A stretch of DNA of 64,000 bases from an uncultured delta proteobacterium. Lineage in GTDB: Bacteria; Myxococcota; Myxococcia; Myxococcales; Anaeromyxobacteraceae. The number at the start of each line of letters is the position of its first letter. Positions within the stretch are counted from its first letter, which is position 1. The notes below the pieces were generated by a model. The model made no database searches and was not told the origin of the DNA. It saw only the letters and a list, made by a program, of their open reading frames with translations. Location of the stretch: the NCBI GenBank assembly GCA_963828255.1, contig CAWHDZ010000017.1, forward strand, positions 145,150 to 209,149. The letters run 5' to 3'. Position numbers and translations under genes: made by a program. Positions 1-64,000 of the stretch are shown here, piece after piece.

Positions 1-114
1 CGGAGTCGGAGTCGGAGTCGGAGTCGGAGTCGGAGTCGGAGTCGGAGTCGGAGTCGGAGTCGGAGTCGGAGTCGGAGTCGGAGTCGGAGTCGGAGTCGGA
101 GTCGGAGTCGGAGT
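1..114. repeat. Perfect hexamer tandem repeat (CGGAGT)19, truncated by the window start
   Basis: 19 consecutive exact CGGAGT copies read directly; the minus strand would read Thr-Pro repeats. Confidence 0.98.
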
Positions 115-122
115 TCGTGTTC

Positions 123-256
123 CGGCTCCCTTTCGGGTGGGGCCTGCCTGGAGGCGCACGCCCCGCGCCAGCCCGCGGTCCTTCGCGTGTGGATCCCGCG
201 TCGGGCTGTCACGGCGCCTGCGCCGGATGGGGCAAACCCCACCCGCAAAGGAGCCG
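123..256 (+). promoter_or_regulatory. Long imperfect hairpin leader covering the RBS of the four-helix-bundle gene
   Basis: 123-142 CGGCTCCCTTTCGGGTGGGG pairs with 237-256 CCCCACCCGCAAAGGAGCCG; nested pairs 153-158/219-224 and 169-175/202-208; AAGGAG at 248-253 lies in the 3' arm. Confidence 0.6.
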
Positions 257-259
257 CAG

Positions 260-583
260 ATGGCCTTCATCGCATTCGAAACCTCGCTCGAGCTCATCCG
301 GTCGCTGGACCAGCCTCTCGCCATCCTCGACCGGCGCGACACGGACCTCGCCAGGCAGCTGAGGCGCGCAGCGGCCTCGGTCTCCCTGAACCTCAGCGAA
401 GGCAATCGGCGCAACGGCAAGGACCGCATCCACCTGTGGCGGGTGGCTGCCGGAAGCGCGGACGAGGTCGCCGCTGGCCTGCGCGTCGCGGAGGCCTTCG
501 GCTACCTGCAGGCCACCGCCATCGCGAAGTCCCTCGCGCTCACCGACCGCCTGCTGGCGATCATCTGGCGCCTGACGCATTGA
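260..583 (+). CDS. Four helix bundle protein (23S rRNA intervening-sequence protein / Avd-like family)
   Basis: 107 aa with LARQLRRAAASVSLNLSEG...AAGSADEV family motif; AAGGAG RBS before ATG 260. Confidence 0.88.
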   Translation: MAFIAFETSLELIRSLDQPLAILDRRDTDLARQLRRAAASVSLNLSEGNRRNGKDRIHLWRVAAGSADEVAAGLRVAEAFGYLQATAIAKSLALTDRLLAIIWRLTH

Positions 584-634
584 CGACGCAGGAGATGCGC
601 TCGCATCGCCCACGGACCACGGTCACGGCCCGCC

Positions 635-3600
635 CTACGCCGCCGCCGACCTGCTGCTCCCGGAAAGCCTCACCGACACCAGCTTCGACACCCCCGGCTC
701 CTCCATCGTCACCCCGTACAGCGTGTCCACCGTCTCCATGGTCCGCTTGTTGTGGGTGATGAGGATGAACTGCGAGGCCTTCGCCATCTCCTTCACCAGC
801 TCGTTGTACCGGCCGACGTTCGCATCGTCGAGCGGCGCGTCCACCTCGTCGAGCAGGCAGAACGGCGACGGCTTGATGAGGTAGATCGCGAAGATGAGGC
901 TCACGGCCGTGAGCGCCTTCTCCCCGCCCGACAGCAGATTGATGTTCTGCAGCTTCTTCCCCGGTGGCTGGGCGAAGATCTCCACTCCCCCCTGCTGGTC
1001 GTCCCCGTCCTCGGTGAGCACGAGCCCGGCCCGCCCGCCGTTGAACAGCCGCGGGAAGACCTGCTGGAACTTCTCGTTCACCCGGTCGAAGGTCTCGCGG
1101 AACCGCTCGCGCGAGGCCCGGTTGATCTTCCCGATGGCCTTGTGCAGGTCGGAGAGGGACGACTCGAGGTCGCCCTTCTGCTCGGACAGGAAGGCGTGCC
1201 GCCGGGCCAGGTCGTCGTACTCCTCGATGGCGGTGAGGTTGATGGCTCCCATCCGGTCGGCCTGCGACTTGAGATCATCCAGCCGCCGCCGCTCGGCCTC
1301 GCCGGGTGGGCGCTCGGCGTGGAAGCGGAGCAGCTCGTCCCGCAGCTCGGCCTGGCAGCGCTCGCGGATCTGCTCCTCGAGGTGGCTGAGCTCGAGCGCC
1401 TGCTCGCGCGCCGTGAGCGCGGCGTCGCCGGCAGCCTGGGTGATGGCCTCGGCCCGCTTGCGCAGCTCGCGGGCCTCCGCGTCGGCGGCGCGGGCCTTGG
1501 CGACGGCGTCCTGGTGGGCGGAGCGCTCGGCGAGCAGCACCTCCTGGACCCGGAGCAGCTCCTCCGCCAGCCGGGCGCCGTCTCCTCGGGCTCCCTCCAT
1601 GCGGTCCCGGAGGTCGGAGGCGCGGGCATTGCCCTCGGAAAGGGCCCCGTAGAGCCGCTCGCGCCGCTCCTCGGCCGCGACCTGCGCCTCCTCGACGCGG
1701 CGGAGCGACTCGCCGATCCCGTCGCGCCGCTCCCGCTCGGAGGCCACCTTGACCTTCACGGCCAGGACCTCGGCCTGCAACGACTCGGCGCGCCGGCTCA
1801 GGTCGTCGAGCCGCCCGGAAGCCTCGCGGGCCCGCTCCTCGTGGCGTGACCGGTCGGCCTCGGCCGTGGCGGCCCCGACCTGGTGCGACTCCTCCTCGCG
1901 GGAGAGCCCGGACAGCGCGTCCTCCATGGAGCCACGCTCGACCTCGAGCTGGGCGACGCGACCGGAGACCCGCTCGAGCTCCTCGCCGAGCCGGGCCAGG
2001 TCCTTCTCCTGGGTGAGGAGCGCCAGGTCCTTCTCCCGGTTGTCCCGGTCGATGGTCTTGAGCGCCGACTCGAGCTGGAGGAGGCGCGACTGCAGCGCGC
2101 GGTGGCGCTCCTGGGCCATCGAGAAGTCGGCCTCGAAGGACCTCACCGTGTCGATGAGCTCCTGCACCTCGCGCCTTCGCTGCAGGGCGCCGTGCCCCTC
2201 GCCCTCGAGCGGGCCTCCCGTCACCACGCCGTGCGGGTCGAGGACCTCCCCGTCCAGGGTGACGAGCGTCCCCGCGCCGCCGCCCGACTGCCAGATCTCG
2301 AGCGCGCTCGAGAGGTCGCGGACGATGGCGGCGTCGCCGAGGAGGAAGCGGGCCAGCCGCTCGTAGGCCGGGTCGAACCGGACCACGTCGAGGCAGCCGG
2401 CGACGAAGCCGGGGTGGGAGCGGTCGGGGGTGGCTGCTGCAGCCTCGCCGTCCCGGAGGCGCAGGAGCGGGATGAGCGAGGCGCGCCCCTCGGCGGCGCT
2501 CTTCAGCCAGTCGATGGCCTCGACCCCCTGGCTGTGGCTCTCCACGATGACGAACTGGAGCCGCTCGCCGAGCACCGCCTCCACGGCGTTCTCGTACTCG
2601 GCGGGGACGGTCATGACGTCGGCGACGAGCCCCATGACGCCGTTCTCGGCCCCCTCGGCTGCCCTGGCCCGGGTCATCAGGCTGCGCACCCCGCGGCCGT
2701 ATCCCTCGTAGTTGCGCATCACCTCCTGCAGCGACTGCAGGCGGGCGCGCCGGTCGGAGAGCTCCTCGCGCAGGGTGATGAGCCGCGCCTCGTTCTGGAT
2801 GAACTCGGAGCGGGTGCGGTCGAGCAGCCCTTCCTGCGCGCCGCGCTGCTCCTCGAGGTGGAGCTTCAGCTGCCGGGTCTTGCCCAGATTCTCCACGTGG
2901 GCCGAGCGGGAGCCGTCGAGCGACGTGCCGCGCGCGGCCAGCTCGTCGATCTCGGCGCGGAGGCGGGCCAGCCGGGCCTGGAGGTCGGCGCGCTGCCGCT
3001 CCACCTGCGCGAGCGCGCTGCGCCGGGCCGCGGCACGGCCGTGGGCCTCCCCGGCCTGGGACCGGGCCGTCTCGGCCTGGCCGGCCAGCCCGGCCTGCTC
3101 CGTCGCCACCTCGCGCAGGGCCGACTCCAGCTCCGCCAGGCGGGCCTCGTCGGTCCCCGAGAGGCTGGCCAGCTCGTCGCGCTGCCGCAGGAGCGCGTCC
3201 CGCTCGGCCGCGAGCGCGTCCGCCTGGACCTTGAGCCCCTCGACCTCGGAGGCCTGCCCACGGGAGCGCTCGGCGATCTGGTCGAGCTCGCGCCCGGCGG
3301 CCTCGGTGGAGACGGCCGAGACCCGCTCCTGGCTCTCCAGCTCGTGCTCCCGGTCGGAGAGCTGCTGCAGGGTGAGCTCGCGCTCGGCCAGCAGCGTCCG
3401 GTCGGCCTCCAGGGCCAGGTCGATCTGGGCCAGACGCGCCGAGATCTCCGCCTCGTCGCCGCGGGCCGCCGCGTGGCGCTCCTCGGCCTCCCGGCGCCCC
3501 ACCGTCAGCTCCAGCCAGCGGGTGGCGCCCACGTGCAGCTCGAGCTCGCGGATCTCCGCCTTCAGCGCCCGGTACTTCTCGGCCTTGCGGGCCTGCCGGT

Positions 3601-4228
3601 TGAGCGAGTCGAGCTGCTTGCCCAGCTCGGAGACGATGTCGGTGACCCGCTCCAGGTTGTGGCGGGTGGCCTCCATCTTCCGCTCGGCGGCCTCGCGCCG
3701 CCGCTGGTACTTGGTGATCCCGGCCGCCTCCTCGATCACGCCGCGCCGGTCCTGGGCGCGGGCCGAGACGATCTGGCCGATGCGCCCCTGCTCGATGATC
3801 GAGTAGGCGGTGCGGCCGACGCCGGAGCCGAAGAAGATGTCGTTCACGTCGAGCAGGCGCGCCGGGGCCCGGTTGACGAGGTAGTCGGACTCGCCGGTGC
3901 GGTACAGCCTGCGGCCCACGGTGATCTCGGAGAGGGCGCGGAAGGCCGGAGGGAGCTCGGCCGGGCGGTCGTTCTCGAAGGTGAGGGTGACCTCGGCGAA
4001 GGAGAGCGGGGGCTTCGACTCCGACCCGTTGAAGATCACGTCCTCCATGGAGCGGCCGCGGAGGCGCAGCGCCGACTGCTCGCCGAGGACCCAGCGGATG
4101 GCGTCGGCGACGTTGGACTTGCCGCAGCCGTTCGGCCCGACGACGCCGGTCACGCCTTCGTCGAAGACGACGACCGTCCGGTCCATGAACGACTTGAAGC
4201 CCACCATCTCCAGACGACGGATCCGCAT
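635..4228 (-). CDS. smc: Chromosome segregation protein SMC
   Basis: MRIRRLEMVGFKSF start, Walker A GPNGCGKSN, coiled coils, hinge, LSGGE signature, LLDEVDAPLD Walker B. Confidence 0.97.
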   Translation of the reverse strand: MRIRRLEMVGFKSFMDRTVVVFDEGVTGVVGPNGCGKSNVADAIRWVLGEQSALRLRGRSMEDVIFNGSESKPPLSFAEVTLTFENDRPAELPPAFRALSEITVGRRLYRTGESDYLVNRAPARLLDVNDIFFGSGVGRTAYSIIEQGRIGQIVSARAQDRRGVIEEAAGITKYQRRREAAERKMEATRHNLERVTDIVSELGKQLDSLNRQARKAEKYRALKAEIRELELHVGATRWLELTVGRREAEERHAAARGDEAEISARLAQIDLALEADRTLLAERELTLQQLSDREHELESQERVSAVSTEAAGRELDQIAERSRGQASEVEGLKVQADALAAERDALLRQRDELASLSGTDEARLAELESALREVATEQAGLAGQAETARSQAGEAHGRAAARRSALAQVERQRADLQARLARLRAEIDELAARGTSLDGSRSAHVENLGKTRQLKLHLEEQRGAQEGLLDRTRSEFIQNEARLITLREELSDRRARLQSLQEVMRNYEGYGRGVRSLMTRARAAEGAENGVMGLVADVMTVPAEYENAVEAVLGERLQFVIVESHSQGVEAIDWLKSAAEGRASLIPLLRLRDGEAAAATPDRSHPGFVAGCLDVVRFDPAYERLARFLLGDAAIVRDLSSALEIWQSGGGAGTLVTLDGEVLDPHGVVTGGPLEGEGHGALQRRREVQELIDTVRSFEADFSMAQERHRALQSRLLQLESALKTIDRDNREKDLALLTQEKDLARLGEELERVSGRVAQLEVERGSMEDALSGLSREEESHQVGAATAEADRSRHEERAREASGRLDDLSRRAESLQAEVLAVKVKVASERERRDGIGESLRRVEEAQVAAEERRERLYGALSEGNARASDLRDRMEGARGDGARLAEELLRVQEVLLAERSAHQDAVAKARAADAEARELRKRAEAITQAAGDAALTAREQALELSHLEEQIRERCQAELRDELLRFHAERPPGEAERRRLDDLKSQADRMGAINLTAIEEYDDLARRHAFLSEQKGDLESSLSDLHKAIGKINRASRERFRETFDRVNEKFQQVFPRLFNGGRAGLVLTEDGDDQQGGVEIFAQPPGKKLQNINLLSGGEKALTAVSLIFAIYLIKPSPFCLLDEVDAPLDDANVGRYNELVKEMAKASQFILITHNKRTMETVDTLYGVTMEEPGVSKLVSVRLSGSSRSAAA

Positions 4229-4284
4229 CTGGCCGGGATAGCACGCCCCCAGGGACCTTTCAATACGTGACACTACATGCAGGG

Positions 4285-5232
4285 TCAGTAGGCGGCGGGG
4301 CGCGCCATGGGCTTCCCGATCGTCCCGTAGATCTGGAATCCATAGCCGCCGTCCTTCCCCTTGGCGGACGCCAGCCCGGCCTCGACGAGAGGCTTCAGCG
4401 GGGCGGCCTGCTCGTTCCGCCAGAAGCTCTCGGTGGGGCGAAGCCGGGCCCGGCCGGAGATCGCCGAGTGCTCGAAGCGCGGCTGGAGCTGGACGAACAC
4501 CTGCTCGGCGGAGAAGTCGACGTCGTCCCCCTTCGACTCGAGCGTCCCGAACTCGGCCCGCCCGCCCTTCACCGTGCCCCGCGCCGCCATGGAGCCGAGC
4601 TTCACCGGCGGTGCGGTGAGCCCCCCGTCCATGCCCGGCACCGGGATCTTTCCTCCCCGGATGGCCCCGTCCTTCACCTGGAAGTCGATGTCGCCGGTGC
4701 TCTTCGAGGGGTCCTTCGGGTCGAGGGTCACGTCGAGGCTGCCGGAGAGGATCCCGGCCAGGTCGAGACCGGTGGCGGCCCGGATCACGCCGGCCCGCGA
4801 GAGGTCGATGCCGGTGACCCGGGCCTGGTAGCGCTCGGCCGTCTTGCTCACCTCGGTGAAGCCGACCACGCGCCCGTCGAAGATGGAGGCGTCGAAGGAG
4901 AAGGAGCGGCGCCCCAGCATCGTCGGCCAGAGGCGCAGCCCCACGCTCAGCTGGTCGAACGGGATGCGGGTCCCGTCGGCGGTGGTCACGGTGACCTCGC
5001 GCGCCCGGACTCCCACCAGGCCGGATGGCGAGAGGTCGTTCACCTTCACCTGGTAGCCCCTGGCGGCCGCGTCCAGGATGAACCGCTCCCGCACCGCCTC
5101 GACGGGGAAGGTGAAGCGCAGCGCCAGCACGAAGGCGAACGCGAAGAAGGCCGAGTAGGCCGCCGTCCGCCGCCACCCGGTGAGCTTCCACTTCCGGGGA
5201 TCGACGTTCCAGGTACGCGGGTCGAGATTCAC
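4285..5232 (-). CDS. gspN: Type II secretion system protein N (deltaproteobacterial type)
   Basis: N-terminal TM followed by FTFP motif and beta-rich body; last gene of gsp operon. Confidence 0.8.
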   Translation of the reverse strand: MNLDPRTWNVDPRKWKLTGWRRTAAYSAFFAFAFVLALRFTFPVEAVRERFILDAAARGYQVKVNDLSPSGLVGVRAREVTVTTADGTRIPFDQLSVGLRLWPTMLGRRSFSFDASIFDGRVVGFTEVSKTAERYQARVTGIDLSRAGVIRAATGLDLAGILSGSLDVTLDPKDPSKSTGDIDFQVKDGAIRGGKIPVPGMDGGLTAPPVKLGSMAARGTVKGGRAEFGTLESKGDDVDFSAEQVFVQLQPRFEHSAISGRARLRPTESFWRNEQAAPLKPLVEAGLASAKGKDGGYGFQIYGTIGKPMARPAAY

Positions 5233-5241
5233 GTCGTCCTC

Positions 5242-5796
5242 CTAGGTCTTCAGCTGCCAGGTCGAGACTTGAAGGGTGACGTCCACGAGCTTGGGGTCGT
5301 CGTTCCGGGTGGCGACCCGGATCTTCCGGACCCTGACCACGCCGGGGCCGCGCTCCAGCGTGTCGATGAGCCTGGCCAGGCGGGGGAGGTCGATGCGCGC
5401 CAGGTTCACCTCCACGTTCTCCTCGGTCAGGCCGTCGGTGGTGCTGGGCGTCCCGGGGCGGAGGTCGTTCACCTCCACGCCGCTCTGGGCCCCGGTCTGC
5501 GACACGAAGCTCATGAGCTGGACCGGCGGTCCCTTGAGCCGGGCCTCCAGCGACTGCCGCTCGGCCTGGGCCTGCCGGTAGCCGCGGGTGAGCTTTCCGA
5601 TCTGGGCCAGCATCTCGGTCTTCGACTCGATGCGCTTCTCGCGTGCGGTGATGGATCGGGAGACGCCGGTGGTGACCAGGAAGAGGACGAAGAGGGCCAC
5701 GGCGGCCGCCGCCGCCGACACCAGCACCCGCTCGCGCGGGGAGAGGCGGGCCAGGAAGGCTTCCAGGCTGGCCCGGAGCCGGTTCAGGGTTTCCAT
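5242..5796 (-). CDS. gspM: Type II secretion system protein M
   Basis: LSPRERVL + TM + coiled coil + ferredoxin-like C-terminus; lies between gspL and gspN. Confidence 0.85.
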   Translation of the reverse strand: METLNRLRASLEAFLARLSPRERVLVSAAAAAVALFVLFLVTTGVSRSITAREKRIESKTEMLAQIGKLTRGYRQAQAERQSLEARLKGPPVQLMSFVSQTGAQSGVEVNDLRPGTPSTTDGLTEENVEVNLARIDLPRLARLIDTLERGPGVVRVRKIRVATRNDDPKLVDVTLQVSTWQLKT

Positions 5797-5798
5797 GA

Positions 5799-7376
5799 TC
5801 AGCCCTTCCCACCGGGCGCCGGGGCGCCCTCGCAGGTGATGTCGGCGTCCACCGTGAACTCGAACTTCTGCTCGGTGCCCCGCTTGCGCGCCCCGCCCGA
5901 TCGGGCGTCGCCGAAGCAGCGGGACCCGCGCAGGGCGGCCACGATCTTGTCCACGTTCTCGGCGACGTCGGTGGTCCCCTGGAGGTGCAGCTTCTCCCGG
6001 GTGATCTCGATCCGGTCGAAGCGGAGCTGGACCTCGGGCGAGCGGGCCGCCAGCTCGGCCAGCACGCCGGCCGCCGAGATCCGGGGGATGGACGCGCCCA
6101 CCGTTCCCCGGCCGCGCAGGACCGACTCCGCCATGGCGAAGTCGTCGAAGCACTTGCCCACCACCTTCTGGGTCACCTCGCACATCGACCTGTCGAGGAG
6201 CTTCTCCTGCCGGTTGAGCGCCACCACCTTGACCACCGAGGAGACCACGGCGAGGAGGAGGACCAGCGACGTGTAGACCGCCACCCGCTGCAGCCGGTCG
6301 CGGACGTCCTGGGTGGAGCGGGTGCTGGCCAGGTCGCCCCGGCGCAGGTTGAGCCTCTGGAACCGCGGCCCCAGCCAGCCACGCAGCGCCAGCGCGAGCG
6401 GGAGCGCGAAGCGGGGCGCGTCCTCGGCCGGGATGGCGTCGGCGGCCGTCCCGGCGAGGCGCAGCGGCTCGGTGGGGATCCCCAGCTCCTCGCCCACCAC
6501 GGAGGCGAGTCCAGGCCAGGTGGCGGCGCCGCCGGCGAGGCGCACGCGGACCACCGGCCGGCGCGACGGGCGGGCCTCGAAGGCGTGCAGGGTGGCCCTG
6601 AGCTCGCGGACCAGCGGACCGAGCGCGCCCCGCAGCACCGCTTCCCCTTCCGGCCCGGCCAGCCAGGCCGGGAGCCCGTCGTCGAGCACCACCTCGTCGG
6701 GGTTCCGGCCGGAGGAGCGGGCGGCGGCGCGCAGCAGCGTCGAGCCGCCCGACGCGAAGGTTCGCGCGAAGAGGCAGCGCCCCTCCGACACGACGCAGGC
6801 GTGGGTCCGGTCGGCTCCCACGTCCACCGCGAGCTCGGCCTCGCCGGCCGCGGCCGGGTCGGCCACGGCGCCTGCCGCCCAGAGGGCCGCCAGGACGGGT
6901 CCTCCGGGGGTCACCACCGCCGGGTCCATGCCCACGCGGGCCAGGTCGGCGATGCAGGCCGTGAGCTCCCCCCGGCGGACCACGCCGACGAAGAGGTCGG
7001 AGTGGTCGGGCTGGGACTCCAGCACCTGCCAGTCCCAGGCGACCTGGTCGAGGTCGAAGGGGATGGCGGCCTCCACCTCGTAGAGCACGGTCTGCTCGAT
7101 GCGGCGGGAGTCGGTGAAGGGGAGGGTGACGAGGTGGGAGGCGGCCGCGCCCGGCAGGGAGGCCACCGCGGCGACGTCCGGAGGCCAGCCGCGCTCCGCC
7201 AGCAAGGCGGCCACGGCGCCGGACATGCGCTCCCCTCCCGGCGGGCCGCCCTCCTCCGCGGGTGGGATGGGCGTCTCCGCCCTCCCGTTCACGGTGAAGC
7301 CGCGCAGCGTGGTCTCGAGCAGCACCGCCTTGACGCGCCGCGATCCGAGGTCGAGTCCGAGAATGGGATGGGACAT
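5799..7376 (-). CDS. gspL: Type II secretion system protein L (PilM-like actin fold + TM + PilN-like)
   Basis: ILGLDLGSRRVK start, VDVGAD motif, single TM, operon position. Confidence 0.85.
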   Translation of the reverse strand: MSHPILGLDLGSRRVKAVLLETTLRGFTVNGRAETPIPPAEEGGPPGGERMSGAVAALLAERGWPPDVAAVASLPGAAASHLVTLPFTDSRRIEQTVLYEVEAAIPFDLDQVAWDWQVLESQPDHSDLFVGVVRRGELTACIADLARVGMDPAVVTPGGPVLAALWAAGAVADPAAAGEAELAVDVGADRTHACVVSEGRCLFARTFASGGSTLLRAAARSSGRNPDEVVLDDGLPAWLAGPEGEAVLRGALGPLVRELRATLHAFEARPSRRPVVRVRLAGGAATWPGLASVVGEELGIPTEPLRLAGTAADAIPAEDAPRFALPLALALRGWLGPRFQRLNLRRGDLASTRSTQDVRDRLQRVAVYTSLVLLLAVVSSVVKVVALNRQEKLLDRSMCEVTQKVVGKCFDDFAMAESVLRGRGTVGASIPRISAAGVLAELAARSPEVQLRFDRIEITREKLHLQGTTDVAENVDKIVAALRGSRCFGDARSGGARKRGTEQKFEFTVDADITCEGAPAPGGKG

Positions 7377-7378
7377 GG

Positions 7379-8629
7379 TCAGTCCTCGCGCCAGTGGATG
7401 AGCCGCCCCAGGTCCGACTGGAGCTGCCCGGCGCGGTCGTCCATCGTGACCACCGCGTCGATGGTCCTCTCCACTCCGCCGGCGCGGCCGGTGGCGCGGA
7501 TGAGGAATGTGTTCGAGGTGTTGCCGAAGGGGCTGCGGGTGTCGGTGTTCTGCGCCTGGACGTAGACGGGCTGGAGCTTCAGGCCCAGGGCCTGGAGGAC
7601 GGTGGCGAACTGCTGGACGGTGATGGTCATGAAGGGGAGCGGCCGGACCAGGCGCAGCGCCAGGGAGAGCTTCTGGGCGAAGGCGGGGTCGAGGAGCGGG
7701 GGCTGGGGCACGCCCGGGGGCGACGACATGAGCAGCGCGTTCACCAGGATCTGCTCCGGGTCGGTGGTGTTGACGTTGATGGTGGCGTTGACGTCCGGGT
7801 ACACCGTCAGCTGATCCCCGAACGCGCCCATGAAGGCGTCGCCGATACCGGCCACCATGTGGAGCTCGTCGAGCGAGTCGAAGCGTGCGTTCTTGGCCCG
7901 GTAGCGATCCTCCCCGCGGTCGTAGTACTGGTTCTCGTCGCCGAAGCCCTTCTCGAAGGGGGCCAGCGGGTTGAGCCCCACGGTGCTGGTGGTGGCGTCC
8001 TCGTCGGCCCAGTCCCGGAGCGCCACGGCCACGTCCCTCCGGGAGAGCCGGTTGCCCAGGTCGTCCTCCTTGTCGAAGAGCACGTCGTAGCCCGGGTCGC
8101 GCAGGGCCAGCAGCAGGCGCTGCAGCTGGGGTCCGGCCACCGTGGAGAGGCCGGCCAGCTGCGCCACGTTCACCTTTCGCTCCTCGTCCTCGATGGTGGC
8201 CTGGAAGCCCTCGTCGGCCTTGCCCCGGGCGGTGGACGTCGGGCCGGTCCCGAGCAGGAGGGCCATGGTCGTGTCGTCCACGGGGATGGCGTCCCAGAGC
8301 CGGAAGGAGAAGGAGCCCTGGCTGGCCGCCGCCGGGAGCGCCCCGGCGCCGCCCTGGGCGGCCTGCACCCCGGCCATGACCTGCCCCGCCGCGCCACCGG
8401 CCTGGTCGAGCCGCTGCTGGAAGTGGAGCACCAGCCGGGAGAGGGCCACCGCCGCCCGGGCCTGGTGCGAGGCGCGCAGCTCGTCGCGGGCGTTGGCGGC
8501 GATCTGGAGCGACACGCGGGTGTCGTAGGCCAGCTCCGTCGCCATCACGGTGACGACGGCCACCACCATGAGGACCAGGAGGAGGGCGGCTCCGCGCTCG
8601 CGGCGCGCTCTGTGGGCGGGGGCGGTCAT
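7379..8629 (-). CDS. gspK: Type II secretion minor pseudopilin K
   Basis: RGAALLLVLMVVAV prepilin-like N-terminus; IEDEERKVNV, DWADED and INVNT motifs. Confidence 0.9.
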   Translation of the reverse strand: MTAPAHRARRERGAALLLVLMVVAVVTVMATELAYDTRVSLQIAANARDELRASHQARAAVALSRLVLHFQQRLDQAGGAAGQVMAGVQAAQGGAGALPAAASQGSFSFRLWDAIPVDDTTMALLLGTGPTSTARGKADEGFQATIEDEERKVNVAQLAGLSTVAGPQLQRLLLALRDPGYDVLFDKEDDLGNRLSRRDVAVALRDWADEDATTSTVGLNPLAPFEKGFGDENQYYDRGEDRYRAKNARFDSLDELHMVAGIGDAFMGAFGDQLTVYPDVNATINVNTTDPEQILVNALLMSSPPGVPQPPLLDPAFAQKLSLALRLVRPLPFMTITVQQFATVLQALGLKLQPVYVQAQNTDTRSPFGNTSNTFLIRATGRAGGVERTIDAVVTMDDRAGQLQSDLGRLIHWRED

Positions 8630-8630
8630 C

Positions 8631-9296
8631 CTAGAAGTCCATGGGGCGGATGATGGCGATGCGGGCCTGGGTCTCGAAGGTCCGGTTCTTCCCGTCCGGC
8701 ATCTTCAGGGTGAGCTTCATCTTGACACGGGGAGGCAGGAGCGGCCGGTCCCCCGGTGCGGTGGACCAGTCCCGGACCCACTCCTGCTTCGGCCAGTCCC
8801 AGTACTCCACGTCGAAGCCCACGACGTGGTGGAGCAGGAGCGACTTCACGCCCCCCCGGTCGGGCTCGTCGTCGATGCGCAGCTTCTCGCGCCGGAAGAG
8901 CGCCTGCCCGCCAGGCACGTCCGGGTCGGAGTCCATGGAGTACTCCACCACCGACTGGTCCGACTCCCGTGCGTCCCGGATGGCGCGGGTGTGCGCCATG
9001 GTCGCGAAGAGGAGGGTGTCGCGGTCGCCGCCGTCGCGCCCCTTGAACACCGTGGGCCGGTCGCGGAAACGCTGCCGGTCGAAGTGCTCGGAGAGGAAGG
9101 CGGAGGAGATGTCGCGCGCCATGCGCCCGAGCGCGGCACGGGCGCCGCCGATGCGCTCGTCCTGCTCCTCCACCGACTGCCGGGCGGCCGCGGAGCGGGA
9201 GAAGGCGCCCAGCGCCATGGCGCCGATCACGGCCGTGATGCCCATGGCGATGAGCACCTCGATCAGGGTGAAGCCCCGCTGGCGGCGGGCGCTCAC
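8631..9296 (-). CDS. gspJ: Type II secretion minor pseudopilin J
   Basis: RGFTLIEVLIAM N-methylation motif; operon order. Confidence 0.88.
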   Translation of the reverse strand: MSARRQRGFTLIEVLIAMGITAVIGAMALGAFSRSAAARQSVEEQDERIGGARAALGRMARDISSAFLSEHFDRQRFRDRPTVFKGRDGGDRDTLLFATMAHTRAIRDARESDQSVVEYSMDSDPDVPGGQALFRREKLRIDDEPDRGGVKSLLLHHVVGFDVEYWDWPKQEWVRDWSTAPGDRPLLPPRVKMKLTLKMPDGKNRTFETQARIAIIRPMDF

Positions 9297-10042
9297 CGCG
9301 ACACCCCGCCGATGGTCCGCGGCCCCGGCGCGACGGGCTGGCGCACGCCCGGGTTGGCGACGCCGGGCAGCCGGGTGTTCTGCGCCGGGCTGGCCAGGTT
9401 GGGCGGAATGTCCGGGTCCGGGCCTCGGGCCCCGCCGGCGGCCTTGGGGTGCAGGACCACCCAGAAGGTGGAGAGTTCGAAGCCGTTCTCGGTCTTCCCG
9501 TCCTTCCAGCTCACCCGCAGCGACACCCTGCGGACCCCGTTCTTGATCTCCTCGGTGAAGGCCTTGATCTGCCCCTGCAGGACCCCGCCCAGCAGGCCGC
9601 CCGGCGTGCCCGCCGACGGCCCTCCCTTGGAACCGCCACCGCCACCGCCCTCGCCGCCCAGGAGCTTGCCGAGCATCTCCTGGGTGCCCACGTCTCCGTC
9701 GCCCCCGCCCAGGAACGCGCCCAGGATCTTCTCGGGGGTGAGGTCGGAGGCGGGCTTCTTCAATTCGAGCTTCCAGCGCATGCCGGGCTCACCCTGGTCC
9801 GAGAAGCTGCCCTCCTCGGACTGGTCGAAGTCGGTGAAGCCGGCGTCCTCGTACTTCTCCTCCATCTCGGCCATCTTGCCGCGGGCGAGCAGGGTGGCCA
9901 CGGAGAGGTCGCGCGCGTAGCCGAAGTTCCGCAGCGCGTTGCCCGAGAGGTCGGCCACCGCCATGAGCGAGCCGGCCAGCACGACGAGCGCCACCATGAC
10001 CTCGAGCAGCGTGAAGCCACGCCCCTGCACGACGCGCCTCAC
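9293..10042 (-). CDS. gspI: Type II secretion minor pseudopilin I
   Basis: RGFTLLEVMVAL motif; GTG start overlaps gspH stop. Confidence 0.85.
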   Translation of the reverse strand: MRRVVQGRGFTLLEVMVALVVLAGSLMAVADLSGNALRNFGYARDLSVATLLARGKMAEMEEKYEDAGFTDFDQSEEGSFSDQGEPGMRWKLELKKPASDLTPEKILGAFLGGGDGDVGTQEMLGKLLGGEGGGGGGSKGGPSAGTPGGLLGGVLQGQIKAFTEEIKNGVRRVSLRVSWKDGKTENGFELSTFWVVLHPKAAGGARGPDPDIPPNLASPAQNTRLPGVANPGVRQPVAPGPRTIGGVSR

Positions 10043-10674
10043 CGCGGCACCTCGGGGATGCCCGGCACCACCCGGGCGCGGCCGGTGAGCGGCTGGGTCA
10101 CCACGGTGTAGACGTTGCCGCCGTCGGACACCGGGATCTGGGCGCGGTCGGCCTGGCCCTGCGGGTAGAAGTAGACGTAGGCCTTTCCCTTGGTCTGGGG
10201 GTCGCGGTTGCGGGGCGTCCAGACCTTCTCGAACGCGGTGCTCCCCTTGAGCTTCCGCTTCTGGACCTGCCGGTCCTTGAACTCGGCGAACCGGGCGCGG
10301 GCCAGGAACTTCCGCTTCTCGGGGTCGACCTCGTCGGAGAAGCCGCGGGCCAGCTCCTTCTCGTCGTCCTCGGCGACGCCGTCCTTGCCCATGACCGGCT
10401 GGCCCCGCCGCCCGGGCGAGGCCGTGGTGCACTCGGCCCACCACTCCCGGGCGTCCATGTCGAGGACCATCCGGCAGGTCTGGTGGCGCAGCGCCGCCGT
10501 GTCGAAGAGGTAGCGGAAGGCGCCGGCGATCTCGCTGGCTGCGGCGCGGGCGTTGGCCCCGGTGAGCGAGCTCACGGCGGGCCCGGCGGCCAGCGCCATG
10601 ACGCCGATCACGGCCACCACGATGAGGACCTCGATGAGGGTGAACCCCCTCGGCTGGCGCGCCTCGCCGCTCAT
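10039..10674 (-). CDS. gspH: Type II secretion minor pseudopilin H
   Basis: RGFTLIEVLIVV motif; C-terminal YFYPQG; follows gspG. Confidence 0.85.
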   Translation of the reverse strand: MSGEARQPRGFTLIEVLIVVAVIGVMALAAGPAVSSLTGANARAAASEIAGAFRYLFDTAALRHQTCRMVLDMDAREWWAECTTASPGRRGQPVMGKDGVAEDDEKELARGFSDEVDPEKRKFLARARFAEFKDRQVQKRKLKGSTAFEKVWTPRNRDPQTKGKAYVYFYPQGQADRAQIPVSDGGNVYTVVTQPLTGRARVVPGIPEVPR

Positions 10675-10693
10675 CGTCTCCGGGATCCACGCC

Positions 10694-11098
10694 TCAGGGG
10701 TTGACGATGTCGGCGTTGGTGCCGTCGCCGCCGGCCTGCGCGTCGCCGCCGTAGGACTTGATGTCGAAGGACTCGGGGTGGACCTGCCCGGGGAAGAGGT
10801 ACACGTAAGGATTGCCCCAGGGATCCTTGAGCTGGGGCTTGCACTTCCCGGCCGTCACCACCGCCTGGAGCCCCTCCTCGGTGTTGGGGTAGCGCCCCTT
10901 GTCGATCTTGTAGAGATCGAGGCAGTTCTCCAGCGTGTGCAGGTCGGTCTTGGCCTGCTTGACCTTGGCCTCGTCGAGCTGGCCCACCACGTTCACCGCC
11001 ACCGCGGCCGCGATGATCCCGAGGATGGTGATGACCACCAGGATCTCGATGAGGGTCATGCCGCGCGACGCGGCGCGGGCGCTTCGGGGAGCTCTCAC
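10694..11098 (-). CDS. gspG: Type II secretion major pseudopilin G
   Basis: RGMTLIEIL, YPNTEEGLQA, KDPWGNPYVY and SYGGD motifs. Confidence 0.95.
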   Translation of the reverse strand: MRAPRSARAASRGMTLIEILVVITILGIIAAAVAVNVVGQLDEAKVKQAKTDLHTLENCLDLYKIDKGRYPNTEEGLQAVVTAGKCKPQLKDPWGNPYVYLFPGQVHPESFDIKSYGGDAQAGGDGTNADIVNP

Positions 11099-11100
11099 GT

Positions 11101-12327
11101 TCAGCCTCCTGCGATGGTGTTGATCTGGAGAATGGGCATCAGGATGGAGAAGACGATGAAGGCCACGGCCACGCCCATGACCACGATCATGATGGGCTCG
11201 AGCAGCGAGGTGAGCGCGGCGATCTTGGTCTCCACCTGGCTGTCGTAGGCGTTGGCGACGTTCCCGAGCATGTCCTCGAGCTCGCCCGACTTCTCGCCGA
11301 TGGCGATCATGTGGTACACCAATGGTGGAAACTCGCCGGAGCGCTTGAGCGGCGCGGCGATGCTCTCGCCCTCCTTGATCGACTCGCGGGCCTCCTCGAT
11401 GACCGCGGCCAGGCGGGTGTTCCCCACGATGTTCCGCACGATGTCGAGCGCGGTGAGCAGGGGCACCCCGCTCTTCAGCAGCGTGGCCAGCGTGCGGGAG
11501 AAGCGCGCCACCGCCACCTGGCGTATCAGGGATCCGAAGATGGGGGCGTCGAGGACCCAGATGTCCCAGCGCGCCCGGCCCGCCTCGGTCCTGCGCCAGC
11601 GCACGAATCCGTAGATCCCGGCGGCCAGCAGCAGGATCACCGCCCACCACCAGTCGTGCATGAAGCTGGCGACGCCGAGGAGGATGCGGGTGGTCCAGGG
11701 CAGCACCACCTTGGTGTCCTCGAAGATCTTGGTGATCTTGGGGATGACCACCGTGAAGAGGATGCCCATCACCGCCGCGCCGATGATCACCATGGCGGCC
11801 GGGTAGGTGAGGGTGCCGAGGACCTTGGAGCGCAGACGGGCCTGGCTCTCCGTGAAGTCGGCGAGCCGGAAGAGCACCACGTCGAGGGCGCCGGAGGACT
11901 CGCCGGCCCGGATCATGTTCACGTAGAGGTTGCTGAAGGCCTTGGGGTGCTGCCCCAGCGCGTCGGCCAGCGAGGACCCCTCGTTGACCCGCTGCTTCAC
12001 CGCGGAGAGCACCCGCTTCAGCCGCTCGTGGTCCACCTGCTCCACCAGCGCGGTGAGCGCGTCGACGAGCGGGATGCCGGCGTTCACCAGGACCGCCAGC
12101 TGCCGGGTGGCCACCGCCACGTCGTCGGCCTTGACCCGTCCGCCCACCCAGCGCCGGACGTTCACCTCGGGGGAGGCGGCCTTGGCCGCCTTCTCGCCGG
12201 TCACCTCGGTGAGGTAGAGCCCGTCGCGGCGGAGCGCCCCGCGCAGGGACCTGGGAGAGTCGGCCTCCTTGAGCCCCTCGACGTTCTTTCCGCGCTGGTC
12301 GAGCGCCTTGTATGCGAAGACGGGCAT
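11101..12327 (-). CDS. gspF: Type II secretion inner membrane platform protein F
   Basis: MPVFAYKALD start, two T2SSF domains (AGESSGAL, IGEKSGEL), LLEP motif. Confidence 0.96.
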   Translation of the reverse strand: MPVFAYKALDQRGKNVEGLKEADSPRSLRGALRRDGLYLTEVTGEKAAKAASPEVNVRRWVGGRVKADDVAVATRQLAVLVNAGIPLVDALTALVEQVDHERLKRVLSAVKQRVNEGSSLADALGQHPKAFSNLYVNMIRAGESSGALDVVLFRLADFTESQARLRSKVLGTLTYPAAMVIIGAAVMGILFTVVIPKITKIFEDTKVVLPWTTRILLGVASFMHDWWWAVILLLAAGIYGFVRWRRTEAGRARWDIWVLDAPIFGSLIRQVAVARFSRTLATLLKSGVPLLTALDIVRNIVGNTRLAAVIEEARESIKEGESIAAPLKRSGEFPPLVYHMIAIGEKSGELEDMLGNVANAYDSQVETKIAALTSLLEPIMIVVMGVAVAFIVFSILMPILQINTIAGG

Positions 12328-12336
12328 GGCCGGCCG

Positions 12337-14130
<1,794 letters not shown>

Positions 14131-14151
14131 GTCGGTCGGTGGCGGGGTCGC

Positions 14152-17100
14152 CTAGCCGCCGCCCGGCGGCGGGGCGGTGGGTGCCGGCGCGGGCGTGGCC
14201 GGCTCGGCGCCCGGAATGGGCAGCATCGTGCCCTGGGTGGGTGGGAAGGTGCGCGGCTGCGCTTCGGCGGGGGTCGGTGCCGGGGCTGGCGCCGGTGCTG
14301 CGGCAGGCGCGGCCGGCGGGCTCGCCGGCAGAGGCCCGGTCGGGACCGCGGACGGAGCGATGGTGCGCCCCGGCGTCGCGGAGGCGCCCGGCGAAGGCAA
14401 CGGAATGGGAGGGATCGCCGGACCGTAGCTCGGTGGCGGCTTGACCGTCTTCTCGCCGAAGCCGCCCGGACCTCCGTTCTCGATCTTCGCGCTCTCCGTG
14501 ACCACCTGCTGCCGGACGCGGGTGAGCGGACCGGGGCGGCTGGAGGCCTCCGCGAGCGTGTAGTCGGGCTTCTTGCCGTAGTAGAGCTCGTAGAGCTCGC
14601 GGTGCTCCCGCTGCTTGCGCTCCAGGATCCGCCGGAAGTCGGACTGGTCCCGGATGATGTAGGGGGTGAGCAGGAGGAGAAGGTTCGTCTTCTTCTTCAC
14701 GATGTTGGTGCTGCGGAACGCCCAGCCCAGGATGGGGATGTCGCCGAGCAACGGGATCTTCGACACCGAGGTGACGTTCCGGTCCTGGACCAGGCCGCCG
14801 ATCACGATGGTGCTCTGGTCCTTCACCACCACCTTGGTCTTCACGCTGCGCTTCGCCGTCGTGGGGCCGAGCGTCGGGTTGTTGGCGACGATCTCCTCCT
14901 GCGACTCCTCGATGTCCATGCGCACCATGTCGCCCTCGTGGATCTGCGGCTTGATCTTGAGCTTGAGGTCGACGTTCTGGCGCTGGATGGGGGCGATGAG
15001 GCTGGCCACGTTGTAGTTGTTGAGCAGGCTGTTGGTGGCGCCGGCCGCCCCCGTGGCCCCGGCGGTGCTGAACCCGGGGTTGTAGCCGGCCTGGAAGGGC
15101 ACGTTGTTGCCGACGATGATCTCCGACTCCTCGTTGTCCTGGGCGATGAGGTGCGGCGTGGAGAGCACGTTCACGTCGGAGTTGGACTGCAGCGCCTGGA
15201 TGACCACGCCCACGCTCGGGAACGGGAAGATGTCCTTCAGCTCGGCCGAGACCGGGCCCACGAGGCCGGTGAGGAACCCGCCCAGCTGGAGGGCCGAGGT
15301 CGGGTTGAGGGAGTTGATCTTCCCGGGCTCGAGGCCGATGGGGATGAAGCCCTTCCCGTTGGCGGTGTTGACCGGGACGGCGAGGTGCATGCCGACGCCG
15401 ATGTCGCTCGTGTTGTCGATGTCCACCTCCATGATCACCGCCTCCACGAAGACCTGGCGGCGCGGGCGGTCGAGCTTGTCGATGAGCCGCTGCACCACCG
15501 CGAAGTCGGAGGCGCTGGCGATGATCACGAGCGAGTTGGAAGGCTTGTCGGCCGTGACCTTCACGTCCCCGCTGAAGAGCTCGGCGGTGCCGCCGCCGCC
15601 GGCCGCCCGCGGCGCGGTGACGCCCGGTGGCGAGACCATCCCGGCGCCGGGCGGGGCGCCGGCCGTCGAGCCGGAGCGGCGCGAGCCGCTGGCCAGGTTC
15701 TGCAGCGTGTTGGACAGGTCCTCGGCGTTGGCGTTCTTCAGGAAGATGACGTGGATCGACCCCTCGCCGGCGGTGGGCGTGTCGAGCTGCCGGACCAGCT
15801 CGACGATGCGCTGGAAGCTCTTCTCGTCGGAGATGACGATGAGCTTGTTGGTGCGCTCGTCGGCCACCACCTTGCTGATGGAGATCTCCCCCGCCTCGGC
15901 CCCCGCGCCGGCCGGCGCTGCACCCGGAGCCGCCCCCGGTGCGGCCACGCCGCCGATGACCGCCCGGCGGGTGCCCTTGCCCGGCTGCCCGGGCGCCTGG
16001 ACGAAGATCTGGTTCACCTTGTCGGCCACGTCGCGCGCCGGGGCGTACTGGACCTGGATGACCCGCACCAGGTCGTGGGAGCCGGGTCGGTCGAGGGCCT
16101 CGAGCAGCTTCTCGATGCGCCGGACGTTCAGCCCGATGTCGGTGACGAGGAGGATGTCGGGGGGAATGGTCTGGATGTCGGCGCCCTGGGGCGAGGTGAA
16201 GTTTCCGAGGACGGCCCGCAACTGGTCGGGGTCCACGTAGCGGAGCCGGAAGAGCTTGGTCACCGACTGCTCCAGGGCGGGGATCTCACCGTCCTCGCTG
16301 AGCAGGGTGGGAATGGGCACCTTCTTGGCGTCGGCGATGCGGACGAGCTTCCAGTACTTGCCCGTCTGGTACATGGCGATGCCGTTGGTGTTGAGCGCGG
16401 CCAGGAAGGCCGCGTAGGCCTCCTCGGCCGTGACCGGCGTCTTGGAGAGCAGGGTGATCTTCCCGCGGACGACCTCATCGGTGTAGGCGAAGTTGCGGCA
16501 AGTCCAGCGGCTGGCCTGCTCGAGGAGGTCGAGGATCTCCGCCTTGTTGAAGGCGAGGAGGAACTTGCCCTCCATCGGCTCGCAGGCGCCGGAGGAGCGG
16601 GCCGATCCGCCCGCCTGGCCGGCGGGGACGACGTCGGCGCGGGCGGGGCTGCTGTCCGGGCGCGAGGGGGCCGCCTGCTGCACGCCCGGGGCGACGCTCT
16701 CACCCGGGGCGACGCTCTCACCCGGGGGGGGCGCGACCCCGGAGGGAGGAGACGCGAAGGCACTGCCCGCCGAGGAAGCTGCGCCCCCCTGGCCGTCGGA
16801 GGCGGGAGACGTACCTGCCGACCCGGGATCAGCTTCGGTGGCGGTCTCGGCGCCGGGAGTGGGAGCGGGAGCGCGAGCCGGAGCGGCGGTGCGCCCCGGC
16901 CTTGTCATCGGGACGCCGGCCTTCATTCCAGCAGGCGTGCGGCGGATTGCCCCTGGTCGGGGAGCCGGCGCGTTGCTGGTCCCCGTGGCGTACGGGGGGA
17001 CGGCCGGCGGTGCCCGGGGCGGCACGCTGGGCGACTCTTCAGGTAAATCCTGCGCCCCAGCCAGCGCGGACACGAGTAGGGCGGCGAGAAGCGAGCGCAT
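14152..17100 (-). CDS. gspD: Type II secretion secretin D with long Pro/Ala-rich terminal extensions
   Basis: Signal peptide, N domains, QVFVEAVIMEV, KIPLLGDIPILGWAFR secretin signature. Confidence 0.95.
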   Translation of the reverse strand: MRSLLAALLVSALAGAQDLPEESPSVPPRAPPAVPPYATGTSNAPAPRPGAIRRTPAGMKAGVPMTRPGRTAAPARAPAPTPGAETATEADPGSAGTSPASDGQGGAASSAGSAFASPPSGVAPPPGESVAPGESVAPGVQQAAPSRPDSSPARADVVPAGQAGGSARSSGACEPMEGKFLLAFNKAEILDLLEQASRWTCRNFAYTDEVVRGKITLLSKTPVTAEEAYAAFLAALNTNGIAMYQTGKYWKLVRIADAKKVPIPTLLSEDGEIPALEQSVTKLFRLRYVDPDQLRAVLGNFTSPQGADIQTIPPDILLVTDIGLNVRRIEKLLEALDRPGSHDLVRVIQVQYAPARDVADKVNQIFVQAPGQPGKGTRRAVIGGVAAPGAAPGAAPAGAGAEAGEISISKVVADERTNKLIVISDEKSFQRIVELVRQLDTPTAGEGSIHVIFLKNANAEDLSNTLQNLASGSRRSGSTAGAPPGAGMVSPPGVTAPRAAGGGGTAELFSGDVKVTADKPSNSLVIIASASDFAVVQRLIDKLDRPRRQVFVEAVIMEVDIDNTSDIGVGMHLAVPVNTANGKGFIPIGLEPGKINSLNPTSALQLGGFLTGLVGPVSAELKDIFPFPSVGVVIQALQSNSDVNVLSTPHLIAQDNEESEIIVGNNVPFQAGYNPGFSTAGATGAAGATNSLLNNYNVASLIAPIQRQNVDLKLKIKPQIHEGDMVRMDIEESQEEIVANNPTLGPTTAKRSVKTKVVVKDQSTIVIGGLVQDRNVTSVSKIPLLGDIPILGWAFRSTNIVKKKTNLLLLLTPYIIRDQSDFRRILERKQREHRELYELYYGKKPDYTLAEASSRPGPLTRVRQQVVTESAKIENGGPGGFGEKTVKPPPSYGPAIPPIPLPSPGASATPGRTIAPSAVPTGPLPASPPAAPAAAPAPAPAPTPAEAQPRTFPPTQGTMLPIPGAEPATPAPAPTAPPPGGG
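16685..16720. repeat. 18-bp tandem duplication in gspD (encodes PGESVA twice)
   Basis: cccggggcgacgctctca occurs twice in tandem. Confidence 0.85.
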
Positions 17101-17118
17101 GTGTTCCCCTCGCACCGG

Positions 17119-18105
17119 CTACGGGCCGGTGACGTTGTACTCCTTGCGGATGGTCTGGCCGTTGCGCTCGAGGTCGATCGTGACGTGCCGCGCCTCGCGC
17201 AGCTTCTGGTAGATCTCGAGCGCCTTGTCCGGCGAGTTGATCTCGTAGCCGTTGACCTTCTGGACCACGTCGCCGTTCTCCACCCCGATCGCGGAGTAGA
17301 AGGAGTTGGGCTGGATCGAGAAGACCTTGAACCCGTTGGCCACGCCGTTCTTGAAGCTCGGGACGATGCGCGCCTGGGTGGCCACGGAGTTCAGGTTGGA
17401 GAGCGTCCCGTCGAGGACCGACTTCTTCACGTCGTACTTGTTGTCGGCGACCTTGCGGATGCCGTCGGGCGTCATGGCCGATGCGCCGGCGTTGGGAGGC
17501 GGGACGGGGACGACGCCCACGTTCGGCGCCGAGACGGCGACGGCCGCCCCGCCGCCGCCGGTGTCGAAGCCGATGAACTCCTTGCGCCCGTCGTGGCAGA
17601 CGATGGCGACCACCCGGAAGGCGCGCCCGCTGGTGTCCTGCTCGTCGCGGATCCGCTCCACGGACAGGACCCGCGACCCCTGCACCTCGTCGCCGACCCC
17701 GTAGGTCCGGGTCTGACCGCTCGACTTGTCCATGATCACGGCAACCGACCGGAGGGGCCTGTCGGAGACGATCCCGGCCACGAGCTGGGCGCGCAGGGAC
17801 GTGGCGACCGGCGCCGCGAGGAGGTCGGAGCAGGTCTTCGGAGGCGGGGGAGCGGCGGCAGCGGTACCGGCCACGACCACCGGCGGGGGCTTCTGGCCGA
17901 TGAGCGGGAACAGCTTGTCCACGTCGAGGTTGGCGAACGGGGTGGCGGGCGCCGATGCCTGCCCGCCGCTGGTCTCCACCCGCGGTGTCGGGCGGATCGC
18001 GGCCCCCACGGCCGTGTTGACCGTCTTCGCGAGCAGCCAGGCGGCCGCCGCGAGCAGCACCAGGTTGGCCACCCAGCCGTACTTCTTCAGAAAGACTTCG
18101 AGCAT
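17119..18105 (-). CDS. gspC: Type II secretion system protein C with C-terminal PDZ domain
   Basis: N-terminal TM, HR domain, PDZ (GFKVFSIQPNS...GDVVQKVNG). Confidence 0.92.
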   Translation of the reverse strand: MLEVFLKKYGWVANLVLLAAAAWLLAKTVNTAVGAAIRPTPRVETSGGQASAPATPFANLDVDKLFPLIGQKPPPVVVAGTAAAAPPPPKTCSDLLAAPVATSLRAQLVAGIVSDRPLRSVAVIMDKSSGQTRTYGVGDEVQGSRVLSVERIRDEQDTSGRAFRVVAIVCHDGRKEFIGFDTGGGGAAVAVSAPNVGVVPVPPPNAGASAMTPDGIRKVADNKYDVKKSVLDGTLSNLNSVATQARIVPSFKNGVANGFKVFSIQPNSFYSAIGVENGDVVQKVNGYEINSPDKALEIYQKLREARHVTIDLERNGQTIRKEYNVTGP

Positions 18106-18137
18106 CGTCGGACGGTCGCCCCTCCCAGCGTGACGTG

Positions 18138-18153
18138 AGCAACGGGCGTGCCA
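18138..18153 (-). promoter_or_regulatory. Sigma54 (-24/-12) promoter of the gsp operon
   Basis: Minus strand reads TGGCACGCCCGTTGCT, an exact TGGCAC-N5-TTGC match about 30 nt before the gspC ATG. Confidence 0.85.
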
Positions 18154-18285
18154 CCATACCGCAGGAGACACCCCGGGCAAATACCGGAAACAACAAGGCT
18201 AATCGAATCTGGCATCGTGGCGAGGCGGCCCCGCCTGCCATTCTGGCAATTCACTCTCCCACCCCCCTCCGGGGACGCCATTTTG

Positions 18286-19707
18286 TCAGGCGCGATCGGG
18301 TGCGCCCGCGTCGTCGGGCTCCGGCTCCACGAGCCGACCTTCTCCGTCCCGGTCGAGCTTGCGGTAGATGGTGCGCGGCGCCACCCGGAGAAGCTGGGCG
18401 GCGAGGTTCTTGTCCCCCCGTGTCTGGCGGAGGGTCTCGCGGATCACGACCCGCTCGATCTCCTCGAGCGGAGTGCCGATGGCGATGGTCAGGGTGCCCG
18501 AGGGGGGAGCGGGGCGCCCCGGCGCGGCGCGGCGCACGGCGTCGGGCAGGTCCTCCAGCTGCACCACGTCGCCCCGGCAGAGGACCACCGCCCGCTCCAT
18601 GGCGTGCTGGAGCTCCCGGACGTTGCCGGGCCAGTCGTGGCCGACGAGCGCCTGGAGCGCCGCGTCGGAGAAGCCGGCCACCGGGCGGCGGTTCCGCTCG
18701 GCGAACCCGCGCAGGAAGGTGGCGGCCAGCAGCGGGACGTCCTCGCGTCTCTCGCGCAGCGGGGGGAGCCTGACCGTCACCACGTCGAGCCGGTAGAAGA
18801 GGTCCTCGCGGAACCGGCCGGCCCGGACCTCGGCGGAGAGGTCGCGGTTGGTGGCCGCGACGATCCGGACGTCCACCTGCACCGGCTGGGTGCCTCCGAG
18901 CCGCTCGACCACGCCGTCCTGGAGCACCCGGAGGAGCTTGGCCTGCACCCCGGGCGACATGTCCCCGACCTCGTCGAGGAAGAGCGTGCCGCCGTGGGCG
19001 CGCTGGAAGCGCCCTTCCTTTCGCTGGATGGCGCCGGTGAAGGCGCCGCGCTCGTAACCGAACAGCTCCGACTCCAGGATGGTCTCCGGGATGGCGGCGC
19101 AGTTCACCGGCACGAAGGGCGCGGCCGACCGGGGCGACAGGTCGTGGAGGAGCCGCGCCGCGAGCTCCTTCCCGGTGCCGCTCTCGCCGAGGAGCAGGAC
19201 GGTGGCCGAGGCCGGCGCGACCTGGCGGAGTGTGTCGAGAGCGGCCCGGAAGGAGGGCGCGCTCCCCACCATTCCCCCGTCGGCGGGCTCGCCGGAGAGG
19301 CGGGCCAGCCGGGCGCGCAGGGACCGGTTCTCGGCCACCAGCGAGGCCCTCTCCAGCGCCAGGCGCACGGACTTCACGATGGCGTGTCGCTTCACCGGCT
19401 TGGTGATGAAGTCGTAGGCCCCGTCCTTCATGGCGGCCACCGCGCCCTCGACCGTGCCGAAGGCGGTCATGAGGACCACCTCGATCTCGGGGGCGATGGC
19501 CTTCAAGGCGCGGAGCAGCTCCCCGCCGCCCATCCCGGGCATCATGAGGTCGGTCACCACCACGTCGGGTCGATCCTGCCGCACCACCTCGAGGGCAGCC
19601 TGGCCCGAGTGGGCGAGCGCGACCCGCCATCCCTCGCGGGAGAAGGTCCGCTCCAGCGATTCCAGGTTGGATCGCTCGTCGTCCACGATGAGGATCAGGG
19701 GCGTCAC
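18286..19707 (-). CDS. Sigma54-dependent NtrC-family response regulator (REC-AAA-HTH)
   Basis: ILIVDDE receiver, GESGTGKE, ESELFG, GAFTGA, WPGNVREL, Fis-type HTH. Confidence 0.96.
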   Translation of the reverse strand: MTPLILIVDDERSNLESLERTFSREGWRVALAHSGQAALEVVRQDRPDVVVTDLMMPGMGGGELLRALKAIAPEIEVVLMTAFGTVEGAVAAMKDGAYDFITKPVKRHAIVKSVRLALERASLVAENRSLRARLARLSGEPADGGMVGSAPSFRAALDTLRQVAPASATVLLLGESGTGKELAARLLHDLSPRSAAPFVPVNCAAIPETILESELFGYERGAFTGAIQRKEGRFQRAHGGTLFLDEVGDMSPGVQAKLLRVLQDGVVERLGGTQPVQVDVRIVAATNRDLSAEVRAGRFREDLFYRLDVVTVRLPPLRERREDVPLLAATFLRGFAERNRRPVAGFSDAALQALVGHDWPGNVRELQHAMERAVVLCRGDVVQLEDLPDAVRRAAPGRPAPPSGTLTIAIGTPLEEIERVVIRETLRQTRGDKNLAAQLLRVAPRTIYRKLDRDGEGRLVEPEPDDAGAPDRA

Positions 19708-19818
19708 GCCGCCGGATCCTACAACGCCTCCCCCGCAATCACCCGTTTGCCATGTCAGAAGCTTGGTGTATGAGACCGGCGGGGCCGGCCCCGAACCAGG
19801 CCGGCGTGGAGGAACGCC

Positions 19819-20691
19819 ATGAAGAGAAGCGCCGTCCTGATCGCCCTCGCGGTCGCCGCCTGCGGACCGTCGGTGAAGTCCGTCTCGGTCGAGCCCGCCC
19901 GGGTGACCCTGGACTCCAAGGGGGCGAGCGTCGAGCTCAAGGCCGTGGCCCGCGACGACAAGGGGCAGGCCATCGACCCCAGCAAGGTCAAGGTCGCCTG
20001 GTCGAGCGCGGCGCCCCAGACCGCCAGCGTCGACGCCGTCGGGGTGCTGGTGGCCCAGCGCTCCGGAGAGACCACCGTGACGGCCTCGGTCGGGGAGGTG
20101 AAGGGAACCGCCCCGGTCGTGGTCTCCATACCGGTCAGCATCAGCGTGTCGGCCGTGTCCAGCGATGCCCGCCCCGGCGACACGGTCCTGCTCAAGGTGA
20201 CCGTGGTGGACGACACCGGCAAGCCGGTCACCGTGCCGCGCACCATCACCTGGACCAGCAGCGACGCCGGCGTGGCCCGCGTGGCCGACGGCAAGGTCGA
20301 GGCGGTCGGGCCGGGGTCGGCGACCATCACAGCCGCAACGGGCGCGCTCAAGGGCGTCGCCACCGTGACGGTGCGCATCCCCGAGTTCGCCAGGCTCTCG
20401 CTCGCGCCGGCCAAGACCCAGACCGTGAAGAAGGGCGACAGGCTGACCTTCAAGGTCGCCGCCCTCGACAAGAAGGGGCAGAAGGTGGGCGGGGTCCCGG
20501 TCGCCTGGAAGTCCTCCGACCCGCGCGTCGCCACGGTCTCCTCCGACGGCGTCGTCACCGCGGCGAAGAAGGGCAGCGCCAGGATCACCGCCTCGTCTTC
20601 CGGGAAGTCGGCGACCGTCGGGGTCACCGTCACCGAGACCGCCTCCAAGTCGAAGGCCAAGGCGAAGCCGCCCGCGAAGAAGAAGAAGTAG
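19819..20691 (+). CDS. Lipoprotein with about three bacterial Ig-like (Big_2) domains and a Lys-rich tail
   Basis: Lipobox AVAAC; repeated WxSSD/A-x-x-VA-x-V...G...G-x-A/T-x-I/V-TA units; GGAGG RBS. Confidence 0.85.
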   Translation: MKRSAVLIALAVAACGPSVKSVSVEPARVTLDSKGASVELKAVARDDKGQAIDPSKVKVAWSSAAPQTASVDAVGVLVAQRSGETTVTASVGEVKGTAPVVVSIPVSISVSAVSSDARPGDTVLLKVTVVDDTGKPVTVPRTITWTSSDAGVARVADGKVEAVGPGSATITAATGALKGVATVTVRIPEFARLSLAPAKTQTVKKGDRLTFKVAALDKKGQKVGGVPVAWKSSDPRVATVSSDGVVTAAKKGSARITASSSGKSATVGVTVTETASKSKAKAKPPAKKKK

Positions 20692-20721
20692 CCAGCCGCG
20701 GGGCCCCCCCGGAAACGAAGA

Positions 20722-20745
20722 AGGCGAGCCCCGCGGGGCTCGCCT
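20722..20745. terminator. Probable intrinsic terminator between convergent genes
   Basis: Perfect palindrome AGGCGAGCCCCGCGGGGCTCGCCT followed by a T-rich tract on the minus strand. Confidence 0.65.
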
Positions 20746-20775
20746 CTCGTACGGCCGTGGCCGGGGGAGGGATCC

Positions 20776-21138
20776 CTAGGCCTCGGGGGTCTCGCCAGCC
20801 GGGGCCTCCGCCTTGGGCGCCGGCTTCGGCTTCCCGGCGTTGGCCTTGGCGCGCTTGGTGGCGCGATTCTCGTCCTTGGCGGCCGCCTTGACCGGCGCGG
20901 GCGCGGGGGGCGGGGCGGCCTTCTTCTCGTCTCCCTTGGGGGAGTTCGCGTAGCGGTTCTTGAAGCGCTCGATGCGGCCGGCGGTGTCCATGATCTTCTG
21001 CTTGCCCGTGAAGAACGGGTGGCACGACGAGCAGATCTCGATGTGGAAGTCGCCGCGGGTGGAGCGGGTCTCGATGACCGCGCCGCAGGCGCAGGTCACC
21101 TTGGTGGACTTGTAGTCGGGGTGGATGCCTTCCCTCAT
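20776..21138 (-). CDS. rpmE: 50S ribosomal protein L31 (Zn-binding type) with C-terminal extension
   Basis: [32 protein letters not shown]. Confidence 0.96.
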
Positions 21139-21239
21139 GACGTCCTTCCTGTCGCCTCATGCATCGCGCTCCAGCGCGCGGTGGTCCGGGCGGGAGCGGG
21201 GGATCTAGTACGTGCAGGCGGTTCCGTCAAGGACGGCGG

Positions 21240-22553
21240 TCACTTGCCACCCCCGACCATCATCTGGAAGAACTCGGCGTGGTTCCCCGCCTGGCGGAAC
21301 TTGTCGAGCATGAACTTCATGGCCTCCACGTTGTCGAGCCCGTTCAGGATGGTCTGCCGCAGGATGTAGATCTTGGAGAGCCAGTCGGCCGGGAGGAGCA
21401 GTTCCTCCTTGCGGGTCCCGCTCTTCGCCAGGTCCATGCAGGGGAAGATGCGCTTCTCCATGAGCCTGCGGTCGAGGACGATCTCGGAGTTCCCGGTGCC
21501 CTTGAACTCCTCGAAGATCACCTCGTCCATCCGGCTCCCGGTGTCCACGAGCGCGGTGCCGATGATGGTGAGCGAGCCGCCCTCCTCGATGTTGCGGGCC
21601 GCGCCGAAGAAGCGCTTGGGCTTGTGGAGCGCGTTGGCGTCCACGCCGCCCGAGAGGATCTTGCCCGAGGGCGGCACGGTCGAGTTGTAGGCGCGCGCCA
21701 GCCGGGTGATCGAGTCGAGGAGGATGACCACGTCCCTCTTGTGCTCCACCAGCCGGCGGGCCTTCTCGATGACCATCTCCGCCACCTGGACGTGGCGGGT
21801 GGCCGGCTCGTCGAAGGTGGAGGCCACCACCTCGCCCTTCACCGTCCGTTCCATGTCGGTGACCTCCTCGGGCCGCTCGTCGATGAGCAGGACGATGAGG
21901 GTGACCTCGGGGTGGTTGGCGGTGATGGCGTGGGCGATGTGCTGCAGGAGCACGGTCTTCCCGGCGCGCGGGGGGGAGACGATGAGGCAGCGCTGCCCCT
22001 TGCCGATCGGGGCGAAGAGGTCCACCACCCGGGTGGTCATCTCCTCGGGATCGTGCTCCAGGCGGAGCCGCTCGGTGGGGTAGAGCGGGGTGAGGTTGTC
22101 GAAGAGGGCCTTGGCCTGCCCCTCCTCGGGCGGCTCCCCGTTGATCGAGTCGACCTGGAGGAGCGCGAAGTACCGTTCGCCCTCCTTGGGCTGCCGCACC
22201 GTTCCCCGCAGAGAGTCGCCGGTCCGCAGGTTGAAGCGCCGGATCTGGGACGGGGAGACGTAGATGTCGTCGGGACCCGGCAGGTAGCTGAAGTCCGCGC
22301 TGCGGAGGAACCCGAAGCCGTCGGGGAGGACCTCGATGGTTCCCTCGCTGGCGACCTCCATCTCCTCCTCCTTCTCCTCGGCCTTCCGCGACTCGGCCTG
22401 GAGGATGGCGAAGATCAGGTCCTGCTTCTTCATGGCGCCGGCGGCCTCGATGCCGAGGTCGCGGGCCAGCGCGGCCAGCTCGGCGACCTTGCGGTGCTTG
22501 AGCTCGGTCAGGCTGGAAGTCGTTGCGGAGGGTGCGGAGGGGGATGCGGGCAT
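21240..22553 (-). CDS. rho: Transcription termination factor Rho
   Basis: [47 protein letters not shown]. Confidence 0.98.
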
Positions 22554-22794
22554 GTGTGGGGGTGTCCGATGCGAGGCGCCGGCGGGCGGAGGCCCGGGGG
22601 GAGGCTGGCGCGGCTGCGGGGAGAGGGAAAGCTAAGGGGCACGGGCCGAACTGTCAACCTGAGAGGGTTTTCACCCGGAGAGGAGGTGGATGTACGTGCG
22701 GATGCGCGCGCACCCGCTTGTGCCATGGACGCGGGTCGCGCGGTGACGAGGTGAATCGGCGCGGGTGCCTTATGATGATCGCAAAGGAGGTCTC

Positions 22795-24372
22795 TTGCAT
22801 CCCCACGAAGCGGTCGTCGCCGGCTCACCCGGGTTCGTCGATGCGCTGCTCCCACTCATCACCGAGCGTCTCGGCGGCGCCCCGCGCGTCGCCGACTCGC
22901 CGCTCCTCGCCTCGGCGCTCTGCCAGGAAGGGGCGCGGCTGCTCGTCTACGAGCACTGCGGCCGCGAGTGGCTCGCGCTCTGCGCCCAGCTGCGTTCGGC
23001 GGCCGGCCCCGAGCTCATCGTGGTGGCGGCGCTCCCTCCCGAGCACGCCGCCGACGTGGCCGAGATCTCGGCGGCCGCCAGCGCGGTGGTGGCCTGGCGC
23101 GGAGACGCCCGGCCCGTCCTCGAGGCGGTCAGCCGGGTCGTGGCCGCGCGCGACGCGCCGAGGTCGTCGGCGCCGGTCCGGCGCCCCGGGCCGGTCCTCA
23201 CGCCCCAGCCCACGCCGGCCGTGCTCCGTCCGTCCCCCACACCTCCCCCGCCCGCCGCGACGCCCCGTCCGCGCCCGGTGATGGCGGTCCAGCCGGGCCA
23301 GGCGGTCCGCCCCGTGGCGGCCGCGGTGAAGGCTGCGCCGACGCCGGCGCCGCAGCGCCCCACGGCCGACCTCGCCGAGGAATCGGCATTCGACACCATC
23401 TTCGACGACGAGTCAGGCGACGACGGAGCCGGTGGCGTGGTGGCGCCGCTCCCGGTCGCCGAGCCTCCCCCGCCTCCACCCTCGGCGACGTCCACGGTCT
23501 GGCCGGGCACCGTGCTCTCCGCCGACGACGGGCTCGCCGTGGTCCGGGCGGCGCTGTCCGGGCTCTGGCCGGAGCAGCGGCTGCGCCGGGTCACCGAGAA
23601 GGTCGTGGCCGCGCTCTCCACGGCCGAGAAGGCGGCTGCACAGGGGCACAAGCTCCCCTTCGAGCCCGCGCCGGTTCGCCGCGCCGTCGGGCTCCGCTGG
23701 CAGGTTGCGGCGGCCATCGACGACCTCCCCGTGCCCGGCGCCCCGATCGATCAGGGCGCGGTCCAGGCCATCCTGGGCGGCATCGACGACGTGCTCTCCG
23801 CCCTCAAGGAGCAGAGCGACGACGCCGGCCCCGAGGCCCTGCGCGCCATCGAGACGGTCCGTCACACGCTGGTCAAGGAGGCCATCGACCTGACCGAGGC
23901 GCTCCAGCAGGTCGCGCCCCCCGAGATGGTGGAGGAGATCACCACCAGCCGGAAGGTCCGTCGCGCCGGGGCCGCGCCGGTGACGCGGATGATCCAGAAC
24001 ACCAGCCAGGCCGATGCCGGGCCGAGCAACGTCCCCTGGGGGCTCGTGGTCGTGCTGGTCGTCGCGCTGGTCGCGGCGGCCGCCTACCACGGTTACCGCT
24101 ACGTGAACCGGGCCAGGCCCTCGGTGTCCCCGATCACCGGTGCGCCGTCGGGGACGGTGGGAGCGGTGACTCCGCAGGGCAAGGTGATCGTGCTGCCGGC
24201 CGGAACCAGGGCCGACCCGAAAGAGATCGAGAGCTTCAAGAATCTGGAGAAGGCGAAGGGGAACACCGTCCGGGAAATCGTTCCGGGCACCTTCGTCGTG
24301 TCCCCGGAGAGTGCTCGTCCGGGCGAGAAGCCCGCGGCGGGCGGCGCAGCCACACAGGGAGCGAAGCCATGA
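22795..24372 (+). CDS. Uncharacterised membrane protein (receiver-like N-terminus, Pro-rich linker, helical domain, one TM near the C-terminus)
   Basis: AAAGGAGG RBS then TTG at 22795; TM WGLVVVLVVALVAAAAY; stop overlaps the pilin start. Confidence 0.65.
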   Translation: MHPHEAVVAGSPGFVDALLPLITERLGGAPRVADSPLLASALCQEGARLLVYEHCGREWLALCAQLRSAAGPELIVVAALPPEHAADVAEISAAASAVVAWRGDARPVLEAVSRVVAARDAPRSSAPVRRPGPVLTPQPTPAVLRPSPTPPPPAATPRPRPVMAVQPGQAVRPVAAAVKAAPTPAPQRPTADLAEESAFDTIFDDESGDDGAGGVVAPLPVAEPPPPPPSATSTVWPGTVLSADDGLAVVRAALSGLWPEQRLRRVTEKVVAALSTAEKAAAQGHKLPFEPAPVRRAVGLRWQVAAAIDDLPVPGAPIDQGAVQAILGGIDDVLSALKEQSDDAGPEALRAIETVRHTLVKEAIDLTEALQQVAPPEMVEEITTSRKVRRAGAAPVTRMIQNTSQADAGPSNVPWGLVVVLVVALVAAAAYHGYRYVNRARPSVSPITGAPSGTVGAVTPQGKVIVLPAGTRADPKEIESFKNLEKAKGNTVREIVPGTFVVSPESARPGEKPAAGGAATQGAKP

Positions 24373-24866
24373 AGAAGAGGTCCGGCCGGAAGGCGAGCGG
24401 GTTCACCCTCATCGAGCTCATGATCGTGGTCGCGATCATCGGGATACTGGCGTCGATCGCCATCCCGGAATTCCAGAACATGACGCTGCGAACCCGCATC
24501 GCGGAGCGGGAGACCATCATGCGCGCCATCGCGAAGGGGGTGGAGGACTACGCCCTCGGCGCCGCGTCCGTGCCCGCGGGTTTCCACGGCCTCTTCAACC
24601 CGGTGAACGACCCAGGGACCACCAAGAACCCCTGGGTCCAGTCCCGGGAGGGATGGAGGGACCTGCCGCTCATCGTCGAGGGGGCCACCTACTGCGCCTA
24701 CCAGTTCACGCTCAACGAGACGGTCTCGCCGATCCAGCTCATCGTCACCGGAGACTGCGACATCGACGGCGACGGGCTCCACAACACGAAGATCCAGACC
24801 TACAACGGGTACGGAAACTCCTTCGTGCTGACCTCGGAGACACCGGCGGCGAACAGCATCTTCTAG
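24369..24866 (+). CDS. Type IV pilin-like protein
   Basis: G|FTLIELMIVVAIIGILASIAIP class III signal; C-terminal DIDGDG. Confidence 0.9.
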   Translation: MKKRSGRKASGFTLIELMIVVAIIGILASIAIPEFQNMTLRTRIAERETIMRAIAKGVEDYALGAASVPAGFHGLFNPVNDPGTTKNPWVQSREGWRDLPLIVEGATYCAYQFTLNETVSPIQLIVTGDCDIDGDGLHNTKIQTYNGYGNSFVLTSETPAANSIF

Positions 24867-27262
<2,396 letters not shown>

Positions 27263-27391
27263 GCAAGCACCCGTTTTCACGGGGGGACCTTGCCCCGCCG
27301 CTCCGGTGCGTGCTAGGTCCCGGTACCCCGGCGGCCGCAGGCGCGGCCGCGGCCACGGGCAACCGGCGGTTCGAACCCGCCGCCCGACGAC

Positions 27392-30058
27392 ATGACGACC
27401 CTCCTCTCCCTCGACGAGATCATCCTCGCCGCCCAGAAGCCCTCCCGCTACGTGGGCTGCGAGTTCGGAAGCATCCGCAAGGACCCGGCCACGGTGAGGC
27501 TGCGCTTCGCGCTGGCCTTTCCCGACACCTACGAGGTCGGGATGTCGAACCTGGGGTTCCGGCTCCTCTACCACGCGCTGAACGACCGGGCGGACGTGGC
27601 CTGCGAGCGCGTCTTCCTGCCCTGGCCGGACATGGAGGCGATGCTCCGCCAGAACGGCCACGCGCTCTTCACCCTGGAGTCGCGCGCGCCCGTCCGCTCA
27701 TTCGACGTGCTCGGGGTGACCCTCCAGACCGAGCTCGCCTACACCAGCGCCCTCTGCCTGCTCGACCTCTCCGGCGTCCCGCTCCTCACCCGCGACCGCA
27801 CCCCCGACCACCCGGTGGTGGTGGGGGGAGGGCCGTGCGCCTTCAACCCCGAGCCGGTGGCCGACTTCTTCGACGCCTTCGCCGTCGGTGACGGCGAGGA
27901 CGTGGTCCACGAGATCGCCGACGCCGTGCTGGCGTGGAAGGGCAGCGGCGAGGACCGGGCCGGGCTCCACCGGCGCCTCGCCCGCGTGCCCGGCGTCTAC
28001 GTCCCGTCGCTCTTCGCCCCGCGCTTCGACCCGGCGAGCGGCGCGCTCCTCGCGATGGACGCGCTCGAGCCCGGCTATGAGCGGGTGGTCCGGCGCGTCG
28101 TCCCCGACATCGACACCCTCTCCACCTCGGCCTACGAGCGCCCCGTCGTCCCCTTCATGCAGACGGTGCACGACCGGCTGCCCATCGAGCTGCAGCGCGG
28201 CTGCACCCGGGGCTGCCGGTTCTGCCAGGTCGGCATGATCACCCGCCCCACCCGGCAGCGCAGCCCGGAGACGGTGCTGCGGGTCGCCGAGCAGGGGCTC
28301 AAGGCGTCCGGCTACGAGGAGGTCGGGCTGCTCTCGCTCTCCTCGGGCGACTACGCCTCCCTGAACCCGCTCCTCGACGACTTCCTCTCCCGGTACGAGT
28401 CGGAGCGGATCTCCCTCTCGCTTCCCTCGCTGCGCACCGAGACCATGAACGACGCGCTGGCGGAGAAGATCGCCCGCGTCCGCAAGACCGGCTTCACCCT
28501 GGCCCCCGAGGCGGCCACCGAGCGCATGCGCGCCGTCATCAACAAGGGCAACCGCGAGGAGGACCTGCTCGCCGCCGTCGAGTCGATCTTCAAGAACGGC
28601 TGGTCGCTCCTCAAGCTCTACTTCATGATCGGGCTGCCCGAGGAGCGGGACGAGGACGTGGTGGCCATCGCGAAGCTGGCCCGCCGCTGCCTGGGCGCGG
28701 CGCGCCGGGCGCTGCCGCCCGGAAAGGGCTCGGTGGCCATCAACCTGGGCGCGAGCACCTTCGTCCCCAAGCCCTTCACTCCCTTCCAGTGGGAGCCGAT
28801 GATCACGCCCGAGGAGACCCGGCGGCGGCAGGCGCTGGTCACCGCCGAGCTGGGCGGCAAGAGCGGAGCCATCTCCTTCAAGCCCCACGACTCCCGCGCG
28901 GCGGCGGTCGAGGGGGTGCTGGCTCTGGGCGACCGGCGGGTGGGCACGGCGGTGCTCCACGCCTTCCGGCTCGGGCAGCGGCTCGACGGGTGGTCGGAGT
29001 GGTTCGACGAGGGGAAGTGGACCGCCGCCTTCGCCGAGATGGAGCGGGTCCACGGCGTGGGGCTCCCCTGGTTCGTCTACCGCCGCCGCCGCATGGACGA
29101 GGTCCTCCCCTGGGACCGGATCGACTGCGGCGTGGAGAAGGCCTATCTGATGAAGCAGCTGGCGGCGGCGCGGAACCTGGCCGAGGTTCCCGACTGCGTG
29201 CTCGCGCCCTGCAGCGTCTGCGGCGCCTGCGACTACGACCTCGTGAAGAACCGGATCCACCTGCCCGAGGACTACGTGAAGGCGCCGCCTCCACCCCCGC
29301 CACACCGGGAGACGCCGGTCCGGACCCACGTCCGGGTCCGCTACGCGAAGGAGGGGAGGCTGGTCGCCCTCTCCCACCTCGAGGTGATGCACGCCGTCCT
29401 CCGGTCGGTCCGCCGGGCGGGGCTGCCGGTGGCCTTCTCCCAGGGGTATCACCCGAAACCGCGCATCTCCTTCGGTCCGGCCCTGCCGGTGGGAGTGTCC
29501 AGTACCGCGGAATTCCTCGACTTGGAGCTCGTGGGGAACCACGAACCGGGCGCCGCAGGCCGGGCGCTGGCCGCCGCCCTCCCCGAGGGGCTGGCCTTCA
29601 TGGACGCCCGGGAGATCGACGCCCGGGCTCCGTCCTTGTCTGAGTCCGTGCGCGCGGTCCATTATCGGGTAGAATTCCCGCAGGGTTGGAGCGCGGAGTC
29701 GCTCTCCCGGAGAATCGAAGATTTTCATGCGGCGGACCGGTCGGTGGTGCGCAGAGCCGCCCCACCCAAGGCCCGCGAGAAGAAGCGAAGCCAGAGATCG
29801 GCGGCACCGAAGTCGAAGGAGATCGATTTGAAGGAGTTGGTGACCCACCTGTCGGTCGATGGACCAGGGTGGGTCGCGTTCAGCTTGAAGGCGGATCCAT
29901 CGGGAAGCGCCAAGCCAGCCGAGGTGCTGGCGGCCGTGTTCGGTGATGGAGCGCCGCCCAGAGGAGTCAAGGTCTTGAAGGAAGGCGTCAGCTTCGCGCG
30001 GGCGGCGGATGAGCCCCGTGGCTTCCAGCCGCGATCACCGCGCTACGCCGACGCCTGA
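27392..30058 (+). CDS. B12-binding radical SAM protein (TIGR03960-like) fused to radical SAM-linked domain (TIGR03936/DUF2344-like)
   Basis: FPDTYEVGMSNLG, CTRGCRFC CxxxCxxC, C-terminal LSHLE...FSQGYHPKPRISFGPALPVG; typical position before RNase E/G. Confidence 0.9.
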   Translation: MTTLLSLDEIILAAQKPSRYVGCEFGSIRKDPATVRLRFALAFPDTYEVGMSNLGFRLLYHALNDRADVACERVFLPWPDMEAMLRQNGHALFTLESRAPVRSFDVLGVTLQTELAYTSALCLLDLSGVPLLTRDRTPDHPVVVGGGPCAFNPEPVADFFDAFAVGDGEDVVHEIADAVLAWKGSGEDRAGLHRRLARVPGVYVPSLFAPRFDPASGALLAMDALEPGYERVVRRVVPDIDTLSTSAYERPVVPFMQTVHDRLPIELQRGCTRGCRFCQVGMITRPTRQRSPETVLRVAEQGLKASGYEEVGLLSLSSGDYASLNPLLDDFLSRYESERISLSLPSLRTETMNDALAEKIARVRKTGFTLAPEAATERMRAVINKGNREEDLLAAVESIFKNGWSLLKLYFMIGLPEERDEDVVAIAKLARRCLGAARRALPPGKGSVAINLGASTFVPKPFTPFQWEPMITPEETRRRQALVTAELGGKSGAISFKPHDSRAAAVEGVLALGDRRVGTAVLHAFRLGQRLDGWSEWFDEGKWTAAFAEMERVHGVGLPWFVYRRRRMDEVLPWDRIDCGVEKAYLMKQLAAARNLAEVPDCVLAPCSVCGACDYDLVKNRIHLPEDYVKAPPPPPPHRETPVRTHVRVRYAKEGRLVALSHLEVMHAVLRSVRRAGLPVAFSQGYHPKPRISFGPALPVGVSSTAEFLDLELVGNHEPGAAGRALAAALPEGLAFMDAREIDARAPSLSESVRAVHYRVEFPQGWSAESLSRRIEDFHAADRSVVRRAAPPKAREKKRSQRSAAPKSKEIDLKELVTHLSVDGPGWVAFSLKADPSGSAKPAEVLAAVFGDGAPPRGVKVLKEGVSFARAADEPRGFQPRSPRYADA

Positions 30059-30246
30059 GTGGAAACGAATTCTAGAGCTCGGCAGAGGGTCGCGAACTCC
30101 GCGACCCCCCCGGGCGCAGGGAATGCGAACGTGAGCATGAGCTCGACAGGCGATCCGCGGCCTCCGGCACCACCGGGGCGTCCGCGCTCGCGGCCCCACA
30201 CGGGCCTCGCCATCCCTACGTCTGGACCGGGCAGGCGAGGTCCGAC

Positions 30247-32700
30247 ATGGCGGGCAACAGCATCCTGGTGATCAACGCGGCCGGCGCGGAGACGCGCGTG
30301 GCCCTGATCGAGAGCGGCACCATCCACGAGTACTACCTCGAGCGAAAGCGCGAGAAGGGGATCGTCGGCAACATCTACAAGGGACGCGTGGTCCGGGTGC
30401 TGCCCGGCATGCAGGCCGCCTTCGTGGACATCGGCCTGGAGAAGGCCGCCTTCCTCTACGTGGGGGACGTCTACGGCGACCCCGACTTCTCGGAGGAGTT
30501 CGAGCTCACCGAGGGCGAGCACTCCGAGCAGGTGCCCGACGTGCCCTCCGAGCAGGAGGCCGAGGAGCAGGAGGTGAAGGCGCTGGCGGGCGAGGTTCCC
30601 GGCGCAGACGCTCCCGCCGCCGAGGCCGTTCCCGGTATCGAGGCCCCGCCCGTGGTCGAGGCCCCGCCCGTGGAGGGCGGCGCCTCCGAGGCCGCCCCTC
30701 CCGCCGCGGCGGCCCCGGACTCCGAGGCCCCGGCGCAGAACGTGGACGTCCCCGGGGCCTCCGACGTTCCCGCCGCCGAGCCGTCCGCGGGGGACGGCGT
30801 CCCCGAGGTGGTGGTCAACGAGGCCACCGCCGCCGAGGTGGAGCCACCGCCTGCGGAGGCGGTCGCCGCGCCCATTCCACTCACCCAGGTCGTCGAGGCC
30901 GGCGAGCTCATCGCCACGTCCGGCGTCGAGGCGGCTCCCGAGGCGTCCGTGGACGTCCTCGGGGCGCCCGACGTCCCCGCCGCCGATTTGACTAAGAGTG
31001 AATCACAGGCCGCGGAGGGCGCCGCGCCCACCGCCGGGAAGTTCGCCGTCCGGTCGGAGTCGGCGCCCCGCGAGGCCCGCGGTGAGCGTGGCGAGCGCGG
31101 CCGCCGGGATCGCGAGGGAGGCAAGGAGCGCGAGGGAAACCGCGAGGGAAACCGGGAGAGCGCCCGCGAAGGGCGCCGCGGCGGCGGCAGGAACGGCCAC
31201 AACGGCCACCGCCGGGACGAGGAGCGCCGTCCCCGCGAGCAGAAGAACATCCAGGACCTGCTCAAGGAAGGGCAGGAGGTCATCGTCCAGGTGGCCAAGG
31301 ACCCCATCGGCACCAAGGGGGCCCGCATCACGAGCCACATCTCCATCCCCGGGCGCCACCTGGTCTTCATGCCCACGGTGGACCACGTGGGGATCTCCCG
31401 CCGCATCGAGCGCGACGGCGAGCGACGCCGCCTGCGCGAGATCGTGGACCGCATGCGCCCGGAGGGCACCGGCTTCATCGTCCGCACCGTCGCCGACGGC
31501 GTGGAAGGGCAGAAGCTCGAGGCCGACATCCGCTTCCTCATCCAGGTGTGGAACGAGATCATCCGGACCAAGGACAAGGTGGGAGCGCCCGCGCTGCTCC
31601 ACCCCGACCTCGACCTCATCCTCCGGGCCACCCGCGACCTGTTCACGTCGGACGTGAACAAGCTGGTCATCGACGACCGCGACGAGCACGAGCGCATCCT
31701 GCGCTTCGCGCGCGAGCAGGCCCCGCACCTCGAGTCGCAGATCGAGCTCTACGCCGGGCAGGAGCCGGTCTTCGACGCGTACGGAATCGAGCAGGAGCTG
31801 AAGCGGGCCTCGCAGCGCAAGGTCTGGCTGAAGAGCGGCGGCTACATCATCATCGATCAGGCCGAGGCGCTCACCGCCATCGACGTCAACTCGGGGCGCT
31901 ACGTCGGCAAGAAGAGCCTCGAGGAGACCATCACCAAGATCAACGTCGAGGCGGCCAAGGAGATCGTCTACCAGCTCCGGCTGCGCAACATCGGCGGCAT
32001 CATCATCATCGACTTCATCGACATGGACAAACCCCAGAACCGGGACAAGGTCTTCAAGTCCCTGCAGGAGGCGCTGGGGCGCGACAAGGCCAAGACCAAC
32101 GTCCTCAAGATCTCCGAGCTGGGGCTCGTGGAGATGACGCGCAAGCGTGTGCGCGAGTCGATCACCCGCATGACCACCGAGCCCTGCGGCTACTGCGACG
32201 GGAAGGGGCACATCCGCTCCCGCGTCACCGTGGCCTACGAGATCTTCCGGGAGATCCGGCGCGACTCGCCGAGCTTCCCGGAGCCGGTGCTGGTGGTGAA
32301 CTGCCACCCCGAGGTGGCCCGCATCATCCAGGGCGCCGAGCGGGACGAGCTGCGCTACCTCATGGACCGCTTCAACAAGACCATCCAGGTGAAGCCGCAG
32401 ACCGGCTACCACCAGGAGCAGTTCGACATCTACGGCCGCCAGGAGCGCGGGGAGGGTGGCGAGCCCGTCGGCGGCGAGGGACGCGGAGGCGGAGAGGGTC
32501 GCGGCGGGGGTGAGGGTCGCGGAGGCGGTGAAGGTCGCGGCGGCGGCGAGGGACGCGGCGGCGGTCGGGGCGAGGGTGGCCGCGGACGGCGCGATCGCGG
32601 CGGCAGGGGTGGCGGCGGAGGTGGAGGCGAGGGTCGCGGCGGTGGCGGAAGCGCCCCGCGTGAAGAGGCAGCCCCGGCCAAGTCCGGGGACCCGGCCTAG
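30247..32700 (+). CDS. Ribonuclease E/G family, with a large disordered insertion in the S1 domain
   Basis: GNIYKGRVVRVLPGMQAAFVDIG, VQVAKDPIGTKGAR, AIDVNSG, DFIDM, CGYC Zn link. Confidence 0.95.
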   Translation: MAGNSILVINAAGAETRVALIESGTIHEYYLERKREKGIVGNIYKGRVVRVLPGMQAAFVDIGLEKAAFLYVGDVYGDPDFSEEFELTEGEHSEQVPDVPSEQEAEEQEVKALAGEVPGADAPAAEAVPGIEAPPVVEAPPVEGGASEAAPPAAAAPDSEAPAQNVDVPGASDVPAAEPSAGDGVPEVVVNEATAAEVEPPPAEAVAAPIPLTQVVEAGELIATSGVEAAPEASVDVLGAPDVPAADLTKSESQAAEGAAPTAGKFAVRSESAPREARGERGERGRRDREGGKEREGNREGNRESAREGRRGGGRNGHNGHRRDEERRPREQKNIQDLLKEGQEVIVQVAKDPIGTKGARITSHISIPGRHLVFMPTVDHVGISRRIERDGERRRLREIVDRMRPEGTGFIVRTVADGVEGQKLEADIRFLIQVWNEIIRTKDKVGAPALLHPDLDLILRATRDLFTSDVNKLVIDDRDEHERILRFAREQAPHLESQIELYAGQEPVFDAYGIEQELKRASQRKVWLKSGGYIIIDQAEALTAIDVNSGRYVGKKSLEETITKINVEAAKEIVYQLRLRNIGGIIIIDFIDMDKPQNRDKVFKSLQEALGRDKAKTNVLKISELGLVEMTRKRVRESITRMTTEPCGYCDGKGHIRSRVTVAYEIFREIRRDSPSFPEPVLVVNCHPEVARIIQGAERDELRYLMDRFNKTIQVKPQTGYHQEQFDIYGRQERGEGGEPVGGEGRGGGEGRGGGEGRGGGEGRGGGEGRGGGRGEGGRGRRDRGGRGGGGGGGEGRGGGGSAPREEAAPAKSGDPA
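32470..32560 (+). repeat. Degenerate 18-bp coding repeat (GGEGRG)n in the RNase E/G tail
   Basis: GGEGRG repeated about five times with synonymous codon variation. Confidence 0.85.
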
Positions 32701-32706
32701 GTCTCC

Positions 32707-33999
32707 ATGGCGACCGACGGAGCGCGGCGCGAGGCCGACACCCGGGCGCCGTGGCCAACGGCGTTGCGGGCCGGTCTGGCCGCGTTCCGGGGTGAGGACC
32801 TTCAGCTCCGGGCCATGGCCCTCACCTACGTCTCGATCTTCTCGCTCGTGCCGGCGGTGATGGTCGTGGTGTCGATGGTCCGGTCGTTCCCGGACCTCGA
32901 CCGCGTCCGCCTGCAGATCCAGGACTTCGTGACCACGAACCTCGCGGTGGGCGCCCGGGACAAGGTCCAGGCCTACCTCGACGAGTACGTCTTCGGGGCC
33001 TCGGCCATGACGCCGGGGCTGCTCGGCTTCGCGCTCCTCCTCGCCTCCGCGGTCGTGCTCCTGGCCCAGGTCGAGCACGCGGTCAACGTGATCTGGTCGG
33101 TCCGCCACGCGCGGCCGCGCCTGCAGCGATGGCTCACCTACTGGGCGGCGCTGACCGTGGGGCCGCTCGTCATCGCCGGGTCGATCGCCATCGCGCTCGA
33201 CGCCAACGACCAGCTGGGCGCTCCGAGGGTCGTCGGGCAGGTGGCCGGGGTGGCGCTGACCTACGTCTTCTTCGTGGTCTCGTACCTGATCCTGCCCGCC
33301 ACGCGCGTCCGCTTCTGGCCCGCGCTGGGTGGTGGCGTCCTCGCCGGTACGGCGTTCGAGCTCGCCAAGGGGGGCTACACCTGGGCCGTGACCCACCTCT
33401 TCCGCTTCCAGGCCGTCTACGGCTCCATCGCGGCGGTCCTCGTCTTCCTGCTCTGGGTGTACCTGTCCTGGACGATCTTCCTCCTCGGCGCGCGGTTCGC
33501 CTTCGTGCTTCAGCACCACCGCGCCCTGGTCGAGCAGGAGGAGCAGGGCAATGCCATGGGGCGGGAACTGCTCGCGGTACGCGCGCTCCTCGAGGTGGCG
33601 CTCTCCTGGCGGGACGGCGCGCCGCCGCCCGACGCCGGCGAGGTGGCCGACCGGATCGACGCGGCCGCGGAACCGGTGCGCGACGTGCTCTCGCTGCTCG
33701 AGGAGGCGGGCTTCCTCTCCGAGTCGGACGAGGGACGCCTCGTGCCGGCGCGTCCGCTCGACCGGGTGACGCTCGCCGACGTCCGTCGCGTCATCGCCGG
33801 GCCGCCACCGCGCGCGCCCGAGGGTGGGAGCAACGAGATGCTGTCGGCGCTCCTCGAGGAGGGGGAGGGGGCGGCCGTCGAGAGGCTGTCGCGAACCTCC
33901 ATCGAGGACCTGTGCAGCGCGGTCCGGAACGCCCCAGCCTCGCCCCCGTCGGGGGGCGTCGCCGAATCGGGCGGGGCGTCCCCACGCATCCCTGTATAA
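32707..33999 (+). CDS. YihY/virulence factor BrkB family membrane protein with C-terminal Rrf2-like winged helix
   Basis: ALTYVSIFSLVP, AVNVIW, VYGSIAAV...WVYLSW; C-terminal PARPLDRVTLADV. Confidence 0.88.
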   Translation: MATDGARREADTRAPWPTALRAGLAAFRGEDLQLRAMALTYVSIFSLVPAVMVVVSMVRSFPDLDRVRLQIQDFVTTNLAVGARDKVQAYLDEYVFGASAMTPGLLGFALLLASAVVLLAQVEHAVNVIWSVRHARPRLQRWLTYWAALTVGPLVIAGSIAIALDANDQLGAPRVVGQVAGVALTYVFFVVSYLILPATRVRFWPALGGGVLAGTAFELAKGGYTWAVTHLFRFQAVYGSIAAVLVFLLWVYLSWTIFLLGARFAFVLQHHRALVEQEEQGNAMGRELLAVRALLEVALSWRDGAPPPDAGEVADRIDAAAEPVRDVLSLLEEAGFLSESDEGRLVPARPLDRVTLADVRRVIAGPPPRAPEGGSNEMLSALLEEGEGAAVERLSRTSIEDLCSAVRNAPASPPSGGVAESGGASPRIPV

Positions 34000-34078
34000 A
34001 GCTTGCCGAATTTCCAGGCCTCGGCTAGGCTTCGCAGCGGTTTCGCCCGGGTAACCCCCCGTAATGCGGAGCAACTCC

Positions 34079-34429
34079 ATGCTGAAGTCGGACCTCATCA
34101 ACATCCTCGTCGTGAAGCGCGGCGTGACCCAGAAGCAGGCCGAGCTCACCATCGAGACGATCTTCGAGTCGATGAAGGACGCCCTGTGCAAGGGCGAGAA
34201 CATCGAAATCCGGGGACTTGGCGCGTTCCACGTCAAGCACTACGAGGGTTACCAGGGGCGCAATCCCAAGACCGGCGAGGTGATCCCGGTCCGTCCCAAG
34301 CGCGGGATTCTCTTCAGGACCGGCAAGGAGTTGCGCGATCGGGTGAACCACCCGGACGACGAGCCGGGCGCCGTTCCATCGGCCGCGGCGGCGACGGAGT
34401 CCTCCCCCGGGAGTGGCGGAGCGCAATAG
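34079..34429 (+). CDS. HU/IHF family DNA-binding protein (IHF beta-like)
   Basis: MLKSDLI, IEIRGLGAF, GRNPKTGE, FRTGKELRDRVN. Confidence 0.93.
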   Translation: MLKSDLINILVVKRGVTQKQAELTIETIFESMKDALCKGENIEIRGLGAFHVKHYEGYQGRNPKTGEVIPVRPKRGILFRTGKELRDRVNHPDDEPGAVPSAAAATESSPGSGGAQ

Positions 34430-34436
34430 CTCGGAT

Positions 34437-36449
34437 TCACTCGCAGAAGGCCGCTCGTCCCACCGGTCGCACCTCGAGGTCGGGCGGCAACTCATCGTAG
34501 GCCAGCACCGCAAGCCCTGGAAATCGCTGCGCGACGAGTTCGCGAAGCGGCCTGCGGACGTCTCCCGGAGCGAGCAGGGCCCGCGCACGCGGCGCCGCCG
34601 CGAGCGCAGATTCCACGGATGCGAGCAGCGCCCGGACGCCGTCCGGTCCGGGCGACCGCGCGCCGCCGTGGATCGCGTCGCGGAAGGTGAGCTCTGCGGC
34701 AGGGTCGAGGAGCAGCGCCTCGAGCGCGCGCCCCCGCAGCAGCGGCTGTGCGATGTGGCGGCAGAGCGACCTCCGACAGGCGTCGCAGAGGGCCGGCGCC
34801 GCCGCCCCGGAAGGCGCCGCGAGCAGGGCCTCCAGGATGGGGCGCAAGGGGCGGATCGAGACCTCCTCCTCGAGGAGCCGTCGCAGCACCTCGGCTATCA
34901 CCACGGGTGAAACATGCCGCGCCACCTCGCGGACCAGCGCCGGGGAGGAGGGCTCGAGCCCGTCGAGCAGGGCCTGCACCTCCTGGACGCCGAGGAGCAG
35001 GTGGGCCGCCCTGCGGAGCGCCGCGTGGGCCTCGGCGAGCGCCCGGTCGCCCGGGTCGAGCACCGGGCCGAGCGCCCCGGCGCGAACCGCGCTCTCCGAC
35101 GCGACGACCGACGCCTCGGCCCCGGTGAGCGGGTGGCGCGCCTGCGCCGCCGGGATCCCGGCCAGTCGAAGCTCGTCCGCCGGCGCCAGGCAGAGCGACC
35201 AGCCGGCCGCCACCTGCCCCTTGGCGGCCGGGGCTCCGTCCACGAGGAGGCGCCAGGCTCCCGGGCCGGAGCGGCCCGCCCGGACGGTGATCCGGCCCGC
35301 CGGAACGCCCATGGAGGTCCAGAGGTCGCGCCGCAGCGCCGCCGCGGCCTCCCCGAGCCAGGCCGAGGTGACCTCCCGGCCGGCCAGGAGGTCGGGGGCG
35401 ATCTCGACCGCGACCGCGTCGGCCGGCGCCAGGTCGCGCGTGCGGCTCCCCTCGACCGCCGGTGCGGCCCCGGCCTCGGGGCCGCGGCGCATGGCCCGGA
35501 TCCCGGTCCACGAGAGCGCCGCGCCGAGGACCAGGAACGGGGCCGCCGGAAACCCCGGCGCGAGCCCCAGGGCGGTGAGGAGTGCGCCGGCGGCGACGAG
35601 CGCGCGCGGTTCCGCCAGGAGCTCGCTCGCGACGCGGGAGGAGACGCTCCGCTCGTCGCCGGCCACCCGGGTGACCGCGATCCCAGCGGCGATGGCGAGG
35701 AGGAGGGAGGGGACCTGCGAGGCCAGGCCGTCCCCGACGGCGAGAAGCAGGTAGCGGCGCGCCGCGGCGCCGGCCGTCATGCCCTTCACGAGGCCGGCCA
35801 CGAGCCCCCCCACCGCGTTCACGAGCGCAATGGCGATGCCCGCCACCGCGTCCCCCTTCACGAACTTGAGCGCGCCGTCCATCGCGCCGTGAAGCTGGCT
35901 CTCCCGCTCCAGCTCCCGGCGTCGCCGGCCGGCCTCGGCGCCGTCGATGGCCCCGGCGCGCAGCTCGGCGTCGATGGCCATCTGCTTGCCGGGCAGGGCG
36001 TCGAGGGTGAAGCGCGCCGCCACCTCGGCCACCCGTTCCGCCCCCCTGGAGACCACGAGGAGCTGGACCAGCGCCAGGATGGCGTAGACCACCGCCCCGG
36101 CCACCCAGCTGCCCTGCATCACCACGCGGCCCAGGGCCTCGATGACCCGGCCGGCCTCGCCCCGGGACAGGACGAGCCGCGTGGAGGCCACCGCCACCGA
36201 GAGCCGCAGGAGCGTGGTGAGCAGGAGGATCGCCGGGAAGGCGGAGAGGCGCATGGCGTCGGGGGCGAGCAGCGTGGCGAGGAGCACGACGGCCGAGATC
36301 CCCAGGCTCGCCGCGACGAGGGCGTCGACCACCGACGGGCCCACCGGCACGAAGAGCAGCCCCACCAGCGCCACCACGGCGAGCCCCGGCGCGAGTTCGG
36401 CCGCCGAGGTGAGCCGGGCCCACCCCCGCCCGGCGTCGCCGGCGCTCAC
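34437..36449 (-). CDS. Type III export gate protein SctV/FlhA family (divergent)
   Basis: FPAILLLTTLLRL, RVAEVAARFTLDALPGKQMAIDAEL, GAMDGALKFVKGD, GDGLASQVP, VLRRLLEEEVSIRPL. Confidence 0.92.
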   Translation of the reverse strand: MSAGDAGRGWARLTSAAELAPGLAVVALVGLLFVPVGPSVVDALVAASLGISAVVLLATLLAPDAMRLSAFPAILLLTTLLRLSVAVASTRLVLSRGEAGRVIEALGRVVMQGSWVAGAVVYAILALVQLLVVSRGAERVAEVAARFTLDALPGKQMAIDAELRAGAIDGAEAGRRRRELERESQLHGAMDGALKFVKGDAVAGIAIALVNAVGGLVAGLVKGMTAGAAARRYLLLAVGDGLASQVPSLLLAIAAGIAVTRVAGDERSVSSRVASELLAEPRALVAAGALLTALGLAPGFPAAPFLVLGAALSWTGIRAMRRGPEAGAAPAVEGSRTRDLAPADAVAVEIAPDLLAGREVTSAWLGEAAAALRRDLWTSMGVPAGRITVRAGRSGPGAWRLLVDGAPAAKGQVAAGWSLCLAPADELRLAGIPAAQARHPLTGAEASVVASESAVRAGALGPVLDPGDRALAEAHAALRRAAHLLLGVQEVQALLDGLEPSSPALVREVARHVSPVVIAEVLRRLLEEEVSIRPLRPILEALLAAPSGAAAPALCDACRRSLCRHIAQPLLRGRALEALLLDPAAELTFRDAIHGGARSPGPDGVRALLASVESALAAAPRARALLAPGDVRRPLRELVAQRFPGLAVLAYDELPPDLEVRPVGRAAFCE

Positions 36450-37480
36450 GTCCGATCTCCGGACTGGAGCCCGTGGACGTGGGCCAGGACCGCCGCCGTG
36501 GCCTCGTAGAGCTCCTCCGGGATGGCCTCCCCGACGTCGGCCAGCCGGAAGAGGGCCCGCGCAAGGGCCCGGTCCTGGACCACCGGGATGCCCATCCGCC
36601 GGGCCTCGCGGCGCAGCGCCACCGCCCGGGCGCCCGAGCCCTTTCCGAGGACCACCGGTGGGTCGTCCCCACCGCGGCGGTGCGCCAGCGCGACGGCGAG
36701 CCGCGTGGGGTTCACCACCAGGCAAGTGGGCCGTCCCGGCGCGCCGGCCAGGGAGGCGTGGAGGCGCCGGCGCTCGGAGCGGTGGCGTGGGTCCCCCTCG
36801 TCCTCGCGCTGGTCGCGCTCCAGCTCCGGCCGGGTCATGCGCAGGCCCCGGAGGTGGCGGCGCCGCCGCAGGAGGAGGTCGGCGAGGCCGGCAGCGGCGA
36901 GGAGCGCCAGGATCGGGGGGAGCGTGGAGCCGACGGCCCAGGCGGCCTCGGCCCATGCCGCCCCGGGACGCATCCGCGGCACCTGCGACAGGAGCGGGAC
37001 CCGGTCGGCGAGGAGCCGCACCCCAAGCGCGACGGCAGACCCGGCGACGAGGAAGGCGAAGGCCGCCTGTCCCGGGCCAGCGGAGGAGAGGAGGCGCCGC
37101 ATCCCCGCGCCCGGATCGACGCGGTCCCAGCGCGGGCGAAGCGCGTCCGGCGCGAGGAGGCCGCCGGTCTGGACCACGCCGGCGATCATGGCCCCCGCGC
37201 AGGCCGCCAGGGCCGGTGGCGCGCAGAGGCGCGCCACCCGCAGGAGTGCGGCCAGCGCGAGCTCCGGCGGGACGGCCTCCGTCCCCGAGACGGCCGCCGA
37301 GAGCGCCGCCCGGAGCGCCGCCGCCTCGTCCGGGACCAGGGAAGGAGAGAGCACCGCGAGGGCGACGAGGCCCAGCGTGGTCGCGCCGAGCCCCACCAGC
37401 GCCCGGCTCACCGGGACCTCGCCTCGCCGGCGGGCCTCCCGGAGCCGGCGGGGAGAGGGAGGAAGGGATCGGCCGCTCAA
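36446..37480 (-). CDS. Export switch protein SctU/FlhB family, NPTR variant
   Basis: PSPRRLREARRRGEVPVS, RMTRPELERDQREDEGDP, VVNPTRLAVAL, IPEELYEATA; TTG start overlaps sctT stop. Confidence 0.9.
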   Translation of the reverse strand: MSGRSLPPSPRRLREARRRGEVPVSRALVGLGATTLGLVALAVLSPSLVPDEAAALRAALSAAVSGTEAVPPELALAALLRVARLCAPPALAACAGAMIAGVVQTGGLLAPDALRPRWDRVDPGAGMRRLLSSAGPGQAAFAFLVAGSAVALGVRLLADRVPLLSQVPRMRPGAAWAEAAWAVGSTLPPILALLAAAGLADLLLRRRRHLRGLRMTRPELERDQREDEGDPRHRSERRRLHASLAGAPGRPTCLVVNPTRLAVALAHRRGGDDPPVVLGKGSGARAVALRREARRMGIPVVQDRALARALFRLADVGEAIPEELYEATAAVLAHVHGLQSGDRT

Positions 37481-38271
37481 GGCGCTCCCCTCGCCATCCG
37501 CTCCACCATGCCCCCGGCGAGCGCGGCCAGCTCCACCAGACGCCCCCCGATGGCGGCCGCGGGAAGGGCCACGGCGGCGAGGCCGAGCGCGGCGCGGACC
37601 GGCGGCGCCGCGTCGAGCAGCGACGAGCGGGGCGCGAGGCGGGAGGAGGCGGAGAGCGCCAGGTCGGCGCAGAGCAGCGCCGCCGCCGCGGGCGCCCCCA
37701 GGCAGAGGGCGGCCGAGAGCAGGTCGGCGGCGGCCGAGGCCGCGGCCTCGAGGCGCAGGAGGCCGGGCAGCGCACCTCCCACCGGCACGGTGCGGAAGGT
37801 GTCGAGCAGCGCCGCCACCAGCAGGCGATCGGCCCCGGCCCAGGCCCCGAGCGCGACCGTCCACTGCGCGAGAAGGTCGCCCACCGCGGTCTCCCGCTGC
37901 CGGATCAGGGGCACGTGGAGTTCACCCAGGGTCGCGCCGCGGAGCGTGTCGACGAGCCGGCCGGCGCCCCGGGCCGCCTCGACCGGGAGGCTCGCCGCGA
38001 AGGCCAGCGCCGCGCCGAGCGCGAGCTCCGATGCCGCCACCGCGAGGAACGGCGCCCCGGGAGGGCTCCCGGCGCCCGTCGCAGACCGCACCGCCGCCCC
38101 GAGCGCGAGGGCCAGCCCGGCCCGGGCCACGGGCGGCAGGAGCGGCCCTCCCAGGAACGGGGAGAGCGCCACCACGGGCAGGAGGCGCAAGGAGCACGCT
38201 CCCACGTCGAGCGCGACACCGGCCACGGCCGGCAGGAGCGCGAGCGCGGCCGGTCCGGCGTCGTCGATCAC
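37477..38271 (-). CDS. Export apparatus protein SctT/FliR family
   Basis: RLLPVVALSPFLG, ELALG, AGRLVDTLRG; hydrophobic; operon position. Confidence 0.85.
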   Translation of the reverse strand: MIDDAGPAALALLPAVAGVALDVGACSLRLLPVVALSPFLGGPLLPPVARAGLALALGAAVRSATGAGSPPGAPFLAVAASELALGAALAFAASLPVEAARGAGRLVDTLRGATLGELHVPLIRQRETAVGDLLAQWTVALGAWAGADRLLVAALLDTFRTVPVGGALPGLLRLEAAASAAADLLSAALCLGAPAAAALLCADLALSASSRLAPRSSLLDAAPPVRAALGLAAVALPAAAIGGRLVELAALAGGMVERMARGAP

Positions 38272-38534
38272 GGCGCCGCCCGGAGCGAGGCCTCGATGCA
38301 GGCCTGGCCGAACCTGACCACCCGCGCGGCGGTCCAGGGCGCGGCGAGCCCGACCACAGTGAGGACGGCCACGAGCCGCGGGACGGCGCCGAGCGCGTGG
38401 TCCTGGATCTGGGTGACGGCCTGCAGCGCCCCGGTGAGGAGGCCTGCCACGAGCGCGGCGGCCAGCGCCGGAGCCGACACGGCCAGCGCGACCAGCAACG
38501 CCTCCCTGCCCGCGACGAGGATGGTCGGGTCCAC
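38268..38534 (-). CDS. Export apparatus protein SctS/FliQ family
   Basis: GLLTGALQAVTQIQDHALGAVPRL, 88 aa. Confidence 0.92.
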   Translation of the reverse strand: MDPTILVAGREALLVALAVSAPALAAALVAGLLTGALQAVTQIQDHALGAVPRLVAVLTVVGLAAPWTAARVVRFGQACIEASLRAAP

Positions 38535-38541
38535 GCGGTCC

Positions 38542-39219
38542 TCAGGGGAGGTAGCCGGAGGCCAGGCCCCGGGTGACGATCCCGAAGCCGTCCACGGCCA
38601 CGACGAGCAGGAGCTTGAAGGGTACGGCCACCGCCGACGGCGAGACCTGGGTGAGGCCGAGCGAGAGGAGCACGCTCGCCACGGCGAGGTCCACGACGAG
38701 GAAGGGGAGGAAGATCAGGAAGCCGACGGTGAAGGCGCGCCGCAGCTCCGAGACCACGAAGGCCGGGGCGAGCACGCCGAAGCCGTCGTCGTCCCCGTCG
38801 GCCCGGGGCGGGGGGGCCCCGCGGGCCCTGGCCGCGAGCAGGGCGAAGGCGCGACGGTCGCCCGGAGCGGCGAAGCGGGCCAGGAAGGCGCGCAGGGGCT
38901 CGGCGGCGCGCGCCCCGGCGGCGAGCGTCTCCTCCGGTCCGCGCGGTGCGGGGGGCTCCTGCCAGCGCGCCCAGGAGGCCGCGGCGACCGGCTGCATGAC
39001 GAGCAGGGTGACGAGCAGTGCCAGCCCGGTGACGGCGGCGTTGGGCGGCACTTGCGGCACCCCCAGCGCCGAGCGCAGGACCGAGAGGACCACCACCACC
39101 TTGAGGAAGCAGGTGAGCGTGACGAGCGCCAGCGGGGCCAGCGCCATGGCGCCGAGGAGGACCAGGAGCTCGAGCGGCCGCTCGCCGGGGAGCACCTGGG
39201 CCAGGGCCGGGGCGATCAC
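38542..39219 (-). CDS. Export apparatus protein SctR/FliP family
   Basis: FLKVVVVLSVLRSALGVPQVPPN, PAFVVSELRRAF, FLPFLVVDL, PFKLLL. Confidence 0.93.
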   Translation of the reverse strand: MIAPALAQVLPGERPLELLVLLGAMALAPLALVTLTCFLKVVVVLSVLRSALGVPQVPPNAAVTGLALLVTLLVMQPVAAASWARWQEPPAPRGPEETLAAGARAAEPLRAFLARFAAPGDRRAFALLAARARGAPPPRADGDDDGFGVLAPAFVVSELRRAFTVGFLIFLPFLVVDLAVASVLLSLGLTQVSPSAVAVPFKLLLVVAVDGFGIVTRGLASGYLP

Positions 39220-39458
39220 GGGGTGCGCTCCATCCGGACGCGGGCGACCAGGCGGACCCCGTCCCGCCCCCACCCGACGAGGAGGACCTCCCCCCGGGCG
39301 CGCACCAGCGCCACGCCCGCGTCCCGGGCGAGCAGCGCCCGGTCCTCGATCTCGAGGTCGCGCGGCGACGGGCGCCGGCCGAGGCGGCGTCGCGCCAGCA
39401 CCGCGCCGGCGGCGAGGAGCGCCACGACGGCCGCTGCGGCCACCGCGGAGGCGGTCAC
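39216..39458 (-). CDS. Small FliO-like membrane protein
   Basis: N-terminal TM then LEIEDRALL...VALVRARGEVLLVGWG beta pattern; lies between FliN-like and FliP-like genes. Confidence 0.65.
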   Translation of the reverse strand: MTASAVAAAAVVALLAAGAVLARRRLGRRPSPRDLEIEDRALLARDAGVALVRARGEVLLVGWGRDGVRLVARVRMERTP

Positions 39459-40696
39459 GGCCCCACCAGGAGCGAGGTGATCCGCACGCCCACCGCGCCG
39501 TCCACCTCGACCAGCTCGCCGCGGGCCACGCCGCGATCGCCGATGCGCAGCGTGACCTGGCCGCTCCGGTCGAGCCCGAGGGGCAGGACCGCCCCGGGAG
39601 CGATCCGGGCCAGGTCCCGGAGCGGCACCGCCACCGAGGCCAGCTCCACCTCGAGCAGCACCGGCGCGCCGCCGGCCCCGCCGGGACCCGGCACGTGCAC
39701 CTCATTCACCTCCAGTGAATCCCCGGCCACCCGCCCACGCGCGGCCAGGCCGCCCGGGAACCGGATCGCAGTGGACTCCCCGGGGGGGCCCTCGAGGAGG
39801 AGCACGTCCCCCTCGCGCAGGGCCTCGACCTCCCCGGGGTCGAGCTCCGTCCGGCCGCTCCGGACCGAGCCCCGGACCAGGACGTCCCGCAGGGGCAGGG
39901 GAACCCCGCCGTCCCGGGGAAGGGTGCGCAGCGCGGCCTCGGGGAGGAACAGGAAGGCGCGCCCCTTCGCTCCCGCCGCGGAAACGGTGAGCTCGATGCA
40001 GACGGGGCGCAGCGGCGCCCCCGCGCGCAGCGCCAGGCGCGGCGCCAGCGGCCCCTCGATCTCCGTCTCGGCGGCGAGTGCGTCGAGCGCGCCCAGGACG
40101 GCGAGCTCCACCACCGCGCGCTCCGCCGCCCCGAGCGACCCGGAAGTCCCGGAGCGCCCGGTCCCGCCCGCCACGCGCCCGGCCAGCCGGGCCGCGAAGC
40201 CGCGGTCCACGGCGAGGGAGGCGACCCCGGCCAGGGCCGTCAGCTCGATGGGGACGAGCGCGGCCCCTGCCGGCTCGGGGAGCCCGGGGAGGATGCGCCC
40301 GTGCAAGCTGGCCTCGCCGCCCAGCACGGAGGAGAGCCCGCGGGCGGCGGCGCGGGCGGCGCGCTCGCCCAGGTCGAGGAGCGAGGCGTCCAGCAGGGCG
40401 AGCGCCGGCGCGACGGGGGGGAGGTCGAAGGGGAGCACGTCTCCCGGCTCGAGCACGTGCCATGCCGGGGCCCCCTCGGCCCCGTCCCTCGCTCCGCACG
40501 TCCCGGGCCCGTCCGCTTCGCGCTCCGGCGGCCGAAGCGCGGACGCGAGCGCCGCCAGCCGGTCGGCGCGTGGTGCGGCGAGGAGCGCGCGGATCCTCTC
40601 CGGATCGACCCCGGGATGGCGTCCCAGGAGCGCCGCGGCCCGCGCAGGTGCGAGCGCGGCGGCGAGCACGACGAGCCCCCGGGCATCGGGGTTCAC
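39455..40696 (-). CDS. C-ring protein SctQ/FliM-FliN family (two SPOA domains)
   Basis: LREGDVLLL and VPLRDLARIAPGAVLPL...ARGELVEVDGAVGVRI SPOA motifs. Confidence 0.82.
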   Translation of the reverse strand: MNPDARGLVVLAAALAPARAAALLGRHPGVDPERIRALLAAPRADRLAALASALRPPEREADGPGTCGARDGAEGAPAWHVLEPGDVLPFDLPPVAPALALLDASLLDLGERAARAAARGLSSVLGGEASLHGRILPGLPEPAGAALVPIELTALAGVASLAVDRGFAARLAGRVAGGTGRSGTSGSLGAAERAVVELAVLGALDALAAETEIEGPLAPRLALRAGAPLRPVCIELTVSAAGAKGRAFLFLPEAALRTLPRDGGVPLPLRDVLVRGSVRSGRTELDPGEVEALREGDVLLLEGPPGESTAIRFPGGLAARGRVAGDSLEVNEVHVPGPGGAGGAPVLLEVELASVAVPLRDLARIAPGAVLPLGLDRSGQVTLRIGDRGVARGELVEVDGAVGVRITSLLVGP

Positions 40697-41412
40697 GGTC
40701 CGTCCGTCCTGCGCCGCCCCAGCACCAGGGCGAAGGCGCCCAGCACCGCCGCGAACGCGAGCATGGAGCCGGCCAGCCAGCCTCGCGAGACCCTCGGCTC
40801 CGCAGTCCGGGGAGCGGGGGAAGGCGCCGCCTCGCTCACCAGCACCGACACCGACGCAGGGTCGAGCCCCTCCGCCGCGCCGGCCACCATGCGGCGAAGC
40901 CCGTCGGACTGGGATTCCAGCCTTCCGCGCGCGTCGGGGCGGCACTTCACCAGGATCGATGCGCGCGGCGTCCGGCGCGCGTCCGGGCGGAGCGGGTCGG
41001 GAGGCGGCAGGGCCAGGTGGACGCGCGCCCCCAGGACGCCGTCGAGCGACTCGAGCGTCCGGGCCAGCTCGCCGGAGAGCGCGTGCAGGTACCGGGCCTG
41101 CTCCTCGAAGGGGGTGGGGACGAGACCGACGCTCCCGAAGAGCTCCGTGAAGCCCGGCGACCGCGGGCGCGGAAGGTCTCGCGCCGAGAGGACGCTGCGC
41201 GCCGCCGCCGCCTCGGACGGGCGCACCGCGACGGTGAAGGTCCCTTCCTCTCCCCCGTCCCGCTCCTTCCGTGCCGGGAGCCCGGCCTCGCCGAGTGCGA
41301 CGAGGACCTGGTTCGCCTGTGGCTCGTCGAGCCGGTGCAGGAGCACCTCGTCGCCGCAGGCGGCCAGGACGGGGAGCAGCGCGAGCGGCAGGAAGGGGCG
41401 GGGCACGGTCAC
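40693..41412 (-). CDS. Inner membrane ring lipoprotein SctJ (YscJ/PrgK family)
   Basis: Lipobox LAAC, LDEPQANQVL, GLVPTPFEEQARY, LESLDGVLGARVHL, C-terminal TM. Confidence 0.92.
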   Translation of the reverse strand: MTVPRPFLPLALLPVLAACGDEVLLHRLDEPQANQVLVALGEAGLPARKERDGGEEGTFTVAVRPSEAAAARSVLSARDLPRPRSPGFTELFGSVGLVPTPFEEQARYLHALSGELARTLESLDGVLGARVHLALPPPDPLRPDARRTPRASILVKCRPDARGRLESQSDGLRRMVAGAAEGLDPASVSVLVSEAAPSPAPRTAEPRVSRGWLAGSMLAFAAVLGAFALVLGRRRTDGP

Positions 41413-41792
41413 ACCTGGGCGTTCAGCGCCTGGCGCATCCCCTGGACTCCGTGCTCGACGGCCCGGGCGGCGAACTCGACCGTCTGTGCGAAGCGGTGCG
41501 CGTCGGCCTGGAGGCAGAGCAGTTCCTGGGGGCTGAAGGTGCGCCCGCGGCGGGCCTCCGAAAGCATCCCGTCGAGCCGGGCCCGGACCCCCTCGATGTC
41601 GCGCAGCGCCCCCGGCAGCGCCGGCGCGGGGGACGCCTCCTGGGCGGCGCGGGACGGGCCGGGCGCGGGAGCGCCTGCCGCGGGGATCGACGGGCCGGGC
41701 TCGAACATGCGCCGGAGCACGGCCACGGGAGGCCGGACCGCGGCCGGCGGCGCGGTGAGGTCCACGACGCGGATGGGGGCGGGGGAGTTCAC
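41409..41792 (-). CDS. Putative inner rod protein (SctI-like C-terminus)
   Basis: C-terminal SPQELLCLQ...VEFAARAVEHGVQGMRQALNAQV resembles the YscI/HrpB2 end; sits directly upstream of sctJ. Confidence 0.55.
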   Translation of the reverse strand: MNSPAPIRVVDLTAPPAAVRPPVAVLRRMFEPGPSIPAAGAPAPGPSRAAQEASPAPALPGALRDIEGVRARLDGMLSEARRGRTFSPQELLCLQADAHRFAQTVEFAARAVEHGVQGMRQALNAQV

Positions 41793-42247
41793 TGGACGTT
41801 CTGGATGGCGGCGCGTGCGGCGTCGTGACGGACCTTCATGATGTTGGACACCGCAGTGAACTCCCGGGTCTCCCGCTGCATCCTTTCCTGAAGCTCGAGG
41901 TAGCGGAGGTTGAAGCTCTGCCCCTCCGCCTGGAGCGCCCGCGCGGCCTCGAACCCGTCGGCTCCGCCCGCCGACGCCGAGGCGAGCGTGGTCGCCCCGG
42001 ACAGCCCGGACGTTCCGGACGTTCCGGACGAGGCCGGGCGCGCCGCCCCGGCGGCGGCCTGTGCCACGCCGCGGACCGCGCCGGCGAGCACCATCCCGGC
42101 GGGGGCGAGGGGGGCGAGGATTCCCGCCGCGGCGGCCAGCCCCTCCGCGGCGCCGGCGGCGGCCGCGCGCAGCGTGGCTCCGAAGGAGGAAGGGGCGGTC
42201 TTGCGATCCGCGGTGGGTGCGACGATGACCGAGGTGATGGGTTCCAT
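41789..42247 (-). CDS. Putative needle/filament subunit (SctF-like C-terminus)
   Basis: C-terminal LELQERMQ...AVSNIMKVRHDAARAAIQNVQ resembles PrgI AQSNTVKVFKDIDAAIIQNFR; GGAGG RBS. Confidence 0.55.
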   Translation of the reverse strand: MEPITSVIVAPTADRKTAPSSFGATLRAAAAGAAEGLAAAAGILAPLAPAGMVLAGAVRGVAQAAAGAARPASSGTSGTSGLSGATTLASASAGGADGFEAARALQAEGQSFNLRYLELQERMQRETREFTAVSNIMKVRHDAARAAIQNVQ

Positions 42248-42274
42248 GTGGACGACCTCCGGTCCGGTCCGGAG

Positions 42275-42290
42275 AGCACGCGACGTGCCG
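42275..42290 (-). promoter_or_regulatory. Putative sigma54 promoter of the T3SS-like operon
   Basis: Minus strand CGGCACGTCGCGTGCT has GG-N10-GC with a GGCAC core, about 28 nt before the first ATG. Confidence 0.55.
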
Positions 42291-42383
42291 CCCCGGACAC
42301 CCGGTCCGGCTGGGGCTCGACGGCCGTCGTCCGCCCGTCCCGCGGACCGCGGTCCGCCCCGCGCACCGTGCTAGCCTTCCCGC

Positions 42384-43724
42384 GTGAGCCGGGAACACCT
42401 CCGCAAGCTGTCCGATGAGCTCATCGCGGTGCAGCGCCCCATCCGCATCCTGAAGGCCATCAACTGGGGTCCGCGCGTCCACGCGCAGTTCTTCAGGACC
42501 GGCTGCCGGGAGCTTCCCCGCCCCGAGTACGCCCCGCTCGGCTTCGACGTGAAGGAGAAGCTCCGGGAGCTCCGCGACCTCCGCCGCCAGATCCGCGGAA
42601 GGAACCCGGTGGAGGAGCTCCTGCGCGAGAAGTGCGACGAGTTCTCGCTCGTCGCCGGGATGCTCGACGCCCGCGGCACGCGCCGGTTCTACGAGCTCTC
42701 CCGCCAGATCTTCGGCGACCCGCGCGACCGCTTCCCCGACGTGAGCGCCGACAACCTGGCCATCGCGCGGCTCTGGGCCTCGCGCCCCCGCGCCCGCGAC
42801 GAGGAGCAGTCGCTCTCGGCCCTGAAGGCGGCGCGGCTCGTCCACGCGATCTGCGACCCGCTGCTGGGCGGCCAGGTGAAGGTGGCGGTCCACTCCCGCC
42901 TCACCGCCAACGCCGCCGCTGGCGCGACCCGCATCACGCTCAAGAAGGGGGCGCGCTTCTCGCCGCGCCAGGTCCGCGCGCTGGCCCACCACGAGGGGCT
43001 CTGGCACGTGCTCACCTCGCTGAACGGCTTCCGCCAGCCGGTGTTGACCGTCCTCGGAGTCGGGCTGGCCCGCCACACCGAGTCGCAGGAGGGGGGCGGC
43101 ATCGTCGCCGAGTACCTCACCGGAAACATCACCGACGAGCGCTACATCGAGCTGGGCGAGCGCACCATCGCCATCGACATGGCCGCGCGCGGCGCCGACT
43201 TCCTGGAGGTCTACCGCTACCTGCTGGCCCGCTTCACCCCGCCCCGATCGGCCCAGATGGCGGAGCGGGTCTTCCGGGGCGGCGTGGTGGAGGGGGGCGC
43301 CCCCTTCACCAAGGACGCCGCCTACCAGCGCGGCTACTGCCGGACCTTCAACTTCCTGCGGGCCGCGCTCGAGCAGCGCGACCTCGATCTGGTGCGGGCG
43401 TTCCTCTCCGGAAAGATGAGCGTGGACCACGCCGCGGTGGTGCGCGGGCTCACCGAGGAGGGGCTCGTGACCGGGCCGGTCTACCTGCCCGAGTGGTTCA
43501 TCGACGTGGACCGGCTGAACGCCATCGCCACCCACTCGGTGACCATGAACCGCTTCAGCCTCCCCAAGGTGAGCCGCTACTACGAGCGGCGGCGCGCCGG
43601 CGAGGCCGCGCGGAACGCCCGGACGGCCCGGGGCTCCCGGCGGTCGAGCGTGGACTCCCCGGTGGACGAGGAGTTCCCGGTCCGCGACCCAACCGGCAGC
43701 GACGAGGGGGACGGCAACGAGTAG
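42384..43724 (+). CDS. DUF1704 / QEGLA-motif family metallopeptidase (Tyr/Phe carboxypeptidase-like)
   Basis: HHEGLWHVLTSLNG (HExxxH), SQEGGG, RVFRGG...PFTKDAAY. Confidence 0.82.
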   Translation: MSREHLRKLSDELIAVQRPIRILKAINWGPRVHAQFFRTGCRELPRPEYAPLGFDVKEKLRELRDLRRQIRGRNPVEELLREKCDEFSLVAGMLDARGTRRFYELSRQIFGDPRDRFPDVSADNLAIARLWASRPRARDEEQSLSALKAARLVHAICDPLLGGQVKVAVHSRLTANAAAGATRITLKKGARFSPRQVRALAHHEGLWHVLTSLNGFRQPVLTVLGVGLARHTESQEGGGIVAEYLTGNITDERYIELGERTIAIDMAARGADFLEVYRYLLARFTPPRSAQMAERVFRGGVVEGGAPFTKDAAYQRGYCRTFNFLRAALEQRDLDLVRAFLSGKMSVDHAAVVRGLTEEGLVTGPVYLPEWFIDVDRLNAIATHSVTMNRFSLPKVSRYYERRRAGEAARNARTARGSRRSSVDSPVDEEFPVRDPTGSDEGDGNE

Positions 43725-43923
43725 GGCCGGGGCGCCCGCATAGCGCCGACCGGTCGGCCAGATCCCTGCTGCGGCGCACGCTGCCTTGCTGCGCCGGGCA
43801 GCCTCCTCCGTCCGCTGCTCGACGTGCCTGACTGGCACGCCTCCGCTGCTCCGTCGTCGGGTGCCCGGCTCGCCGACGGCATCGTGTGCCTCGCGACGGG
43901 CTCGGGCCAACCGGGCGGCGCTT

Positions 43924-45039
43924 TCAGGAGATGGCCGCGCCGAAGAGCCGCCCGACACCCCAGGTGGCCGCTCCGGCGAGAGCGGCGAGCCCGACCATCC
44001 GCGCCCCCGACTTCCAGGCCGGCGTTCCCGCCAGGAACCCGACCAGCCCTCCCACGCCGGCCAGGACGACGCCGGCGGCGACCGACGCCACCACCATCGC
44101 CAGGGTTCCGTGGAGGAAGAAGAACGGGACGACCGGGATGAAGGCGCCCACCGCGAAGGTGGCGAAGCTCGATCCCGCTGCTCCCCAGGGCGACCCCAGG
44201 TCCTCCGGGTCGAGCCCCAGCTCCTCGCGCACCAGCGTGTCGAGGGCGTGCTCGGGGTTCTTGAGCAGCTCGGCGGCGGTCCGGGCCGCATGGTCGGGCG
44301 AGAGCCCCTTCTGCTGGAAGATGAGCGCCAGCTCCGCCGCCTCCTCCTGCGGCGCCTCCAGGAGCTCGCGCCGCTCCAGGTCCACCTGGCGGGCCAGGAT
44401 GTCGCGCTGCGAGGCCACCGAGGTGAACTCCCCCACGGCCATGGAGAAGGCCCCGGCGAGCAGCCCGGCGAAGCCGGTGACCATGAGGCCGTGGGAGTCG
44501 GCGCCGGCGCCGGCCACGCCGAGCACGAGCGAGAGGTTGGAGAGGAGCCCGTCGTTCACGCCGAAGATGGCGGCCCGCAGCGACCCGCCCCGTCCCCCGC
44601 GGTGCCACTGCTCGCGCGTGGCGATGGCAGCGCGCGCCTCCATGGGACGGGCGCCACCGAGGCCGGTCAGGACTTGCTGGTGGGCGCGCTCCTCCTCGGC
44701 CATGGGCGTGGCGTCGGCGCCCCCCTGCTTCGCGTACTTGTCGGCGTCCCCGGCCTCGTTGGCGACGATGTAGGGGATGACGGCGTCGCTCCCCAGCCGC
44801 TTCGCGAGCCAGAGGAGGGTGCGGACCCGGGACGACGGGCGGTCGGGGGGGACGACGACGCCGGCCTTCTCGAGCTTGTGGCGCCAGATCTCGGCGTGGC
44901 GCCGCTCCCCGTGGCCCAGCTCGGCGAAGCTGGCCGCCCGGTCGACGTTCTTCTCCACGGCGGCGAGCCCCTCGTAGAGGGCCGCGCCGTCCCGCTCGTC
45001 CTGTAGATTCTGGAGCCAGACGTCGGTTCGGGGTGCCAT
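43924..45039 (-). CDS. VIT1/CCC1 family transporter with N-terminal ferritin-like domain
   Basis: LRAAIFGVNDGLLSN, AGAFSMAVGEFTSV, REELG; N-terminal E..Y...ERRH. Confidence 0.92.
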   Translation of the reverse strand: MAPRTDVWLQNLQDERDGAALYEGLAAVEKNVDRAASFAELGHGERRHAEIWRHKLEKAGVVVPPDRPSSRVRTLLWLAKRLGSDAVIPYIVANEAGDADKYAKQGGADATPMAEEERAHQQVLTGLGGARPMEARAAIATREQWHRGGRGGSLRAAIFGVNDGLLSNLSLVLGVAGAGADSHGLMVTGFAGLLAGAFSMAVGEFTSVASQRDILARQVDLERRELLEAPQEEAAELALIFQQKGLSPDHAARTAAELLKNPEHALDTLVREELGLDPEDLGSPWGAAGSSFATFAVGAFIPVVPFFFLHGTLAMVVASVAAGVVLAGVGGLVGFLAGTPAWKSGARMVGLAALAGAATWGVGRLFGAAIS

Positions 45040-45103
45040 GGCGGGGGAATGTAGCGCGCCCCGGCGGGTTTCGTGTAGAAACATAGGTCTTTCGAGCCTT
45101 TCC

Positions 45104-46438
45104 GTGCAGATCCTCCGCTCCGACGCCCCCGATTTCGAAGCCCGCTGGAAGCGGCTCTGTTCCCGTGGCTCGGACGAGGACGAGTCCGGCGTCCGGGAGT
45201 CCGCCGCGGCCATCGTCGCCGACGTGCGCGCCCGGGGCGACGAGGCGCTCCTCGAGTACACCCGCCGCTTCGACGGCTGGGGGCCGGAGACCGCGGCTGA
45301 CCTGGTGGCCGGTCCCCGCGACCTCTCTGCGGCCTGGCGGTCCCTCCCCGTGGCCGGGCGCGCCGCACTGAAGACCGCCGCGTCCCGCATCGAGTCCTTC
45401 CACCGGCGGGAGACCGACGCGGTGGTCCCCGTCTACCGCGACCGGCTCGGTGCGCGGCTGGGCCAGGTGTCGCGTCCGCTCTCCCGGGTCGGGCTCTACG
45501 TTCCCGGCGGCACCGCCCGCTACCCGTCCAGCGTCCTCATGACCGCCATCCCGGCCCGGGTGGCCGGCGTCGCCGAGGTGCTGGCCGTCTCCCCCGCCGA
45601 CCGGAAGACCGGCGACGTGGATGCCTGGACGCTGGCCGCCTGCCACGTCGCAGGCGTGTCGCGCCTCTTCCGGGTGGGCGGGGCCCAGGCGGTGGCGGCG
45701 CTGGCCCACGGGACCGCCACCGTCCCCGCGGTCGACAAGATCTGCGGCCCCGGGAACGCCTACGTGGCCGCCGCCAAGCGGCTCGTCTTCGGCACGGTGG
45801 ACATCGACATGATCGCCGGGCCGTCCGAGGTGCTGGTGATGGTCGACGCCGGCGCGAGGCCCGCCGAGGCCGCCGCCGACCTGCTCGCGCAGGCCGAGCA
45901 CGACGCGCGCGCCGTGGCGGTGCTGGTATCGACCAGCGAGCGGGTGGCGCGGGAGACCCAGGTCGAGGTGATGCGCCAGCTGGCCGGGCTCCCCCGCGAG
46001 GAGATCGCCCGCCGCTCCATCGTGGAGCGGGGCGCCATCGTCCTCTGCCGCGGGATATCACAAGCAGTGAAACTGGCCGACCAGTTCGCCCCCGAGCACC
46101 TGGTGCTGCTGGTGAAGGACGCGGCCCGCCTCGTGCCCCGCCTCTCCCGGGCCGGGGCGGTCTTCGTGGGCAGCCGCACCCCCGAGGCCATCGGCGACTA
46201 CGTGGCCGGCCCCAGCCACGTGCTGCCCACCGCCGGGACGGCCCGCTTCGCCTCGCCGCTCTCGGTGGCCACCTTCCGCCGCCGCATGAGCGTGGTGGAG
46301 ATGAGCGAGCGGTCGCTGGCGGCGCTGGCGCCGGTGGTCGAGGCGCTGGCCGCCGCCGAGGGGCTCGAGGCACACGCCCGGGCGGTGCGGGTCCGCCTTC
46401 CGGAACCGAAGGCGCGCCGCAGGGCGCGGAGAGGATGA
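45104..46438 (+). CDS. hisD: Histidinol dehydrogenase
   Basis: [41 protein letters not shown]. Confidence 0.97.
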
Positions 46439-47058
46439 ACATGGCGGCTCGCAAGGCCCGCGGCGCGAAGGCTCCCTCCCGGCGGGGCGCGGTGGCCCGC
46501 AAGACCCGGGAGACCGACGTGGACGTGTCGCTCTCCCTCGAGGGCGGCCAGGTCCGGGCCGAGACCGGCATCCCCTTCTTCGACCACATGCTCGACCAGC
46601 TCGGGCGCCACGGGGGCATTTCTCTCTCGGTGAAGGCGGCGGGCGACCTGCACGTGGATGCCCACCACACCGTGGAGGACGTGGGCATCGCCATCGGCGA
46701 GGCGCTCCGGCAGGCCACCGCCGACAAGGCCGGGCTGGCCCGCTACGGCCACGCCGTGGTCCCGCTCGACGAGGCGCTGGTCGAGACGGTGGTGGACCTC
46801 TCCGGCCGCCCGCACCTGACCTGGAACGCCCGGCTGCCCTCGGGCAAGCGCTTCATCGGCGCCTACGACGTGGACCTCACCCAGGACTTCTTCCAGGCGC
46901 TGGTGAACCACGCCCGCATCACGCTCCACGTGAACGTGCGCCAGGGGCGCAACCTGCACCACGTGGTGGAGGCCATCTTCAAGTCCGCCGCCCGCGCCCT
47001 GCGCGCCGCCCTGCGCCGCGAGGGGGTCGGGGTCCCGTCCACGAAGGGCGTGCTGTGA
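46435..47058 (+). CDS. hisB: Imidazoleglycerol-phosphate dehydratase
   Basis: [36 protein letters not shown]. Confidence 0.97.
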
Positions 47059-47663
47059 GAAGAGAGGCCATCGCGCTCGTCGACTACGGCGCGGGCAACC
47101 TCCGGTCGGTGGAGAACGCGCTCCGCGAGGTGGGGGCGGACGTCCTCGTCACCCGCGATCCGGACGCGGTGCGCCGGGCCGGGAGCATCGTGGTTCCCGG
47201 GCAGGGGTCGATGCCGGCCTGCGCCGAGGCCATGCGGGCCTCCGGCGTGGCCGACGCGCTCGTGGATGCGCTCTCGCGGGGCGCGCGGATGCTGGGCATC
47301 TGCGTGGGGCTCCAGGTCCTCTTCGAGAAGGGGGAGGAGGCCGGCGGCGCGCGCGGCCTGGGAATCCTGCCCGGGACGGTGTCCCGCCTTCCACCAGGAG
47401 TGAAGCTCCCGAACATCGGCTGGTCCCCCGTCCGGGCCGTGGGCTCGCGCCACCCGCTCTTCGCCCCCCTCGACGGCCAGTACGTCTACTTCGCCCACTC
47501 CTTCGCGGCCCCGGCCGACGCCCCGGGGGTGGAGCTCCTCGCCGAGCACGGGCGCCCCTACTGCGCCGGGCTGGCGCGCGGCGAGCTCTTCGCCGTGCAG
47601 TTCCACCCGGAGAAGAGCCAGAAGGTCGGGCTGGCGTTCCTCGACCGGTTCGTGAGCCACTGA
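47055..47663 (+). CDS. hisH: Imidazole glycerol phosphate synthase, glutaminase subunit
   Basis: [28 protein letters not shown]. Confidence 0.96.
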
Positions 47664-47666
47664 CCC

Positions 47667-48380
47667 ATGCTCGTCATCCCCGCCATCGACCTCATGGACG
47701 GCAAGGTGGTCCGCCTCTCCCGCGGCGACTTCGCCACCCGGACCATCTACTCCGACCGGCCCGCCGAGTTCGCCGAGGCCTTCCTCCGGGCCGGGGCCCG
47801 CCGCGTCCACGTGGTGGACCTCGACGGCGCCCGGGCCGGCCACCCGGTCAACACCGAGGTGGTGAAGGCCATCGTGGCCACCGGGGTCGAGGTGGAGCTG
47901 GGCGGAGGACTGCGCTCCGTCGAGGCGGTCGAGCAGGCCATCGCCATGGGCGTGAAGTACGTGGTGCTGGGCACCGCCGCGGTGGAGCGGCTCGACCTGG
48001 TCGCCGAGGCCTGCCGCCGCTTTCCCGGGCGGGTGGTGGCCGGGATCGACGCCCGCGACGGCGAGGTGAAGGTTGCCGGCTGGGCGCAGGGGACCGGGCT
48101 GCCCGCCGTGGACGTGGCCCGCCGCGTGGCCGGCGCCGGCGTGACGCTGGTGGAGTTCACCGACGTGGCCCGCGACGGCATGTTCACCGGCGTGGACGCT
48201 GCGGGGTCGGCGCGGCTCCAGGCCGAGGCCGGCGTGCCGGTGGTGGCGAGCGGCGGGGTGGCCTCCATCGCCGACGTGGCGGCCTGCAAGGCGGCCGGGC
48301 TCTTCGGGGTCATCGTGGGCAAGGCGCTCTACGAGAAGCGCATGGACCTCGCGGCGGCGCTGGCCGTGGCGGAAGGGTAG
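47667..48380 (+). CDS. hisA: ProFAR isomerase
   Basis: [38 protein letters not shown]. Confidence 0.96.
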
Positions 48381-48389
48381 GGGCGGCCC

Positions 48390-49153
<764 letters not shown>

Positions 49154-49157
<4 letters not shown>

Positions 49158-49474
49158 AGGTCCCGCTCCAGGAGATCCGGCTCGACGAGCGCGGGCTCGT
49201 GCCGGTCATCGCGCAGGAACTCGACGGCACGGTGCTCATGCTGGCCTGGGCGAACCGCGAGGCCCTCGAGGCCACCGCCCGCACCGGCCGCGCCCACTAC
49301 TGGTCGCGCAGCCGGAAGGAGCTCTGGCGCAAGGGGGACACGAGCGGCCACGTGCAGGAGGTGGTGGAGGTCCGCACCGACTGCGACGGCGACGCCGTGC
49401 TCTACCGGGTCCGCCAGACCGGGCCCGCCTGCCACGAGGGGAAGCGCAGCTGTTTCGACGATCCCGCGCCGTAG
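49154..49474 (+). CDS. hisI: Phosphoribosyl-AMP cyclohydrolase
   Basis: [26 protein letters not shown]....CF. Confidence 0.95.
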
Positions 49475-49491
49475 GGGCGCCCGGAGGAACC

Positions 49492-49809
49492 ATGGCGAAC
49501 GAGAAGTTCCTGGCCCAGCTCTGGGCCACCATCGAGTCCCGCAAGGCCGAGGCCGGCCCCGAGAAGAGCTACACCCGTGAGCTGCTCGCGAATCCCTCCA
49601 AGGCCCGCAAGAAGTTGGCCGAGGAGGCCTACGAGGTGAACGAGGCCCACCAGGCCCTGCTGGCCGGAAGGGACTCCAAGGACCACCTGGCCCACGAGGC
49701 GGCCGACCTCATCTACCACCTGTTCGTGGTGCTGGCCTCGGCCGACGTGACGCCGAGCGAGGTCTACGCGGTGCTGGAGAAGCGGCACCTGCAGAAGCCG
49801 CGACCGTGA
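49492..49809 (+). CDS. hisE: Phosphoribosyl-ATP pyrophosphatase
   Basis: [25 protein letters not shown]. Confidence 0.93.
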
Positions 49810-49843
49810 TCCTGCTGGCCCGGTGACCGCCGCTCAAAGTCCC

Positions 49844-49872
49844 TTGACACTCAGGGGTTTTCCCCATAAACG
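49844..49872 (+). promoter_or_regulatory. Candidate sigma70 promoter for rpsU-dnaG-rpoD
   Basis: TTGACA, 17-nt spacer, TAAACG in a locally AT-richer intergenic region. Confidence 0.5.
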
Positions 49873-49963
49873 AGCGCATTCAGCCAAGTCCGAGCCGGGT
49901 GGGTCGCCGCCCGGCTCCACGTCTTTCAAGAGACCCCATTCGGTCGTATCGCGCGAGGAATGC

Positions 49964-50158
49964 ATGACGGGAGTACGAGTCAAGGAGGGTGAGTCCTTCG
50001 AGAACGCCATGAAGCGTTTCAAGAAGGCTTGCGAGAAGGCCGGGATCCTCTCCGAGGTGCGCAAGCGCGAGCACTACGAGAAGCCCAGCGTGAAGCGCAA
50101 GAAGAAGGCTCTCGCCGCCAAGAAGCGCGCGATGAAGAAGAGCCGCAAGTCCTACTAG
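49964..50158 (+). CDS. rpsU: 30S ribosomal protein S21
   Basis: [24 protein letters not shown]. Confidence 0.97.
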
Positions 50159-50181
50159 CGCCCGCACCCGGAACGGTGATC

Positions 50182-50631
50182 ATGGCGCTCCGCGAGAAGC
50201 TCGACGAGGACCTGAAGTCCGCCATGCGGGCCAAGGACTCCCTGCGCATGAACACCGTGCGCGCGCTCAAGAGCGCCGTGAAGTACCGCGAGATCGAGCT
50301 CATGAACCCGCTCGACGACGCCGGGATCCTCGGGGTCATGGCCACCGAGATCAAGCGGCGCCGCGACTCCGTGGAGCAGTACCGGGCCGGCAACCGCCCA
50401 GACCTGGCCGACAAGGAAGAGGCCGAGATCAAGATCTTCATGGAGTTCCTGCCCCAGCAGCTCACCCCGGAGGAGGTCGAGGCCAAGGTGGCCGAGGTCA
50501 TCGCCCGGGTCGGCGCGAAGGGGCCGAAGGACATGGGGACGGTCATGAAGGCGCTCCTTCCGGACGTGCAGGGGCGCGCCGACGGCAAGGTGGTGAGCGA
50601 GCTCGTCAAGCGACGCCTGGCGGGGCCTTAG
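50182..50631 (+). CDS. GatB/YqeY domain protein
   Basis: DLKSAMRAKD, KRRRDSVEQY, KDMGTVMK, GRADGK. Confidence 0.93.
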   Translation: MALREKLDEDLKSAMRAKDSLRMNTVRALKSAVKYREIELMNPLDDAGILGVMATEIKRRRDSVEQYRAGNRPDLADKEEAEIKIFMEFLPQQLTPEEVEAKVAEVIARVGAKGPKDMGTVMKALLPDVQGRADGKVVSELVKRRLAGP

Positions 50632-50659
50632 GTCCCCCGGCGGAGCGCGACCTGCGCGG

Positions 50660-52489
50660 ATGATCCCGGATTCCATCATCGAGGAGATCCGGAACCGGAC
50701 GGACGTGGTGGCGGTGATCGGTCGCCACGTCGAGCTCCAGAGATCGGGACGGACGTGGAAGGGCTGCTGCCCGTTCCACGGGGAGAGGACGCCGAGCTTC
50801 CACGTCTACCCGGAGGACAAGCACTTCAAGTGCTACGGCTGCGGCGAGTACGGCGACGTCTTCAAGTTCCTGCAGAAGCTCGAGGGGAAGGAGTTCCCGG
50901 ACGTGGTGAGGTCCTTGGCTGCCGAGGCCGGCATCGAGATCCCCGAGGAGACCGTCGAGGACACCGTCGAGGCCCGCCGCAAGCGCAAGGAGCGTGCGGA
51001 GGCCCTGGCGGCGTGCGACGCGGCCGCCCGCTACTGGCAGGCCCGCCTGTGGAGCCCCCACGGCGAGGCCGGCCGCGCCTATCTCGCCTCGCGCGGCATC
51101 TCCGAGGAGGAGTCGCGCCGCTTCCGCCTGGGCATCTCGGCCGACGGGTGGAACGACCTGCCGCCGCGGCTCGAGCCAAAGGAGATCTCGCTCACGTCCA
51201 TCGACAACGCCGGACTTCGCGTCCAGAGCGACCGCGGCGGCTATGACCGCTTCCGCGGCCGGCTCATGTTCCCCATCGCCGCCATCGACGGGGTGGTCGT
51301 CGGCTTCGGCGCCCGCGCCATGGGCGAGGAGAAGGGGGCCAAGTACATCAACACCCCGGAGACCGTCCTCTACAAGAAGAGCCGCGTTCTCTACGGCCTC
51401 GACCTGGCCCGCGAGTCGATCCGCAAGACCCGCTCGGCGGTGCTCGTCGAGGGGTACTTCGACGTCATCGGGCTGCACCAGGCCGGCGTGAAGAACGCCG
51501 TCGCCGTCTGCGGCACCGCGCTCACGCCCGAGCACCTCGAGCTCCTCGAGCGCTGCGACTGCCGCGAGGTGGTGATCCTCTTCGACGGTGACCAGGCCGG
51601 GCAGGCCGCGCCCGCCAAGGCGGCGCAGGTGCTGCTGCCGTCGGCCGTCTCCGGGAAGGTGGCCGTGCTCCCCTCCGGGGCCGGCAAGGTGGACCCCGAC
51701 GACTTCGCCCGGGCCCACGGCAAGGAGGGGGTGGACGCGCTGCTCGCCGCGGCCATGCCGCTCACCGACTTCCTCATCCTCCGGGCCGTGGAGCGACACT
51801 GCCCGGGCGGCGCGCCCGACGCCCCGGTGGAGGCCAAGCTGGCCGCGGTCCGCGAGCTGGCGCCGCTCGTCCGGCTCGCGCCCGAGGGGCTCTCCCGGAC
51901 CACCTTCGAGGAGCGCATCGCCCGCCGGATCGAGCTCGACCTCCAGGCCCTCCGCGAGGAGATCCAGGGCCGTCCCCGCAGCCAGCCCCATGCTCCCGGC
52001 GCCGCGCCGCGCCCCCGCCCCGCCGCGCCCGGCCCGCGCGCCAGCGTGCTCCTGCCCGGTCCGGCCGTGGACGCGCTGGGCATCCTGGCCGGCCACCCCG
52101 GGCTCGGGGCCGTCGCCGCCGAGGAGGACCTGGCCCGCCTCTTCCCGGAGGGGCCCCTCGCCGAGCTGGTGCGCGCCCTCTGCCGCGATCCCATTCCCCT
52201 CGCCGAGCTGCTCGTCCGGCTCGGGCCGGCCGCCGACGCCCGCGCCGTGGAGCGTGTCCGGGCCCTGGCCGGTCCCGCCACGCCCCGCGCCGACCTGGCC
52301 GAGCGGGAGCTCCGCCGCGCCGTGGTCGAGGCCAAGCTGGAGGCCATCCGGCGGGAGCAGTCCCGCCTCCTGGCCCTGGTGGCCAGGGAGGGCTCCCCCC
52401 CCTCCGAAGACGTGACCCGCGACCAGCTCGTCCTGCAACGCCGCCGCCAGGACCTCGAGAAGCGGCGCGAGGAGCTGCGCCGGCCATGA
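50660..52489 (+). CDS. dnaG: DNA primase
   Basis: CPFHGERTPSF Zn ribbon, KYINTPET, VEGYFDV, FDGDQAG TOPRIM. Confidence 0.97.
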   Translation: MIPDSIIEEIRNRTDVVAVIGRHVELQRSGRTWKGCCPFHGERTPSFHVYPEDKHFKCYGCGEYGDVFKFLQKLEGKEFPDVVRSLAAEAGIEIPEETVEDTVEARRKRKERAEALAACDAAARYWQARLWSPHGEAGRAYLASRGISEEESRRFRLGISADGWNDLPPRLEPKEISLTSIDNAGLRVQSDRGGYDRFRGRLMFPIAAIDGVVVGFGARAMGEEKGAKYINTPETVLYKKSRVLYGLDLARESIRKTRSAVLVEGYFDVIGLHQAGVKNAVAVCGTALTPEHLELLERCDCREVVILFDGDQAGQAAPAKAAQVLLPSAVSGKVAVLPSGAGKVDPDDFARAHGKEGVDALLAAAMPLTDFLILRAVERHCPGGAPDAPVEAKLAAVRELAPLVRLAPEGLSRTTFEERIARRIELDLQALREEIQGRPRSQPHAPGAAPRPRPAAPGPRASVLLPGPAVDALGILAGHPGLGAVAAEEDLARLFPEGPLAELVRALCRDPIPLAELLVRLGPAADARAVERVRALAGPATPRADLAERELRRAVVEAKLEAIRREQSRLLALVAREGSPPSEDVTRDQLVLQRRRQDLEKRREELRRP

Positions 52490-52571
52490 AAAGAAACTGC
52501 GAGATGGGCGCACCCCACCGCGTTAGAGATCCCCACGCCCGGCCGGGAACCCACCGGAGGAGCCCCCCCAG

Positions 52572-54863
<2,292 letters not shown>

Positions 54864-54914
54864 GTGAACGCCCCCGGGACCGCGGCCGTGCTAAGGAAGG
54901 GCCTGACGGTCCGG

Positions 54915-54986
54915 GGGCCCATAGCTCAATGGCAGAGCGGCCGGCTCATAACCGGTTCGATCCAGGTTCGAGTCCTGGTGGGCCCA
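54915..54986 (+). tRNA. tRNA with CAT anticodon, most likely tRNA-Ile2
   Basis: Cloverleaf: acceptor GGGCCCA/TGGGCCC, anticodon loop CTCATAA, T arm CCAGG-TTCGAGT-CCTGG; position after rpoD. Confidence 0.9.
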
Positions 54987-55005
54987 ACCACCCAAGGAGA
55001 CGTCC

Positions 55006-55746
55006 TTGTCGCTGCGTGAGAAGCTGAAGGCGCTGGAAGAGCTGCAGCTGGTCGACATCGCCATGACCGAGGTCCGGGCCGAGGCCGAGGCGGTGCCCCG
55101 GCGGCGGGCCGAGATCGACGCCGGCGTGGCCGTGGCCCGCAAGGCCTGGCAGGCCGAGCAGGACCGGCTGGCCAGCATCGAGCGCGAGAAGCGCAGCCAG
55201 GAGCAGACCATCGCCGCCGAGCGCGACAAGGTGAAGAAGTGGGAGGGGCGCCTCGCCGAGATCCGCACCCCCCGCGAGTACGCCGCCCTCTCCCGCGAGA
55301 TCGACATCGCCCGGAAGACCAACGAGTCGGTGGGAGAGCAGACCAAGGTCCTCACCGCCCAGGCCGAGGAGCTGGCCCTCTCCATCGAGGCGCTCCAGGA
55401 GAAGCTCGACGAGAAGGAGTCGGGCGCCCAGGAGGAGCTGGAGGGGCTCATGAAGCGCGAGGCCGAGTTCGTGGAGCGCACCGCCTCGCTCGACGCCCGT
55501 CGGGCCGAGCTGGCCACCCGCGTCGAGCCGGCGCTGCTGCAGCGCTACGAGAACATCCGCAAGCGCCGCGGCGGCATCGCCGTCACGCAGGTGACCGGGG
55601 GGACCTGCCGCGGCTGCAACCGGCAGATCCCGCCCCAGATGGCCATCATCCTGGTCCGGGCCAACACCATCGAGAACTGCCCGAACTGCAACCGCATCAT
55701 CTACGTCCCGGAGGCGGTGAGCCCGGCCTCGCCGCCGGCCCCCTGA
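55006..55746 (+). CDS. Coiled-coil C4-type zinc ribbon protein (DUF164-like)
   Basis: Long coiled coil, YENIRKRRGG, CRGC...CPNCNRI. Confidence 0.9.
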   Translation: MSLREKLKALEELQLVDIAMTEVRAEAEAVPRRRAEIDAGVAVARKAWQAEQDRLASIEREKRSQEQTIAAERDKVKKWEGRLAEIRTPREYAALSREIDIARKTNESVGEQTKVLTAQAEELALSIEALQEKLDEKESGAQEELEGLMKREAEFVERTASLDARRAELATRVEPALLQRYENIRKRRGGIAVTQVTGGTCRGCNRQIPPQMAIILVRANTIENCPNCNRIIYVPEAVSPASPPAP

Positions 55747-55754
55747 GCCGCGCC

Positions 55755-56513
55755 GTGGCGAAGCCCGTCCTGGCGGAGCTCCTCCGCTTCATCGCCGCCA
55801 ACGAGGACCTGCCGCGCTGCCTGGCCCGCTACAAGGGCTACGACCGCGACGTCCTCGGCAAGCTCATCAACGCCGCCGCCGACCGGATCGAGCAGGCCGA
55901 GGAGGCCGCCGCCGGGGCCACCGCCGCGGCGGTGAAGGGGGGCCTGAAGGTCCGCAAGGTGACCGAGGTCGAGCGGGCCGCGCGGGAGTCGGCCGAGGAG
56001 CTCGACGCGGCCATGAACGAGTCGAAGGTGGTGCGCGACCGCAAGAAGAAGGAGCGCGCCGTGGCCGTCGCCGCCGAGCGCGAGGCCGAGCGCGTCGTCG
56101 AGGCCCGTCCGGTGCGCACCCGTCTATTCACCGATGGTGCGGCCCGGGGCAATCCCGGACCGGCCGGCGCCGGCGCCGTGATCATCAGCCCCGAGGGGCA
56201 CGTCGTCGCCAAGATGGGCAAGTACCTGGGCGAGACCACCAACAACGTGGCCGAGTACACCGGGCTCATCCTGGGGCTGAAGCGGGCCAAGGCCATGGGG
56301 CTGCGCGAGCTCGACGTGCTGGCCGACAGCGAGCTCATGGTGCGGCAGCTGAACGGCGAGTACCAGGTGAAGGCCGACCACCTCAAGCCGCTGCACGACG
56401 AGGCCGCCGCGCTCATCAAGGGCTTCGAGCAGATCGAGATCCGGCACATCCCGCGCGAGGAGAACACCGCCGCGGACGAGATGTCGAACCGGGCCATCGA
56501 TCTGCGGTTGTAG
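55755..56513 (+). CDS. rnhA: Ribonuclease HI with N-terminal extension
   Basis: FTDGAARGNPGPAGAG, TNNVAEY, DSELMVRQ, HIPREEN..AD. Confidence 0.93.
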   Translation: MAKPVLAELLRFIAANEDLPRCLARYKGYDRDVLGKLINAAADRIEQAEEAAAGATAAAVKGGLKVRKVTEVERAARESAEELDAAMNESKVVRDRKKKERAVAVAAEREAERVVEARPVRTRLFTDGAARGNPGPAGAGAVIISPEGHVVAKMGKYLGETTNNVAEYTGLILGLKRAKAMGLRELDVLADSELMVRQLNGEYQVKADHLKPLHDEAAALIKGFEQIEIRHIPREENTAADEMSNRAIDLRL

Positions 56514-56550
56514 TCCAATAGCGGGTCCACGGCACGGTCCCCCCGGCCGG

Positions 56551-56571
56551 ATGGTCCGCGGCGCGGACCAT
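56551..56571. other. Perfect inverted repeat upstream of the antitoxin gene
   Basis: ATGGTCCGCG-G-CGCGGACCAT. Confidence 0.6.
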
Positions 56572-56653
56572 GATTCGCCAATCAGCCAGGAATTTCGGGC
56601 CGCACGCGCGGGCCTGGCTTGTGCAGTGTTCGTGTCCTGATATGGAAACGGAC

Positions 56654-56914
56654 ATGGCCACGATCGTGCTGAAGGGGATTTCCGCGGAGTTGCACAGGCG
56701 GCTGGAACAGCGCGCCCGTGCGAGCGGGCGCAGCGTGAGCGGCGAGGTGATCGCCTGTCTCGAGTCGGTCGTCGGGCTGCCGGAACAGAGCACCGCCCAG
56801 GAGGAGAAGCTGCTGGCAGGGATCCGGAAGCTTCGCGAGGAGATCGCGGCGACGACCGGCCTTTCGGTCACGAACGAGCAGATCGACGCGGCCAAGCGGA
56901 AGGGACGCCCGTGA
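56654..56914 (+). CDS. Ribbon-helix-helix antitoxin (FitA/Arc-like)
   Basis: MATIVLKGISAELHRRLEQRARASGRSVSGEV; stop overlaps the PIN gene start. Confidence 0.85.
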   Translation: MATIVLKGISAELHRRLEQRARASGRSVSGEVIACLESVVGLPEQSTAQEEKLLAGIRKLREEIAATTGLSVTNEQIDAAKRKGRP

Positions 56915-57316
56915 TCGTGGTGGACACGAACGTCCTGGCGCGCCTGGTTCTCCCGGGCGTGGGCACTGCCCTCGCCGAAGCCGTTCATCGCCGCGACCCG
57001 GACTGGGTCGCGCCACCACTTCTCTACTCCGAGATCCGAAACGTCCTCGTGACGATGATCCGGCATGGTGAGCTCAGGAAGGAGCAGGCCCTCGCAGCGG
57101 CAACGGAGGCCGTGATCGTCATGAAGGGGGACCAGGTGCCGGCCGCCACGCCCGACGTCCTGGAGCTGGCGATGCGATCCGGCTGCACCGCCTACGACTG
57201 CGAGTTCGTCGCGGTCGCGAAGGACCTCGAGGCAACGCCTCGTCACGAGCGACCGGCAGGTTCTCGCGGCCTTCCCGGAGGTCGCGGTCTCCCCCGAGGC
57301 CTTCGTCGCGCATTGA
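56911..57316 (+). pseudogene. vapC: VapC/PIN toxin with a +1 frameshift near 57238 (true lesion or sequencing error)
   Basis: MIVVDTNV...SEIRN...TAYDCEFV in one frame; the canonical end LVTSDRQVLAAFPEVAVSPEAFVAH* is in the next frame. Confidence 0.8.
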
Positions 57317-57367
57317 ACGGGGATGGCCCCGTTTGCCGCCCCCGTCCCTGCGTGTTACATCCCCCTC

Positions 57368-57764
57368 GCCGGAGCCGTCCGGACGAACGCGTCGGAACTC
57401 GTGTCCGCCGAGGAAAGTCCGGGCACCACAGGGCAGGGTGCCGGTCAACGACCGGCCGGGGTGACCCGCGGGAAAGTGCCACAGAGAACAGACCGCCGAA
57501 CGGCGCCGCGAGGCGTGCGTGGCAAGGGTGAAACGGTGCGGTAAGAGCGCACCGCGTCCTGGGTAACCAGGGCGGCAAGGCAAACCCCACCCGGTGCAAG
57601 AGCAAATAGGGAGGCGTCTCCGTCGCAAGACGGGGTGTCGGGCGGCTCGCCCCAGCCTCCGGGTACGGCTCGCTAGAGACGCGCGGCAACGCACGTCCGA
57701 GAGGAATGTTCGTCACCGCCGGTTTTCCGGCGGGACAGGACCCGGCTTACAGGGCGGCTCCGGC
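57368..57764 (+). ncRNA. rnpB: RNase P RNA, bacterial class A
   Basis: GAGGAAAGTCCGGGC, GGGTGAAACGGTGCGGTAAGAGCGCACC, GGCAAACCCCAC, ACCCGGCTTAC; terminal P1 GCCGGAGCCG/CGGCTCCGGC. Confidence 0.96.
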
Positions 57765-57779
57765 ATTTGTTTAGCAAAA

Positions 57780-58073
57780 TCAAGATTTTACGCGTCGTCG
57801 TTTTCGCATCTGACTGAACTTCTGACGTATCTCGGTGACCGTGGCCCCTCCCGGGCTGAGGTCGACGGGCAGCGCGCCGCGCGCCTTCTCGCCGAAAAGG
57901 TCCGGCCGAAGATGGGCGTAAACCTCGGTTTGTACGATGGAATAGTGCCCGAGGATCTTCGACAGGACCTCGATGGTGTTGCCCTGGAGCCCCCAGTGGC
58001 TCGCGAAGGTGTGCCGGGTGCACCAGTACCAGACCTTCTCCGGCTTCTCGCCCTTGGCGGGACCTGCCCCCAT
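57780..58073 (-). pseudogene. Tyrosine recombinase/integrase C-terminal remnant
   Basis: TRHTFASHW...LSKILGHYSIVQTEVYAHL has the R-H, LGH and catalytic Tyr boxes; N-terminal domains are absent. Confidence 0.8.
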
Positions 58074-58374
58074 CCTTAGGCCAGTGACGATGTCCGATCT
58101 TGCGCTCGCTCGAATTCCATTGGAGTGAGGCCGCCGAGCGACCTGTGCGGTCTCCGTTCGCTGTAGTCCTCGAGCCACTCGCTGGGTCACCTGCTCATCT
58201 TCCACGTCGGAGCGGTGCCATTGGTTCTCGCCGGCGCGTGGAAGGGGTTGCACCGGCGATGATCAGCGCCATGGGGTGGAACTGAGGGTCCCTTCGCGAC
58301 AAAGAAGGCGGAGCGCCATGACCGAAACCGCCGACAGCAGACTGGACCGGAATCGCGATCGTCCCCCGCGCGGC

Positions 58375-59013
58375 ATGAGGGTCGCGGAGATCTGGAGGTA
58401 TCCAGTCAAGACCATGGCGGGCGAGATGCTGGAGCGGGTCACCATCGGCACGCTCGGCGTAGAAGGGGATCGTGTCGTTCACGTGGAGGACGCACAGGGG
58501 AGGGTGATCACGTCCCGCAGCCACCCGCGCTTCCTGGCGCACAAGGGCACGCTGGGCATCGACGGCGAGCCCCTGGTGGATGGCCGGCCGTGGCGAGGTC
58601 CCGAGGTCGCGACGGACGTCATCGACATCGCCGGGGGCGGGGCCCGCCTCGTTCGCTTCGATGGAGCCGAGCGCTTCGATGTACTGCCGTTGCTCGTGGC
58701 GACGGATGGCGCCATCGCCGCATTCGGCCATGACCGCCGACGCCTGCGCCCGAACATCGTGATCGGGGGCGTCGATGGCCTGACCGAGCGCGGATGGCCA
58801 GGTGGAACCCTTGGCATTCGCGGCGTCCGCATCGGCGTCCAGAACCTGCGCCAGCGGTGCATCATGACCTCGTTCGATCCAGACACGCAGGTCCAGGACA
58901 AGGGGGTCACCCGCAGCATCTACCGCCGCTTCGGAGGCACTCTCGCGCTCGACTGCTTCGTGATCGAGGGCGGCGAGATCGCGGTGGGAGATCCCGTGCG
59001 ATGGACGCCGTGA
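58375..59013 (+). CDS. MOSC domain protein (start may be 58318)
   Basis: IWRYPVKTMAGE, GDR, RRLRPNIVI, RCIMT. Confidence 0.9.
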   Translation: MRVAEIWRYPVKTMAGEMLERVTIGTLGVEGDRVVHVEDAQGRVITSRSHPRFLAHKGTLGIDGEPLVDGRPWRGPEVATDVIDIAGGGARLVRFDGAERFDVLPLLVATDGAIAAFGHDRRRLRPNIVIGGVDGLTERGWPGGTLGIRGVRIGVQNLRQRCIMTSFDPDTQVQDKGVTRSIYRRFGGTLALDCFVIEGGEIAVGDPVRWTP

Positions 59014-59047
59014 CGTAGCGGCCGTTCGGTCCTGGCTCGGGGACGGG

Positions 59048-59611
59048 CTACTTCGTGCCGAGGGTCTTGAGCAGCTCCAGGCCCTTGGCGTTCAGCTCCT
59101 TCGCCTTCGCAACGGCTCCGCTCCAGTCACCGGACTTGAACTGCTCGGTGGCGGCGGTCCACCCGGCCTCGAGCGACGTGAGGTCGGCGTGCGCCTTGGC
59201 GAGCGCCGCCTTGTCCAGGCCAGCCGGAGGCTTCTTCGCCCCTGAGAGCTGGTGCTTCGCGGCCTCAATCGTCTTGCTGATGCTGTCGCCGGCCCCCTTC
59301 CAGGCCTTCGTCAGCTCGGCCTTCGCCGCTTCCGCCTTCGCGAGCGCCTCCTTGGCCTTCGTCGGGATGTCCTTCGTGAAGGTGAGCGCGCCCTGGTAGT
59401 CCTTGTTCGCCATGGAGGCTTGCGCGACGGCGTAGCTCGATTCCAGCTTCTTGACCTCGTCCGGGACGTACTTCGCGGCGTCGCCCTTCAGGGAGTCCAT
59501 GGCCGCGCTCGCGGCTGCCATCGCCGCCTCGGCGGGAGCCTTGGCCGCGTCGGTACAGGCCGCCACGATTGCAAGGGGGACCACCAGGGCCATCGTCTTC
59601 CAGGAATTCAT
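59048..59611 (-). CDS. Alpha-helical Ala/Lys-rich lipoprotein (DUF4398-like, tentative)
   Basis: Lipobox IVAAC; two helical repeats (KDYQGAL / GDWSGAV); AAGGAG RBS. Confidence 0.7.
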   Translation of the reverse strand: MNSWKTMALVVPLAIVAACTDAAKAPAEAAMAAASAAMDSLKGDAAKYVPDEVKKLESSYAVAQASMANKDYQGALTFTKDIPTKAKEALAKAEAAKAELTKAWKGAGDSISKTIEAAKHQLSGAKKPPAGLDKAALAKAHADLTSLEAGWTAATEQFKSGDWSGAVAKAKELNAKGLELLKTLGTK

Positions 59612-59689
59612 CGCGGGTTCTCCTTCGAGGAATCTACGGGTTCGCAGCTGGGGTACGCCCACTTCAGTCACTAGCACGGAACATAGGTA

Positions 59690-59703
59690 AGTGCACATGC
59701 AAC
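59690..59703. promoter_or_regulatory. Operator-like motif, copy 1
   Basis: AGTGCA-CA-TGCAAC in the divergent intergenic region. Confidence 0.55.
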
Positions 59704-59793
59704 TAAAGTATCGGGACGGAGTGCCGCATACCCTTCGAGGGGGGGGGCGCGACTGTGCGTCGCCCGTTGAAGCCGGGCCGTGTTCCAGATATG

Positions 59794-59807
59794 AGTGCAG
59801 GTGCAAG
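59794..59807. promoter_or_regulatory. Operator-like motif, copy 2
   Basis: AGTGCA-GG-TGCAAG in the same intergenic region. Confidence 0.55.
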
Positions 59808-59992
59808 CGATGGCGGTCGGTCCACCTCGGTGTGATGCTCCACGGAGCGCGATGCGGGGGAGCACCAGGCGCGTCGCCTGATCTGGAGGAGCCGCCGGCA
59901 GGCCCAAATGGGCCTCGCTCGGAGGTGAACAACGATCGCCGATGTCTCGTCAGAGGAGCAGCAGTGCCCCAATCGACCGAAAGGACTCACCC

Positions 59993-60250
59993 ATGAAGCG
60001 CATCCTCGCAGTTGCCCTCATCCTTGCCTTTGCCGCCGTCGCCCAGGCCGACGGGGCCGCTACCTTCGCCGCCAAGTGCAAGGTGTGTCACGGCGCCGAC
60101 GGTGCTGGAGGCGCGATGTTCAAGGGCTCGATCAAGGGGCACAAGGAAGCCGAAGTCCTGAAGATCATCAACGAAGGCAAGGGCAAGATGAAGCCGATCA
60201 AGATCGACGACGCCCCTGCCGTCGCCAAGTACGTCTCCGGGATGAAGTAG
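59993..60250 (+). CDS. Small class I monoheme cytochrome c
   Basis: Signal peptide, CKVCH heme motif, GKGKMKP distal Met. Confidence 0.92.
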   Translation: MKRILAVALILAFAAVAQADGAATFAAKCKVCHGADGAGGAMFKGSIKGHKEAEVLKIINEGKGKMKPIKIDDAPAVAKYVSGMK

Positions 60251-60288
60251 GCGGACATCCCCGGCCAGGGCCCGGGACACGCCGACTG

Positions 60289-61086
60289 TTAGTGGTGGGG
60301 CTCGCGCCACTTGCAGACCCGTGGTCCCGTGCCGGCGAATTGCCTCTGGGCGACGGTGCCGGTCGCCCCGGACCCAGCTACGTCCGTGCGCGCCGGGACG
60401 ACGATGACGGTTCCTGCCGGTAACTCTTTCGAAAGCCCCGGCTTCTCCGCGCTGCCCGTCCCTTCGTGAAGCGATCCCGACAGCACGGTCCAGACAACTT
60501 CCCCGGGGGGTGGAGCAGGGGGCAGCGCTGTGAGCGCATCGGCCGGTAGCCGGAACCTCTCCACGTAGGGGCACCCCGGCATGCCGGGGTCTCCCGAGAG
60601 CACCGCTCGCTCAGCGCTTCCGGACGGCTTCCAGGCGATGTGGTCCGGCGTGAAGACCACTGGGTCCTCGACGGGAGGGCAATCCCTCGGTGATCGAATG
60701 GCAGAGACCTGGACCACGACCTCGTCCTCGGCCCACTCGAAGGTGATGGTGTTCGCCGGTACGACCCAGAAGCTGCCGGCGGGCAGGGACCGCATCCCGC
60801 CCTCGTCCCACCTCTTCCCAATCCCGAGGTGAATCGTGCCGGAAAGGAGCAGGTAGGTCCGGTCGGCAGGAGCCGAGTGGAGCGGAAGGCGAACGTCCTT
60901 GTGAAGGCGAACCAGTGTGACCGAGGGACAGTCGGGATCGACCACATCACCAAGTACCGGGACTCGATCGGCCAGGCCGAACTGCTCCCAGGCCCTGTCC
61001 GTAGGCCTGATGGTGACGCTCGGCGAGGCTGCCATGCCCATGACCGGCAGAAGAACTGCGACGACCAGCAGAATTCTCGGCATCAT
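60289..61086 (-). CDS. Exported tandem cupin-like protein
   Basis: Signal peptide; two repeats (GD...P.C...LSG.IH.G...LPAG). Confidence 0.7.
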   Translation of the reverse strand: MMPRILLVVAVLLPVMGMAASPSVTIRPTDRAWEQFGLADRVPVLGDVVDPDCPSVTLVRLHKDVRLPLHSAPADRTYLLLSGTIHLGIGKRWDEGGMRSLPAGSFWVVPANTITFEWAEDEVVVQVSAIRSPRDCPPVEDPVVFTPDHIAWKPSGSAERAVLSGDPGMPGCPYVERFRLPADALTALPPAPPPGEVVWTVLSGSLHEGTGSAEKPGLSKELPAGTVIVVPARTDVAGSGATGTVAQRQFAGTGPRVCKWREPHH

Positions 61087-61437
61087 TTGGTCCGATCCCC
61101 AGGGTCGGAGGGAGTTCCGGCCCTCGCCATGTGTCCAGCAAGCCCGCTTTCGAGCGCTGGATCGATCTCCAAGAAGGTGATCCCCATCCGGCCCATCAGG
61201 CTCATCCGGAAGTCGCCCGGCTTCATCCAGGCGACCCGCCCGGTGAACTTCCGGTCACGCCCTTCGAAGAAGATCACTCCCTTCGACCTGGGTGCCGACC
61301 GGAAGGACGCGCATCATCTCGGTGCAGAAGCCGCCGCGGCCGCAGTTGACGGCAAAGGCGCTCCCACCATTCATCACGACCCGCAGCCGCATCCGGTAGC
61401 GTGGGGCTCGCTTGGCGGAGCGGCTGCGGTCGAGCAT
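61083..61437 (-). pseudogene. PilZ-domain gene split by a +1 frameshift near 61279
   Basis: KRAPRYR and NCGRGG N-half in one frame; FTGRVAW...MGITF C-half in another; junction GAAGGGAGTG. Confidence 0.72.
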
Positions 61438-61470
61438 CGCGAAGACCCGTGGGGTCGAAGGTCCCGGCTC

Positions 61471-62196
61471 TCAGAAGGCCTGAACGTCGTCGCGACGGTT
61501 CTTCTGCCAGCACGCTTCCGTCTGCTCGAAGCAGGACGGACGTTGCCTCCCGTAGCTGACCGTCTTGATGGACCTGGCCGGAATCCCCAGGTGCCGAAGG
61601 TACTTCTTGGCGGCTTCCGCCCGGCGCTGTCCGAGGTGAAGGTTGTACTCGTCGGTGCCGCGCTCGTCACAGTTCCCCTCGACCTGGATGGAGGAGAAAT
61701 TCATGCGTCGGATGCAGTCGGCGTTCCGGGCGAGGATCTCCTGGGACTCCTGCGTGAGGGTCGCTCGGTCAAGCGCGAAGTGGATGGGCAGGAGCTTGCC
61801 GCCACCGGCCGGGCAGGCGGCCGGGGCCACGGTCACGCACTTGCCAGCCTGGCAGGCCTTGCCTGCCCCGCAGGTCGCGTCGCTCGTGCACTCCGGCGGT
61901 GGAGGTGGGAGGGTCACGCACGTCCCGGCCTGGCAGGCCTTGCCGGCCGCGCAGTCGCTGTTCCGCTCACACTCCGGGCGAGGAACGCACTTGGTGGAGC
62001 GGCAGACGAACCCGCTCTTGCAGTCGGTGTCCTGGCCGCACTCCTGGCACTTGCCCTCGACGCAGGTCTTGCCGTAGCCGGGCTGTGCGGAGCAGTCCTC
62101 GCTGGTCTTGCATTCGCCGTTCTTGGGCTTGGCCGGGCAGCCAGCCAGAAATGCGACGGTCAGGATCGAAACCACCACTCCAATCAGTCGGCGCAT
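61471..62196 (-). CDS. OmpA/Pal-like lipoprotein with Cys-rich repeats
   Basis: Lipobox LAGC; C..D.DC..G..C..G.C repeats; EGNCDERGTDEYNLHLGQRRA, SYG, NRR. Confidence 0.92.
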   Translation of the reverse strand: MRRLIGVVVSILTVAFLAGCPAKPKNGECKTSEDCSAQPGYGKTCVEGKCQECGQDTDCKSGFVCRSTKCVPRPECERNSDCAAGKACQAGTCVTLPPPPPECTSDATCGAGKACQAGKCVTVAPAACPAGGGKLLPIHFALDRATLTQESQEILARNADCIRRMNFSSIQVEGNCDERGTDEYNLHLGQRRAEAAKKYLRHLGIPARSIKTVSYGRQRPSCFEQTEACWQKNRRDDVQAF

Positions 62197-62227
62197 GCTC
62201 TCTCCTCGGTAGGCTGGTGGATACGCT

Positions 62228-62653
62228 TCACTGCCTTGCAACCTGGCCGGCCCAGGCGGGCTTCCCGGCGGCATCCCGGATGACGAGGGTGTCTCCACCG
62301 CGTGCCACGGACTGCGCGATGAGCCCCGACCCACCGTCGTAAGTGAACCTGGAACCCCGGACAGTCACCTCGTCGCCCTTGGCGAACTTGACCTTCTGGC
62401 GATCCACCCAGGTATCCGGTCCGAGGTGGACCGATACCTGGTCCTCACCGGCCTTCACGATGAGACGAACGCCCTTCGTGCCCTTGCCGTGTTCGACTCG
62501 CTGCTCGCCGAGGACGGTCCCGTTGACGGTGACCACCTTCGCCGGGTCGAACTTCACCTTGGCCGGCTTCTTCGAAGCGGGCGACTCGGCCTGGGCGAGC
62601 ACGGACTGGGGGATGAGCGTTGCGACGAGGAGCAGGATCGAAAGAGCCTTCAT
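62228..62653 (-). CDS. Exported OB-fold-like hypothetical protein
   Basis: Signal peptide; VTVNGTV...VHLGP...KGDEVTVRGS pattern. Confidence 0.65.
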   Translation of the reverse strand: MKALSILLLVATLIPQSVLAQAESPASKKPAKVKFDPAKVVTVNGTVLGEQRVEHGKGTKGVRLIVKAGEDQVSVHLGPDTWVDRQKVKFAKGDEVTVRGSRFTYDGGSGLIAQSVARGGDTLVIRDAAGKPAWAGQVARQ

Positions 62654-62707
62654 CTGGCGGACCTCCTGGAAGGGTCAATCGGCGCGCCGCCCGCGCCACG
62701 GCCGTTG

Positions 62708-63430
62708 CTATGGAATCTTCAAATCCACCCTGCGATTGGTTTGCCGGCAGTCCTCGGTGGATTCCGCGCAAGCGCGGCGGGTGTCGCCGTAGCTGATGGT
62801 GGAGAGGAGGGCACGGTGAACGCCCAGGCTCAGGAGGTACTTCTTCACCGCCTCCGCGCGCCGTAGGCCCAGCTTCACGTTGTATTCGGGGGTCTTCCCG
62901 TCGTCGGAGTTGCCCTCGACGACCGCTCTCTTCGGTCCAGCCGCCAGGCAGGATGCGTTCTCTGCCAGCGTCGCGCGCGACTTCTCCGTGAGGGTCGCCG
63001 AACCGGGGGGGAAGAAGACGCTGCCAAGTTCGCGGCAGGGGTCCGGCGGCGGCGCCGCGACCTGACAGGTGCCCGCGTCGCATACCTGCCCGGAGTCGCA
63101 CACGCGATCCCCGGAGCCTGGGCCGCACTGGGGCGCCGGGGCAGCCCACACGCACTTCCCGAGCTCGCAGGTTCGGCCCTTCCCGCAGTCGAAGGGAACC
63201 TCGCACTCCGGGCGCGGCACGCACTGGAAGCCCCTGCACCAGAACCCGGTCGTGCAATCCTTGTCCAGGCCGCACTCCCGGCACTCGCCGTAGAAGCAGA
63301 CCTTGCCGAAACCGGGCTGCTTCGCACAGTCGTCGTTCGTGTCGCACTTGCCGTTGTACCACTTGGGGTGGCAGCCACTCAGCGCCAGGATGACCAGGGC
63401 GGGGACGATCATCCGGATGGAGCGACGCAC
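62708..63430 (-). CDS. Second OmpA/Pal-like lipoprotein with Cys-rich repeats (start may be 63412)
   Basis: Lipobox LSGC; Cys repeats; EGNSDD...YNVKLGLRRA, SYG, NRRVD. Confidence 0.9.
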   Translation of the reverse strand: MRRSIRMIVPALVILALSGCHPKWYNGKCDTNDDCAKQPGFGKVCFYGECRECGLDKDCTTGFWCRGFQCVPRPECEVPFDCGKGRTCELGKCVWAAPAPQCGPGSGDRVCDSGQVCDAGTCQVAAPPPDPCRELGSVFFPPGSATLTEKSRATLAENASCLAAGPKRAVVEGNSDDGKTPEYNVKLGLRRAEAVKKYLLSLGVHRALLSTISYGDTRRACAESTEDCRQTNRRVDLKIP

Positions 63431-63477
63431 GGCTTCTCCCTGGACGAAACGGCGATGGTTGAATCGGAGGCCATGTC

Positions 63478-63491
63478 GTTGCAGGTGCAAC
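63478..63491. promoter_or_regulatory. Operator-like motif, copy 3 (perfect palindrome)
   Basis: GTTGCA-GG-TGCAAC upstream of the OmpA genes. Confidence 0.6.
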
Positions 63492-63542
63492 AACAAGAGT
63501 CTAAGCGGAAGAGCGTCGTCGCGCAAGGCGCACGCGAGTGCG

Positions 63543-63998
63543 CTACGGTTCAGCGCCCGGAACGGTCAGGGATGCCGTGAGTCGCCGGATGAACTTCCGC
63601 GCCAGCCGGACCTCGCTCGGCGTCGCCCCGGCGAGAGCCTCCCGCACGGCGCCCTCGACGGTTCCACGATGCTGTCCGTTGAGCAGCTTGCCGCGAGCGG
63701 TCAGCACCAGGCGCTGCTTGCGCCCGTCCACCTGGTCCAGTTCCCGTCGAACCAGCTTCCGCCGCTCCAGCCCGGCGGCGAGCCTGCTCACCGTCCCAGG
63801 GTTGAGGCTCAGCCTGCGAGCAGCCTCACCCGGTCCGCACCCGGGCGACTGACCCACGACGCGGAGGAGGAGCCTCTGGGGACCCGTGATTCCGAGATCG
63901 CGGTGCATCCGCTTGGACCGGGTCTCGAGCGCGTGGGCCAATGCCCAGAGAACCTGCATGACGTCCAGGACGTCGGGTGACGCATCCAGCCGCTTCAT
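63543..63998 (-). CDS. MarR family transcriptional regulator
   Basis: LGITGPQ..LL, TVSRL..GLE...LVRR...DGR...LVLTARG winged helix. Confidence 0.92.
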   Translation of the reverse strand: MKRLDASPDVLDVMQVLWALAHALETRSKRMHRDLGITGPQRLLLRVVGQSPGCGPGEAARRLSLNPGTVSRLAAGLERRKLVRRELDQVDGRKQRLVLTARGKLLNGQHRGTVEGAVREALAGATPSEVRLARKFIRRLTASLTVPGAEP

Positions 63999-64000
63999 TC

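Follow-up and report, generated by a model that had tools for sequence, protein, structure and literature searches.

Two secretin-less type III secretion loci of Myxococcota are the closest described relatives of the operon studied here. The 'short' locus, which occurs in Anaeromyxobacter-type genomes, comprises SctRSTUV, SctJ, SctI and an ATPase in a shared order, without secretin or SctD; in the parts of Abby & Rocha 2012 drawn on here (PMC3459982), SctF is stated to be absent from it, profile searches having found none, the earliest-branching injectisome lineage is modelled as losing SctF, and FliO is not mentioned (0 occurrences). T3SS(2) of Myxococcus xanthus, MXAN_5643-5654, is named in the part of PMC10196010 drawn on here. 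The prey-lysing 'long' T3SS* of the same species (MXAN_2434-2464) has a secretin-less export apparatus with SctI, SctJ, SctD and a FliO-like gene, and works with the Tad/Kil pilus; it is described as 'needleless', a needle homologue being absent, and models of predation rest on a needle-free T3SS* with the delivery of lytic cargo left open (PMC10433427, PMC12075869).

We analysed a stretch of 64,000 nucleotides (the window) from an uncultured member of the Anaeromyxobacteraceae, in which ten intact minus-strand ORFs (34437-42247) form an operon (Table 1). Re-derivation of the ORFs and family scans returned the ten same-strand genes in the order of the original prediction, F-like, I-like, SctJ, SctQ, FliO-like, SctR, S, T, U and V, with four-nucleotide overlaps at 8 of 9 junctions and a 7-nt gap between R and S as the sole exception; such overlaps are weak evidence alone, because the type II operon of the window has them too. 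The GG-N10-GC promoter box was also found where it had been placed, and agrees with the sigma54 consensus at 9 of 11 positions. A score of at least 9 was obtained for 13 of 13 same-family loci examined, the window's included, and for 1.5% of 2000 stretches of 200 bases drawn at random from the genome. Boxes were found by the same scan upstream of two further ORFs, which we take from their sequences to be glnA and nifH. In one RNA run a small share of words was found, and cover of the contig was flat across genes and spacers, with DNA as a possible source.

Table 1. Features of the operon and its upstream region in window coordinates.
Feature	Position	Strand	Evidence or remarks
Sigma54-type (-24/-12) promoter box	42276..42290	-	43 nt upstream of first start codon
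Putative SctF-related protein, 152 aa	41789..42247	-	Pfam, ESM, HHalign, F-I-J position
SctI-like inner rod, 127 aa	41409..41792	-	PF17001 in 18/24 family members, best E 5e-5
SctJ lipoprotein ring, 239 aa	40693..41412	-	PF01514 E 1e-27; TIGR02544 best NCBIfam match
K-like/SctQ fusion, 413 aa	39455..40696	-	PF01052, TIGR02551; FliMN_C domain C-terminal
FliO-like membrane protein, 80 aa	39216..39458	-	PF04347 E 2.6e-4; TIGR03500 E 4e-6
SctR, 225 aa	38542..39219	-	Family scans, NF009438 above cut-off
SctS, 88 aa	38268..38534	-	Family scans
SctT, 264 aa	37477..38271	-	Family scans
SctU, 344 aa	36446..37480	-	Family scans; TTG start; NPT cleavage motif visible
SctV, 670 aa	34437..36449	-	Family scans

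The first two ORFs gave no match in family scans when taken singly; the rod-like label of the second was borne out by matches among its family members (Table 1), and the rod gene was found in 50 of 60 family genomes. SctJ has a LAAC lipobox and a C-terminal hydrophobic segment. The first ~80 aa of SctQ match a separate gene of 88-117 aa that follows sctJ in the family's other genera, the fused part being a shortened copy of it, and the same fusion is present in the one same-genus locus inspected. Judged by position only, the gene after sctJ may be SctK; 15 of 16 of its proteins had no relevant Pfam match, one long-locus protein matched FliG_C, and the K-like part of the window's fusion had no Pfam match. 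The FliO-like protein scored 21.5 bits in Pfam, where the cut-off is 22. A normally flagellar gene of this kind had been noted in combination with an injectisome-type SctJ; it is not peculiar to this locus, being common to short and long loci (24/26 short-type regions and both long-locus regions covering that site).

The operon is a typical member of the short locus: it encodes SctRSTUV, SctJ and SctI without a T3SS secretin, the ATPase is encoded on another contig, and gene order and chromosomal site are conserved (in the loci inspected for it, a neighbourhood that is presumably rne-yihY-ihf). In a tree of SctV and FlhA proteins, canonical injectisomes not included, the window's SctV grouped with short loci of both families (SH-aLRT 97), apart from long loci and FlhA; no second FHIPEP gene was found in the genome. 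We infer that T3SS(2) is its counterpart in M. xanthus. Compared with the short locus of PMC3459982, the ATPase genes are remote and the SctK-like gene is fused to SctQ in the window's genus; SctF is denied and FliO unmentioned in the parts of that paper drawn on here, whereas an SctF-like and a FliO-like gene are both conserved in our loci. The paralogue-chaperone pair treated below and the sigma54 box are likewise not described in the parts of the short-locus literature drawn on here. On the other hand, the operon is not the T3SS*, which has its own SctV and SctN clades, an in-cluster ATPase and several SycD-like chaperones; the window's SctV and the SctN encoded elsewhere in the genome lie outside these clades, the operon has neither ATPase nor chaperones, and Tad/Kil genes were not found in the genome. 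With T3SS* it does share an SctF-like gene, as found in the present analysis. The FliO-like gene upstream of sctR (fliP) is shared with the flagellar export apparatus, but SctJ replaces FliF, SctV and SctN are outside the flagellar clades including FlhA, and rod/hook genes were not found, Flg_bbr_C giving no match in the genome and matches in four control genomes. Canonical injectisomes of the SPI-1/Mxi-Spa type (prgI-prgJ-prgK-orgA) share the F-I-J-K order and a similar C-terminal helix, but differ in having SctC and SctD and a recognised tip, translocon and effectors, none of which was found for the present system.

Purifying selection acts on each of the ten genes, with dN/dS of 0.14-0.41 and no stops (0.12-0.33 for four neighbouring genes). 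The values near 1 and frequent disruption expected of a relic were not seen, in agreement with the proposed maintained, myxobacterial, secretin-less machine.

The operon contains no sctN, sctL, sctD, sctC, hook or flagellin gene, as had been stated, and we searched the genome (99.2% complete, 40 contigs) for the missing components. The T3SS secretin SctC was not found, and only two secretins, GspD and PilQ, scored above their own cut-offs; the absence of any secretin holds for the operon, not for the window, where a type II secretion GspD lies at 14155-17100. An outer-membrane pore borrowed from GspD or PilQ was considered. No SctD ORF is present in the operon, and TIGR02500 had no match in the genome, a model that was also silent in all control genomes. 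The claimed lack of an ATPase was right for the operon and wrong for the genome, since an sctL-sctN-sctO-like operon is located on another contig, C11, as anticipated by the suggestion that genes elsewhere complete the machine. This SctN is the genome's single FliI/SctN protein, has SctN as its best model and is adjoined by SctL. In a tree it grouped (86/92) with the SctN inside a distant F-I-J-K-L-N short-type locus, with moderate support and on long, compositionally biased branches, and separated from long-locus SctN (100/99) and from FliI proteins presumed to be flagellar. Two genomes with both short and long loci have one SctN each, located in the long locus, so the ATPase of some short loci must be either shared or missing.

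The main new result concerns the first gene, whose C-terminal helix matches the needle subunit SctF. Its product has an Ala/Gly-rich N-terminal part, a hydrophobic segment (37-55) and a conserved C-terminal helix (95-151). Among 24 family members, Pfam matches were to HrpF (14), SrfA (10), T3SS_needle_F (8) and HrpA_pilin (7), and the nearest named clusters in the ESM Atlas were T3SS_needle_F (0.87, 173 shared features; a score below 0.9 is a lead only). HHalign of the F-like family against canonical SctF, a small profile of 7 sequences, gave 31.0 (probability 84%) with the C-termini flush, whereas the controls gave 9.7 +/- 2.1 (100 column shuffles, maximum 17.2), 6.9 (reversed) and 15.9 (SctI-like family of the next gene, about half of the F-like value). 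These three lines sustain the needle-like label, and the helix, which has the SctF sequence pattern and reaches the C-terminus, makes the first gene a likely overlooked relative of SctF. All SctF-like proteins tested stayed below the curated SctF cut-offs (29.4 or 41.7 bits for full-length proteins; highest score 18.5), and the window's own protein had no match to the curated Pfam and NCBIfam SctF profiles. The published finding that no gene exceeds the SctF profile threshold is therefore reproduced here, with sub-threshold similarity common to the whole family. Canonical SctF is about half as long (~60-90 aa) and forms a two-helix hairpin with a proline turn, whereas AlphaFold predicted residues 95-151 as one straight helix and the N-terminal part with low confidence. 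We class the gene as SctF-related, not as a member of SctF. Other searches were less informative: the F-like and I-like profiles had no meaningful match in a PDB sequence search, and the F-like model, a single helix and thus an uninformative query, gave 0 Foldseek matches and only generic coiled coils in VIA-align wide (best Z 5.9). A profile search of 1.84 billion representatives gave 2276 matches at E<=0.001, of which the best 150 were all unannotated close family members, with no bridge to canonical SctF.

The position of the gene is conserved as well. Of 201 genomes of the phylum, 163 carry an F-like homologue. The gene immediately precedes sctI-sctJ in 25 of 26 short regions, the F-I-J order of mxiH-mxiI-mxiJ in Shigella. 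In 74 of 76 long loci, among them that of a Myxococcus xanthus record, a small gene comes before it and a TPR gene after it, an order that resembles yscE-F-G and ascE-F-G of the Ysc/Asc type and a Nitratidesulfovibrio locus. Similarity of the E-like gene to AscE or its Nitratidesulfovibrio counterpart was undetectable, the TPR matches were generic, and neither an E-like gene nor a close G orthologue was found in the window's genome. Among 14 long-locus F-like proteins, 3 matched T3SS_needle_F and 6 an unrelated helical family. The long-locus F protein, which is of low complexity, had no match when named genomes were scanned with it, and its TPR neighbour served as the query instead.

A second SctF-like gene (306 aa) lies on contig C21 behind the same type of promoter, paired with a SycD-like TPR gene. 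Against SctF it gave an HHalign score of 33.0 (88%; maximum of 60 shuffles, 15.2) in an alignment covering the P-D turn, which it keeps, and it shares the Ala/Gly-rich hydrophobic segment with the F-like protein; its AlphaFold model has a mean pLDDT of 49.9. The paralogue occurs in 57 of the 60 genomes of the family, with the TPR gene (best model LcrH/SycD) adjoining in 29 of 30 loci, and both genomes of one genus, g6, lack the paralogue and the rod gene alike.

On balance, we favour the reading that the operon encodes the inner-membrane gate, ring and rod of a myxobacterial short T3SS, likely powered by the remote sctL-sctN-sctO-like genes and likely exporting its needle-relative first product, which would polymerise to a short secretin-free filament. 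A sigma54 activator would switch on the operon and the two-gene C21 unit together. SctR-S-T-U-V would assemble within an SctJ-only ring with FliO helping SctR, as FliO assists FliP in flagella, and the K-Q fusion would dock the remote SctL-N-O ATPase. SctI would be exported first and then the SctF-like protein, stacking via its C-terminal helices while the N-terminal extension of ~90 aa faces outward. The C21 paralogue, held by its TPR neighbour, might leave at a later stage to form a tip or cap, and its conserved hydrophobic segment might insert either into the outer membrane of the cell itself, as a stand-in for the secretin, or into a membrane of a neighbouring cell. The purpose of the short system is probably not prey killing.

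An active machine with an SctF-derived first gene could also secrete the F-like and C21 products as membrane-inserting substrates, translocator-like or for the envelope, instead of building a conduit from them. The hydrophobic segment of both proteins, the SycD/LcrH-like chaperone of the C21 gene, the lack of a hairpin in the F-like model and the many long proteins weakly matching the same motif in one genome of the phylum (22 at E<=0.01 in G005) are in line with this. We nevertheless consider it unlikely, since the fixed place before sctI-sctJ and the E-F-G-like order of long loci are typical of structural genes, and the conserved part is the helix lining the needle lumen. Less probable still is a truly needleless exporter that crosses the inner membrane only, as published, with the SctF resemblance arising from a convergent amphipathic helix. 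The sub-threshold SctF scores, the generic coiled coils of the fold searches and the lack of SctF in the profile searches, as reported in the parts of PMC3459982 drawn on here, would fit such an exporter, but the matches to three T3SS filament families agree with the ESM neighbours, the controlled HHalign and gene position in speaking against it, and the SctI-like helix encoded by the next gene reached, as a fair control, half the score. A decaying relic or a displaced flagellar part, to which the FliO-like gene, the K-Q fusion, long branches in the window's genus and dN/dS slightly above that of some neighbours could point, is very improbable and already largely refuted by the absence of stops at dN/dS values close to those of the four neighbours, the retention of the rod gene, the position of SctV outside the FlhA clade and the Flg_bbr_C result.

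What matters here is re-annotation. A needle-like first gene contradicts the published 'needleless' description, a point not raised in the original prediction. The gene is likely an SctF relative, which would mean that the supposedly needleless myxobacterial machines, the prey-lysing one of Myxococcus included, may build a filament after all. We put forward, tentatively and as a possibility somewhat short of an even chance, that Myxococcota type III never lost SctF, the short locus and T3SS* both encoding an N-terminally extended needle subunit (T3SS* also E/G-type chaperones) and building a secretin-free needle whose hydrophobic tip paralogue breaches the outer membrane. If true, the pre-secretin needle that has been postulated for the flagellum-to-injectisome transition would survive in a living form, and T3SS* would have its own conduit without borrowing the Kil pilus. 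Together with the sigma54 box, the co-regulated pair of paralogue and chaperone gives a first clue to the exports of the short system, which is functionally uncharacterised. If the first gene is a needle subunit, delivery of T3SS* cargo would become a question testable in M. xanthus, and there would be a living model for the ancestral state, a needle before the secretin.

The first gene of the operon encodes a protein strongly conserved over its last ~55 residues, for which AlphaFold gave a single confident helix (95-151), a low-confidence N-terminal part and no hairpin; fold searches with this model were uninformative. Scanned singly against Pfam and NCBIfam, the first two ORFs gave no match, and the window's own first-gene protein was hit by none of the four models found when 24 family members were scanned singly against Pfam (HrpF 14, SrfA 10, T3SS_needle_F 8 and HrpA_pilin 7; no match reached its cut-off, the best E values being 0.0015-0.022). 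The rod model PF17001 was matched by 18/24 members of the second gene's family. By HHalign, 37 non-redundant first-gene members aligned with 7 canonical SctF sequences up to the last residue (score 31.0, probability 84%), while the controls scored 9.7 ± 2.1 (100 column shuffles, maximum 17.2), 6.9 (reversed alignment) and 15.9 (rod family). As a lead, the first-gene domain adjoined T3SS_needle_F clusters in ESM Atlas features (0.87, 173/256 features), its top cluster including an Acidobacteriota member. The C-terminal helix is quite probably homologous to SctF. The first-gene profile found a match in 163/201 phylum genomes and, separately, in 2276 representatives at 50% clustering. SctV/FlhA-family matches occurred in 177/201 phylum genomes, a count that takes in flagellar FlhA; both phylum tallies include the unpublished genome G181.

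The C-terminus of a second matching protein of the same genome, the C21 paralogue, aligned with the first-gene family (99%) and with SctF (HHalign 33.0, 88%, P-D turn included; maximum of 60 shuffles 15.2). It bears a conserved hydrophobic segment at ~188-210, and the next gene codes for a TPR protein of 148 aa, best matched by the LcrH/SycD model. The paralogue was present in 57/60 family genomes and adjoined by the TPR gene in 29/30 loci, the one miss being a contig end; a sigma54-type box scored ≥9 in 17/30 loci, several of the others having no usable start. The paralogue is likely a substrate of the export machine; in both genomes of one genus it is absent together with the rod gene, a single event that lends weak support.

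In genomes with the long, prey-lysing locus (T3SS*), a second SctF-like homologue heads the cluster between a ~90-aa (E-like) gene and a TPR gene, 5' of sctI-sctJ. Among 80 named loci fetched by the TPR protein, 76 were true orthologues, and the E-like, F-like, TPR order was seen in 74/76 (both misses at contig edges), including a Myxococcus xanthus AM003 record. The same order is found in ascE-F-G and in a Nitratidesulfovibrio locus; similarity of the E-like gene to known E proteins was undetectable, and the TPR protein resembles Nitratidesulfovibrio G (83%) but not AscG. For each of two long-locus proteins SctF was the sole Pfam and NCBIfam match (E = 0.002-0.02), but in a 14-member long-locus set T3SS_needle_F was matched by 3 only and an unrelated helical family by 6. 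Among the side observations, genome G110 (L035) carries, in the region where G136 has its tandem genes (Table), a pair of identical 74-aa genes on the opposite strand, and four long-type loci (L124-L126, L128) hold, by eye, a sigma-factor-like ORF between the TPR gene and sctI. In G005 (L094-L112), ~20 weak matches to the SctF-like helix (E = 1e-5 to 1e-2) lie in long open reading frames that span 270-1170 aa, and several have TPR genes close by; these are possibly a family of helix-carrying substrates and possibly noise.

Coordinates of the operon, its candidate partners and side observations
Feature	Location	Remarks
Ten-gene operon	window 42247 to 34437, minus strand	intact ORFs
Sigma54-type box	window 42276-42290	before operon
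Type II secretion operon	window 4285-18105, minus strand	complete-looking; ~17 kb from T3SS operon
GspD	window 14155-17100	within type II operon
ORF pair	window 56642-57531	small DNA-binding-like then PIN-like ORF (by eye); G+C falls to ~67%; probable toxin-antitoxin pair
C21 paralogue, 306 aa	C21:137481-138401	second profile match in own genome
FliI/SctN	C11:158615-159946	only one over cut-off in own genome; flanked by SctL gene and 157-aa ORF
sctL-sctN-sctO-like genes	G000:C11:158145-161467	after 257-aa sigma70-family ORF
PilQ	C17:115346	same contig as window, beyond it
Three identical tandem 72-aa genes	L114:9820-10919	G136 long locus; canonical needle size; SycD-like chaperones either side; full-length SctF match weak (E 0.14)
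Two tandem F-like genes	L117:9281-10581	G005; identical C-termini; between E-like and TPR
Gene 3' of sctJ	L117:4612-5628	long locus; matches FliG_C + FliG_M, in line with SctK derived from FliG

As the original prediction had it, the ten genes share one strand and overlap by 4 bases at 8/9 junctions, the exception being a 7-base gap at sctR/sctS. Pfam and NCBIfam identified SctJ, SctQ, FliO-like, SctR, S, T, U and V. In the 413-aa 'SctQ', a small gene which stands 3' of sctJ in other genera is fused to sctQ proper. A first-gene homologue at 52% identity was labelled Anaeromyxobacteraceae, so the window probably comes from this family of the Myxococcota. The GG-N10-GC motif of the claimed promoter was also borne out, the box scoring 9-10 of 11 at 13/13 family loci, 40-54 bases upstream of the start, against a background of ≥9 in 1.5% of 2000 random 200-base stretches. 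None of 12 class-level loci beyond the family reached 9, the -24 half being kept in place by eye. A whole-genome scan gave 29 boxes, of which 11 precede a plausible gene, including the operon, the C21 paralogue and two ORFs that by sequence look like glnA and nifH.

Short and long secretin-less loci of Myxococcales, both without SctF, have been described (Abby & Rocha 2012, PMC3459982), and T3SS* has been described without a needle homologue (PMC10433427, PMC12075869). In 26 regions fetched around the best-matching SctV genes of the same class, the gene order was F-I-J-...-Q-O-R-S-T-U-V, with F and I present in 25/26, the remaining region starting downstream of both. An SctV tree of 26 proteins, with no canonical injectisome sequences, placed the window in a clade made up of 11 short loci (SH-aLRT 97) that excluded the long loci and the three FlhA sequences; a short-type locus from a different order, represented by a half-length sequence, was placed outside it. 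Because of the conserved gene order and the SctV clade, the operon is classed by sequence as a short myxobacterial T3SS locus, an already described type, and would correspond to MXAN_5643-5654 of Myxococcus xanthus.

A single SctV is encoded in the genome, an assembly of 40 contigs (completeness 99.2%, contamination 6.6%). The predicted lack of an ATPase held for the operon and failed for the genome, where candidate genes for the suggested completion from elsewhere were found on C11. There a 157-aa helical ORF, SctO by position with no family match, overlaps sctN by four bases; the best box upstream of sctL scored 7 of 11, with no strong sigma54 box, and directly upstream of the sigma70-family ORF lie what we recognize from sequence as, presumably, rpoB-rpoC. 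A distant genome has an unsplit short-type locus (F-I-J-K-L-N-Q-O-R-S), and two further loci read F-I-J-x-...-N. In the SctN tree (28 proteins), the remote SctN grouped with the in-locus SctN of the distant genome and one ATPase each from seven other short-locus genomes (86/92); long-locus SctN (100/99) and presumed flagellar sequences (98/99) formed clades of their own. The other two in-locus ATPases branched outside without clear placement, and the tree has long branches. On the simplest reading, the L-N-O block would have moved out of the operon. Two of five genomes examined with both short and long loci have long-locus SctN only. L010 and L021 show 3-6 kb insertions between sctJ and sctQ, where unsplit loci hold the L-N-O block, that of L021 containing an HNH-like ORF (by eye). 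The predicted absence of a T3SS secretin stood, the genome's two secretins being GspD and PilQ, but the window itself does hold GspD. The SctD model matched neither this nor any control genome; flagellar rod/hook domains were absent from this genome and present in the controls. The T2SSF domain occurred in two genes only, and therefore no TadB/TadC was found.

On balance we lean towards an exporter without secretin and apparently without SctD that sigma54 would induce, with the remote ATPase serving export of SctI and the SctF-related protein; once exported, both may stack as a short filament, which the chaperoned hydrophobic C21 paralogue would cap. Secreted substrates derived from SctF, with no conduit, are an appreciably less probable reading. 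A truly needleless exporter with convergent SctF likeness appears rather improbable beside the shuffled controls, even with singly scanned Pfam matches below cut-offs. That the operon is a relic is very improbable: in the dN/dS check suggested with the prediction (Nei-Gojobori, one same-genus pair), its ten genes gave 0.14-0.41 with no stops and four neighbours 0.12-0.33, and the rod gene was found in 50/60 family genomes, the misses being mostly fragmented assemblies. Our search of open-access papers found no published report of a SctF relative in these myxobacterial systems. The operon itself is of a known type, and what would be new is a SctF relative in systems published as lacking SctF.

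Follow-up and report, generated by a model that had tools for sequence, protein, structure and literature searches.

The 152-aa protein P0001, encoded by the first gene of a T3SS (type III secretion system) operon in a member of the Myxococcota, ends in a long helix which, judging from its sequence, very probably descends from the needle subunit SctF. Related genes head T3SS loci in systems that have been described as needleless, and an SctF-like subunit in such systems is apparently unreported.

Locus and operon

The window is the whole stretch of DNA that was analysed (64,000 nucleotides), and positions refer to it unless another contig or locus is named. Both ORFs to which the earlier note had drawn attention, with their coordinates and ends, proved to be real and lie on the minus strand. 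Homologues carry the label Anaeromyxobacteraceae. The operon and its surroundings contain the following features:

42275..42289, minus: conserved site resembling a sigma-54 promoter of the -24/-12 type, some 30-40 bases 5' of the P0001 start codon
41789..42247, minus: P0001, SctF-like gene, 152 aa, ATG start; heads the short Myxo T3SS operon
42044..42187, minus: P0001 residues 21-68, predicted pair of helices rich in Ala/Gly, including a stretch of moderate hydrophobicity
41792..41962, minus: P0001 residues 96-152, SctF-like conserved C-terminal helix, predicted as a single 57-residue helix with no PxxP turn
41409..41792, minus: P0002, sctI inner-rod gene, 127 aa, GTG start
40693..41412, minus: sctJ, inner-membrane ring lipoprotein (PF01514, E 1e-27)
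39455..40696, minus: sctQ-like C-ring gene, 413 aa if read from the GTG that overlaps the stop of sctJ, with an uncertain start (PF01052)
39216..39458, minus: fliO-like gene, 80 aa (PF04347, E 2.6e-4, just under the cut-off)
38542..39219, minus: sctR (FliP family), start approximate
38268..38534, minus: sctS (PF01313)
37477..38271, minus: sctT (PF01311)
36446..37480, minus: sctU, start approximate; cleavage motif NPTR, not NPTH
34437..36506, minus: sctV export gate, start approximate; the sole FHIPEP-family gene found in the genome

A ribosome site (GGAGG) is located just 5' of the P0001 ATG, the ORFs of P0001 and P0002 overlap by 4 bases, and sctJ comes after P0002. Of 77 loci, 35 have the sigma-54-type site, a putative promoter, in their upstream region, and these are mainly Anaeromyxobacteraceae-like; it occurs in 0 of 364 control windows. 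The pattern used was derived from the same loci in which it was counted. A divergent MATCAP-family (PF08014) metallopeptidase gene is found directly upstream of the operon (42384-43724, plus strand).

The locus is the one that Abby and Rocha describe as the 'short' Myxo T3SS in the available text of PMC3459982. It has the same gene set as T3SS(2), MXAN_5643-5654, namely sctI, J, Q, a fliO-like gene, R, S, T, U and V, and no secretin. Within the locus no secretin (SctC) gene was found; the source genome (99.2% complete, one SctV-family gene) has two secretins, both elsewhere, one of them within this window in a cluster that resembles type II secretion genes. The sctN and sctL-like genes are located on a separate contig (L009:9616-12468, G000:C11), downstream of rpoC, where they follow a gene of the sigma-70 family. 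The autocleavage motif of SctU, NPTR here, reads NPTH in the short locus of genome G110 and NPDH in the long locus of that genome.

Inner-rod protein P0002

P0002 is an SctI inner-rod protein and an ordinary member of its family, apart from a longer low-complexity N-terminal half. In HHalign, the 41-member P0002 family matches nine annotated SctI proteins with 90.6% (E 1.3e-6, 66 columns), as opposed to 6.2% for six SctF proteins. Family members match PF17001 (18/41, best 6.3e-5) and NF038054 (14/41), and P0002 alone gives no match. Its AlphaFold2 model contains a helical hairpin (residues 59-81 and 88-126), with a pLDDT below 50 at residues 21-53. With Foldseek, the best natural rows are rod or export-gate structures (E 0.65-1.2), and a VIA alignment to 8axk_Q (Z 7.9, rmsd 3.9, 72 aligned) is level with that of unrelated hairpins. 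The gene position directly 5' of sctJ is common to P0002 and the SctI/FliE proteins (PrgJ, MxiI, YscI; PF17001, NF038054), and the predicted hairpin may be as well. Since the available text of PMC3459982 already gives this Myxo locus an inner rod, this part is not new, and the rod gene contributes nothing further to the present finding.

Similarity of the P0001 C-terminus to SctF

For P0001, the 44-member family was compared by HHalign to six SctF proteins, resulting in a probability of 91.3% (E 9e-7, 56 columns), compared to 0.1% against SctI. Together with the values for P0002 and the conserved gene order, this bears out the claim of the earlier note that the C-termini of the two proteins resemble SctF and SctI, respectively. 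When the last 60 aa of 31 members, picked without any needle model or SctF reference, were used instead, the match to SctF was 91.8% with a score of 35.6. Three sets of 150 shuffled controls reached at most 15.4, 21.5 and 27.1 (at most 21.5 when the heptads were preserved), and the reversed control 7.0. In a panel of 57 annotated proteins exported by T3SS or flagellar systems, the top five places all go to SctF (scores 24.8-17.2), and the best non-SctF protein scores 15.7, with FlgK and IpaB at 14.2, EspA at 12.4, IpaC at 12.2 and FliC at 11.5. These are five of the seven SctF proteins in the panel; YscF (12.0) and AscF (12.8) score no better than the non-needles. The last 45-56 or so residues of SctF (MxiH, PrgI, YscF, EscF; PF09392, TIGR02105) align ungapped to the C-terminus with the P0001 family. 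Over the final 40 residues, P0001 is identical to MxiH at 13/40 positions, ungapped, and to five other SctF proteins at 6-11/40.

A blind scan of 24,736 Pfam families gave the needle family PF09392 as the most frequent match (8/44 full-length members, 10/31 C-termini, best E 4.9e-4). On the C-termini, however, Arg_decarb_HB is about as strong (9/31, 5.8e-4). The HrpA pilin of NCBIfam matches 9 of the 44 family members (best 2e-5). Named look-alikes in the ESM Atlas are needle_F clusters (11% and 10% of members) and HrpA and HrpE clusters, with scores of 0.89-0.79; as all are below 0.9, they are leads only. At the curated cut-offs of PF09392 and TIGR02105, P0001 has no match and the listed family hits fall below the cut-off. 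Neither P0001 nor P0002 gives a Pfam match when searched singly, and nothing in the source genome matches PF09392 at E≤0.05. Across 301 Myxococcota genomes, PF09392 has weak matches in 87 and matches above the cut-off in four, the source genome not being among these four; two of them (L080, L081) are distant P0001-family members. Against PDB sequences, the unbiased C-terminal profile finds no needle chain at E≤10, its match being V-ATPase subunit D at E 0.1, and the full-length family profiles find no needle either. A needle-only PDB list and a Pfam count of 18/39 were discarded as circular, 8 of the 39 alignment rows having been chosen by PF09392.

Two other identities were considered for P0001 and rejected. 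It has no similarity to the translocator and tip proteins IpaB/C/D, EspA/B/D or SctB/E (compared as single sequences, which scored below SctF), and no translocator or tip Pfam family occurs among the P0001-family hits. The flagellar axial proteins (FliC, FlgL, FlgB-G, FlgK, FliE) score at most 14.2, and the sole FHIPEP gene of the genome is in this locus.

The pilins HrpA and HrpE (PF09589, NF053530) deserve a separate comparison. Besides the weak matches mentioned above (with Atlas scores of 0.81 and 0.80), their gene, like that of P0001, comes first, ahead of the rod gene and sctJ. In HrpA/HrpE, too, the C-terminus is conserved and the N-terminal part variable. However, single HrpA-type sequences score at most 15.5 against the P0001 family, under five SctF proteins, and Hrp systems have a secretin.

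Anatomy and predicted structure of P0001

The C-termini are the best-conserved portions of both the P0001 and the P0002 families. In the P0001 family, the top-residue frequency is 0.68 over residues 113-152, versus 0.25 in the linker (residues 66-95). According to the earlier note, P0001 has a long Ala/Gly-rich N-terminal part. The composition agrees with this, with 46% Ala+Gly in residues 1-95, but the sequence is not of low complexity throughout: residues 13-65 or so form a conserved motif and a predicted two-helix hydrophobic element (helices 21-44 and 51-68), and the variable Gly/Ser/Ala linker is confined to about 66-95. Hydropathy over 19 residues is 1.91 at residues 37-55. The hydrophobic N-terminal part weakly matches Hbl L1 (PDB, E 0.016) and NheB (NCBIfam, 1/44 members).

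AlphaFold2 models P0001 with one straight helix at residues 95-151 (pLDDT 93-96; pTM 0.35), in which the SctF-type helix-turn-helix with its PxxP turn is absent. A PxxP turn is also missing in 110 of 115 family members, proline occupying the turn position in the other 5; the member in L107 retains an NPSP turn at the position of the MxiH loop. Foldseek gave no match for the P0001 model and VIA-align returned generic coiled coils (Z about 6), a single long helix being an uninformative query. The earlier note had named two traits whose absence would speak against both assignments, a C-terminus conserved among homologues and a helical hairpin. The former was found for both proteins; the latter is predicted for the rod protein and not for the needle-like one.

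Compared to SctF, the P0001 family is thus different in several respects: a length of 130-200 aa versus 70-90 aa, no PxxP turn, a predicted straight helix, scores below the cut-offs and no secretin in the locus. Its extras are the conserved N-terminal motif, the hydrophobic hairpin and the Gly/Ser linker. In the 115-member alignment, from which longer matches were left out, lengths range from 129 to 188 aa, and P0001 itself, at 152 aa, exceeds the needle size of 70-90 aa. Because it departs from SctF in size, in the turn and at the cut-offs, P0001 is not filed as a canonical SctF.

Distribution and gene order

A profile search found the P0001 family in 251 and the SctI family in 249 of the 301 Myxococcota genomes, a tally that includes the unpublished genome G181 and in which kin are not independent. 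Both families are absent from the same seven GTDB families (f3, f5, f6, f7, f9, f17 and f22). In a set of 1.84 billion representatives, 2,955 match the P0001-family profile at E≤0.001, the best 150 of which were viewed. Myxo T3SS markers occur in most sampled Myxococcota families (f10-f35), well outside Cystobacterineae and including genomes smaller than 2 Mb; reviews give a narrower range.

In the 80 loci retained from 469, the gene following the P0001-family gene is sctI in 69 cases (68 with sctJ in view) and a TPR gene in 8 (6 with sctI in view), the remaining 3 ending at a contig edge. The order needle-rod-sctJ, which the earlier note had called classic, is therefore found here and, as far as sctI directly downstream is concerned, in 69/80 loci. 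The order sctF-(TPR chaperone)-sctI-sctJ is common to P0001-family loci and those of Shigella, Yersinia, Aeromonas and Nitratidesulfovibrio. All five complete genomes (5/5) have two SctV loci, both of them preceded by one P0001-family copy. The long locus begins with the P0001-family gene and a TPR gene, after which about 1.1 kb separate the latter from sctI and sctJ, an arrangement that parallels yscF-yscG-yscH-yscI-yscJ. Based on gene content and order, the long locus appears to correspond to the predation system T3SS*, MXAN_2434-2464; both loci were provisionally matched to MXAN tags by gene order. On this basis its first gene is probably mxan_2434, which would be untouched in the published deletion of mxan_2438-2451. 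A separate 94-aa gene after sctU in a long locus (L053:4599-4883) resembles, by eye, a C-terminal fragment of SctU.

The TPR proteins adjoining P0001-family genes match the LcrH/SycD translocator chaperones best in 18/18 cases (4e-14; CdsG 1.6e-8), though every score is far under its curated cut-off and about equalled by generic TPR models. The predicted complex of a long-locus P0001-family protein with its adjoining TPR protein has a score of 0.18, against a mark of 0.32, and counts neither for nor against an interaction.

Transcription

Transcription was examined in one stranded RNA run of an M. xanthus-like strain (condition not known), which matches both loci at mostly 95-99% and was read in 667-base bins, with reads cut at duplicated genes. 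The short locus is at background, flat and equal on both strands. In the long locus, bin depths are 551 for the P0001-family gene, 234 for the TPR gene, 255 for sctI and about 50 for the export-gate genes, with a background of about 25-35. The long-locus P0001-family copy is therefore among the most transcribed genes of its locus in this one run, in which lying at the 5' end can by itself lift the depth of a first gene. By far the highest depth in the long locus, 2,335, belongs to an uncharacterised 193-aa gene after a TPR chaperone gene (L232:15974-16555), which has no Pfam match and is a candidate for a major T3SS* substrate.

Other proteins sharing the helix

P0001 is the only SctF-like gene within the T3SS locus of the source genome, in which no needle-like gene of about 71 aa was found. 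A 306-aa paralogue is encoded elsewhere in this genome (G000:C21:137484-138413; L050:9482-10402, minus) and combines a long hydrophobic segment with the same SctF-like helix. It has no Pfam match and is directly followed by a TPR gene (L050:9026-9472), far from T3SS genes, so that the two have the appearance of an orphan pair of substrate and chaperone. Two matches are likewise seen in strains of the same genus.

The best 30 PF09392 loci comprise P0001-family members, hydrophobic proteins of 230-530 aa, ORFs of 71-74 aa and one off-frame match. The proteins of 230-530 aa are Gly/Met-rich and partly hydrophobic, with an SctF-like end helix (L079, L082-L086, L088, L090, L091, L093, L094 and L100). 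In systems that reportedly have no translocon, they might be subunits of a translocon or tip type. The small ORFs are located as follows:

L053:7252-7476 and 9667-9891; L232:17229-17453 and 19644-19868; also L092, L097, L104, L106 and L115-L144: ORFs of 71-74 aa

They occur near the long-locus sctV of Myxococcaceae-type genomes in 2-6 near-identical tandem copies, in some genomes antisense to the operon. Their match to SctF spans 67 columns with 64.9%, four of the five seeds having been chosen by a needle HMM, and in the RNA run the 74-aa ORFs of the long locus are at background. They are rival needle candidates for T3SS*. Since the same helix is found on several other Myxococcota proteins, the helix alone does not pick out the major needle subunit.

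Possible role of P0001

The C-terminal match to SctF over about 56 residues, together with the position of the gene at the place of sctF, makes it likely that P0001 is a needle-type axial subunit. A conserved divergent needle relative at the head of the cluster suggests that the machine makes a short filament of the needle kind. The reading that we lean towards is that P0001 forms such a filament on the SctI rod. Filament building, which the earlier note had suggested, is plausible; an external PrgI-type needle is not claimed, because of the missing PxxP turn, structural match and locus secretin. P0001 would be exported via SctRSTUV, powered by SctN, and would stack on the SctI rod, polymerising by its C-terminal helix as SctF and HrpA do. 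Outside the filament core, P0001 might carry its variable linker together with the hydrophobic hairpin of its N-terminal part. As the system has no secretin of its own, the filament might be periplasmic, it might reach the surface via a borrowed channel, or the hairpin might engage a membrane.

Another possibility, which we consider rather doubtful, might be that P0001 descends from SctF and makes no long polymer. A few copies would then form an adapter on top of the SctI rod, or would function like a tip or translocator protein with the hairpin in a membrane, while the 71-74 aa genes of the long locus would be the true major needle. The straight predicted helix without a PxxP turn is in line with such a role, as is the hydrophobic hairpin, with its weak Hbl L1 and NheB matches and a 19-residue hydropathy of at least 1.6 in 23 of 44 family members. 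The small ORFs are indeed needle-sized, with their 67 columns to SctF and tandem copies, and the adjoining TPR proteins resemble translocator chaperones in all 18 cases. However, these TPR matches, as stated above, lie far under the curated cut-offs and at a level that generic TPR models also reach, and in single-sequence comparisons the tail of P0001 has no similarity to IpaC, IpaD, EspA/B/D or SctB/E. Synteny also places P0001 at the sctF position in a genome without a 71-aa gene, and in the RNA run the 74-aa ORFs are at background and the P0001-family gene is high, although this is one run with coarse bins and reads cut at duplicates.

It is improbable that the resemblance to SctF arose by convergence, the C-terminal helix then being an amphipathic export or chaperone-binding element common to several type III substrates, on a secreted protein of the effector kind that does not descend from needle subunits. 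The sub-threshold family scores and a false family of equal strength (Arg_decarb_HB) would fit such an origin, and so would the lack of an unbiased PDB sequence match and the presence of the helix on proteins of many lengths. The heptad-preserving shuffles, on the other hand, stay far under the score of the real C-termini, and SctF alone tops the panel of 57 proteins. The fixed gene position, the phylum-wide co-occurrence with sctI and a C-terminal conservation far higher than expected for an effector also argue against convergence. That the locus is a decaying relic with a functionless gene is very improbable: one run shows the short locus at background, SctU has NPTR for NPTH and the loci were earlier called degenerate, but the frames are intact, residues are invariant across 251/301 genomes, the promoter-like site is conserved and the long-locus copy is strongly transcribed.

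Relation to published work and significance

According to the available text of PMC3459982, the Myxo systems, the earliest-branching ones, lost SctF. T3SS* is likewise described as having no needle homologue in the available parts of PMC12075869, PMC10433427, PMC12428579 and PMC10849154, and in the first of these the tips of Tad pili are proposed as a stand-in for the T3SS* needle, starting from that premise. In contrast to these descriptions, an SctF-like gene heads both loci here. Both clusters are named in the available text of PMC10196010, which states, citing Thiery 2022, that T3SS(2) is not needed for predation or killing; there and in the consulted part of PMC3459982, the Myxo loci are termed degenerate by earlier authors. 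The literature searched, which lay largely outside subscription journals, yielded no earlier description of these loci as containing an SctF homologue.

More speculatively, the Myxococcota systems may never have lost SctF and may have diversified an SctF-tailed family instead. Within it, the P0001 family, whose flexible linker would bear a hairpin that seeks membranes, would form a secretin-independent filament, which in T3SS* would be the missing conduit for lytic effectors into bacterial prey, the multi-copy 71-74 aa relatives and the longer hydrophobic ones serving as alternative shaft or tip.

A conserved SctF homologue would support the predicted ancestral 'periplasmic needle without secretin', a periplasmic SctF structure which Abby and Rocha proposed for the ancestor (available text of PMC3459982). 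An SctF homologue heading both loci would also remove the no-needle premise of the work on T3SS* in Myxococcus predation. The access of T3SS* to prey would thereby become a question for single-gene tests in a harmless and genetically tractable organism.
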